The notes below the pieces were generated by a model that did no database searches, was not told the origin of the DNA, and saw only the letters and a program-made list of their open reading frames with translations. This document shows, piece by piece, positions 1 to 64,000 of a stretch of DNA of 64,000 nt. Origin of the DNA: Mytilus edulis (lineage: Eukaryota); contig NC_092349.1 of the NCBI RefSeq assembly GCF_963676685.1, positions 75,392,001 to 75,456,000 of the forward strand. The letters are read 5' to 3'. The position numbers were made by a program, and so were the translations under genes. Each line of letters opens with the position of its first letter. Within the stretch, counting starts at the first letter, position 1.

Positions 1-351
1 TTCCATTCTTTACATATGTACACTAGAAACATATATAGAAGTTGAGATTAAAATACAGCAAACACTAGCATAAGGCACGTAACCCCTTATTTGTAATTGA
101 TATATCGGACGTACTTATCAAAATTTTACTGAACTTCAACAAAGAAAATATCTGTTGACGAACATTGAGACACCACAGCTTTTAAAAAAAAAATGAACAT
201 TCATCACTCCAAAAATAAATCGTTTCATTACATTTAACAAATTCCCAACAGCAGTATTTCAAGTAAAATAATTAAATAAGCACATGTTTCTTAAGTATCG
301 CACTACTCGACATATAGCAGTATAGTTTCTACTTCATAATTTAATTCAAAC

Positions 352-526
352 CTTGAGTTGATCTACATTCGGTAATTTCCACATTCAGTCTTCTTATATC
401 AGTTTGAAGATCCTTGATAACAGACTCCAGTATCTGTAGACGTATTTCTGTGTGTTTGGCATCTTCCTGTGACAGAACTCGACTTGCTGGCAAAAGCAAT
501 ATAATCGTCAAGTAAATCGGATGCAT
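352..526 (-). CDS. Exon 1 (signal peptide + coiled coil) of a secreted C1q-domain protein; remaining exons lie left of the window
   Basis: MHPIYLTIILLLPASRVLSQEDAKHTEIRLQILE...ECRSTQ aligns with exon 1 of the complete C1qDC gene at 29060-29246; same phase-1 donor (AAG|GTTTG, intron starts at 351); upstream DNA is also paralogous. Confidence 0.8.
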
Positions 527-1294
527 GTTTGTATTAATTTTACATTACCGTTTAAGTATGGCTCAAAACGAAATGGTCTTATCTTGTTAATGTAAGGTTA
601 TAAGATAACCAAAAGGGCAAGGATATCTGACTTGCTGACGCTACACTCTCATTTTATAATATTAATGGGCTAAATATTTGTAAAACTAGCCTTTATCCTC
701 TTCGCAAGCTTATTTGCCATCCTAAGATAATCTTAAGTCATCGCTATGTTCATTGCAGTGTGGTTCTTTTGTAAAACTTTTATTTTTTTTAGCAATTAAC
801 TTGTTCGTTTCCTATTGTTATATGTCCTATGGTGACTGTTCAAAGATCATTTTACTTTTTAGTCACAATTTGTGTATTCTTGTCTTTAATTTTTACTAAA
901 TAAATATGCTTGGTCTGTATGCCATTTTGTGCTTCTTTGTAACATGTATTTTTGGGATAATGTTGACTGCTTTTTTTACCTTTGATGTCTGTTTGTTTTG
1001 TTACCGCATCATTGTCAATTTAATGGCATTGATTGAAACTGTTATACCAGTGAGATGTTTAGCTAGCTATAAAACCAGTTTCAATCCACCATTTTCTACA
1101 TAAGAAAGTGCCTATACCATGTCAGGAACTAGACAGTTTGTTATCCATGTGTTTGAGTATTTGATTTTGCCATTTGATCAGGGACTTTTCGTTTTGAATT
1201 TTCCTCGGAGTATTTTTATGATTTCACTTTTTATTGTAGAGTTGATTTCTCATTTGATGTTATAAACCTTAGCATATAATAGAAACTTATAAAT

Positions 1295-1941
1295 ACCTTT
1301 CCACGTCAGTTTTAATCTAGCGTCGTACTACAGTACATGATATATAAGGCATGGAGATGATATTTTTACAGATCAGCTAAATTATCTATAGCAAAGGATC
1401 CTACAAATTAATGTAAGATACAGTCACAGAAATAATAAAATTTATAAGTATTTCGAGTCAGTGACAACTCTACAACAGATTTATCCATCGGATCACAATC
1501 AGTGATGGTGATACATGGATGTGTACATTCTGTATATACAACTCGTCTAAACATCAGACCTGGGTATATATATATATATATATATTGTTGGGTTGATGTT
1601 TAGACGAGTTGTATATACATAATGTACACAGCCATGTATCACCATCACAGCTGGTGATCTGATGGACAAATCTGTTGTAGAGTTGTCACTGGCTCAGATG
1701 TACTTATATATATATATTTATATACAACTCGTCTAAACATCAACCCAACAATGTTTGATCTGTAAATTTGCTTTCGCAAATGTTTTGTTCTTCCCTTGCC
1801 GGGATTTGAACCCATACTACTGAGATATCGTGACACCAAACCGCCTGCACTGTAGCCGTCCCGCTAGACCATACGACCACATGGGCTTCAAAAAATAAAG
1901 CTTTTGGTGGTCGTGTGTTACCTTTCCTCGTCAGTTTTAGG
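1295..1941. repeat. Composite repeat with tRNA-derived head and internal inverted duplication
   Basis: Direct repeat acctttcc(a/t)cgtcagtttta at ~1295 and ~1920; inverted arms ~1444-1560 and ~1586-1708 around (TA)n; tRNA-like segment at 1792-1886. Confidence 0.6.
1792..1886 (-). mobile_element. tRNA-derived (SINE-like) head with Pol III A and B boxes
   Basis: Minus strand reads GCCCATGTGGTCGTATGGTCTAGCG...GGGTTCAAATCCCGGCAAGGG: A-box-like and B-box (GGTTCAAATCC) motifs, with an overlong middle region inconsistent with a functional tRNA. Confidence 0.6.
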
Positions 1942-1949
1942 TAAATTAA

Positions 1950-2400
1950 ATCATGTAAATAGACCTACAGTGTCCATCAGCGTTTACACGGTCGGGTAGA
2001 TCGTTAAGATTTGTCTTTGTAAATTTATAATTTTACTGTTTAGTCTAATTTTGACGTGGCTCGGTACTTACACATTCAATCATTGTTTTATTGTACTATG
2101 ATAATATTTTTTATTCATGTCATTCGTTTTTGTTAAAATAAACTGAAGACCGGCAAAATAGCAAAAACTATATATATATGTATATATATATAAATCGCAT
2201 TTTTTGCCGCAGCCGGCAAAATGGCGCAAAGTACAGTGGCGGATCTAGAAATTTTGGGCCCACTCCGATCATGCTTCAGCGATTTTCTATATATACCCCC
2301 CCCCCCCTTTTCCTAAATTCTCAGTGGTTCTCCGTATAATCAACGTTTTTTTTACATACAAGGGGGCCTCATATTATTGTTACTTTTTGTGTGTAAGTAT
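1950..2400 (+). repeat. Segmental-duplication block, paralogous to 57147-57800
   Basis: Colinear match starting taaatagacctacagtg(t/a)ccatcagcgtttacacggtcgggtagatcgttaagatttgtc and running through gccggcaaaatggcgcaa and ctcagtggttctccgtataat. Confidence 0.9.
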
Positions 2401-2689
2401 TCCCTTATTCCTATGCATATTTATTATAATATATTAGCCTTGGGTGGTTCTTTTCTAACTATATGCTAGTAATTCACAAACGAAATTAACGACAGACGGA
2501 CTTTAATCATTAGGAAAGTTTTAATATATAAAAGATTTGCGTTATTTTGCAAAGGTTTGCATTATAATGCAAGCTTTGCGTTATTTTGCAAAGGTTGGCG
2601 TTATAGGCAGAAATATTAAAAAAAAATTGTGTGGCTCCGATACGCTTCCGTTGACATGTATCTAGTTTTTGAACACATATACATTAAAT

Positions 2690-3985
2690 GATTTTCACAA
2701 AAGATTATTTTTGTGAAGTTTACACAAGTATTCCCCATTCTAAACTAAAAGAAAACTTTAAAGTGTTGGTATTGGTTTGTGTCATAACAAAAATGGCCAA
2801 CGTAGATAGAAGTATTTTGTCTTTGGGAGGGATAAATCTTTCTTTGTTTTTCAACAAACTATCGGCTTTTCCATGGGGACCAATTGTACATATTTTCATA
2901 CAGGAACTTTTTAGGAAGAAAGAAAAGAAGTTGGCAATATCCTTTCACTTTACTTTCTACTATATAGGATGATGTTCTCTCAGTAAACAATTCAAAATCT
3001 GATGACTATGTTGTTCTCTTTTGTAAAATTGTTTCTTATAAAATTGTTACACGGTGTGACTACTGTACCCATATTTCAGCTAGTTTATGTATTACATCTG
3101 TTTAGTTCACGCATCGTTGTAAATATAACGGAATTGTATGAGACTGTCGTACAAAGTGGGAGGTTTAGCGCTAAAACACCAGGTTAAATCCACCATTTCC
3201 TACATTTGAAAATGCTTGTACCAAGTCAGAAATATGACAGTTGTTGTCATTTTGGTTTTTATATGTTTTGTCATTTGATTTTGCCATGTGAATAGGGACT
3301 TTCCGATTTAATTTTCCTCGCAGTTAAGTATTTTTGTGATTTTACTTTTTGCACGCATCTATCCCATTGAACTAAAGAGGAAGGACATTACAGATACAGC
3401 TGAGTCTGTCTCATATATTTTCGTCCATCCAGAAATTGACAATGAGGATCGGCTGAAAACAAAACTCTACGAATAAAGGGATGATTTCAGCCTCCCAATT
3501 GTGAACTTTCTATTTCTATGCAGCAACATTCCAACAACCCTTGCATACGGAGTAGATATCATCCAATTGATGCGATATTCCGGAGAATGTCTTTCCTATC
3601 ATGATTTCTTTGATAGAAGGTTGCTGCTCACAAGGAAGCTATTTATCAAAGATTTTAAATTGAACGGACATGATCACGAGCTGGTTGGCCGTTATGAAAT
3701 ATTCGTTTTGAAGATGATATGGTATATGTGTCGTAACTACAATCCGTTCCCTTTTCACGAATTTGACCTACCGAATTAGACAATTTGCGGAGTTTGTAAT
3801 AACATGAATAACACGTCAGTAGCCCATGTGAAGCAGTATCTGCGTACCCTTCCAGGAGCACCTGATATAAACCCCAGTTTTTGGTTGGGTTGCTTAGTCT
3901 TTAGTTTACTATGTTTTGTCTTGTGTACTCTTATGTGTCTGTGGCGTTGTCAGTTTATCTTCGATCTATGAATTTGAATGTCTCT
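2690..3985 (+). mobile_element. Decayed Penelope-like retroelement (RT C-terminal half and 3' end), interrupted by a dispersed repeat at ~3010-3350
   Basis: YTSIPHSKLKE; VNFLFLCSNIPTTLAYGVDIIQLMRYS; GHDHELVGRYEI; same family as the minus-strand copy at 31735-33955 / 56339-57120. Confidence 0.8.
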
Positions 3986-6299
3986 TAGAATCTTCGCTCT
4001 TTTTGATACTGGAAGTAAGTTGAAGAAGAAACTCCGGAATCGGGTGTGTTCAAGCTCGGGATTTCGGGATTGACCCATTTCGGGATCCGTGAATTCTTTT
4101 TTTTTAATTTCTGGATGTCGGGATTTAATTTATTTAAATTCGGAACCTCGGGATATCGTGTTTTAAGCCTGTAAATTTCGGGATCAGCACCCTTGCTACC
4201 CCCGTATAACCATCTTATAGCCTGAAAATCAAAACAGAAAACCCTACAACAAATAAAACGATAAAGGAACAAGATAAACAAAATCAGTTGATTTGTAAGA
4301 AAAAAATAGTTTTTGGAAACACTAAAACAGTATTATAGACGACAATTTTAAATGAATAACCTAATCATCATATAAACATTATCTAGTGCAATGCACAACG
4401 TGATGGGATAGGTTCAAAAGTGGTCAATATTAACAAAACTATTATAATTTAATTTACCTACGTACGTGAATGTATTTAATGCCATTTAGTTTCAGATATA
4501 TATTATCTTATTGACACTCTTCCCCTGTCTAGTTTATTACTACCTTGTAACACCTTTGTTCAAAATGCGTATACGAGTTAATATTGTGTGCCGTAGATAA
4601 AACTTATTGGTTCAGAGTATGTTTATTTGATTTTGTTTGAATGTCGTTTTTTTCGATTTTTAAAAACATTTCAAAAGATGTTTTATTGTGTGTCTTTTTA
4701 TGTTATATTTTTTTCACAACCGTCACAGGTAATTGAGAAGGTTAGTGCATTTTAAAACTTTTAGACCTGCTGAATGTTTGGGTTCTTTTCGTTTACACTA
4801 GTAAGTATGGGGCTCTTTATATATTGCTGCTCGGTGTTTGTCAATACTCTGTGTCGAAGGCCGTACTTTGAGATCTATAATTGTTAACATGTTATTCATT
4901 GTAACTTGGATTGTTGTCTCATTAACACTTAAAACACATTGTCTTACTTATATCAGTAAATGTCATGATGATAGGTCAAAATGTAAAAATATATGGAAAT
5001 CATTTTCCGTAAGAAGTCACAATAGGGCATTGTGATAACAACAATTGTCGACTTTTTTCTGGAAGATGTGACATTCATTTGATTAACAAACTATTGTTTG
5101 ACAATATTTGTGTTCGAGGTTATTACAGGCTTAATATTCGGCTAGCTTCAAATATCCTTGTTTTTGTTTGTTTTCATAAATTTAGTATTCATAAAATGCT
5201 CCGATAACAGTATAGTTTTTGTACCCATTTGTAAAAATGACTCTCGCAAGATTTTGCACATCTTTCATATTTTGTCTCTTTGTCTCATTTTGCCATTTTG
5301 AATTGTTTAATTTTCAACTACCAATAGCGAACATAATGTGCAAATACGTAACTCAATTGCAAGCCTGGAATCTTTGACCGCTTTTTACAGGTGCGTCTTA
5401 CCTCTGGCTTTGTTTACCCACTTTCTGCTTCAGACGAAATTTGCAATATGAAAGAACACACTTCTCATATTCTGTTTATTCAAAAACGGTTTTTAAAAAG
5501 TTGAAATATTTGTTCATGCGGCTGCTGAAAGCTCCACTACATGGAATTATCATTTTGTATTTATTGTGTCATTTTTAAATATTGCAATGAAGTCATAATA
5601 CTTTTGATATGTTTCGTTTGATATTATCTGCATTCTCATGTTCTGTTAATTCAAAAACGGTTGTTAAAAAGTTGAAATTCTTTTTTTATGCGGCTGTACC
5701 CCAATAGAGAGGTTTAGATAGCTACATAACCCGGATTATTCTACTATTTTCTCTTTCAGACAATGACTGCATCGTGTCAGGAATATGACAGCTGTTGTTC
5801 ATTAGTTACATGTGTTTGAGCTTTCGATTTTGTCATTTGATAAGGGACGTTTTGAAAAAAAAAAAAAATTTGTGATTCTAATGTTTTCTAATGTCAGTCA
5901 CTTTCTCCTGGAATGGAGGTCACGTGTTACCAATGTGTAATATTATACGGTAATCATTTCTAATAACTGATACTTGGCACTTTCTGATCAAACAAATCTA
6001 TATATTGTCACGGCTTGTCAACCAATGGCCGTACATAGTGTTATTCATTACTTTAATGTTTAAAAACCTTTTTTTCAAAAAATTAATATATTGTGGAGAT
6101 ATAGCAATTGCGTTAAATCATATGAATGTCTGTTACTGAAATAAAGTCGTGGAAATTAATTAACAATCATTAACGTAAATACAAATTTGAGATGTGAAAA
6201 ATTCGATTGTTAACATTTATCAATAGTCACACTGATCCGTGACCCAACTGGTGGTTTAATTTTGATTCCGAAGAACAAATCCGCTTAAACCTAGTAACT

Positions 6300-7400
6300 T
6301 GGCTATACGGAATGCTTCGGGAAGAGTGTTTTTGGTGACGACTCTTCGGAGAGAGACATTACTCTTTGTCAATTTAATTTTCATTACTTTAGAAGGTTGG
6401 TTTCTAAAGTAATGATGGTATCACGAAACAATTGAAACCAGATATGAACTTTATAGCTTGATGTAAGGTGTTACAGAAATCTAGAAAATCTTGTAGATTT
6501 TCTTCAGTTTCGTTCCGTTTGATGTTGATGTCATCAATATAACGGAGCCAGGGGTGTGTATGGTACAATCAAAAGAATGCGTTCCACGAGATTCCCGATG
6601 AAAATGTTGGGAAAAAAATAGCCATTTGGTTCCCAATCTTGTACTATCAATCTGCATAAAGTGCTTGTTGTTGGATAGAAAATGTAACTTTCGTCACTAG
6701 TTTCAGCATATAAACCTAACAAGCGATTTCTGAATTTTTATCCATATGATCGTTCTATGCTGTTTCACAAGCGACTACTCCTTTGTTTTTTGGAATATTG
6801 GTTTATGAAGAACATACATCCATCGATATAAGAATTATTGATTATTGACTCCATTATCTTAAAATAAACTGTTGGATCTAGAATAAAGTTTATAACAATA
6901 CCATCTCTACCTTTAAGTTGGTCATGGCTTGGGTTTTCTTGCTATTAGAGATTTTGTTTGCGTTTGCCACGGACTGATGATTAAACTTCAGTTTTAATAG
7001 AATCAATAAATCGGAATCTGTCATATAATCTAAGATTCCAAATTATCGTTCTTACATCTTGGTGTGTTCTATTCGCTTTTATTTCAAAATCTGGAAATGG
7101 ACATGTCTTCTTTATCACTATCATATTAGAATCATTAATTCCGGCTTCCTGTACAAAAAACGTACTGCCTATTAAAATGTTTTGTAGGCGAAGACGTCTT
7201 GCAAATTTCTCTACATCTGTCTCTAATTGCAGTTGTAAATGGTGGCTGGTATAGGTCAGGAACTCAGGGCTCAAATCAACATTTATTTTTGTTGACGGCA
7301 GATCAACAACCAAACTATTTTCCGTGTGTTGTTTCCGTTTTTTAAAACGTTCTTTCTATGTTCTTCTGATACACTCCGTCTTAAAATCTGATTTATCTCA
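6300..7400 (-). mobile_element. Highly decayed Penelope-like RT fragment
   Basis: QLETDVEKFARRLRL resembles the N-terminal region of Penelope ORFs; followed by broken RT-like segments. Confidence 0.5.
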
Positions 7401-7426
7401 AAACATGGAAGGAGAAGGTTCAGTAA

Positions 7427-8862
7427 TACCGCAGTCCCACTAGGCCACGATCGTACTACGATCTGTGAAAAAAAAAATGCAATTTTTTATGATCGTAGTA
7501 CGATCGTGTAGATCGCAGTAAGGTCGTATCACGGTCGTGATAAGGTCATCAAGATCGTTATAGGCGTGGCCAACTTTGAACATGTTCAAAACAATTGGGA
7601 TACGTTCGTGGCGAAATCAGGTCGTAGTGAGAACCCACTAAGGCCGTAGTAAGATCGCAAAGGTCGCTGTACCATCGTAGCGAGAGCGTGATTCTATTCG
7701 GAGAGACTGCACTACGATCTCCCAGCGACGTTTTTACGACCTCATTACGATCATTACGTTCTCACCGCGACCCAACTACGCTTCCACTGCGACTATACCA
7801 CGTTAACACCACGCTGTTCAAGACCATAGTACGATTCTAGCACGCCCTTGCCGTCCTCATCACGCTCTTCTTACGACCTGACTACGTTCATACTACGACT
7901 ATCATTCTCATTGTCATTTTTACATCAAATATATCATATATCTCAAGGTTTTCTTCGTCTGTATGTAGTTCTTGTCCATTTTCTCTAACGGCTCACCATG
8001 CTTCTCGTTTTATAGATTAGACCGTTGGTTTTCCAGTTTGAATGGTTTTACACTAGTAATTTTTGGGGCCCTTTATAGCTTGCTGTTCGGTGTGAGCCAA
8101 GGCTCCGTGTTGAAGGCCGTACCTTGGCCTATAATGGTTTACTTTTATAAATTGTCTTTTGGATGGAGAGTTGTCTCATTGGCACTCATACCACATCTTC
8201 CTATATCTATTGACACATCTGTGTCATCTCTGCTATCGTTCACTAAAATATTGTCATTTGAGCTTTATGGACAAGCAAGAGGTTGTAATTTAGGTTGGAT
8301 TGGTCGGTCCGAAATCTCTGCTTGATCAGAATTAGTTACTACCAGAGCTCCCTCTGCCTCTACATCAAAACCTTCCGCCACGCCCACGTGTTCTAGAAGA
8401 TTTTGATGGCATGACTGTATTGTTTCCTAGAAATCTATGTATTAATCAGAAAAAGAAGGAATGGAATTGTATTGATATGGAACACAAAGTTAACGTTATT
8501 ACTGATAACGTAGTTAGATCGCGGTATGCACGTGGTATAATCGTGGTAAAAACGTACTATTACCGCAGTAAAAGCGTGGTAAGATCGTGTTCCAATCGGA
8601 TAACTTGTGGTATGGTCGTAGTGAGAACGTGATAAGCGTAGAAAGATCTTGATAAGCGTAGTGAGGTCGCAGAATAAGCGCGGTGAGAACGTGGTATAAT
8701 CGTAGCGGGATCATTGTAGAAGCGTATTGAGGATGTAGTAGCATCGTTAAAGCAACGCAAATTTACATTTTCATACCGCTAATACGGCGACCTCACTACG
8801 ATCTGAATTTATTTTAGATTGCAGTGAGCGTAGTGCGATCGTGGTCTAGTGGGACTGGGGCT
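7427..8862. mobile_element. Non-autonomous PIF/Harbinger-type DNA transposon with a ~200-bp repeat inserted at ~8005-8210
   Basis: TIRs cagtcccactaggccacgatcgtactacg / cgtagtgcgatcgtggtctagtgggactggggct; TAA on both flanks (7424-7426, 8863-8865); CGAT-rich subterminal repeats. Confidence 0.75.
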
Positions 8863-8865
8863 TAA

Positions 8866-9217
8866 GGAAGCTCGCATGTACAAAAAATTCAGAAAAAATT
8901 AAACATTTATTTATTACACTAGTAGATATTACTTTATAATATGGTACAAAAATCACACAGACAAATCGATTTAGGTTGGCCACAGATGACTTTAATTTTT
9001 TATATTTTTGAAAAAGCTCCAAATCATCTCTCTTTGGTGCAAAAATGTCATTTTTGACGTTTAAATAAAAATATCTTTTTTAACTCATCGGTGACCTATA
9101 TTTTTTATTAGTATTTTCAAACAAGTTGTACATAAACATATAAATGTATAAATAAATCATAGAAAAAAATAGCAAAATCTTATATTAGAAAAAATTGATT
9201 TAGACCCACGAGCCCCC
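8866..9217. mobile_element. TTAA-flanked MITE (Kolobok-like)
   Basis: TTAA|GGAAGCTCG ... CGAGCCCCC|TTAA: imperfect TIR, GG/CC termini, TTAA TSD. Confidence 0.65.
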
Positions 9218-9899
9218 TTAAGGTCATAAAATGGCCCCCTCTTCTAGCTTAAATGTCAAAGTAGGATTTATAGACCAATTTCACAATGAATCATAGCTAA
9301 TACAGTTACTAGATAGGAAATAAGCCCTTTAATGAAAATGTACGTTCCTGCGTTTTATTTATGACGTCACAAATGGTACTTGTGTCGATTTTTAACGAAA
9401 AGATCAATGAAAATTGGTAAATTTCCATCGATAATTGGAAACATAGAGCGCTTACGTTGACGACAAAGATCTTTTAAAAAAATGTTTGTAAAGACATTTT
9501 ATATGTCTACCTAAAATATTTAGTTTGTCGACGCATGCGCTCTATGTTTCCTGGTTCTAAATTTGGCCGATTTTGTCAAATATTGCCAAAATCCCTTATA
9601 TTGACCTATTTTGGATGTAAAAATCAACGCTTTAAAATAAAACTTTGACAAAAAAAGTGTTATACAACTTTCACACATGTTGAAAAGTCAACTTAACACA
9701 TTTTAATCTTATTACAATGAACTTTATAATCGGGGCCAAATATGGCCTTTACCGAACTTACTCCTTTGCTGTTCTAAACGATCTCTAGTGAATTTCTGTT
9801 GTTGCTTATTTGTAATTTTGCCTTTCTATTCTTTTTATGTCGTATATTATTTTCTTGATTAAATCAATGCCTCCGTAAGTACTGGTGTTTTAGAAAACT

Positions 9900-10450
9900 T
9901 TTCATTTATTTCAGAATTGATTTGTTTGTATGGATAAATATGAAGGGAATTTTCTCAATCTACTGCTGAAATTTACCCCAAGGAACTTACTTTAAATAAA
10001 TCAAATTAAAACGGTAATAACTGTTCTTTTCTAAATTTAGATATGTCGGGTTGAAAAGGGAAACTCCACACTAAAACTATCGACAAATTTTGTTCCCAAT
10101 TGTTAATTTTCCATTTTTAGGTGGTGATGTTCCTTTGACACCATCTTACGGTGTTTATTTTTCACAGCTCGCTCGCTATGCCCGTGTCTGTTGTGACGTT
10201 TTTGATTTTAACGAACGTAATTTATGTATTACTGGTAAATTATTAAACCAGGGATATAGTTACCATAAATTACTTAAAACCTTTACTAAATTTTTCCATA
10301 GATATAAAGATTTGGTTTTGAAGTTTGGTTGTACCTGTAGAATACTTATTTCAAACAGTTAAGCTCATCCTCATTTCTACGGTAATGTTGTAAACTGTGC
10401 CCGGAAATTTAGAAATAATTGCTTCTTCATATAAACTTATTTTAAAAGGT
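9900..10450 (+). mobile_element. Penelope-like RT fragment (thumb region)
   Basis: FPIVNFPFLGGDVPLTPSYGVYFSQLARYARVC...LLNQGYSYHKLLKTFTKFFHRY. Confidence 0.8.
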
Positions 10451-10454
10451 TCTA

Positions 10455-13310
10455 TGCAGCAATTGGAAGAAAAAAAATGAACTAGAAAAATTAAGAAAGG
10501 AACAAATGCATGGTAAAATAGTTCGATCCAGAATACAGTGGATAGAAGAGGGAGAAAACCCCACAGGTTATTTTAGTGGACTGCAATCTAAGAATTTCAC
10601 CAGTAAGATTATCCCAAAGGTTGAAAAAGAAAATGGTGATATTGTAACTAACCAAAAAGAAATACTCAAACAGGTTAAAATATTTATGAAAATTTGTACA
10701 AAAACAGAGATTTTGAGTGTTGTAAACCTCAAGATATTGAAAATAGTCTACAAAATGTAAATGTTTAAAGTTATATATAGATAAACAAGATAAACTAGAA
10801 GGTGAAATTTCAGTTAATGAAGCTGGTGAAACTTTAAAAAGAATGAAAAGCAATAAAACACCTGGATCAGATGGTTTTCCAAGTGAATTTTTTAAATTTT
10901 CTTGTCTGACTTGAAATATTTTGTTGTAAGATCCTTGAATGCAGGTTATGATTTTTCAGTGGAATTTTCTGTTACTCAAAATAGGGGATAATAACATGTC
11001 ATCCAAAGGGTAACAAATCTAGACATTTTAATAAAAAACTGGCGCCCAATATCTTTGCTAAATACTGTATATAAGATTGGCTCTGGGGTTATAGCAAGAA
11101 GATTTAGAACAGTTTTTACTAAACGTATTGATACTGTACGTTCAGACAGGTTTTATGACTGGAAGATATATTGGGGAAAATTTAAGATTGATCCATGATA
11201 TCATGGAATATACAGAAGATAATGATTTACCAGGCCTTTTATTGTAGATAGATTTGGAAAGAGCCTTTAATTCCATTTCATGGAAATTTCGTTTAAATGT
11301 TTTGATTTTTTTTAATTTTGGAGATTCTAAAAACATTATTTCAGCAGTCACTGAATCTTTCAGATTGTTCACTGTTGAACGGGGTTGCAGGCAATGTGAT
11401 CCATTAGCGCCTTATCTTTTCATTCTTTGTGAAGACATTTTAGCGTTAAAAATAAGAAATAACAAAAAAGTAAATGGAATCAAAGTCCTTCATGTTGAAC
11501 ATAAACTCTCACAGTTTGCTGACGATACATCACTAATTTTAGATGGTAGTGAAGAATCTTTAAATGAGGCATTATTGGAGCTAAATTGGTTTGCTCAAAT
11601 TTCTGGTTTGAGAATGAATTTTTACAAAACTCATGTAATTTGGATTGGAAGTAAAAAGTACAGCACAGAGACACTTTGTACAAATCAAAATCTTACTTGG
11701 GGAAGCACATCCTTTAAATTATTGGATGTTTATTTTGATGTTGATTTAGATACACTAGTTAAAATCAATTATGAGACAATATCGTAAAAATAAAAAGACT
11801 AGTCACAATGGTCTAGACGTAACATTACTGTTGTTGGTCGCAATTCTGTTGGGAAGACATTTATGTTGCCAATTTAAAATCATTTGATGTTGTCACTACC
11901 TAATCCAAGTAAAGGTATTATTAAACAGATAAATGAACTTATATATAATTTTATTTGGAACTCACCAGTTCATAGAGTGAAAAAAGTTGTAATACAAAAT
12001 AAAAATAATACTGAAAAATTACATCTACATTTTTGTAAGCGCATTTTGGGGATGCGATCCTCTACGCCAAATTTTATGGTCTATGGAGAACTTGGACGAT
12101 TTCCACTTGAACTGCAGATCAAGTTAAAAATGGTATGTTTTTGGCACAAGCTTGCAACAAATGATAAAAAATTATCGGGTAAACTGTATAAGTTACTTTG
12201 GTACATGCACGAACATGAAGGTTATAATTTCAAATGGTTTAACTATGTAAAATCTGTGTTTAATGAATGTGGCTTTTGTGAAATATATAATATTGCGGGG
12301 CAAGTTGATTATAATTATATTAAAACTAATGTAAGGCAGCGTCTCCAGGACCAGTGTATTCAAAAATGGTTCTCTTATATAAACAACTCATCAAGGGGAG
12401 AATTTTATTTACACTTTAAGGAAGAGTTTTGCTTAGAACCATATCTGTTAAAATTAAGACGGGTCATAGAGTAAATATATCTAAATTAAGGATATGTAAT
12501 ACAAAGTTAATTCCCATTGAAACAGGAAGATGGAAAATGAACCACGAAATGAGAGAATTTGTCCACTTTGTAAAGCTGGTCTTGGGGATGTGTACCACTA
12601 TATATGTATATGTACCAATTGTGAAGTTAAAGATTTAAGGGGGAAGTTCATACCTCCATATTATTTAAAATACCCAAATGTTAAAAAAGTACTGGGCATG
12701 CTTAAACATTGTAATAGTAATGTGCTGTCTACGCTGTCAAATTTATTCAAAAGGTAGAAAACATGCTTATCTGATTTAAAATTGCAATTAACAAAGATTT
12801 ATTTCTGAAGATGTATAATTTAAAATTGTATACTGTATGTATTATGAACTATGTATATTATATGTATTATGAACTATGTATATTGTATGTATTATGAACT
12901 GTGTTGTAATTTATATTGTGAATAATATGCTCCTGTTACGCAGTCTTTTGCGGCTGAGTTTTATTTAAAAAACTATAAACAAAAAGATTATTGTGATGAT
13001 GAATTTGAAATGAACTTGGATCAGAAGAACTTTTAAAAATGATTGTTAATGGCAAAACATATTTATGTCATATGTTGATGAAGATAGATTCTTTAGTTTT
13101 TGGTAATAGCTATGTAAAGCAACTACAGCAAAGTATTTAAGAATACATTTTTGAAAGACGTACTGGGTGCTTGGCAAATGGTAATTGAAAGACTGTGAAC
13201 ATTTTCTTTCCAGTCCAATTTGGATGAATAATCTTTTCCAAATTGACAACACAAAAGACTGTCATAGTAAGGCTATTCTACATGTAAATGATACTGTTGG
13301 GGGGAATGGT
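10455..13310 (+). mobile_element. Decayed L1/Tx1-type LINE ORF2 fragment (RT), split by another LINE at ~12000-12978
   Basis: RSRIQWIEEGENPTGYF, KTPGSDG, NWRPISLLN, RGCRQCDPLAPYLF, SQFADDT; many frameshifts; homologous to ORF2 at 52468-56298. Confidence 0.9.
12000..12978 (+). mobile_element. 5'-truncated LINE 3' end (RTE-X/CR1-group-like) nested in the Tx1-type fragment
   Basis: EKLHLHFCKRILG..STPNFMVYGELGRFPL, IPIETGRW, RICPLC..GDVYHYICIC; 3' UTR with ~27-bp tandem repeats and an A-rich end; ACAAAA on both sides. Clade assignment uncertain. Confidence 0.8.
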
Positions 13311-16300
13311 ACCTTTCTATTTTATTTTTTTTATCAATTTCAGGTGTTACGTCATACTCCGAAAATTACGGATCTGTTCCGTCATTATGCCGAATTTTAT
13401 TTTGATGTCTGCCAAACGGCAACGGCGGTAAAGCCAAACAAACTTTTCTATGGTATTCAACCCTCCACAGGGTGAGTTTTCTGTTAAACTGTAGTTTTTA
13501 ACCTTTATTTCTATGTCCGATATACGTATTTAAAGTCTAAGGTCAGTCATTTTGAATTTAATTGTGATTTCAAACGATTCTCATGAGTCATATCTCACGT
13601 CACACTTATTTTGTATTTTACCTGTTAAATTGAGCATTCAGATGTTTATATGATGGTTATTTTGACTCCTCCATTTATTATACACAAGTCTCAGTCAATT
13701 TAAGCTTCTTAATTCGTGATTTTTTATTTTACTCCGTCAGTTTGACAAAATATTTTTTGTATTGAACGCCATTAGAGCCATTTATTTCGGCGTAAGCAGT
13801 ATCTGTATGGAACGCTTTTCGTGTCATAATTTTGTTATTCAAGATGTAATGTTATGGCATTTTTGATAATTTTTTGTTGTGTTCATAAGAATGACATATT
13901 TGTGAATGTATGGAGATTACTGAAACACTTTAGTTTCTGAATCTTACTAAGATACAGTTTCGACCAATTGGTAGTGTTGGACGTGCATTGTATGCAATGA
14001 TCCGTTTGCAGAAAATGTTGTTATGGCCATGGATGACCGTCACAGTAAACAAAACAAAAAGCAACAGTTGTTATTGAAAAGATGAGAATAAAAGAAATAA
14101 AATTGGTAAACACATTTACGTTAATTGTTTTAAACTATCATTGATTAGATGTACAGTTACTTTATCTGACAAAAAACCGCCAACCATTGGGGTATATAGG
14201 TCTCCCAATTGATGTGATATTCCGGGGCTTGTATTTCCGTGATGGAGGGTTGCACATGAGATCAGCCCCAGTTTTTGAAGGGATTCGTGTAGCTTAGTCT
14301 TAGCTTTCTATGTTGTGTCTTGTGAAGTATTATTTGTTTGTTTCTCTTTTCTTGTTTTAGCCATGGCGTTGTCAGTTCCTTTTTCGAACTATAAGTTTGA
14401 ATGTCCCTTTGGTATTTTTCGCCCCTCTTATATAAACATTACATCTATACATTTAAATGTGAGGATCTCGTTTTGTGTGTCGCTTCTTTGTCTTCCACAT
14501 ACAGAATTTACGTAATCATATTGACCAAGATCATGTGAAAATGAAAACAAATCTATGAACTGCATGAATTATTTTGAGTCGAATATAGTAAGTTTTTCCG
14601 ATGAAAACATTTACGCCATTTCAGTACAATTTGGCGTTTTTTGGTGCACAAATCGCCCCGTAACGTCATCGAATTATAGTGGTTGTGATTTATTGAGTAT
14701 TGTTTTATAGCTCTATTCATATGACGTAATTGATAACCCAATTCACCAAATAGTTTGTGGATTTCATTCATTGTTTATTAAAATACAGTCACAATTTCTT
14801 CCAATTGGACTGTCGTCGTCATCTGTTAACAGCTAGTTTTCACAGTTTCCCTCTTTTTCTATTCTCACGTTATTCAACATAAGAACACAGTGTATTCTTA
14901 CGATACCTTCTATAGCCACTTTTACATGATGAGATTTAAAGCAAATACCTAAGTCTGCTGGTTTAAAACGCTATATCGACATCAGTTCATGTTAACGATA
15001 CTTTTGATACCTTTCCTTAAATTCTCCAGGCATTGATTCATTAACAAAATTCAAAAGTTAACACAATTTCAACAACAGTCTAATTTCCCGCGATATAGTG
15101 GGTGTGTTCTAGAATAAAATATTGAAAACAACACGTAAATTAATTTTAAACGTCCAAAGCGCTTTTCTGAATTTACCTTCATCATTTCGAAGTAACTGAC
15201 AAACAGCATATGAGATTTATGCCGCTCGAAAAACTGTCAGTCAAGTTTGCCTTACTAAAATGGGTGACCTGAGGCAGTTTTAAAATGTGACTGTGTGTCT
15301 CATTTGAACCTCACCGTTCCTTTTGTGCGTGTGGACAAAGAATTTGTTTCCATCTTGATTCAAAATCCTATTAATGATTTTAGAACAACCAGACACTTTT
15401 TATATTCTAAATATTTATTATACTTTCCTCCTGATTTTTTTTCTTCTAGAAATCAAAGAACAAAATAAATGTATAGATCTTAATTATGCATGTCTGTGTG
15501 AGATCTATTTTATAAGACCAATGATTTAGAAATCAGGGACCCTTTTTAAATATGCTTATCTGTTTTTACCGGAGTAGATAATTATTTTCTTTTATTTTTT
15601 GGGAAATCATTCGATTTGTTTTTCACTTAATAACTTTGATGAAGATAATCCATTCATTTTGTGTTTATAAAGATTTTCATTTTGATAAAACGAAAAACTT
15701 TTTAAATTGTAGTAGCATGGTCATTATTAAAAAATATAAATGGTAGCATCGCAAATAGACTGAACTCCGAGGAAAATTCTAAACGGAAAGTCCCTAGTCA
15801 ATTGGCAAAATCAAATGATAAAACACATCAAACGAATGGACAACTACTGTCATATTCCTGACTTGGTACAGGCATTTTCAAATGGTGGACTAGGCCTGTG
15901 CATGTAGAATGAATAATGTATACAGTATAATTGTTTTTAATAATTGAGCAATTATTTATAAGATTTAGGAATAAACATTTGTAATTTTTTTTTTAATTGG
16001 TTTATACCAACATACCCACTTTTGTATAGATAAGTTCTTTAAATTTTTTAGCCATATTTGTATTTATAAAAATATTTATAAACCTAAATTTTGAATTATC
16101 TTTTATTTACATACCCAACTTTGCTTTTTGCTGTAGTAAGTGTAACTTGAAACAGCAGTATATTATGTGAAGAGAAATAAAGATAAAATTGTTTCCTTTC
16201 TCGCATAACAATTATAGTTCATATAAACATTTATAAAACTTCAAAATGGTATATAAGTAGAAAAAAACGCACGAGCGCGGTGTGGAGACTATTTGACATG

Positions 16301-16911
16301 TTTATGGTTATATACAGCTTGGGTTCGTGTTTCCAAAACTGCATTCATGTACTGATGCATTATGTTGACAGTTGTGATAAGTGTGTCAGTTCTTCTTCCA
16401 TAAAAATATGAATGTCAAATAAGAAGACTCTTTTTCCGTGGTACATATGTGCTCATAGAACGTTGGAAAGAACTCAGAGAAGAAGATGACAACCTAAACC
16501 ATAGAGGATATAAACTGTTTGCAGTGTTTCTAGTTTGTAGTAATTCATTAATTAAATATTCGAGTCAAGTTATGTCTGTGTGATACGTGTGCTCCAAGAA
16601 TATGGGAAATAACTAAGAGAAGACAATCTAGAACTCTCTTATGACTTGAAAGTGTTCTTCAGTGGTGCGAGTTTGTATAAAAAAAAATAAAAGATGCGAG
16701 TTCTGTGTCTGTTTGACACCAATGCTCCAAGAAAAAAAAAACTTTCTAAGAGAAGCAGAAACCAATCTTATGAAAAAATTCATTTCTTTGAGTTTCTTGT
16801 ATTTCTCTTTCTTGATTGGTGCAAAATTGATAAAGTGATACAATTTGTATTAATTAGTGAGAGTGTTTGAGTGGTGCGAGTTGGCCTAGGGCCGAGTTGT
16901 CATACATTTAA

Positions 16912-19900
16912 GGGGGTACATAACACCTAAGATAAGATAACTCTTACTCATAGTCCGATTCTTTGCTATGTTTTAAAATCATGTGCAATATGCAAGCTTT
17001 TAAAAGATCATGATCAGAATGTTTACATTATTGCTAAGAGCAGCTGTACACCTATTGTTATTCATTTAATCTTTTAATCCATTTAAAGTTACTCATTTTT
17101 AAATAAATGAATCTTCAAAGAGACATAAAAGGGAAATTTCAGAGTGAAAAAAATTACCAAAAGAAAACCAGGACGTTGGAAAAAGGGGGAATTGCACCAG
17201 GATATTTTTTTTAAGCTCGGGATTTCGGGATAAGGGAATTCTTTTTTCAAACTTCGGAATAGCGGGATTTCAATTTATTTAAACTTGGGATTTCGTGTTT
17301 TTAGCCCGGGATTTCGGGACCCCTTCTACCTACCCGGCTCCCCCATCTGACATCATTTCTTGAATTTTAATTTTTCATTCTTTAGGGACCTGCAATTTTC
17401 ATTTTTGCTGTTTTTGTTTGCTCAAATTCGTGTCTTGCCTTTTCTCAAATTTCATCCAAGGCTCCGACAATAAAATGTTAACTAAATAAATAAATAAACC
17501 ATGGACAATTATACAATGCTTCTGTTCCTAGATCTTCGTACAAAATTGATTAAAATCAAAACTAAATGGACTCCACAATACTTTTTTTTTAAAACCATAC
17601 ATGTAGTTTTTAATGAAATATGGGCTTAGAAATTAATATACGTAGTAATGTTAAATAGGTTATGAATAATTTATAATAATTTCTGGCATATATTTTTGAA
17701 GTGCAATTCAATTGAATATTTTATTACATGATTTATATTCATGTAAAAAGTAAGAAGATACCGAGGGGGATAATCAACCGTCCACCAGTGCATCACTAAC
17801 ATGTCATGGAACAAAGACAGCAAGAAGAAAAAAACATCCTATTCAGTCCATATTCATATGAATAAAAATATATTACATCTTTCTACTATCTTTTTTCAAC
17901 CTTTATCCTGACAGGTGTAGAAAATAAACGGGTGTCTTCTATTCCGTCCGCAATTTTAGGGAAATAAAAGTCTATAATTAGAATCGTGGTTGAAACTGAA
18001 ACTACACATGTATGATATAAATAAAACATGTTATTTTTGCATTATCAATGAATTTCGAAAGGATAGTAAAATTTGTTATTTTCCTTTTATTGTGCTTTTG
18101 TCATGTTTGTGTATCTTTCCGATTTTTTTTTTATCAAATGCAATTTTGAAATAAATATAAAAAAGAAAGTGTGGTGTTATACTGCACGTGACAAGTGATT
18201 TTTTTTCTTCTCAAGTCTCAATTCAAGATTATTACTGAATGGAGTAATCGTTCTCTATAATAACAAGGGGCTCAAAAAATAATGTGAAACTTGTAACTGC
18301 CGTGCTTTTAACTAAAAACCAGTTGTATCTTATTTTCATAACCTCTGCAGAAATACTAAAAAAGTTCTATGTTTAACGAACTTGACTTCACAGTATAAGG
18401 ATTTTGCACAGTCAGCTCTATTTCATCTCTCATGAGCCGTCATTCTTTGCACGAATAGTTTTGTTCTTAAGTTTTGAATTGTATATTTTTGTATTTTTGA
18501 ATCTGTAGACCAATAAATTGAAAATCTTGCTCATGTAAAGCATCTGCCAACTTTAAAGCTTTTCCCTATGTATCATAGGTTTTTTGACGTGTTAAATCAA
18601 AAATCAGTTACATCCTTTTTTTACCCCTGCAACTGAATGTCATGGAGGGTGGTATTGTTTTACCCCTGTCCGTCTGTCCTTCCGTCCGTCCCATTATTGG
18701 TATATATTTGGCATATATATAACTCCTCCTACTGTTTGATAACAAGGAAATTTTCACCTTGCTGTCTGTTGAGTAGTTAAGTACGTACAGTGCGCGCGTC
18801 AATAGAAACTATTCCTTTTTCAAACAATGTTATGAGACTACATGTCCATTATGTATTCCGTGTTCGTGGAATGGATTGACATGTCATAAAATGTGTCTAT
18901 ATTGTTGTATGGTCGATTAAAGCTTGTGTAATATGATTTTTTTAAAATAAATATGAATTCATAACTACATAAATGGCATGGCCCGTACAAGTGTTTCTTA
19001 CAAAAAAACACAATTATCATCATCGTGATCAACCTTCAAGGTCACATGAAGGTCACAATTTTAAGAAGGCACACTACCTCATGATGATACATCCACATGC
19101 CAAAGATGTAAGACCTAGGTCAAGGGCGAAGAAGTTATGGCCTACATGGTTGTGTTTTTCATGAAAAAAAAACAATATAAAGTTGACCTTGAGGTCATAT
19201 TTGAAGGTCACAATAAGGTCATCATGATGCAAGACACTTAACCCCGTGATGATACATCCACATGCCAAATATCTAGGGCCTAGTTCAAAAGACGGAAAAA
19301 AATATGGCCATTATGTACTTTTTGAATAGATTTTGCCCTTATTTAATGAACCAATTTGAGGGTGGGGGATACTTTAAACTTAAATACCAAAAAATCTAAC
19401 GGTTAAATTTTTTAAACATTTTGCGAGAACAACAGACTAGTATAGCACTCCAAATGCTTAGTTTTTTGAAAAAATTAAACGACACATTTTTTTTCCAAAA
19501 AAAAATTCTATTTCAAATACTAGAAGCACAGCATTCACTTTTCGGGGCTGATTTTGACACCCCCTATTAAATTTCAGGCAAAATATTAAATCTAGAATAA
19601 AAGACTTACAAGAAAAGGGTATCAGTGAACTAATATTTACCTCAGCTATCATTATTAGCTATGCTATTGTCAATTTAGGATTAAATTTTAAAAATTTTAA
19701 CATATTTAACCCCATACCCATATTTCAGAAACTTCCAATTTTGGCTGATTCTAGTATGTAAAAGATGCTATATTTGAGTTGCCAAATTTTTTAAACCTAT
19801 GGTTCAAATCTTTTAAAATTTTTACAAGATGTTTAGGTTGGCCTAGTTTATCAATGAAAAAAAATAAGAAAAATTAAACGACAGGAATTTTTTGGGGTAT

Positions 19901-19916
19901 AGTGTTAGGTACCCCC
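16912..19916. mobile_element. 3.0-kb non-autonomous TTAA DNA transposon (Kolobok-like) carrying other repeats
   Basis: TTAA|GGGGGTACATAACAC ... GTGTTAGGTACCCCC|TTAA: 15-bp TIR with one mismatch and TTAA TSD. Confidence 0.8.
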
Positions 19917-20866
19917 TTAAGACAAATTGATTAAAGAACCATTTCCGCCCGCACAAAACGTATCCGTTTAAAGAATAAGATACGGAACTTATTTGGGGTT
20001 CAATAACTTCATGTTATTAACATACAATACTTCAGACGATCGTCATCTCGACGACAAACCGGGTAAAAAATTAAGTTCTACAAATTTAATAGTACATATT
20101 AGAGTTTAAACAGTACTTTATTAAATTCAAATGACTCAATCTCTCAAATGTATAAAAGCTTCTATTTGAGCACTGTATCATTTTTTTAAAGTTTGCATAG
20201 CCAATAGCCATGTTCAACCCACCATTTTGTCTTCAAATGTCTTATACTAAGTCAGTAATATTGCAGTTGTTATCAACTAGTTCGTTTCTTTGAATGTTGG
20301 CGTTTGTTTATGTTTCACTTCAGTGTTCCTGTTGTTCCTTTGTTTTCCTTTTATAGTTGTTGTGTTCCCCTCGAATTAGTTTGTGATCCGGATTTGTTTT
20401 CTCTCAGTCTATTTATGACTTTTAAATACCAGTATGTTACATTTGCCTTTGTTTATATGATATATATATAACGATCAAGTGATCGAACGTCTAAATATGA
20501 CACAAGTCGCAACTTTCACGAGTAAAGTAAAAGAGAGGACAAAGGGATCAAAGGGATATTCGAGTGAAAACAAATCAGGGTTACAAACTAAAACTGAGGG
20601 AAACAAATCAACTTTAAGAGGGAAAAAACACAAAACAACAATAACACTGAAGTGCAACAAAAAACAAAAAATACAATGCACTACACACAGAAACGAACAA
20701 TTACATAACACGTTACATACAGCTATAGATGGTAGCATATATAGGGGAACCTGACTGTTTTTTTTTTTGTAGATATGTAAAAATTAATGATACCAGGTAA
20801 TTTGCTATGACAAATCCTTACAAAACATACGACGAAGTGAACAGATTTTTTTATGGCAATTGAGAA

Positions 20867-21342
20867 GTTATCAAATGTACCAGGATTATAATTTAATACG
20901 CCAGACGCGCGTTTCGTCTACATAAGACTCATCAGTTACCCTCAATTAAAAAACAGTTATAAAACCGAACAAATAAGAAGTTGAAGAGCATTGAGGACCC
21001 GAAATTCGAAAAAAAGTTGTGCCAAATACGGCTAAGGATAAAAAAATCCTTAGTATTTTGAGAACTTTAAAAATTTTAGCAGAAAATTTATAAATTTTAA
21101 ATGACTTTATATTCTGGTAATACCCTCGGGGACGAAACGTCCACCAGCAGTGGCATCGACCCAGTGGTGTAAAAGTTATCAAAGGTACCAGGTTATAATT
21201 TAATACACCAGAAGCGCGTTTCGTCTACATTAGACTCGTCAGTGACGTTCAGTTCAAAAACGTTATAAAGTCGAACAAGTAAGAGGTTGAAGAGCATTGA
21301 GGACCCAAAGTTCCACAAAAGTTGTGTCAAATACGGCTAAGA
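20867..21342 (-). ncRNA. Retrozyme / Penelope-associated repeat: ~1.5 tandem units (period ~308 bp), each with a minimal type I hammerhead ribozyme
   Basis: Minus strand CTGATGA-GTCTTATGTAGAC-GAAA-CGCGCG-TC (~20900-20940) and CTGACGA-GTCTAATGTAGAC-GAAA-CGCGCT-TC (~21205-21248); flanked by aattgagaa / aattaagaa. Confidence 0.8.
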
Positions 21343-24300
21343 AATTAAGAATCTATATGATGTTCTTGGTTTGAGGTGCACTGGAATACCTTACAAAAGA
21401 AGTTCAGAATTGCCGCTTGTACCAAGACAGGAATATGACATTTGTTGTCCATTCGTTTGATGTATTTTATCATTTAATTTTGCCATATGATTAGGGACTT
21501 TCCCTTTGAATTTTATTCAGAGTTCAGTATTTGTGTGAGTTTACATTTTACTTAATATAAACACTAAATGCTACTTCTACGTCACAAACAGACGTAGCCT
21601 TTAGATACAACCATCAAAACGCGACGTTGAGACTCTCGCGTTTATATTAACATTATTCCATCCGGTAGCTTGCGGTCATATAGTTTTACTGAGATCCAAT
21701 ACTAGTAGTTGGAAACTATTGACCGGTCAAATAGTTCAACGCTTGTTGTTTGAAAAATAGTGTGTATTTATTTTAGATAGAATAAGATAACTGGGGTATA
21801 GTACATATATAACTATCCTAGATGGTAGCATATATAGGGGAACTTGACTGTTTCTTTTGTAGATACTAATATTGAAAAAAATATTGATATAAGGTGATTT
21901 TTCATAACAAATCCTTACAAAATATACGACGAAGTAGACAGATTTTGCCATGGCAATTAAAAATCTATATGATGTACTTCGTTAAGTTGCACTATAATAC
22001 CTTACGAAACAAGTTCAGAATTAAATGGTTCAGAGGAGTGGATCAGAACAGTTTGTGATATACCTAACAATTTACGAAATTAGGGGACAGTTATGACACC
22101 CAGGGACTACTCATATGGTGTACTACGTTATATACTAGTACATAATACGTTTTGGCATGGCAACTACAAAAATCAATGGTTTATGAGTAGGACAGGAATG
22201 GTTTAACGTGTTTGGCAAATAAATATGACTAAAGGGAGGATGCATGTACCTTTTGTTGAAGCTAGTGATGTGAACTCGGAATAAAAATATACTAATCGAG
22301 TAATAGTATATGTACTTGTTAGATATACCGAGTGACATCCGAGCACTCGCTCGAAAAAAACATTTAATAAATGACAAACAAAATTGGACCATTTTTACAT
22401 CTTGTGGATCGTTGTCTTATGGAAATAAAACCCTTAACAGTATTATTTAGGACTAGATAACAGTCTTAGTAATGTTGTACTATAAATAAATGCTCATTTA
22501 GACGTGACTCTGTACTTATTTATCCAGTCATTGTGTTATTGTTCTTTGATAATTATTTTATTATTGCTTTTTATTTTGTGTGTTTCTTTGATACATATAA
22601 CGTGGCTCTGTACATACATCTCGTCATTAAGTTATCATGATATTGAAATTTTTTGTCTTCTTGTCTTTCATTTTTGCGTATGTGCTCTGTCTATATGCCT
22701 TTTTGTGATTTTTTGTAACATATACGTTTGTATGTTTGTTTTTATAGTGATTAAGATTATAACACAATGTTGATTGCTTTGTTCCTTTTTTTTTTGACAA
22801 TTATATATATTAATAAAATTGAGAATGAAAATGGGGAATGTGTCAAAGAGACAACAACCTGACCATAGAGCAGACAACAGCCGAAGACCACCAATGGGTT
22901 TCCAATGCACTGAGAAACTCTAGCACCCGGAGGGGTCCTTCAGCTGGCCCCTAAACAATTCTGTTACTATTTCAGTGATAATGGACGTCATACTAAACTC
23001 CAAACTATACACTAGAAACTAAAATTAAAAATCATACAAGACTACTCGAGTACTCGTTAACATCCCTTGTTTAAACCCTTGGTAAATAGGAAAGGTCTAA
23101 GCAAGACAGGTAAGATGAAATGCAAATAAGGTAATGATATTGATCATTTTATGATAACTTATAACTTTTATATCAAGAGGCTTGGAATGACGCTAACGGG
23201 CTTTCCTTTAAAAAAAATGGAAAATGTCTTAACATAGAAAGCTTTCATAATTACAGTTTTGTGCTCGACATTTAGAAAATTACTTTTTCCCCTTATGAGT
23301 CAAATATCTCAAAAGAAAGTTGGTGAAACATGGTTAAGTCAAAGAAAGTCTCGTCTATTTTTTTTGTAAATCACCGGAAGGTTCAATAACCGTATCAATT
23401 TCACAAGTAATAGATGAAAGTCATAAGGTAAAGATTCTAGGTATTGACGTTGGTTATCATTGTTTTACATTGTTCTTTTTTGTTTTCCCTTGTACATGTT
23501 TAACCTTAACTGATAAGTACATTTCTGTGTACTACACTTTATCGTGCCATTGTGTTATTGTTAATTTTGTATTCGTATTTCATTTTTGCCTATTTGCTTT
23601 GTCTTTTAATAGTAAGTATGGTATTGTGTTGTCTTTGTGTGAATAATAATTAAGACTATATTACTATACTGAGGGCTGCTTTTGCACATATATTTCTGTC
23701 AATATAATTAAATTAAATGCGACTGCATTTCAAGTGAGACGTTAACCAAGCTATAATATATGTATAGTTCACCATTTTCAATATAAGATATGAATGTACC
23801 ACGTTAGGAATATGACAGTTGCTTTCCATTTGTTCGGTGTATCAGTGCTTTTGATATTGCTATTTTTTAAATGCATTTTTGTTTTGAATTTTCATTGGAG
23901 TTCGGTATTTTTGCTATTTTTACTTTCCAATGTATTTCTTGCGCAGAAATCTATTTCTACGTGGATTAATTTAATTATATCTGTCTTGCTTAAAAGTATA
24001 AATTTGTGAAAGTTTTGTTGAGTTTGTTTCCGCAGTTTGCTTACGTGTATGAACTGTTTCAACCAATAGACCTATTTCCTATGGTGTGAAAATTTTGAGA
24101 CAGTTGATAAAATCTAACATGTTCAAGACACAATGCACATAGCCATTAGCATCTGACAGTTAAAGCATATTTACATACACACTGTGAAAACAGTGAACTC
24201 AATGAAAACTTATGTTTAAACGAAGGATTATCCCAACCTACATATATATGCTTGAATTAATAACGGAATACAGGTGACACTGAGTATACAGATGGCATGA

Positions 24301-24358
24301 AAATTATAAAAATGTAGAATGAATACATTAACCAATCTAATAATTGTCAAATTTCAAT

Positions 24359-27300
24359 TTATTCCATTGGAAACAAAATCCAGCCCGAATATGTATCAAA
24401 TGTGTTGCCGTCCACGACTCCGCTTCCTATATTCGCCGTTCTGATCCATACGTGGTCACTTTTGTTTACCTATTTCAAAAGAGTATATAAAATAAAAATT
24501 CAACAACATGTGTTCTACTTTTAGGAGCATATTAATTTTATCATGATAATAACCTATCACTGTGAAACTGGTTATAAAAGAGTAGTTGTCTACAATTTAC
24601 TGCAAATTATGTTGTAAAAAAACCGACATTTATACATTTATGTTGATGGATACACATGTAATCAAGATTCCCTAATGGACATTCAGGTGAACTTCGTTAG
24701 TACTAGACCAAAAGGTGTGACACATGATTATCTTTTACAAATTTTCAGGCAACAGCTAGACTAAAGTGATTGCAAAAACTCACATATTCCTTTGAGGTAA
24801 AGTGGGATTTTTAGAGATTCTTCGTGTATTTATTCATGTATTGTATATAACCGAAAACTTACTTATACCCCAAATTTTTAAATATTTTTTCCGATACCAT
24901 TATTGAAACTATCCGACTTCAAAGTATATATATAGCGATGCCATATACACATGATACATGCATTTTACTAATATTAAAATATCTTCAATTTGAAAAGATG
25001 ATTTGACTACATAAGAAAAAAAGTATTGGTAACTTTTGGTAGTTTGTGCACTTCAACTTCGTACTTGGCCTTTTAAATTTGTGGCTGCTTTGAGGACCCA
25101 TTAGTGGCCTTCAGCTGTTATCTGCTCTTTGGTAGGGTTGTTGTCTCTTTGATATATTACTAATTTCCATTCTCATTGTTTTGTTGTATTGATTTATTAC
25201 AAAACTTTCTAACACACTAAAAAAACATATATAAAAAATTGCGTTTTTCGCCTAATAGTTTCAGTTATTTTTTCTTTAGATAGCCCCTTTTCACCATTTT
25301 GGCGAAATTCTGTATATGTCACATGCAACTTTACAATCAGTTATATTGTATATAAGTTATCTTTACCAAAAATGTGTCATTACCTTTAGGACAACAATTT
25401 GTGTACCACTACCGTAGTCACTACCAGTTCCTGAGTCCACTTGGGTGTATGCATATGGAGTGCCGTTTACGACCAACTCTGTATTTTGCCAATCATTCAT
25501 TCCTACCGATGCCGTCCAAGTAAATACGTAAAAACCACTAATAGGAACTACAAATACACCATCGCCATTATTGTACGAAGACGTTGTATCCAGTATAACC
25601 TATATATTATGTATTCAAAAGGGATGTTAAAAGTAATAATTGTATTTATGAATATTAACATCAGCTACAATTAAAGCATTCAAACATTTATTGTTTTAAT
25701 TGTTTTGTATCAATGATGTGGCGGTTAGACATACAAGAATTTTTTTTTATCGTCATATAAGTCTAATTGCGGCTCAGCATTTTACTTATACAAATGATCT
25801 TAGTAGGCCTTTTGTTGTTTAATATTTATTTCTATTCCTCTTACCAGTTGCATTTCATTATTCTTTATAGATATCATTGAGCAAACTTGGTCAGTGATCA
25901 TGAAAGTAGAACAAATGCTTCTATTTGTCATACTTTTTTCTACGAATTGTGCTGTTATTTAACGAACACGTTAGGTAGTTATCCACTGTAGTAAAATTAG
26001 GATATATCTTAAAACACCAGAAGTTATCAACAATTTCAAAACTCACAACGCCCTTACATCACTTGATCACTTGGCACCATGAGACATGAACTAAACGTTA
26101 AACTCAATACAAATAGCAGCCTAACGTGTCAATATGATTACTTTACGCGGTAGGTGGTAAAACTCAGTTAAAATGCAAGATGGTACTTATTAATAATACG
26201 TGCATGATATCTACTAATTTTCATTAAGAACTCGCATGTAAAATTAAGTCGAAGCAAATGAAGCGTAAAGTTAAGATTAGTGACTTTATCTTACCCGTAG
26301 ATGCATCATATCATCTCGTAAAACGATTGTAAGTATTTATCTTAACTAATACCTATAACGTAATCAATGTCAACTAAATGTTTATACATGTAGGTCTGAT
26401 TATCATTTTACTCTTCCATCAGGTTATCTAAATGTTAGTCATTTAGCATTTGTTAACTGAATTGGAGCGTAAAATTTTTCGAACTCAATTCAAGGATTAT
26501 TATCAGTTCCTCCAAGATGTATCTGGTAATAATTGCTCACCAAGTGACATTAACGCGTCGTTTATAGACATTTATGTTGTTTCACAAATGCAATTCGTCC
26601 GGTCGATATTCTAATTTGAAAATATAGCGTAATCTTCGGCACATTTATATTATTAAATAAATCTGTTATTATATAAATCTGAAATTTATGTAAACATGAT
26701 AAAGTGTATAATATGACTCAATGAACAGTGTCGTTTTGGACTGATAAGTGCCTAGTCAGAAACTGGACCATGGTATCAAAATGGCATGACATTATTACTA
26801 TTCACAACATGATAATGTGAAAGTATCCTCATAACAAATGCCAATTTTCAAATCAAAACTTATCAATCCCTGCATATATAGGATGATATATGTGAACTAT
26901 TAAGATTTCCCAATTCTATAAATACAAAAACTTATTTATATCAACTCACTCATTAATCACAAATAAAAAATCATCACTGTTTGTTAACGATTGGACCTTT
27001 ATATTAGATAATTTCCAAATGCAAACACACATAATAAATTGGACAATATTCCTTTTTCGTTGATTAGAAATCGGCGATTCTTCAGTGATCCATAGCCTTC
27101 AATGATGATATTCTAATAGCAACAAAGACGTATGTTATGAGTTCAATGCACAGAAGATGTATTTCTGGACTAACCTTCAAAACATACACACGTGACAAAA
27201 TTACATGAATATCAGATTAATGGTTATCTGGTGAATACTATTAATGCACTGAATAAACCATCCCTTAACTGATCTAAATATTTTACATGATAATAGTGGT

Positions 27301-29246
27301 GTTGGAATGTGGTGGTGGGGAAATCGCATATCTGCTATATACCACAGTTCATCTCAAAGCTTTTAAAAACAATTCCACTTTACCAATCAGAATGTAATCT
27401 TTTGTTGTATTTTGAGAACTTATGTTACTAATACTTTGCATCCATGTATTAAAATTGAATCAATTGATGATTTGAAAGGGAGAACTTTCTGTATAAAGTC
27501 AATACGTGTGTTGCATTTTGACGTCCACACTTTATATTGCCTTAGATACAAAAATAAAAGATTTGAAAACAATTCCAATAAATATTTTGGAAGTTAAGTC
27601 AAAACTTCTTGTTGACAAATTTTTATTCGTTATTACAAAAAAAGAATTTAAAATATATGTAATTTCTTCCCTATCAAGTTTATCCTATTACTTATTATGC
27701 GTGAAGTCACTGTTAATAAACAAAATGCAATTTATGGTTCGTTTATCTTTTTCATACTTGTATATTGTATAATCAGAATGTAACAAAAAGATTAACAGTC
27801 GATGTCTTATCTATTTATTTTCTCTTAATTTACAACACATTGTATCTGAAAATTTTGTCTTTTTTAAACTAACTTATGTTGTTTTTACATACATACACAC
27901 GTACACATCAATTCAGAATACATTTGAGCTGGATATCATTCATTTATCAATTATTAATTAAACTGTATCGTATGCCCTAAAACATGTCATTTCATGACGA
28001 GCAAGGCCGAAAAATATTCTACGCACGCCTACGCCAGATGTTGAGGCCAGATGAACTTATTGTTAACCAAGACACATATCTTAGTTTCATTAGAATGTTA
28101 TAATTACAATAAATCCAAAACAAAAGTCATAAGTAAATAAAGTCAAACTATGTTTGATCTGTCTATTGTTGGACATCAACATACAGTATAAACAAACGCT
28201 TTTTTGTTAATTTCGTTTACCTCACATATCGTGCTAGGCACGATAGATAAGGTGTGATAAATAAACCGATATTGGTATTGGAATGTTTGTTAACTTTTTT
28301 TTTGGTGTGAAACCATTAACAATCTTTAAGTTACAATTTGTATAACCAATACAAACGTCAACTGTGCAAAAAATATTGATTTACCTTGTCAAATATAACT
28401 GCTGCATGATGGCCTAGTCCAGTTAAATGTGTTGTTAGTTGTGTTGAAAATGCCACTGCAGTTGGAGGATTTTGTCTTTTCGTATCTGGAACATGCCATA
28501 TGAAAACAAACTTAAATTGGGCGTTTATGCATATTATACACAATTAGGTATTTTAACTTACCTGTTTATACATGATAAATCGAAAACTGTTTGGTGTAAC
28601 AATATCTTAGTTCCATTCAAAATACAACAGAGACATGTAAAACTTTTACATTTTACATTTACGATTAAACTACTGAAAAGTGTCATTAGGTGTTTCTAAA
28701 AATTCTTGCAAAAATTCCCATCAAAACAAGGACAGATAATTATATTGAATTTCCAACCTTTTTTTTAATTTGAAAAATATAAGGCCTGATACCCATATTT
28801 GTATTTGATATTTCGGAAGTATTAATAAAGAGCAATTATCTCATTGAAAGTAAACTAGGCAAATTTTTTCGTCAAAAATTCAAAGGTACCAGAAGAAGAA
28901 TTTTAACGTTTATGTCTCTAAAAAGTATCGTTAGATTCAATTTCATCATTTTCGAACACCGGTATTTTAGGTAAAATGATTGAGTAATTACACGTTTTTG
29001 GAATATCCAGCTATTCAAAAACGAGCAATAAAGTTACTGCTTTATGATTTAATCCAAACCTTTCATCGATTTACATTCGCTAATTTCCGTTTGAAGTTCC
29101 TTGTTTATAGACTGTTGTCTGTCGAGAAGTATCTCCAGTCTCTGTAGACGTGTTTCTGTGTGATTGGCATTTTCCTGCGACAGAACTGGTCCTATTTGCA
29201 ACAGTAACATAATCGAAAAGTGAATCTGGAGCATTTTTGTATTCAT
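24359..29246 (-). CDS. Secreted C1q-domain-containing protein (signal peptide, coiled coil, gC1q), 4 exons, 204 aa
   Basis: Exons 29246-29060, 28485-28385, 25599-25384, 24469-24359; all GT-AG with matching phases (1,0,0). gC1q hallmarks: VAFSTQL, VIFDKVILD...YNNGDGVFVVPISGFYVFTWT, TQIVVLKVNKSDHVWIR, DTYSGWILF. Confidence 0.95.
25870..27450 (+). pseudogene. Possible very ancient Helentron-like (PIF1 helicase + endonuclease) remnant in C1qDC intron 2
   Basis: Frameshifted peptides KVYNMT/NSVVLD and GPWYQNGMT resemble SF1 helicase motifs V/VI; downstream DDILIATKTY, EYQINGY and ISAIYHSSS resemble an EEP/APE endonuclease; many stops. Confidence 0.3.
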
Positions 29247-31734
29247 TTACATTACCATTCACGTATGGCTCAGAACGAAATGGTCTTATCTTGGATGGGA
29301 CAATCAGGTAAGGTTCTATTATAATCAAAAAGACCAGGTGGTCTGGTTTACACACACTACACTTTCATATTAATCTTGATATGCTAATTATTTGCAAAAC
29401 TAGTCTTTATTCTCTTCACAAGCTTATTTGCCATCCTAGCAAAATCTTACGTCAATGTTACAGGTTTTTGTTATGATCATTGTATTGTTCTTTTGTAGGA
29501 TTTTTATTTTCAAAATTTCATTAGTGTATTGCACATTCATGGTTGTATGTTGTATGGTGACTAAATAAAAATCATTTTTTTAAGTCACATTTTATTGTAA
29601 ACTTGAATTAGAATTTGATCCATCATCATCTCCCGCTGAGCCATTGAATAGAGTAAGTTGGCCTTCGCATATTATCCTATCACACTAAATTTAACGTAAA
29701 GTAAAATTACAAATATGTCAAACTCGTAAAAAATTCAAAATAGAAAGTCCTTTATCAAATAACAAAATCAAACGTTCAAACACATCAAACGAATAGAAAA
29801 TATCCTGACTAAATAAGTACAGACATTTTCTTATGCATAACATGGTGAAGTAAACTTGGTTGTATAACTGATTGGAATCATATTGAAGTATTATAATGCT
29901 AAGTAGTCTTGTACAAATCTGTGATTAAAACAAGAAGCTGTTAAGTTTTTGATAAACGTATATCACCTGGTGACAAAAGGTGTCTGTGAAACTACGAATG
30001 ACTTTATCAAAAACGAATTTTATAGTTTGCACTAATTATATAAATGTCATCTTGTTAACACCTACATGTGAATGACTAATTATATAACCTATTGTATCAC
30101 TTAATTCAAATCCAACAGAAACGTTATAAATCTGATGTATCCCTTAAAGATGTGTCAAGAAGTAATCGTGAATTTTATTTTGTTTTCTCCTGACACATTT
30201 GATGCACAGTGTATATATGTTCTTACGAACAGTCCATGTTTTTAAATTGAGTATTGAAAATTTCACATACTCCATCGTGGGATTGTCATAAATCGATTTA
30301 CAGAAAACAAACCCGACTTACAAACTAAAACCGAGGAAAACACATCAACTATAAAAGGAAAACAACGGAACAACAGAATCACAGAACTGCAACAAAAACA
30401 AACGCAAACATACATAGAAACTGACTACATATATTTAATAAAACTGACAATTGAAACGTTAAATACCAACGGTACGAATAGAAAACAACTTTTATTTTCA
30501 TGACTTTGTACGTGCATTTTCTGAAGAAAATAATGTGGTAAACCTGGTTTAATAGCTAATTTAACATTCGACGTGTATGTCACTTGTTCATAGTTCCATT
30601 GTACTGACATAATCTGGGTGAGTAACCCTAACAGACACAACATGTTAATGTGACAATGGTCGGGATACAGCAGTCAACTATGTGTCAATATAAATCACAG
30701 ACATACACACAATTGTTTTTAAAAGGTTAAGACATACATACGTTTTTATATAACGAAAAATACGTAGAAGTTGATAGGAATTTTACAAAGACGAAAACAA
30801 ACAAATTGCATAGTTAATAGTAAGTTGGCATAGACGCCGATACAAAAAATACTGTAGTTGATAGTACAAATAATATATAGCAAACAATATCTCGACAATG
30901 TAAACATAAATTAATAAAATAAATACAAGGGTAAAACGAACACAGTAAAATCATCTTGTGTGAAAATCGGACCAGTCCTAAGAACCAACCTGCACCAGGG
31001 ACACCCAAAGACAAAACAACCAATAGAGGGAGCATTAATACTGAGCTACGTCAATAGTGATACGACAAAAGTATTTAACAAAGCACACAGACAAACAAAG
31101 GGAAAATAATAAAAAGAAATAAAAGATATCCAACTTCTTCCCCTCAATATGTAACTCAAGATAATCTCTTTTTTTATTTGTGTATAACATCTTGGTACTT
31201 CCCAATTGCCTAATTGAGAGAAAAAAACGAGACGTTCTTTGACAAAACCCTATTTCATTAGTGTTTTGCTCGGACACTTCTGACGTTTTACAAAGCAGGA
31301 GTAGCAGCCACACGCTCTTGATTATCGTTTGAGTTGAGAAATTTATATTAAATACGAAGATAAAGTTGGTATGTTTAGGTTTAATTAACTCAGAATTTCA
31401 AAATTGAGATCGTCTCGTTTGTCGTATATTCTGTTGATGAGATGATCGCTGTTGTCACGTTCGAGGAGAATGTTTAGAAATGAGGTAGAGCTAAATCTGT
31501 GTTTTTTGTAATCTATCTCGAGTTGAGGTTGATATAATAACTGAACGAAATAAAAAAAAAAGGTTGGGTTATTAATGATCGTTAATGGAAAGAACATAAT
31601 CAACAATATACCATACTATTATTGGCGTCTTTGAGAAGTTACTATTGATTGGTTTAATTCGTGATGTGACACCTTCACAGTTATTTTCATCTATATACCA
31701 CAGCAACATAAATCATTTAGGAAGTTTAAATATA

Positions 31735-33955
31735 ATGAAACTCAATATCGAAAATAAACTGACAACGTCATGGCTAAAAAAGGAAAAAGACAAATAGACA
31801 AATAAAAGTACACAAGAAACAACATGGAAAACTAAAGATTGAGGAACACGAACCCAACCAAAACCTGGGGTTGATCTCAGGTGTTCCGGAAGGGTAAGGA
31901 GATCATGCTCCACATGTAGCACCCGTCGTGATGCTCATTTAATAACAAACCCGGTAAATAGTCTCATTCAGATGGTCAGATTCATGTTAAGGGAATGGGA
32001 TTGTAGTTACGACGTAAGAAACATATCCAATATCATCTGTGAAACGGCTATTAAATAACGGTCAACCAACTCGTGATGACGTTCGTAAAATTTACGAAGA
32101 GATTATTCAACTTCGGTTTAATAGCTTTCTTGTAAGCAGTAACCCTCTATCAAGGAAAGCATGATAGAAAATCCCAGCGCGGGAATAGTGTATCTATTGG
32201 GATATATATGTAGGACTCAAATCTATGGTGGATTCCAGATATATGGTGGATTCCAGATCTATGGTAGATTCCTAATCTATGGTAAATCTATGGTAGATAT
32301 GACGTCAAGTCATTCCAAGTCTATGGCGGGTGTTTTAGAATCCTAATCTATGGCGGATTTTTTTAGATTCCTAATCTATAGCGGATTAACTAATTACATG
32401 TATATCTATTTGACCGTTAGTTAATATAAATATTTTGTAAATGATGACCGTATACAGTCATTCGACATATTGATAGCGAAAAATAAAATTAATGTCTATT
32501 AGAAATCTAGATCTATGACATATTTATTTTTTTCGTATCTAATAAAAAAGATTATTCGCTACAATAGTACAGGTAGTCACTGTTACATAACTGACAATAT
32601 ACTGTTGTTATGTTACATATAAAATAAAATAAAAGAGACCAAAGGGATACAAAAAATAACATGAAAACAGCAAACACAAACCAAAATGCTCAGTAACAAC
32701 TTGTATAATCAAAGGTGAGAGCACCATAAGAAACACCAGAAGAGAAAACAAGGCCTGAAACAAACACAATTCTCAAATATTATCTGTTTATAGATAAGGG
32801 TCCCTTGCAAACTTGCTTTTTTCTTCTTCTGTATTGCATTGTATAATTGTATAACAAAACCGTCCCGGTTAGCGGCAGCTTTGACGCTACATGACGTTAT
32901 TTAATTGTGACGAAAAATAGCGTAATTTCAAAATCTGACATAGATTTGTGATTTGTTCGGCATTTGAGACATCATATTTACCATATATTGGGAATTTCCC
33001 ATAGATCTTGAACCCGCCATAGATTTGAGTCCTACATATATTCTTCATATGCAGGCGGTGCTGGAATGTTGCTACATAGAATTCAATGAGAGAACATCAT
33101 CTATATAGCGGAAAGTAAAGTTCAAGGATATTGTTAACTTCTGATTTTTCATCCTAAAATTTCCTGTATGAAGTCAGTTGTATAATAATAAAGAAACAAG
33201 TCGGCAAGAAGAGGGTACAACTTGTTCCAATTGGAATTCCGACGGCTTGGTGAAAAACACGTCCTCCAAACGTAACAAATATGTTTTCAATCAAGAAATC
33301 AAGCATCTTGATAATGTCAGTTTCAGAGATTTTTTTGTTTGAATCAGTGTGACCCTTCACAATGTAGGATGTATCCCTCCCTAAGACAAGATACTTGTAT
33401 TTACGTTTGTCATTCTTTTTCATGAAACAAAGCAATACCAGCTCTTTCAATTTGTCTTTTAGTTTGGAATGGGGCATGTAAAGTGTAGAAAAGTCAAATG
33501 TGTTAATATTATTGCAAGATGAAAAAGTCTTAGATTGTATTTACTCTCAAAGATCTTTGTATTTTTTTTAGTATCCACATCTTATTCACACCACCTATAG
33601 AATATGCAGTTTCACAATAACTTTGAAGCCCAGGTTTGAATGCTGATAAAATAGATGTTAATAATTTAGAAAGAGGAAGATCCAGCAATAAACTGTTGTT
33701 TGTAAGGACACTTATGTGGTTTAGGTATCCAATACAGTGATGGAAAATCTAGAACAGACCTATGATTACCCAGGATTTCCTCTTTGGTAAGTGTGATGAG
33801 GGTATATGTTGTGTTTCCAAGTGAATTGTTAATACCCAATTCATTTATCAAGCAGTTTATGTAATGAGTTTTGCAGACAAAAACGATGTTGTTTGAGGCT
33901 TTATCTAAGGGGACAACAACATATTTGCATTATTTTGGTCTTAAAAGATTGACGT
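31735..33955 (-). mobile_element. Penelope-like retroelement, 3' part (RT to 3' end); continues at 56339-57120
   Basis: PSLYWIPKPHKCPYKQQFIAGS, PHSKLKDKLKELV, MLDFLIENIFVTFGGRVFHQAVGIPIGTSC, CSNIPAPPAY; its 3' end is the reverse complement of 3780-3985. Confidence 0.85.
32209..33036. mobile_element. MITE with 20-bp TIRs in a TA site inside the Penelope-like element
   Basis: TA|TGTAGGACTCAAATCTATGG ... CCATAGATTTGAGTCCTACA|TA; subterminal 18-bp repeats atctatggtggattccag; the host reading frame resumes across it. Confidence 0.85.
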
Positions 33956-34185
33956 TGAGATAAGGTGATTAAGGGGCATCGAACGATATCCACGGAACTC
34001 TTCGTGCTCCTTAAATATTGTTTAAATAACCAAAGAAATACTTGTCTAAGATCACAAATGTGTATAGTGTTACAGAAAACAACAATCAGGAAAGTTAGAA
34101 AAGTATATTTAACAATTTAACAAACGCTTAAAACCGTAAATTTAATATAATTATCCAACCAGTCAAGTAAACCAAAACAAACAAC

Positions 34186-35379
34186 ATGGCTGACATCAAC
34201 TCATATTCCGATGTGGTTTCACAACCAGCATATCATAAACATACCAACTTTTACCCGATACATGAAGGTCTTGAGGAACTGAGGTCAGTAAAACCGGTAT
34301 TCATTTTAGAAACAGATTTATTTGGCAATACAGAACTCCAACAAAAAGACTTCTTACAACATGAAGAAGTCTACAAAAGTATCGGTTCAGAGGTACCCAG
34401 ATTCCAAATGAAAGGGTTACAAAGAGTCTAGGGAATGTGGCGTATTTATCTTGCACAAGAACTAGCAAGAGATCACCTCCTTACAAGGGTGTATCTATAC
34501 GTAATAAACTTTTAACAGTATATGATAAAAACCCAAGAATCCCTCAAGCTGAGCAACACCCAGAATACCTCCGAGTACGTGTGTCCAACATTCCACTATC
34601 AGCTGAGGACGGTATGATCTTCTCGTTCTTCCAATCTAATGGCGTAGTCGTTACTAGCTATTTCAGAGAGAGAGTGAGAATAGATGGCGAAATGACTGAC
34701 TGCCAATCTGGAGACAGAATCTTTTATGTCGAACCATTGGAGGGCACACTACCAAGATTCACAAGGATAAGCAAGTACAATGCCAAAATATATTACAAAG
34801 GCCAAATCTACATAAATGCACATATATCTTGTCAAAAATGCCTGAAAAAGGGACACAAACAAGACAAATGCCAAAACGATTGGGTTTGTAATGAATGTGG
34901 AAAAGAAGGGCATAAAGCAAAAGAATGCCAAACTCCTAGTACAGCAACACCAGGCAATGAAACTCCTAGTAAAGCAACATCAGACAATGAGGCAAATAAA
35001 ACAGATGACCAGTCTGATTCTAGTGAAAGTGAAAGTGGGGAAGAGACTGACATTGGTGATCATGTTGATCACAGTGAAACCCCACCTTCACAGTCCATAT
35101 TGCTACCTACAGAAGCAATAACAGCAACAACAACAGCTATCAGTAAAGTCATCACAGAAATTGATCCTGATTTACAGGAGAAAAAAAACAAGAAAAAAGA
35201 AAAACAAAGACAAAACAAAAAACAAGCCAAAAGTTGAATCAAAGGGACCAATTGACAAATTCATTGTAAACCCTGAATCAACAACACCAGTACACAAACA
35301 GGGGAAAAGACCAGCAACAACCCCTACAGATGAATATCACAACAGACAAACTGATTCAAGTAAATCTTCAAAAACATAG
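34186..35379 (+). pseudogene. LINE ORF1 (gag-like, two CCHC zinc knuckles), disrupted
   Basis: KGLQRV*GMWRIYL, RVRVSNIPLS, CQKCLKKGHKQDKC, CNECGKEGHKAKEC; one stop plus frameshifts. Confidence 0.88.
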
Positions 35380-37128
35380 ATACAAGAACAGTTTCCATAT
35401 TCCATTTCCTTTCAAAATATATTATCCACACAACAATGCCTAAGTCAATGGACACAATAATTTGTACTTGTACAAATATCTGTATATACTCCTATTTTAT
35501 ATATGTTTATAAAAAACAATTAAAAAAATATGTGGCAGTGTATGATACAATAACATTAGATTGTATATACTCTGCACAAAACAAATAGAGCAATAAAGTC
35601 TATATAGATTGTTGTCAATATAATATGTATAGATCAATGAAACGACTCCTTTTTTTCATATGAAATAACTAGTATAAACGGACTGCAATAAATTTTGATA
35701 CTCTGCAATTTTCATTCTCAAAATGAATTGTTTTGAATCTTTGCAAAATGGCTAAAAATCTAGGTTTTTTGGCCTGAAATCTAGGAGTTTTAACAACTTC
35801 ATATCAATTTGCATCATGTCGGAAAATCAATTTCTTTTTGTTTAGAAAAAATGCATCAAGCTTTTAAATACTACAGCTTAATTCAATTTTTCTTAGAAAT
35901 AAAGTCAATTCTCATCATCCTTCAAATGCATCCTGCAATAAAAAAAAAGAAACGAATAATATACATACTAAAATTTTAGAATTCCTTTTTGTAAGTTGTA
36001 TTTTATATTTTGAATTATACAATAAACTAAATTTTTAGCCTACTGAAATTTTACATTCAAAACTCAGTGCTAAATTTTTAGCTTTCAAAGATTCTCATTT
36101 CAATGATATTGGCTCGAGATTTAACCGTTTGAGCAATTTGGACAAGAACAGTTAATACATGAACAAAAATGCTAAATTTTTAGTAAAAAAAAATATAACA
36201 TTTTGCTCGAAAAATTGCAATTTGTTTTTATTGTAATATAGTTAATTGTAAATTATAAGCCTGGTACCTTTGAAAAGTATCTATATCCGATTTTTGAGAT
36301 GATATTTAGCGACTTTAGCAATCATATTTTACTTTGATAAGGAAAATCACGCATAAGAGTTTACATTTAAGTTTTGAATCAAGCACTTAAACGTACCGCA
36401 TTTCTCACAAAATTCATAAATTGGCATCAACATGCTTAATAGTCTATCATCAACTTATACTTATCGACATTTGGTGGGATTTTATTGCTCAATCTGTAGG
36501 TATGATGTGGTTTGAGAAGGTTTGGTATTCTTTTCGATATTTCACGTTTTTTGACACGATATTGTCGATGTTTTCGCCAATTGAATTCTGAGTTTGCCTT
36601 GGGCATCAGCAGCCTGTTACTATACTATAACTATATTATGTCCCAGACAGTATTTATATTGTACAGATTGGGAACAAACCCCCTGTATGGTGATTATACC
36701 TTGTGGTATACTTATTTCCTTTAAATAAAATTCTTTTATATTATGAGAACACAAACAGTTGATGTTTTATCATATTACAAAGAGTCACAACAACTTTGCG
36801 CCATTTAGTAATCATAATCAGTCTTCGTCCTTCAAATCCTTTAATTACATCCAATGAATTTAGGAAATGTCAAACGTTTACGTGATTTTTACATTTAAAG
36901 CGCCTTTATGATTAACATTTTGTCTCTAAAATGCTTGAATAATTGTATCCCTTTTAGATTATTTTGTTCTTTAATAATGTTACAGCTTCAATCAAAAACA
37001 ATTTTTTTTTTTAAACTGTTCCGAAGTTAAAAGATTCTCTAGACACATATTTATGATATATCAGCTATGCAAGTTCACCATTCTAGTTTGAATTAAGAAC
37101 ATTTAACTTAAGCTTCTTATCAGTATGC

Positions 37129-37263
37129 ATAGGCGGATCCAGGGGGGCCTGTGGGCCCGCCCCCACCCTTTCGTGGAAAAAATTTGATTGATTATATAGG
37201 GAATCACTGAAGCATGACTGGAGCCCCCCCCCCTTTTATGAAAAGTTCTGGATCCGCCACTGG
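37129..37263. mobile_element. Short GC-rich MITE
   Basis: ggcggatccagg ... ctggatccgccactg inverted ends; relatives at ~2235, 57506, 57665, 60470 and 61326. Confidence 0.65.
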
Positions 37264-37867
37264 TATGCATATGAAGATCAATACTAGAGATTAGTGAGAA
37301 ACAAAACATAGAAAACAATGTGCACTTAAGTCATGTAAACAGTGCATATGTATACGATATCAGTTTGTGTTATAGTGCGTAACAAGATTTTGTGAGGGAA
37401 TTCATTGTTTGCTATTATACCATGGTTCAGTTAAAGGCATTTTATGATAAGTCCAGAGACATGTATACTAAACTTATTTATATGTCTCTGGATAAGACCA
37501 ATAAAGTAATTAGAATGAACATTCTGGCATTATTTTAAAAAATGATTTAGCTATGAATGAATGTAACATTTGTCAAAAACATACCCTTTTAAAAAGAAAA
37601 TGTCTGTATAAAGTCAATAGTTTTGTTGACTTTTGAAGCCCAAACTTTGAATAGCTATATTTACTCTAATGAGTGATCTAAAAACTATATTCAGACAGAC
37701 ATATAGGTTAATGAAACTCTAGCAAAAAGTTGAATCAATTATTTTTTTGTTATGGTACGAAATTGCAGGTACGAAATGGTTATAGTACGAAATGACTACA
37801 ATTCACACAAATCCAACACTGTTTCTCTCCCCTTACATACACAACTCGGCCGATTCCGTACCTCCAG

Positions 37868-40800
37868 ATGGATCTACCATGTGTACAGGATAGAGAATCT
37901 CCGTCAATTTCGGAGGCAAACAGTCTCGATGACATATGCTTTCCGACTGATGAGCACGAAGATGATAATATTTCTTCGCCATCTAGTTCATTCTCCAGGC
38001 AAAACAAGAGACGCAGGTTAAGTCCCAGGTTAAACTATAACAATTACGTTTCAAACTCAAAGTATCATATTCCACAATTCGTGTCTTCTTGGAAGTTATA
38101 CCACGCTGAAAGATTACACATTTTTTATTCCAAGTGTTACACCGAAACTCCAAATGATTTACTTAATTTATTGGACAAGACAATTGAACCCTTTTCACAT
38201 CAACAAAAGTATTATATTGAAAGAATTAAATCATTTCTAAAATTTGAATCTTGTGAGCCTGGAGTATCCCGGAGCCGATCGAGTGTTTTTTTAAGGGACA
38301 TATACATCAGATTGGAACCTGTATTTGGTGAAATTATCAAGGAGCTTCGTTCTATCTTTGAAGGAGGATACAAGGCTAAAAATTCAAATCCTGATTATTA
38401 TCACATGTGAGTTCACAATGGTTTCAATAGTTTTGACTTTTAAAAGAAGGTGGCTACTTGTTTTTTTTTTTTTAGTGGGGAGTATAGGCCCCCAGCCTCT
38501 AAACTCATCAATTCATGATTCAAGATAAATGATGGGACACGATTGTATTTCATAAACCACTAATATATATATATTTTTGTTTTCAATTAAAAAATCAAAC
38601 GATGAATGCATATTTTTTTGTGTACCCATCTGTCCCTACTAGAAAACAAAAAATACATGTGTCCCTGCCCGTCCCTACTAAAAAATTGCACAGTTTCTTT
38701 TTTATTTTTATAATGTGGAAGTACAAAATATACATCAGCGGGGTTAAACGGCCACAAAAGAGACAGACAGATGAGGTTTCCGTGAATATGACTTTATGAG
38801 AAAACTAAACGGTCTAATTATTCTGCCGAATGGGAACGTGAAAGACCCTGGCTAGGCGATAGGGATGACGTAATGGTGTGTTCTGCATGCAAAGTTCACA
38901 GTGACACAAAAACTAATTCATTTGTAACTTGGTGTAAAATCTACAAATTAGATTGTGCTATTAAGCATGAGAGATCGAACAATCATGAAAAATCAGAAAA
39001 GACCAAGACTGAATTCAAGTCTACTTTATTTTCAAAAACTTGTAGAATAGCAAGAACAATCTTTGTGCCATGAACAAGTTCTAAAATGTTGTTAGCACAG
39101 TTTTAATTAAATGCATGTAGTTAACATATAAAACCTTTATTTCACTTGATTATTACTCCAAACTGTGTAGTAGTTGTAGTTCATGTAGTTGTACAATGTA
39201 GCTGAAATATTGCCCAAGTTGGTTTTAAACAACATTCAATCAACCAAAAAGTAGAGAATATACATGTAGTATATATAAATCTATACTCTCAGGGTGTAAG
39301 GTACATGTATTATAATTTCTTTTTTATCTTTTTAGAGATGTCTTGGCAAGTTATAGGGTATTTGAATTTATTGAAGAACTTTCAATCCTGCTAAAATTGT
39401 TTCAAGACAAATACAATCAATTGCAAGAGGTTGCTGAAACCTATTACATTCCTCTATGTCAAAGTTTTGCCCAGATGTGTCATTTAAAAGTGCAGTAAGT
39501 ATAAGTAGTATTAACATTTCATTTTTTTGCCATCACTTTGCGTCCGTCGTCTGTCCGTGTAGTCTTCCGTCCATCCCTCAAAATTTTACACATTTTAATT
39601 GTCTCCTCTGAAACCACTGGGCAATGGTATTTGGTATGATGTTGCATTATCATCAGTACATCTCAGTTTCATGCTTGTACTGAAGCCCTACCTCCTCAGT
39701 CAAAGTCTAGTGTCAGAAATTAATACACAGTTTCTACCTGTTCTATGTTAAATTTTCTGATTAGGTCAGTTCAAAAGAAACTCCTTATGATTGGTCAGTG
39801 CTTTTTTTTATCATGTTGCATTATCATCAGTACATCTCAGTTTCATGCTTGTACTGATGCCCCACCCCCTCAGTCAAAGTCTAGTGTCAGAAATTAATAC
39901 ACAGTTTCTACATGTTCTATGTTAAGTTTTCTGATTAGGTCAGTTCAATAGAAACTCCTTATGATTGATTAGTGCTATTTTTTATCATGTTGCATTATCA
40001 TCAGTACATCTCAGTTTCATGCAGGTTGTGAGGCCCTACCCCCTCAGTCATGGTCCACTGACTTTGAAATTGCCACAAAGTGTATGTTAAGTTTTGTGAT
40101 TAGGTCAGTTCAAAAGGAACTACTTATGATAGCTATAGGTTAGTGATATTTGGTATGATATTGCATTAGCGTGTGTACATTTCATTTTCATGCAGGTTGT
40201 GAGGTCCTGCTGAAAAAAACCCTCAAATTAAATATTCCCATTAATAGTGCAGTCAATATCAATCAAGGATTTGAAAATTGTATCAAAGGGGTTTTGTAAT
40301 TTTTTCACTCTTAAATATACACAGTCTAAAATAAACTTTGCTGCAAAGCAGGCGAGACAGATGTCTGTGATAACAGTTTATTCAATTATTGCTATCACAT
40401 TGTGTATTATTGGGATTTTTCATCTGATTCTGATGCCGTTTTTTTTTTTTTTTTTAATTTATTTCCTTATTGCAAGACTTTTCGGTAGTATACCAACTTC
40501 ATGTGAGTCTTACTATTTCAGAGATATAAGGGATCAGTTTTCAATTTTTGTATAATTGTATAATACTGGAATTTGGAATCAAGGTATACAATGGTATATA
40601 AACATTGGGTTTTAGTGTAGCAGATACTGGTAACTCTTATTTTACTGGTGACATCCCATTAGTCCGACAACCATTATTCCGACATCCCATTACTCCGACA
40701 GCCCATTACTCTGACAGCCCAATACTCCGACAGCCCATTATTCCGACAGCCCATTATTCCGACAGCCCAATACTCCGACAGCCCAATACTCCGACAACTC

Positions 40801-43800
40801 ATTATTCCGACAATGCATCGGTAATAGTTGTGTCGATTAATTATACTTTAAAAGAGCAACTCCGTCCTCGATAATATTGGTGGTTGTCCGTTTAGATTAG
40901 TTTAATTTTTCTCTTACAGGATATTTGTATCAGTGCCTTTGGTTAATACACATGCCTATTGTAAATCTTTACCCTCGTTACCCTTCAGTTTAATTCCTCA
41001 AAAGTTTTACTCGTGTCCGTCCGTTTGTCCGTCCAAAGGTTGGCTTCAGTCCTCCAACTTTAGTTTGTCTTCACCAAATGTTATGAAACTATACACAATG
41101 CTAATTATCACACAACACATATCAAGTTTAATTTGTTTTCGGCCTCTGTGTTCGTTCTAGAGTTATGCCCCTTATCAAATAAAAAAAATGCTACATTTTT
41201 CGTTTTCGTTCTCTAACTGAAGTAAATTTATCTCAACTAAATTCTATGAAATATAAAAGCATTACTTATTAGCACAAAACTCTGACCAAGTACACATTGG
41301 GTAGTGTCAATTGTATCGTTCTTCAGTTATGCCCCTTTATAACTGTATGAGGTAGGCAATCAGGGGCATCACATGTGCCCCCATGGACACATTCTCTGTT
41401 TCTTGTTTGAAGAGTCCGGGAATTTCAATTTTATTAAATTTTCGGCACGGGTTTCCATTGTCCTTATCAGCTGTTCTAATCCACGGTTTGTTTTTATTTC
41501 TGTTGATTGACACGATTTTTGTTATCATATCTTCGATTTCCTCACTTTTGAATCAACGGACTGGAGTTCCGCCACCATTTACCAAACACATATCAGCATG
41601 ATCTGAGTTGCCATCTTTGGTCGCAGCACTTTCAACCGTAAAAATAAGCAACGCTGGCTCCTCCAACGACACATACCTTGTGTTTGATGAATTGTTCGGG
41701 TACCATGTACCCGCGAAATATAGAGACAGTACACGTGCAATTATCATAACGGTCAATCACACATACGACATGACACTTGATTTACATGTATTATGAAGTG
41801 GAACTGATTTTGTATCACGAACCAATTAAACAATTCAATTTTATCATAAACATGATGAAGCAGTTGGAACAGGGGCAGGGCGGTTTGAAAATGTTTGAGA
41901 ATTAAAACTTTTTTCAATGCTTGGGGTGCAATTATAAAAACAAACGTAAATGAATAAAATGGCAGCCGATATTCTAAAAAGTTGCTGACGCACAACAACA
42001 TACACGCATACAATCACATGTACAACAGGGATAGCAAGAAGTCCCGTGTAGAAGAGGGTCATGACTAAGTGAGATAGTAAGATATATCAGACAAAGATGT
42101 GGTTTGAAAAAAACAGTACAAACACAAGTAAAATATAAAAGATTTTGATGTGTTCTCGATAGCTTTTATTAGGTCCTTCACCATCTTTGCGAAAGTTTCA
42201 AACAATATTCATGACTATGTTGTAGTTTGTAATTCGGAATCCTCTGGAAGTTTCAGGGTTGTATTTCTATTAGAAAATCAAGAGCCCCTTTAATTTTCCT
42301 GAAATAGATTGTATGCAGTGATCCTCCGATTATGCAAATTAGATGGCAACGACCAATTGATGGAAATCTTAGAAATGTTCTTGGGCATAGAACATGTGAC
42401 TTCTTAAAAAAAGCAATCAATGGTACGATGCATTGCATCTTCACCAAGATCATCCAATCAGCTTCAATCATTAAAATCGTGGGAAATTCGTCCTCCTCGT
42501 GGCATTTCCTCCAAGTTATCCCAACTGAAGGATGGCATATGTAACTCGCGGAAGAAGAGGAGGACACATTTTGATTTACAATGGTTTTAAGTACCAAAAA
42601 AACAAAACCAGACTCGATAAAGTACATTGGAGATGCTGGCGTCCTGCATGCAGAGCCCCACTTAGAACAAATTTGATCATTTTTGATGAGGAGGAACCAA
42701 ATATAGATGTACTTCATGTGAGTGTTATCCATTTTAACTTAACAAATCAACCAATATATCTATACTTCCAAACTTTTGGTGTAAAATCTGAACTCCTTAG
42801 TCCGATTATCTAAAATATCGATTGACAAACTCATATAAAGTGCCCAGAAATATTATAATCGCCAGAGTTCGCATACCCTTTATGTACATGTATCAATCAT
42901 TGAATTCGACGTTTTAACCGTCGATAAAACATGCGCATACCAATAACAAGTTGGTTCCTTCCACTTCATTTGAAGTCCTTTTAAAAAAAAATACTCGAGT
43001 TTAAGGTGGTATTGGAGAATTAACTTAAAATGATATAACTTTTTCATATTTTGCCAAAACGTAGTATAGATTGTGATATGTTCAAAAATAGAATAAAACT
43101 GATAGGTCACTGAGTATTTACTAAGGCTACAGGTCGTGGCACAATGACAAATTTTATATGGATTATACAGGGAAAAAAATCATTATGTGATAAGAACATG
43201 TAGAAGCTAAACTGAAATATATACTTGTAAAATAAAATACGAAAAGATAGCTTTTACAAAATGCTGTCAGAATATCAAAAGAAAAGATAGTGTTACCATA
43301 TTTTTTCCGATTAAAATGGTTAAAATAAGAACTGGTAAAATTTCATCTTGAATCTTTCAGAAAACTCTTTTTTTTAAGTTACCTCCCCTTAAAGTGTCAA
43401 TCTAAAAGTATTAAAAGTCAATCAAAAATAATCTATGCACGTAAATATATTAATGTTTATAAGTTTAAATCTTATTTTGTCATTCTTTTGAATGAAAACT
43501 TACATTATTTATCGACATTTCTCCTCAAATTTTGATCATTTAATTGAAAATCTGCACCTTAGATTCTTTGTTATTTACAATAATTGGCGAAAGACAACCA
43601 TACCACCTTAACCATTTAAAACTAAATATATCAAAACGCTTTTTAAATCTTATTATAGTTAGGAATCAGATTGTTAGCCAATATATAATCAAATTTGAAG
43701 TTTATCCTCGATATTGATATACTCTGTAAATATCGTCAATATCATTTCCAAAAATAGTAACATCGAGTCAATATCGTTTTCAAACTTACAATATGATCTA

Positions 43801-46800
43801 CATATGTAATATACAAATGTAGGAGTGTTCACTCAGTAAATACGTTATATGGACCTGTAAGATTATAATGAACCTCGGACTTTGTCCTAGGTCCATATAA
43901 TCTGAACAGGTCCATATATAATAAAGTACTGACCTGACCTCGTTTGAAGTCCATAATTAGTAAATATATCGAAGGATAGATACCTGTTTGACCGAATAGT
44001 AATATGAATTAGGAAAACGAAATAAATCCACTTAAATAAACTTTTGATCTTTTTATTTATCTTACTAAATGATGCTAGGAAACATAATTTAATATTAAAA
44101 AAATCTTTCCCAGGTTGGTCAACATGATCATCCAGAGGACCAAGATTTAATTCTGAGTTCCAATATAAGACGACAAATGACGGCTGCGGTGGCGGATAAC
44201 CCTTCCCTTACAGTTCGAGAGGCATATGACGATATAGCCCATCAGATCCCTCCAGCAGAAAGGGACAATATCCCTACGTATGACAGTGTAAGATCTTCTC
44301 TTGACCGAACAAGAAGAAGATACATGCCTGAGATACCAGCATCAATAAATGACGTCGACATTCGTGGACGCTGGCGCGTTACGCTAGATGGGAACCGTTT
44401 TCTCAGTAAATTGGATAATGGATGGGGCATTGCTGTTTTTTGCACGACACAAGCACTCCGTTGTTTGGGTCAATGCAACGACATCTATATTGATGCAACA
44501 TTTAAATCTACACCAGCTCCTTACAAGCAATTTCTAACCATCCATGGATTTTATAGGGACAGAGTTATACCTCTTGTATTTGCCTTGATGACTGACAGAA
44601 ATGTGGCTAATTATCGCCAAATTTTGGGACATCTGAAGAGGCGAAACTCCCGCCTAACAAATAACCAACTTACCCCTACCAATATAATATCTGATTTCGA
44701 AACCGCTATAATGACTGCTGCTCATACAGACTTTCCAAATTCTCGTATCATGGGCTGCTTTTTTCATTTTTGTAAAAGTGTCTGGAGGCGTGTACAAAAA
44801 GAGGGACTAAGACGCTCTTACAACAGAAGTGCAAGACTAAAAAGGTGCATTCGCAAGCTGATGGCCATAGCGTACCTTCCTGTAGCAGTTGTGCGACAGA
44901 ATTTTCATTTGTTTGTGCAAGATGTAGAAACCAGAAAACTATGCAGGAGATATCATGGTTTGAGAGATCTCCTGCTCTATTTTGAGCGCAATTATCTCAA
45001 TGGTCAGTTCCAACCGGCAACATGGAATGTGTTCAACAGGGATATGGACAATCGAACCAATAATCACGTTGAGGGTAAGTGGAAAATAAAATTACGTTGA
45101 CAAAGTAACAGACAATTAACTCTGTAATTTTAAACACATAATAACATCCTTATATCAAACCCAACTTTTGTTTCGGTGCGAAGGGTAAACTGTTTTTTAC
45201 CAGTCCGTCTATCCGTCAGAACATCATTATCAGTTTTTATCTTGTCATCGTAGCCCCTTTAAAACAACTTTAAAGATTTATTTACGATTGAAGATAAGGA
45301 ATTTGATTTCTCCACTTCTATCACACGTGATTTGAGGTAAATGTGCATTATTATCTGTATTTCATAATTTTTGACAATATAGGCACACCTCCAGAAAAGC
45401 ACACCTTATAAGTCGTGTCTAAATTTACAATTGTTTTAATTTTTAACAAGAATTGTTTTTTAAAAGCATGGGTATATAACGCACACTGTTAAAGTACATC
45501 CATTTTATATCAATCAAAATCTAAAAATACCACATTGCCAATACCAATTTAGCAACCACATGCACATATATAACCTTAAATTAGTGTAGAGCGAAGCAGT
45601 CCATAGCTTTTTAGAAAGCTAAAACTTAATTAAATTCTAATAACGTCCGGATCCACTACCGGAAGCTATCTCAGCCAATCAAATAAACGTATTTCCTAAT
45701 ATGCAAATCATAAAATAATCATTGACCAATAAGTTTGCGATTAAGAAACGTGTGGAGCACATTTTTAAACGGTCGTGTTTTGTTACTAGATAGTGCAATC
45801 ATATTACGCGCGGATTCACTGAGCAGAAGAAAATCGTGTGCTGTATGGTTATTGCCCATTTTCATTTAATAATCTATACTTGTTGTGTAACATGTACGTT
45901 GTAATATGAAAACTACATTTATCTTACGATCGGAGTACCCTATTTTTGCCGGATACTTGGTGCCATGGTTTCAGGTTTATTAACACAACGTCGTTTCAGG
46001 TTTTAACCACAGGTGGAATACAACCGTTGGGAGGAAACACCCCAATACTAGTATTTGGTATTTCATAAAAAAAGTGAAAAAAGAAGAACGCAGATCGGTT
46101 CTTGGTATACAGGCAAGTAATCGCGGTGACAATCCGCCTACCCGGAGGCTTAAATGTAGACGTTTACAGGCTAGAATTGATCGATCGCAGGCCACATACA
46201 GAGCTGGCAACAGAAACATTGACCAGTACTGGAATGCAATGATTTACACTGTTGCGCAATTTCAGTAAAATCGAAAATCATTACTTGAACTTTGTTTTGT
46301 TTTGTAATTTTATTGGGAAAAAGTAAACTCTAGAATATGTATGCCCCACCCCACCTCAGAAACATATGATTGACCAACGCCTTGATATTCCTGTTTTATG
46401 CTGCAGAAAACGAAGATGTAGGATATTATAGCGTGTTATTTCGAGCTATAGGGACATTTCGGACCATACAAAACTTGAACTCTTAATGTATCACAATGAG
46501 GTTCTTTTTCATTTTATATAATTGGTTAAAATCAATCGCGACAGAAAAAGATTCAAATTGAAGGTCAATACCTATAATATGTTGGTTTTACTAATTTTAT
46601 TGTCATTTGTTTGTTCTTGTGAAATATAAAAATGAGGAGATGTTGTAATTGCTTGCCATTGAGGCAACTATCCACCAAAGTTTAACTGAAGTTGATGTAG
46701 GATATATAGGAAACCATACTGCCTTAATCAATGAGAAAAATCCATACCTTATAGTCCGTTAAAAATGCCGGGGTTAAACATGTCTAAAGGAGCCAACCCT

Positions 46801-49800
46801 CCCAAACCTGGACTGGCATATGCAGTTGTGATATAGTACAAATATAAGAACAAACTATAAAAAACACTCTATAACTAATTCCAATTCTTCACATTTAAAT
46901 AAGAAGAGGTGGTATGATTGCCAATTGTCTGTATTTAAGTTAGCAAGGAACCTTTGCATCATGTTTCCGTATATATACGGAGTTTGAAGTTAATCCATAA
47001 GAAAATAATTCTGTACATTAATAATGGTAAAAACATACACGGAAGATTTCTGTATTCATACGTTATGGAATAGACCCTTAGACGGACGTTTTTACACTGA
47101 AACCGCCTAATATTTTTTTCTAAAGTGTCGCACAAATGGGTTGTCGGATTAATGGGCTGTCGGATTAATGGGCTGTCGGACTATTGGGTTGTCGGACTAA
47201 TAGGTTGTCGGAGCAATGGGCTGTCGGATGCCATGTATTGACAGGGTATCTTCTGTTTTGTCATACAATTTGAATATTACCGTAATTAATGATAATGCAG
47301 ATCTATATATTTTTTATTGAATTATTGCATTGACTACTGTCTTCTTACAAAATTTTTGATTCTATCATCAACTGTCTGAACTGTTGTGAAGTAAATTTCC
47401 CTGAATGACCAGCACTTTCATCACAAATTAATACCATATTCATCTTTTCAAGATATGGCAGACCCACAGAATGGATAAATTTAGCAGATCAAAAAATTGT
47501 ATCATCAGTACCAGACCTCTGTTTCTTCCAAAAAGGAAAGCAGTTGGATGAACTTGTACTCTCAAAATCTCAAATTTTAGTGTCAGTTGTAGAGGTAAGT
47601 TGCTTTAGAACAAAAAATGTAAACTGCTATTCCCTTTTACAGTATGTGACACAAATTGAAAAAAATGTTCCTTATTGCATACAAATAATAAATGTGGTCA
47701 GTATTCTGTTTTTCAATATTTATAGCTTTACCTGCAAAAGGAATCACAAACCTTCCCTGTTTATTAGCTCACCTGGCTAAAAGCCAGGGTGAGCTTTTGT
47801 CATCACTTTGCGTCCGTCATCCGTCTGTAAACTTTTTCAAAAATCTTTTCCTCTGAACCCACTGGGCCAATCTGAACCAAAGTTGGTCTGAATCATCCAT
47901 AAGGTGTCTACTTTCAAAATTGTATCCGCTGACCCCTGCTCTCCAAAAATGGCAGCCATTACTATAAATAGAACATAGGGGTAAAATGCATAGAAATTTC
48001 TATAAATGGCAAAAAAGCTTAATTTTTCAGTAATATGGGTTCAAATTTGATCTGTATCCTCATCATTTAGAGTTGTTTAACATATGATACAGGTTTTTCC
48101 GAAAAATTTATACTTTTGCCAATTTTGCTAAATATGCAAATTAGGCTTATTTGACAAAAATTCAATGACAGATCTTCTCCTCTGAAACCATTTGGCCAAT
48201 TGGAACCAAACTTGATGTGGATGGTCCTTGGGTGGTCCCTTTCAAGATGGACAATTTGTGATTTCACGGTGCTTTGCAAACTGAATAATTTGCAATGTGT
48301 ATTAATATGTTTGTAAGATTGGCTTTATACATGTTATACATGTAAATGTGATTTAGCTTATAAATCCACGTTCACATCCCAAAAATGAGTTCCATTGATT
48401 TTTGTGTTAATTTTTCAGTTGCCTACAATGCTCTGGTGGTACATGTATAATAATGAATGTACTAGACACCATTGACATTTTTTTTAATAACTTTGCAAGG
48501 GCTTTTTCTTGTTCAATGATTTTGTGTTTTTAATAAAAAAAAAAAAAAAAAAGAAAGAGTTCATTCAGTAATGGACTACACTACATTTATCTGACATTTT
48601 GTCTGAACTTTTAACTAGATATTCATTGCAAAATATTTTTATGGCCCAGAGACCAAATGTTGGTGGGCGGGAATCATAATCATTAACCCTGTCTTTTCTT
48701 CTGTTATTGTATCCCTGCATCTGTCCACACTGTAAGCACTAGCAAATTTAGTTCTCATAAGAGTTGGATAAAATTTGTACATAGCCTTCTGTTCTATGAT
48801 AACTCAAGCCAGTTTGAAGATGAGTTCTGTTCGTGATATTTTGTAAGAGTTGTGCCCTTAAAGACTTTGTAAATTGGCAATATAGCCTTGTCAGCATTCA
48901 TTTTGGATTTGAATGCAATTTATACATATGCTTTAGCTCAATAATATCTCAAAAAAGTATGAAGAAGAGTCGTGATAGTAAATTTATGTAGCATTTATGT
49001 TCCTTAAACAACTTTTGAAAGTTGGAAAATAAATATTTGCAATGGGGGGGGGGGGGGGGGGGGTGTGGGGGGGGGGGGGTGTGACATTGGAGCACTGTTT
49101 TTTTATGATATAATTTTTAATAGGTGAAAAAGGATTCAAGGCAAAAGTGCGAGGAACCACCAATTAAAATCGGAAAATGCTCAGATGAAAAAGATGAAGG
49201 TTCCTGCAGACCAGAAATATTGAAGGATTTAACTGAGTCTGTGCTAGGACAGCATGCAGGAGAACTTTTGTTAGAAATTCGAAGAAAAGATCATGTAACA
49301 AAGGTAGAAAATGGAGTTAAAAAGTTTATGAAACCGGGAATGGTTGTTGATGGGACTAAGGTAATTTATTGCAGAATTAGAACATTAATAAACAAGTAAT
49401 ATACATGTAAATTAATATCCATGCCATCTATTGATGTATTAATGATATTATTGAGCATGCATGTATATTTATTAGTCCCCTACTGGCAAAGGCTCTGTGT
49501 CCATCTGTCCGTCCGTCAGATTTTAGGTTTTACAGATGTTTCCCAAACCCTTTAGGACAGCAGTTTCATATTTGTTATGTAAATAATTCAAGGGCTGTTA
49601 CAAATGAAGGTCACATTTTGTTCAGGTCTAATAATTTTTCACAGTGTTATGGCTGACGGTCCGTCTGGCAGATCCTGAGTTTTCCAGATTTTTTTAAACC
49701 CTTTGAGATGTCAGCTTCATATTTGATATGTAAATACATCATGGGCTGTTACAGTTCAAGTTTGGATTTTGCTCTTGTCCGATAATTTTTCACAGAGATA

Positions 49801-50852
49801 TGACCCTTGAACTAAAGAAAATTCATAAAATTTTAATGTTTTCCAGACTTTTTTCCCCAACCCTTTAAGAGATGAGCTTCATATTTGGTTTGTTATAGTT
49901 CAAGTTCACATTTTGTTCCAGTCTGATATTTTTTCACAGAGTTATGGCTGTCTGTCTGTCTGATTTAAAGTTTTGCAGACTTTTTTCCCAAACCCTTTTA
50001 AATATCGGCTTCATATTTGGTGTGTAAATACATCATGGACTGTTACAGTTCAAGTTCCCATTTTGTTCCAGTCTGATAAGTCAAGGCCCTTGAACTTCTT
50101 TCTGTCTGATAAAATGATTTTTTTTGCAGCGACACATAGGGATCACTCTCCGTCATCTTGCGTCTGCGTCATACTACTGTAGATTCATTTTTATTTGTGG
50201 TATACCAATTTCTGGTTATGTTGTGCAATTCTAGTATAGTGTTGATTTGCGAAAATATGTGCAATGTGGGGGACATTGGAACTCTGTTCTTTTATAAAAT
50301 TTAATTTGACAGCATTCTAATTCCACAAACATGACAAATTGAAATATAATATACATATGATGTCAAGTTTAACTTGTCATACGGCCACAGAAATACAGTA
50401 TATCATACAAATCTCTAAGCATGTGACAACCATACAATATATTTCTCCCCCCGGATTTCTGAAACATCTGAGATACAAGGTTAATACAAAGTAATTATAT
50501 ATTCCTGTGGTTGTTTTCAAGAATTTTTTAGTCAGCGTAGGAATACAGCCTTACAGGATCTCTTAAACCTCTACCTATTTTACCATAACTAGCTACTTTT
50601 GTTTTCTGAAACAGGTTTGTGAGGAGACATCAGGTTCTGAGAAACATTATTATTTTTATTTTTCAGGTTTATTTCACAATTCTTAAAATGTCTGATAACC
50701 ATATAGAAGAACTTGAAAAGAAGAAGAAATATGATGACAGTATGGATGAGGCAATTATTTATTATGCAAAACCGTTGGACCTTATTTTTAAAGAAGATCG
50801 GGACATTTTGATAGACAGCTTTATGATGTTAAATAACATTGAGTTCAGTTAA
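37868..50852 (+). CDS. Intact 5-exon gene, 420 aa, putative nuclear PD-(D/E)xK (restriction-endonuclease-fold) protein
   Basis: Exons 37868-38406, 39336-39494, 47453-47594, 49124-49360, 50667-50852; all GT-AG, phases 2,2,0,0 match, 1263 nt open. Acidic/Ser N-terminus, KRRR NLS, then VPDLCF...VSVVEVKK...VLGQHAGELLLE...GMVVDGTKVYF. Gene structure is seen directly; nuclease call is motif inference. Confidence 0.8.
38590..39075 (+). mobile_element. hAT-type transposon remnant (N-terminal TTF-like zinc finger) in intron 1
   Basis: WERERPWL...VMVCSACK...NSFVTWC...AIKHERSNNH resembles the W..PWL / CxxC / H..S..H finger of hAT/ZNF862-like transposases. Confidence 0.55.
39520..40370. repeat. Helentron/HINE-type non-autonomous element with ~180-bp tandem repeats
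   Basis: GTCC-type microsatellite head (cgtccgtcgtctgtccg) followed by three or more units of atgttgcattatcatcagtacatctcagtttcatgc. Confidence 0.7.
42532..46268 (+). CDS. FLYWCH-MULE DDE transposase, 3 exons, 471 aa, apparently intact
   Basis: Exons 42532-42717, 44114-45074, 46000-46268 (phases 0 and 1). FLYWCH: LIYNGFKY..WRC...C..|..HDH; catalytic YIDATF, ISDFE, CFFH, RTNNHVEGFN, HP..W.FI. Confidence 0.92.
43005..43607. mobile_element. TTAA-flanked MITE (Kolobok-like) in transposase intron 1
   Basis: TTAA|GGTGGTAT ... ATACCACC|TTAA. Confidence 0.7.
47760..48260. repeat. Helentron/HINE-type non-autonomous element fragment
   Basis: ttagctcacctgg..ccagggtgagct terminal hairpin, gtccgtc microsatellite, repeated tcttctcctctgaaacc unit. 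Confidence 0.7.
49470..50290. repeat. Helentron/HINE-type element with internal tandem repeats
   Basis: tctgtccgtccgtc head; repeated aaaccctt..gcttcatatttg..ggctgttacagttcaagtt units; end gcaatgtggggacattgg. Confidence 0.65.
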
Positions 50853-51789
50853 TGCCATAATCCGCAAATTTACAAGCTTCTTCCACCAGTAAAACTGGTC
50901 GCCATGATATAACTGAATCAAAGCTTTACAGGCTGTAAAAGCAATTGCTGCCATGTTAATGTTTTGGGGACTTTTTTTTATCATTGACAATGTTACATGC
51001 ACATTTGGAGATCAGTTTTATATTTATTATACAATATAAATTGAATTAATATATTAAGTACAGATTTTAGAATTATCTAATAATTTGTAAATTTTATTAA
51101 ATTAAAGCAACTGAAAGCATTTCATTAATGAAGTATTTGATCAAAATTTGTAAGATTTGATTGACACCAAAGTCTTAAGACATTATTGTTGGCCTTCCTA
51201 TCATAAGTCGCACAAAGATTTAAAGAAGGTGTGCTATAGTTATATATACATATTTAATAATCTGTGTTTCAATGTACCACAATATCAATATGTGCGCTAT
51301 GTCGTATAATCCTGTAAACAGAAAAGCAATAGCACTCTACTATATTTATATAGATATGCAAATTAATTACATCGCCATTTCCACACACCTGTATACAAAA
51401 TGTAAACATATCAGTTTGATCTATTTATTTTATACCTGTTTTTATATACAGATAATTATCCTTTTTTAGTTGTAGCCTCAAAAGTTTCCATTCATGTATT
51501 AATTATGTCTTCATTTTTTTTAATTATTTGCATCAAGATCTCCGTGTCCTGCTAAATATCTGTATAATTAAAGTCAAGCCCCGTAAACAAAATAGTTGTA
51601 ATATCTGTACTGTTATCATAAGCATGCGAAAGTATTTGATAATAATCTCCCGTTGTTTTTGCTACTCGTTTATTAATGTTTTTATTTCTGAAAAGTGTTT
51701 TAAAAATATAAAATTAACGAAAAATAAATTCAATACTCACCAATTTAGAAAGATATATATTACATCCATCACATTTATATACTTCTATA

Positions 51790-52143
51790 AATAAATTTGG
51801 TGTATTTACTGTCTTCTGATTGGTTAAAATTATTAGTTTTATTTTCAATGTTGTCAATTTTGATGGCGACACGCCCACTCTGACGTTGTGTATTCATACG
51901 CCAACATGTGTGTATGTTGTTATTGTGAATATAAATAATATAAAAAGTTCTTTGAGCCTTATTTTTTATAGAAATTTATTTATAATGAATGGCAATAATT
52001 TATTTTGATTTTATTGAACCATAAAACTAATTTTTGACTCTTCACATTTTACATAATCCGCTTCGCGGATTATTCAATGTGAAGAGTCAAAAATTAGTTT
52101 TATGGTTCAATAAATTCAAAATAGATAATAGCCATTCATTAAA
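51790..52143. mobile_element. Palindromic non-autonomous element (Crypton-like architecture) in the LINE spacer
   Basis: ctgattggtt head; ~75-bp-arm near-perfect palindrome 51983-52141 centred on ccgc-ttc-gcgg. Family assignment is tentative. Confidence 0.55.
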
Positions 52144-52467
52144 TGTACGGTATATTAGTCTATTTAAAGTTAATCCTCGTGCGAATTAATCGTTTTACAT
52201 GTGAAGGTCAATATATTTTACCAGCTAACAATTCTAAATATAGAAATAGGTGGAAACCTATTAAAGTCGGTCAATATGAAATTATAACTATGTGTGTAAA
52301 TGTAATTATACTTAGTCTAGCAACTCATACAGTCAAAGCTAAAACTGTCATTAGAGATGCACATATGATTGTATTTTTATCTCTAAATTCTGTATATATT
52401 TGTATGTATATTCTGCTTTTTATATTTGAAATACATGTATCGAATACTTTTTTAAAAACAAACCAAG

Positions 52468-55400
52468 ATGTCACTTAATCCATTGCATATATGTTCTTTA
52501 AATTGTCAGGGGTTAAGAAAATAGGAAAAAAGAATTAGACTAAAAGAATGGATAAAACAACAAAAATGCAACATAATATTTTTACAAGAAACACATTTTT
52601 CGAACAATTCAATAGATAAAGAATTTACGGGCGATTTATATCATAGTTTTGGAAGCACACAATCAAGAGGTGTTTCGATTTATATCAACCAAAAAATGAA
52701 ATATGAAATCATAGATAAATATGTAGATCAAGACGGAAGAATTGTTTTAATCAACACAGAAATAGATAAAAATATATTTACCTTTGTAAACCTTTATGCC
52801 CCAAACACATGTAAAGATAGAAATATATTCTTTAAAAAAGCTTTAAGTGTCATTGAAAAATATAGCCTTGGTATAATTATCATAGGCGGTGATATGAATG
52901 AAACGCTTAATATAAAAGATAGAAAAAGTAATAGAAAAAATCAACAAAAAATAAAAAATAAGACAAATGGGCTAAAAACTCTGATAAAAAAACTAAAAGT
53001 TATAGATATATGGAGAGCAATAAATCCAAATAAAACGCAATATACCTGGAAAAGAAAAAATAATGAAGTAGCTAGTAGAATTGATTATTTTCTAGTTAGT
53101 CAAGATGTGAGACCAAGAGTACTGATATACGACCTGCTACTATTCAATATACAGATCACTTAGCGATTTCACTTAAAATTAATCATTGTCAAGGGAACAA
53201 AGGAAAGGGATACTTCAAATTAAACAACAGTATTCTTAATGACAAATCATACAAAATAAAAATAAATACTTTGATAGATAAATATGAAAAATTAAGAAAT
53301 AAAAAAAGTCTAGCAATCGTGTGGGATCTCTTTAAAATAGAAGTAAGAGAGAAAACTATAGAACATTGTAAATTAAAAGCTAAACAGAAAAGAGACGAAA
53401 TTACAAAACTCGAACAAAAACTTAAACTTTTGAATGAAATTCATGATAACAACCTGGATGGAAAAAATAATAATTTGCCAAATATAATAGATTCAATAAA
53501 TAAAACAGAAGAAACGCTACAAACTCTATATTCAGATAAAATAAAAGGGGCACAAATAAGATCACGAGTTAAATGGATAGAAGAGGGCGAAAAAAATACA
53601 AAATATTTCTTGGGATTAGAAAAATCAAGACAAACAAGGAAAAACATTACTGCTATAAGGGACAGTAAAGGAGAAATAACAGAAGATCAAGGCAAAATAT
53701 TAGAAACGGAGAGAAATTATTATGTCAATTTATATAAGTCAACTAACCCTGATTTAAGAGAAATTGAAAATTATATTGAAAAAACTAAAATAAATTACAA
53801 ATTAAGTACACAAGAAGGTAATGAAATTGACGGCAACCTGACAATAGAGGAATGTACACAATCTGTTTTTAAAATGAAACTTAATAAAACACCAGGTATC
53901 GATGGTCTCTCAATTGAATTTTATAGAGCTTTCTGGTCCAACTTACAAAACTTTGCTGTAGATGTTTTTAATAATTGCTATAAAAAAAAAGAATTGACAA
54001 ATTCTCAGAAACTAGGATTAATTACCCTTATATACAAGAAAAACGACCCATTAAATTTAGATAATTATAGACCAATTACCTTACTAAATGTAGATACCAA
54101 AATTATAGCATACTCTCTTGCACAAAGACTGAAACCAATATTGCATAAAATCATTCATAGTGATCAAAACGGTTATGTAAAAAACAGATTTATTGGATTT
54201 AATATTAGACAAATCCAAGATATTATAGATTATTCGGAAAAATTCAATGTAGATGGTCTGGAGCAATCCTATTTTTAGACTTCACAAAAGCATTTGACTC
54301 GCTAGAATGGGAATTTATGTATTGTTCTTTATAGAAATTTGGTTTCCAGGAATCTCTTTTGAGGTGGATAAATACGTTATACACAGATATAAAGGGTTGC
54401 ATATTAAATAATGGCTGGATTTCAAGACCCTTCAACATTGAGCGCGGAATCCGTCAAGGGTGTCCCGCGAGTTCTATAATTTTTGTAATTGCTGTTGAAA
54501 TTTTAGCTAGTAGATTAAGACAAAATAAAAGTTTTAAAGGTTTTCAAATTAAACTAGATAATAAAACCCATACCTTAAAATTAAGCCAGCTGGCAGACGA
54601 CACCACTTTATTTTTAAATTCAAAACAAGAAGTGTCATTAACTCTGAATATTATAGAAATTTTTGGATCACTTTCAGGCCTAAAGCTTAACCGAAATAAA
54701 ACAGAAGGAATATGGCTCGGCAATTTAAAGTCCTGCAAAGATAAAGTTGAAAACATTAATTTTACACAAAAACCTATAAAAGTTTTGGGAATATACTTTG
54801 GACTTAATAAAAATGAGTGTAAAAAAATAAACTTGCAACGACAATACGAAAAATCTGAAAAAAATAATTAAAGATTGGAATAAAAGAAATTTAACTATGT
54901 TAGGTATGATAACTCTTGTTAAATCATTAATCTTACCGAACATTACTTACGTTGCATCTGTAACCGAAATTGATAACGAATACCTAGCAAAATTTAAAAA
55001 ATTGATATACAGTTTTATATGGAATAATAAATCAGAAAAAGTTAAAAGGGATATAATAAGTAAAAATTACCATGATGGCGGGCTTAAAATGATAAACATA
55101 GATAAATATCTAGAAGCGATAAATATTAAATGGGGTAAAAAAACTCATCGATAATGAAGATCTATCACCCAATTGGAAAGTCTTACCAAACTTTTATTTT
55201 GATAAATTTGGACAAGAATTCCTTATATTTAAAATGAATTTCAACAATATTAATTTGGTCTATAAACTGAAAGAACTAATTCCACAATTTTACTTAAGAA
55301 TAATCATATCATGGATAAATTCAAAATCTGAAAAAGAATCAGATCATCTATCATATAAACAAATTACACAGCAGCTTATATGGGGCAATACAAATATCAA

Positions 55401-56298
55401 ATTAAACGGTAAATGTCTCATTTTCAAAAACTGGATAAACATTAAAATTCTTTTTTTAAATGACATTATTGATAATGAAGGAAAATTTAATCAAAACATG
55501 GTCTTAGATAAACTTTCCTGTCATGCTAACTGGTTTTCAGAATATTCTAAATTAATGAAAGCAATACCAAAACAGTGGTTACAAGAGCTAACTAAAGAAG
55601 AATCAATAAAAACAAAAGTTGCCATTGACTCCGAATATAAATTTAAAGATAAAAAAGGGAAAATGGTATCACTTAAAAACATTTCCTCTAAAGACATTTA
55701 CATCTCCCTCTTAAATAGATATTATGAAAAACCAATAGGATTTCAAAAATGGGACAACATATTTATCTTGGAAAACAACACAAACAAAAGACAACTAATG
55801 CTAAATTATATCTTTTATTATTTACAAGATAATAAATTCAAAATGTTAAGATGGAAATTTCTGCACTACATTTTACCAACCAAACAATTACTTTTCTCTT
55901 GGAAAATAACTAAAACTCCGCTATGTAATATTTGTGATGTCATCGAAGATTATGAGCACTACTTTTTAACATGCAAATTTCTGAAATCATTTTGGGATCA
56001 AATAAAACTATTACTTGATAAACTTAAAATAGGACATCATATCATATCAATTAAATCACTTTTGTACGGATACAAAATAAACGATACAAGTTATTACAGT
56101 ATTAATGATTTAATAACAATTATTCTTTTTACTGTATACAAAGGATACTATATATCCGAACAAAAAACAAAACAAATTAATATGTTTGAAATTTTCAAAA
56201 AAGAATTTCTTCAATATCACGAAATATTGATAAATAAAGGAGGCAAATATGAAAAATTCCATAATCTGGTTGCAGCAAAAATTAAATTAATTTCATAA
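52468..56298 (+). pseudogene. LINE ORF2 (APE endonuclease + reverse transcriptase + C-terminal Cys/His motif), disrupted
   Basis: SLNCQGL, FLQETH, NLYAPN, GGDMN, SRIDYF, TDH; KTPGIDG, NYRPITLLNVD, RGIRQGCP, QLADDT; CNICDVIEDYEHYFLTC; several stops and frameshifts. Confidence 0.93.
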
Positions 56299-56338
56299 AT
56301 TAGAATTTATAATACATCATGTTATCATATTTCTTTTC

Positions 56339-57120
56339 AGATTGACGTAGCATGGGCATTGATAGACCGATTCAGTTCCTATTTCTGATTTGTATCAACG
56401 ACTTCAGAACCTTAATTCATTCGGAAAGTATCTCCGTCATTTTTTTCTCGCGCTTAATTCTTGCCTGGCATAATCCTCGACTGAATCCATCAATATTTTG
56501 AAGTTGTATTTCCAATTGATGGATTTAGGCTCACGATATTTCGGACCATGGGATTACACATTCCGCAAAAAAGTGTTTTTTACAATGTTATGGTAACCGG
56601 TAATAAGGTGGCCAGTCGGATTATATGTGAATTGGGAACTAGCACCAGTGCAATCAGGAGGTTTAGACTTGAAGTCGTCAATATTGAGGTCCTGCAAAAC
56701 GTGTTTGTAATTCAAAATTTTAGTTGCAATTGGTTTGGTAGAGGTATAAGAAAATGATTGACAGTACATACTGATGATGTTTGAAATAAGGAGGTATTTT
56801 CGACTGAATTAATTTATAATGAAGAATATTGTCTAAGTTGACGCCAAAGAGACATTTGTTGGCAAAGGAAAATTTAAAGAAAGATCTTTTGCATCTTTTC
56901 AAATGCGAACTGGTTTGATAAGTCTGTGTTTTTTTGCAATTTCCGAAATGATAGCTGCACGTTTGTATTGGTTTGAATGAGGGGTTGTAACAGTGGTTTC
57001 CCCAAACATAAATTGAACAGAAAATGAAGTTTTGAAAGTGGCAATGAATAAAGTTTCGTGTGAATGTGATGAATACCTAACGGCTTTTGAATAAATGGCA
57101 GCAAGTCATTCATAGATACA
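56339..57120 (-). mobile_element. Penelope-like retroelement, 5' part (continuation of 31735-33955)
   Basis: SYTSTKPIATKILNYKHVLQDLNIDDFKSKPPDC, GPKYREPK; sequence is continuous with 33955 across the TSD. Confidence 0.8.
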
Positions 57121-57146
57121 ATATTGTATTTGTATCATTCGCAAAT

Positions 57147-57800
57147 TAAATAGACCTACAGTGACCATCAGCGTTTACACGGTCGGGTAGATCGTTAAGA
57201 TTTGTCTTTGTAAATTATTACTTTTACTGTTTAGTCTAATTTTGACGTGGCTCGGTACTCACACGTTCCGTCATTGTTTTATTGTTCTATGGTAATATCT
57301 TTTATTCATGTCTTTGGTTTTTTGTTAAAATTTACTGAAGACCGGCAAAATAGCAAAAACTATATATACAGGTTCCAGCCCCGGCGCCGGGGATGAAGTT
57401 ACGAGTCAAATCTACTCTAACATCGTTAGGTTAAATTTCTAGGCACTTTATATATATATATATAAATCGCATTTTTTGTCGCAGCCGGCAAAATGGCGCA
57501 ATGTACAGTGGCGGATAGAGAAATTTTGCATTAGAAAGGGCGTACTCTGGTCATGCTTCGGAGATTTCCTATATATATAACCCCCTTTTCCTAAATCCGC
57601 TTCTGAATTAGGCTAATTTGCCGGAGCCGGTCATTGGTACATCATTGGACGTAATGGGTTCGGCAGTGGCGGATCCAGAACTTTTTATTAAGGGAAAGCG
57701 CAGTCATGCTTCAGTGATTCTCAGTGGTTCTCCGTATAATAAACGTATTTTTTTTCCCAAATAAGGGGGCTTCATTTTATTTTTACTTTTGTGTGTAATT
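57147..57800 (+). repeat. Segmental-duplication block, paralogous to 1950-2400
   Basis: Colinear with 1950-2400, with an extra ~80 bp in the (TA)n tract (57369-57447) and extra sequence near 57600-57710. Confidence 0.9.
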
Positions 57801-59000
57801 AATTGTAACCAGTACCTATACAAATGATATAAAACTAAATAAATGACTAAATAACTAACTAACTAACTTACGTTATTCAGTATAAAATCAAGAACAAAAG
57901 AATCTTGGCTGAAATATATGAAAACTTAGAAAAATAAAACAAAAAAACAACAGCAAATTTTAGACGTCATTCCAGGAAATCCTAGCTATAATTTCCGGTA
58001 GACCTCCTACGGCACCCATTAGTAGGTACAGATTTAATTTATTCAACAAATTATAATTTATGACCTTTATGTACGTGTCGCTTAGAACACGACCATATAC
58101 CAAATGGTCAATACAAATCATACATGCGGATCAGTGGATAAATAAAAAAGTTACTGTAGAGAGACACCGTCAGCCACCAAATGTGAGCTTAACAAAGGCA
58201 CGTAGCTAAGAGGATCACCAAATGTTAACCCAAAGATAGCACGTCGTTTTAATAGAAAAGCAAATAAAATGCTTCCCTGAGCGCAGCCTGATACGACCGT
58301 AGAGGTCGAACCCTGAACAGTTGCGGAAAATTTGGACACAATATTCAAGCTTGATACTATCTAAATTTGGATTCTGATCAATTTTTATGACATAATATAG
58401 GTTTCTGACACAAAATAAATGTGGTCAAAGATCTTACAAATCTAATGCGCAATACTATGCAATTGAAGATTTCTCCTTGAAACTTTTCAAAAATTAAAAA
58501 TTTGTAAGAATTTTGAAAAAAACATATGAACCCCTTAAAAAAATTGGCCCCCCCAAACTTTTTGACCCCCCCCCCCCCTTTTGGAGCAGTAACCATCAAA
58601 CTCAATCCCATTCTTTGTAGTATGGAACCTTGTAATACAATTTTAAAGAGATCCATACACTTAATCACAAGATATTGTCTGGAAACTAGAAAAATGCTTG
58701 TTTTTTTTTCCTTTTTTTCCCCCCTAATTCCTGCATGTTTGGGGCAATTACCCCCAAACTCAATCCCAGCCTTCACTGGCAAGTTGTGATATGGAACATT
58801 GACGTACAATGTCAGAGAGATCCATACACTTACACACAAGTTATTGTTCAAAACTACAAAAATGCTTGTTTTTGGACCTTAATTCCTAAACTGTTGGACC
58901 CATAACCCCAAAAATGAATCCCAGTATTCTACTTGTGGTATTAAACATTGTGATTCAATTTCAGAGCAATTGAAAACTAATACACAAGTTATCATCCTGA

Positions 59001-62000
59001 CAATCTAATTAAAAACCGATCCCACGCGACATATCAGAAACGGGAGCGATGAGTGATCGGTTTTTATGCAGTTAAGCTGCATTATGCGAGCACCCTAGAT
59101 TTGTGTTCTACCCAATAAATCCTGAAATACTTGCCATTGTTATTATCTAGCTTGTTACTATGTTATATATAACTAATTGAACACTTTTTTAATACTTTTT
59201 ATTCTGGATTTACATAAAAAATGACCAGAAAAACCTTAAATGATCGTCGATTTATCCAAAAGTTTTAAAGTTACATATAGGAAGTAGTGCTTATTAAAAA
59301 TCCTTGTGTAGTTCATTATGACTTGTGCTTTTAGCTAAGATGTCAAAGAACAATTGTATGAAATATTTAATCGCCGAAAATCTCTTAAGACAAGCAGTTT
59401 AGATTTCCCAAATGACAAAAGTCGTAGGAATATTGTTTGTCATCAATACGTAGTACAACTACGTCAGTAGTCTATTATATAATTCAACTGTTCGTGCTGT
59501 TGGCGGCAATTTCAAATTAGAAAAAGAAATTTTCGTAGCTTTTCAATTTGGAGGCAGGTGTGCAAATTAGCGGTGGTCCGAGACCTTCCACTTTTGCAAG
59601 CGGAATTTCGACTAGGATAGTTGGTTTCTAGCTACGCCCGACGTAGTCTCCTTACATTTGAAAGAAAATAAGAAATTACTTTGCAAACCTTTTCACCATG
59701 TTCACCAAAGTCTCCAATTAAACGAGCTAAAAACTTATTTTTATCATTATTATTCATGACGGCGATGTCCATTTTGTTCAACCGCTAGCTTTATACAGAA
59801 AATCGCCGACAAATATTGTATAAATTCGAGTAAAATCGTATCTGATTGACAAAAACAACATTGTAAACACATAACAATGGCGGCCGTGAAGACAAAATTT
59901 TACAAAATCGGATCCGAATCCGGAAGCGGATAAGGGTAATTCCGGGTTTGACGATCATTTACAAAATAAATCCAAGCAGGTGAAAAAATACATCTATGCA
60001 TGGTAAATGAATATAAACACTAGAATTGTAAACCAAAAGATATATGTAAAAGAAAGAAAAAGCAGAAAAATATTTTATTCAGAAACTAAAAATTACTTTT
60101 TGATAAATTTTAATTTAAAAATCCAATACAACGTGACAGCTGGGAACAGTATATCTAACAATATACATGTTCATGGTCACAGTCTAAATTTTCTTTATAA
60201 ATGATAAATGATGATAATGCATGTGAGTTGCTTTTAAAGTGTAAACATATTACTGCAATTTCGAGGGGTTATTTGTTTTTTCTCAATTTTTGAAGGGTCA
60301 ATTAAAGTAGCTGAAAGTTTCATTCTTTATTTTCACAAATAATGCAACTATATTATATATACCTTAATGTAAGTAAATCATATGATATATAGGTGGCATT
60401 CTTTGGGCCACTCTACCCCCTCCTGTTTGATAACTTGGAAACGGTCGAGCTCCCCACCCCTAAACCATATGAGGGGCAGATCCAGGATTTTAGGTTAGGA
60501 GGGGTGCAAACTTAAATTTTCGCCGAGCAGAGCGAGGCTAAATAAAAATAGAGGTCAAATTATCGGAATTTTCTTTATTAAGCTGAGAACAACCCATGCT
60601 TTGCAAATTTAAGGGGGGTGCAAGCCCGCAACCCTCCCCCGTCTGAATCCGCCCCTGCATATATTCAAGTATAGGACAATATAATAAATAAAAAATTAAA
60701 TATAGGGGGAGTCCCTGGTCAGTGGAGTTACCCCACCCCTCCTGTTTGAGAACTTGGAAATGGTCGAGATCCACACCCCTTAACCATATATATTCATGTT
60801 TGTGACAATATGAAAAATCAAATGAAATATAGGAAGAGTCGCTAGGGGTCACCCCACCCCTCCTGTTTTAGAATTTAAAAATGGTCGAGATCCTCATCCC
60901 TAAACCATATATATTCATGTATGCGACAATATAACAAATCAGATGAAAGATAGGGGGAGTCCCTGAGGTCACTGTTCACCCTCCTGTTTGAGAACTTGGA
61001 AATGGTCAAGATCCTTACCCCTAAACCATATATACTCATGTATGGGACAATATAACAAATCAAATGAAATATAAGGGAAGTCCCTGTGGTCATCCCAACC
61101 CTCCTGTTTGAGAACTTGGAAACGGTCGAGATCCCCACACCAAAACAATATATATTCATGTATGGATCAATATAACTAATTAAATGAAATATAGGGGGAG
61201 TCCCTTGGGTCACCTACCCTTCCTGTTTGAGAACTTGGAAACCAATGAGATCCCCACCCCTAAACCATATATATTCATGTATGGGACAATATAACAAATA
61301 AAATGAAATGTAGGGGAAGTCCCTAGGGATCCAGAAATTTTCATAAATGGTGCCCACTGACTGACCTAAGAGGGGCCCGCTCCAGTCACGCTTCAGTGAT
61401 TTCCTATATAAGCAACCAATTTTTTCCCAAAAGGGGGGGGGGGGGCGGGCCCCCTGCCCCCTAAATCCTCTGCCTACCCCTACCTGTTTGAGAACTTGAA
61501 AACCGTTGAGATCCCCACCCCTAAATTATATATATTCATATGTATGGGACAAAATAACAAATCATTTACATTTACTATGGGCAAGTCAGTCAGACCTCAT
61601 CTTTGATCCCTGTTGTAGTGAACATTTGTCTGATTCGTGTCTCATAACTTTTGTACTATAGAACACAAACTCAGTTTTCTTTCCAGGGAAACCAGTTAAT
61701 TCATACTATTACATGTTCATACTACGTTAAATTGAACTTCTAGCAGTCAAATAAAACCAAGGTTAACTACCAAGTAGAACAACTGCAATCATTGGGAACT
61801 TGTACCACTGCAGACTCACCATAAAAAATATACATTGATATATGCATTGCTTTTGAAACCTTGATAACATATAAATTATTTGCCTTAATAAATAAATCAT
61901 TAGATAAACATGAATGTACTTTATATGAATGTTTAATGTTGAGGCAACATTGCCACAGTTTTCATAATTACGGTTGCCTTGGTTTTTGGTTAACTGCCTT

Positions 62001-62032
62001 CAGCGCTTACAGCGCTTTGATTAATTAGATTG
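59001..62032. mobile_element. 3.0-kb non-autonomous DNA transposon, 12-bp TIR, 9-bp TSD
   Basis: TCATCCTGA|CAATCTAATTAA ... TTAATTAGATTG|TCATCCTGA; both TIR and TSD are perfect. Confidence 0.88.
60365..61570. repeat. ~120-bp tandem repeat array, interrupted by two GC-rich MITEs
   Basis: Repeated ccctcctgtttgagaacttggaaa.ggtcgagatcccc.ccctaaaccatatatattcatgtatgg.acaatataacaaat. Confidence 0.9.
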
Positions 62033-62859
62033 TCATCCTGATACTAGAAAAAATGCTTGTTTTGGGCCCCTTTTGTGCCCCATATTCTTAAACGGATGAG
62101 ACCATCATCCCCAAAATCAATCCTTACTTTCCTTTTGTGGAAAAATTTCATAGAGATCCATTCACTTAAACTAAAGTTTTTGTCAGGAAACCATATGTGT
62201 CTTCGGACGACAACGCAGACGACTCAGACGACGACATCATGGCATTTTAGGAACCCAAACAATTTTTGCGGTCATAGAAAAATGCTTGTTTTTGACCCCT
62301 TTTTGGCCATTAATTCCTAAACTGTTGGCACTATTTATATATAACCCCCCAAATGAATCCTAACATTCTACTTGTGGTATTAAACATTCTGGTACAATTT
62401 CAGAGCAATCAAAATACTTATACACAAGTTATTATCCTACAACTAGAAAATGCTTCTTTTGGGCACCTAATTTCTAAACGATTGAGACCATCATCCCCAA
62501 AATTAATCCTAACCTTCCTTTTGTGGTATTGAATCTTCTTAAAAAAAATCATAGAGATCCATTCACTAAAACTAAATGTATTGTCCGGAAACCAAATGTA
62601 TCTTCGGACGTCGACGCAGATGACGACATCATACGATCCAATTTTTTTGCGGTAGTATAAAAATCAGATTCTACAATAAAAAAAGAACGGTATGAATATA
62701 ATATGCAGCAAAGAGCTGCACATGCAAAAAAAAAAAACATGTAGGTAATCTATTAAAACGCAAATGATCAAATCAGGTATATATCCTGTGGGTGAAAGGC
62801 TTGAAATTTATACCAACGCCATCAAGCAAAAATGCAAAAATGTTTATACTAAAAGACTA

Positions 62860-63800
62860 CAATGAATTTGCTAGGCAATACTAATATAAACCCGCTTCTA
62901 CGTGTCATACGTTGGAAAATTATATCGATCTAACAAAGTTTGAATTATCTTTTCTACCAATAGAAAAGAATGTTAAAAACAATCTTACCAAGGGCGAAAG
63001 AACAGCACTACGCAATTTGAAAAATGACGAAACAATAGTAATAAAAAAAGGCAAATAAAATTCAAATTGTGTTATTTGATCTTATTTCAGACAGACTAGA
63101 TTACATAACAGAAGTCACAAGACAACTAAATACTCAACATTACTGCCAATTAGATTCATTTAAAGGGGCATTGACTGTCAAATTCTTGTTCACCGATTTA
63201 ACATAGTACAACGTATATATATATCCAAATTATAAAATGTGTAAAATAAACAATTTACAAGGCATTGGCTCGATGATATGTGTTATCGTTCCGTGTGTAT
63301 TAAAGTCTAGACGCCAACTAATTAACTATCGAGTTGACCTCCGAAGACTGCCGACGGTCATGTAAGCGATTTATAAATATATAGATATAAAAAAAATACA
63401 AACTTGTGCAATAGGATTTTTCTAGTTTAAAAATATAGGGACGATTGATTCATAATATATGATGGATTATCACGTGAAATTACAGATTTTTTTCGTCTAG
63501 CAAAAAAGTATAACCCCTTGTTGAAGTCCACCTATGAAATCTCAAACGACTAAATGTCGTTCTTAGATGTTGATGTAATTAATGGTCAAAGATTTACAAT
63601 GCATGGCATTCTTTACCTTGACATATATTTTAAAAGAAACAAATTCTGTTCTCTATCTGCATAGAAATAGCTGTAATTCACAGCATGTATTCCGAGGTTT
63701 TATTAAAGGTGAAGCAATACGGCAAATTAGAAGCACAAGTGACCATAACAAATTAATAAACAATCTAACTAATTTCAAAGTGGCATTTATTACAGTTTGA
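62860..63800 (+). mobile_element. Decayed Penelope-like RT fragments
   Basis: NLTKGERTALRNLKNDETIVIKK; FLDV; KETNSVLYLHRNSCNSQHVFRGFIKGEAIR. Confidence 0.7.
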
Positions 63801-64000
63801 CGAAGATCGTGTACAAATATTCAATGCTGCACCAATAATTGCGTATAGTGTTCGAGATATGCATAGTGGATCAAAGTTAAAGACTTTAACATAAAATTGA
63901 CAGTTGGACCCCTAGATCTATTGATGAAGAATTAAAATATCAATATATCAATATATACATGAATAATTTTCATATTTGATTTTATTAAAATAATGCATCT

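Follow-up and report, generated by a model that had tools for sequence, protein, structure and literature searches.

A conserved gene of the mussel Mytilus edulis, introns included, is probably carried as cargo in a transposon-derived insert that lies inside a LINE retrotransposon. The gene is predicted to encode a protein with a PD-(D/E)xK nuclease fold, and we put the probability of this overall reading at roughly 70%. All positions given here are those of the window, the 64,000-nucleotide stretch of DNA that was analysed. The gene, the insert, both parts of the split LINE and the transposon sequences next to the gene are placed on its forward strand. The insert begins with the terminal inverted repeat (TIR) of a DNA transposon family that is new in this analysis and that we name R. 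To judge from its sequence, R is a low-copy family of cut-and-paste elements.

The gene consists of five exons encoding 420 amino acids and corresponds to the RefSeq M. edulis protein XP_071180520.1, which is annotated as uncharacterized. Exon 1 (37868..38406) supplies amino acids 1-179 plus two nucleotides, matches residues 1-179 of the RefSeq protein exactly and ends at a GTGAGT donor. It encodes an acidic disordered N-terminus, a KRRR motif that resembles a nuclear-localisation signal and the start of a helical domain. An isoform X2 would use a donor immediately downstream of KRRR. Exon 2 (39336..39494), bounded by an AG acceptor and a GTAAGT donor, accounts in part for amino acids 180-233, with an exact match to residues 181-232, and holds the helix that bears E214 (AETYY). 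Exon 3 (47453..47594; AG/GTAAGT) is an exact match to residues 234-280 and provides the S-x-P-D254 strand together with a strand ending in E280. Exon 4 (49124..49360; AG/GTAATT) matches residues 281-359 exactly and contains K282, an acidic linker and the GQHAGELLL helix. The last strands, the C-terminal helix (R404) and the stop codon reside in exon 5 (50667..50852), which follows an acceptor AG at 50665-50666 and matches residues 360-420 exactly.

The in-frame translation of each exon is an exact substring of XP_071180520.1, and the summed exon length of 1263 nt equals 420 codons plus the stop. The four introns (929, 7958, 1529 and 1306 bp) have donors GTGAGT, GTAAGT, GTAAGT and GTAATT, acceptors that are all AG, and compatible phases. 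The original prediction of five canonically spliced, phase-matched exons yielding 420 amino acids is thus borne out by the GT-AG sites and by the exon-wise identity to the RefSeq protein. The motifs that it named were also found, namely KRRR at residues 47-50, AETYY at 213, VPDLCF at 252, VEVKK at 279, which straddles the junction of exons 3 and 4, and QHAGEL at 323. Its disordered N-terminus corresponds to residues 1-63, which are disordered in the structure model. This appears to be a real, conserved and ordinary-looking host gene that is apparently functional.

The whole gene lies within a DNA insert of 15,558 bp (35677..51234) that splits the LINE at C6:75.43 Mb. Intact LINE copies, such as C14:65324134-65326578, run continuously across the point at which window position 35676 joins 51235, and they carry the sequence CTAGTATAGTTAT with TATA once. 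In the window, TATA is found on both sides of the insert, as a 4-bp target duplication at 35673..35676 and 51235..51238. The insert itself begins with AACGG and ends with GTGTGC. To its left is the 5' part of the host LINE (33970..35676), which is 96.6-97% identical to another copy (L040) and includes ORF1 with a CCHC knuckle (34437-35237). To its right is the 3' part (51235..56300), in which ORF2 is broken into four ORFs (52696-56298) and a 354-bp MITE is present (51789-52142). The intact copies and the flanking ORFs confirm that the gene sits between ORF1 and ORF2, and the fragmented ORF2 and the MITE insertion agree with the earlier description of a decaying LINE.

Arrival of the gene by a DNA-level event after the LINE inserted, as had been proposed, is supported by the clean split, the duplicated 4 bp and the retained introns. 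A retrocopy or a LINE-mediated transduction is ruled out, since four introns are kept and no A-rich or repeat tail occurs at 51234. We see only the slightest chance that the arrangement is an assembly error in which unrelated DNA was joined to a LINE copy. Repeats (LINE and R) do occupy both junctions, as such an error might require, but the two LINE halves keep their register across the insert and are bordered by a clean duplication of 4 bp, which a misjoin should not create, and the M. edulis RefSeq gene model spans the region.

Intron 2 holds a nested MULE transposon (40650..47228), recognized by Pfam matches and inverted repeats. Its long inverted ends, composed of 16-bp subrepeats, are at 40650-40818 and 47126-47228, and it contains a FLYWCH ORF (42532-42813; Pfam 9e-8) and a MULE transposase ORF (44177-45100; Pfam 7e-13). 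A search of Rfam with positions 33000-58000 found nothing. No evidence of the bivalve immune-gene cluster in which the gene had been suggested to reside was found in the window.

The first 69 bp of the insert (35677..35745) are the left TIR of R, and 31 genome copies start at this same base. This repeat opens a left subterminal region (35677..36984) that is 75-97% identical to other R ends (L038, L039, L041 and L042), and a mirror image of the region is found at the right end of C11:40796894-40866851. The 31 R termini all have base 1 of the repeat as their start but differ in their flanks, and they include nine convergent pairs. Verified R copies range from 7.4 to 70 kb. The chromosome 11 copy is framed by perfect 69-bp inverted repeats and a CCAT target duplication, and three further copies are flanked by the 4-bp duplications TAAG (70 kb), GTAT (47.7 kb) and TTAT (40.7 kb). 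Of the six pairs of termini that could be tested, two have no matching duplications. The C10 and C12 R elements have at least 25 kb in common at 98% identity, counted from the inverted repeat, and differ in their left flanks. A search for a transposase in the roughly 60 kb of R sequence that was read gave none, most of the large copies and their flanks having been covered by pattern searches of the genome, and a literature search returned no description of giant bivalve transposons. An insert that begins with the TIR of a family having both TIRs and target duplications supports a transposon as the carrier.

The right inverted repeat of R was looked for in the window copy and was not found. With the left 69-bp repeat only, the window copy is therefore a derivative rather than an intact R element. 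Its left R terminus and 4-bp TATA duplication are like those of other R copies, which makes integration by the R transposase most likely. Because the right repeat is absent, the case for transposase integration of exactly this 15.5 kb comes down to the left end and the 4-bp duplication. The R transposase would have pasted an element with the gene as cargo into a LINE copy. A one-sided deletion from the right end of the element after an aborted excision, which is the likeliest cause, may then have removed the right repeat. Such a loss would leave the window copy immobilised.

The missing right repeat could also be accommodated if the 15.5-kb piece is a segmental duplication brought in by DNA repair or by template switching in replication, through end-joining or microhomology, with the R terminus being a chance start of the copied tract. 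The mosaic make-up of the insert fits this route. So do its margins: a C4 relative of the right-end sequence continues TAT-GTT where the LINE reads TATAGTT at the junction, and this resemblance, which extends over the final 7 bases spanning the right junction, would be compatible with joining by microhomology. Bases like AACTAGTATA, resembling the LINE target, precede another R copy (L041) and likewise hint at microhomology. We nonetheless regard this route as unlikely. The first base of the insert is base 1 of the inverted repeat, the start point common to all 31 termini, and such a coincidence is improbable by chance. The duplication also has the length that R produces at its other sites. 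A Helitron or other rolling-circle element is ruled out, because the ends are not TC...CTRR, TATA is duplicated instead of there being a simple A|T insertion, and R has 69-bp inverted repeats elsewhere. A defined left end and variable downstream content are features that the insert has in common with Helitron gene capture.

The reading that the gene is cargo of an R-derived element draws further on a second location. A segment comprising the promoter region, exon 1 and most of intron 1 (36960..39181) is duplicated in the chromosome 11 R copy, whose gene content is restricted to the promoter, exon 1 and part of intron 1. The two segments are about 98% identical, with substitutions at 0.7% in exon 1 and 1.7-2.2% in the flanks. 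By comparison, the R subterminal regions of these two copies are only about 70% identical, and this disparity indicates a mosaic history. Recent mobility of the gene segment is supported by this partial copy, which is about 2% diverged, and by the presence in Mytilus galloprovincialis of three near-identical annotated loci on two chromosomes. Orthologous and additional loci in the other species are LOC143051780, LOC143051866 and LOC143082237 in M. galloprovincialis, LOC134692114 in Mytilus trossulus and LOC127736777 in Mytilus californianus.

A gene inside one R-derived element and a fragment of it in another, combined with the failure to find any other transposase in the R sequence examined, could suggest that the nuclease-fold protein is R's own transposase or an accessory nuclease, and hence truly selfish. 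We consider this very improbable. Exons 3 and 4 are single-copy in the M. edulis genome, no overlap with a family paralogue was found in the other R pairs, and no gene of the nuclease family is present in the 25 kb of the C10 element examined. Moreover, the members of the family are old and diverged genes with several exons, and they have orthologues in more than one species. The suggestion of a transposon-spread effector family was not supported for the family as a whole: the paralogous loci, at least 20 in number, are diverged multi-exon genes, and none lies inside an R element.

Orthologues of 418-421 amino acids are found in M. galloprovincialis (99% identical), Mytilus trossulus (98%) and Mytilus californianus (96%). 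The paralogous loci encode proteins that are 25-40% identical, have multiple exons and themselves have orthologues across Mytilus species. Folding and searches used single exons or identical database proteins as the query. A search of 1.8 billion representatives with exon 1 returned only 14 proteins, all of the same family, and in database searches the family members come from mussels and oysters only. Searches of Pfam, PADLOC and PDB sequences with the exons, the protein and a family profile gave nothing meaningful, and the protein family was not described in the literature searched. The protein therefore defines a bivalve-restricted PD-(D/E)xK family without a Pfam model.

The C-terminal domain is predicted to adopt the PD-(D/E)xK, or restriction-endonuclease-like, fold. 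The full-length AlphaFold model has a pLDDT of 78 and a pTM of 0.78. Foldseek comparison of the whole model to the PDB gives low TM-scores (0.25-0.34) because of domain orientation, and VIA-align was therefore required. With the full model, the mitoribosomal proteins mL65 and mL37 score Z 11.2-12.9 in VIA-align, with 218-234 residues aligned, and the scores for BpuSI and DrdV are Z 8.1 and Z 8.0, respectively. With the domain model, the top Z scores are to mL65 (9.6), BpuSI (9.5), mL37 (8.8), DrdV (8.8), 9y1l (8.0), Hjc (7.3) and HsdR (7.2). This list continues with McrC, Cas4, Vsr and NucS, such that the highest-ranking matches, helical proteins aside, almost all belong to the PD-(D/E)xK group. 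In the model, D254 directly precedes strand 255-259, and E280-V-K282 is located at the end of strand 274-280. The restriction-endonuclease fold in the original prediction is thus matched by the core of the AlphaFold models, with D...ExK on the expected strands. In the ESM Atlas, HSDR_N is the closest cluster that carries a Pfam name, with a score of 0.79 that serves as a lead only. Foldseek against viral structures produced no significant match, only weak ones to Cas4 and PD-(D/E)xK phage proteins.

The core fold is common to the N-terminal nuclease domains of type IIG/IIL and type I restriction enzymes, as represented by BpuSI (3S1S), DrdV (7LO5) and HsdR (3H1T/2W00). Between 116 and 138 residues align with these domains, at Z 5.7-9.5 and an rmsd of 3.2-4.5 Å. 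The mussel protein and the restriction enzymes also share a D...ExK motif on successive strands and, after it, a helix bearing a conserved Q. Unlike the restriction enzymes, the mussel protein is the product of a eukaryotic, intron-containing gene, lacks a methyltransferase or helicase fusion, and has an additional helical N-domain, an acidic tail and KRRR. No sequence similarity to the restriction enzymes is detectable. Crinkler-type REase effectors, to which the protein had been compared, resemble it in being eukaryotic proteins with a restriction-endonuclease-fold C-terminal domain. The proposed link to them did not emerge from the sequence searches, which gave no Crinkler header domain and no Pfam match at all for the mussel protein.

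Over its entire ordered part, residues about 55-420, the protein is structurally closest to mL65 (MRPS30) and mL37, with which it shares the architecture of a helical N-part and an endonuclease-like core. The matched mitoribosomal chains are s and 5, which we take to be mL65 and mL37, respectively. Sequence identity to these proteins is 6-10%, none of 29 family members matches the Pfam family PDCD9 (PF07147) at E values up to 10, and a family-profile search of PDB sequences returned no mitoribosomal chain. The mussel protein also differs from mL65 and mL37 in retaining D, E and K and in belonging to a lineage-specific family with many paralogues. Its N-terminus, judged by inspection, is acidic with KRRR and unlike a mitochondrial presequence. 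We infer that the protein may be a nuclear metal-dependent nuclease or nucleic-acid-binding protein.

Published work describes mL37 and mL65 as repurposed endonucleases that are now ribosomal proteins and that form a pseudo-dimer (PMC8998825). The mussel protein might similarly be a non-enzyme whose endonuclease fold has been repurposed solely for binding nucleic acid or protein partners. The structural ranking of mL65 and mL37 speaks for this possibility, as does the conservation pattern of the family. The residues invariant across 29 members, S251, H324, T363, H371 and R404, differ from the classical triad. In addition, 24 of the 29 members retain D, 22 retain E and 24 retain K, the oyster members being among those that retain them. 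Each residue is lost in 5-7 members, and about a third of paralogues are without D, E or K. On balance we lean against a non-enzyme while taking the idea seriously, because E214, D254, E280, K282 and Q323 are all intact in the M. edulis protein and in the four-species orthologues. Distant oyster members also retain D, E, K, Q and H, which suggests that the ancestral protein was catalytic.

Gene-carrying TIR transposons include the Pack-MULEs, the foldback-flanked composite elements of Drosophila and fractured Ac in maize. R elements are like these in having host DNA between inverted repeats, target duplications, a deletion derivative (chromosome 11) and a copy missing one end (the window). Introns are retained as a consequence of mobilisation at the DNA level. 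R elements are distinguished by 4-bp target duplications and by copies that reach 40-70 kb, and the cargo in the window is no fragment but a complete, conserved gene of five exons that appears functional. A broader proposal, which we offer tentatively and regard as doubtful, is that R is an undescribed giant (7-70 kb) cargo-carrying TIR transposon that moves whole functional host genes between chromosomes, this nuclease-fold gene included, and thereby feeds gene presence/absence variation in Mytilus.

No other animals are known to show gene presence/absence variation as extreme as that of mussels, and the role of transposable elements in this variation is, according to the authors who described it, still to be elucidated (PMC7653742). 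The locus presented here is a concrete case of a whole conserved multi-exon gene in a transposon-derived block within a young LINE, and it illustrates a possible route by which entire genes are relocated within mussel genomes. Should R elements prove polymorphic between individual mussels, they would provide a mechanism for gene movement and loss. The bivalve protein family, in turn, may show what mL37/mL65-like proteins looked like while their catalytic residues were still kept.

The gene has five exons (37868-38406, 39336-39494, 47453-47594, 49124-49360 and 50667-50852), placed by reading the DNA at their junctions. Its splice donors are GTGAGT, GTAAGT, GTAAGT and GTAATT, all acceptors are AG, and phases agree across the introns. 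The ORF track of the window gives this gene as fragments only. Exons were translated singly in frame, and each translation was compared with database proteins. All five are exact substrings of one M. edulis protein, XP_071180520.1 (P0053, 420 aa), and the exon lengths total 1263 nt, so the spliced product of the original prediction is exactly the RefSeq model. The gene is thus already annotated, as uncharacterized (RefSeq title 'uncharacterized protein isoform X1'). RefSeq also lists shorter isoforms, of which X2 skips residues 51-180 and X3 ends after exon 2. Cluster members in other Mytilus species include orthologues of 418-421 aa, which are 99% identical in M. galloprovincialis (XP_076080824.1) and 98% identical in M. 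trossulus. Because the M. californianus orthologue is 96% identical in protein, the gene is old.

Searches of Pfam, PADLOC and PDB sequences with the exons, the protein and the family profile returned no match, and in the lack of any Pfam match a proposed link to Crinkler proteins finds no support. An AlphaFold2 model was built on P0015, a relative 99% identical to the gene product, with a 29-sequence family alignment (pLDDT 78, pTM 0.78); residues 1-63 and 285-306 are disordered. Compared by VIA-align with approximately 48,000 PDB representatives, this model best matches human mitoribosome chains s3 (Z 11.9) and 5 (Z 10.6), presumably mL65 and mL37. Next come two restriction enzymes, BpuSI (Z 8.1) and DrdV (Z 8.0), each matched through its N-terminal nuclease domain. 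In a re-alignment of the Foldseek list, mL65 reaches Z 12.9 and mL37 scores 11.2-11.9, with 222-234 residues aligned. These two mitoribosomal proteins are termed 'repurposed endonucleases' in a review (PMC8998825).

A second model, of a natural 290-aa isoform without most of the N-domain, yields a match list that is almost purely PD-(D/E)xK. It is headed by mL65 (Z 9.6), BpuSI (9.5), mL37 (8.8) and DrdV (8.8), continues with a putative REase (8.0), Hjc resolvases (7.2-7.3) and HsdR (7.2), and includes McrC, Can2, NucS, Cas4, Vsr, NucC and SduA below HsdR. In the first, full-length model, strand 255-259 is directly preceded by D254, and strand 274-280 ends with E280-x-K282, a predicted placement that is canonical for PD-(D/E)xK. 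Owing to the structural match lists and this arrangement of D, E and K, the restriction-endonuclease fold that had been proposed from sequence motifs is well supported, and catalysis by this family member is plausible.

Single-sequence and profile searches found about 40 family proteins, all uncharacterized and confined to the genus Mytilus and to oysters (Saccostrea, Ostrea, Crassostrea). In the ESM Atlas the only matching clusters (143, 71 and 56 members) comprise hypothetical mollusc proteins, and the closest named neighbour is HSDR_N (0.79). Catalytic-type residues recur across the family, oysters included (of 29 members, 24 keep D, 22 keep E and 24 keep K), and S251, H324, T363, H371 and R404 are invariant in all 29. 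Exon 3 is single in the M. edulis genome. Exon 1 or exon 4 is matched at 28-60% identity at no fewer than 20 loci, and both are matched on the same strand, 3-30 kb apart, at eight loci or more. These loci are diverged multi-exon paralogues and not a burst of transposon copies. Complete paralogue proteins also occur on Logan contigs that scarcely exceed the CDS; P0019, for instance, has 355 aa on a contig of 1108 bp. Since introns of these genes are multi-kb, such contigs are probably best explained as spliced transcripts of family paralogues and lend indirect support to the family being transcribed. The idea of a defence family spread by transposons is not supported by this picture, and the window gave no evidence for the immune-gene cluster that was also suggested.

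DNA searches with both flanks of the insert (35677-51234) recover a single LINE in numerous copies, 90-98% identical, in which 35676 runs straight into 51235, for example, C14:65324134-65326578. The uninterrupted LINE reads ...CTAGTATAGTTAT... at the insertion point, and the window junctions read ...CTAGTATA, then the insert, then TATAGTTAT..., a comparison that reveals a 4-bp duplication around the insert. The intact copies and the duplication confirm the original prediction that the gene arrived by a DNA-level event after the LINE. ORF2 of the host LINE is broken into four pieces. The LINE also contains a 354-bp element (51789-52142) with many genome-wide copies at approximately 98% identity; because these match on both strands, it resembles a palindromic MITE. 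A further LINE copy is represented at 11254-12474 by reverse-transcriptase ORF fragments.

The insert opens with 1.3 kb (35677-36984) of repeat sequence belonging to a DNA transposon family that we call R, and all other copies start at the equivalent of base 35677. Genome-wide there are 31 R termini with an identical start, 18 of which form nine convergent pairs with spacings of 7-126 kb. Target duplications were checked by pattern searches showing flanking bases and by reading flanks directly. Four of six testable pairs have matching 4-bp duplications and two have mismatches, a frequency far beyond chance for 4-mers. The matching copies are C11:40796894-40866851 (70 kb, TAAG), C9:81110982-81158658 (47.7 kb, GTAT), C10:82378032-82418748 (40.7 kb, TTAT) and C11:41439963-41447409 (7,447 bp, perfect 69-bp inverted repeats, CCAT|CCAT). 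In the 70-kb copy, the right end is a mirror image of the left subterminal region.

Pairs were also located on C8, C12, C13 and C14 (two). The 4-mers flanking the C12 pair are unequal (TAAG versus CAAT), which suggests that this pair has been rearranged. From the repeat onward, the C10 and C12 elements have at least 25 kb in common at 98% identity (C10:82378032 onward, stretches L038, L043 and L044; C12:10709287 downward, stretches L039, L045 and L046), and their left flanks differ. The common region includes tandem arrays with units of about 0.5-1 kb and has no ORF longer than 124 aa; no transposase was found in the roughly 60 kb of R sequence read. The common terminus, inverted repeats, 4-bp duplications and large shared copies establish R as a low-copy inverted-repeat DNA transposon family with very large copies. 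Its pairs have the appearance of giant inverted-repeat DNA transposons of the cargo type.

The insert itself has the left R repeat and a 4-bp duplication and is nested in the LINE, so the claim that the gene rides in a mobile element is borne out in a more specific form. The terminal repeat and the duplication speak against capture by a rolling-circle element. There is no R repeat at its right end (...GGTGTGC). On the best reading, an R element would have carried the gene as cargo into the LINE, and its right end would later have been lost by a deletion beginning at the transposase cut. Insertion by DNA repair instead of a transposase is a less likely rival, supported by the right junction, where there may be microhomology to a C4 relative. 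We infer that the insert is an R element with gene cargo and a deleted right end.

The insert has further content. Intron 2 is inflated to 7958 bp by a nested MULE (40650-47228), whose long inverted ends (40650-40818 and 47126-47228) consist of 16-bp subrepeats and whose ORFs are for a FLYWCH zinc finger (42532-42813) and a MULE transposase (44177-45100). On chromosome 8 (L007, C8:16261216-16264416), an exon-1-like family pseudogene with three stop codons (positions 1504-2281 of that stretch) lies approximately 250 bp from a MULE-transposase-like fragment (tblastn), in an order unlike that of the window. The proximity may be accidental or may mark a second family-MULE association. Intron 1 contains a 66-aa ORF (38873-39070) that weakly resembles the probable zinc finger of C17orf113 (zf-C17orf113; E = 7e-4, below the Pfam threshold); this ORF may be left over from another element or may represent an exon that is not used. 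In the gene's 3' flank, a 69-bp stretch (50916-50984) matches a very abundant repeat at dozens of loci (93-96% identity).

The 7,447-bp R element on C11 contains a copy of 36960-39181, comprising the promoter region, exon 1 and most of intron 1, including the zf-C17orf113-like ORF. Within its exon 1, 15 bp are duplicated in frame, and the copy differs from the window by 0.7% in exon 1 and by 1.7-2.2% in the flanking parts. Between the host LINE copy and its sister copies, divergence is only 1-5%, the C11 duplicate is about 2% diverged, and the annotation of M. galloprovincialis includes three loci, spread over two chromosomes, that are nearly identical. Together with the age of the gene, these observations suggest that an old gene has recently been relocated or duplicated. 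Both the giant R elements and the fold assignment for this bivalve-restricted family are new here.
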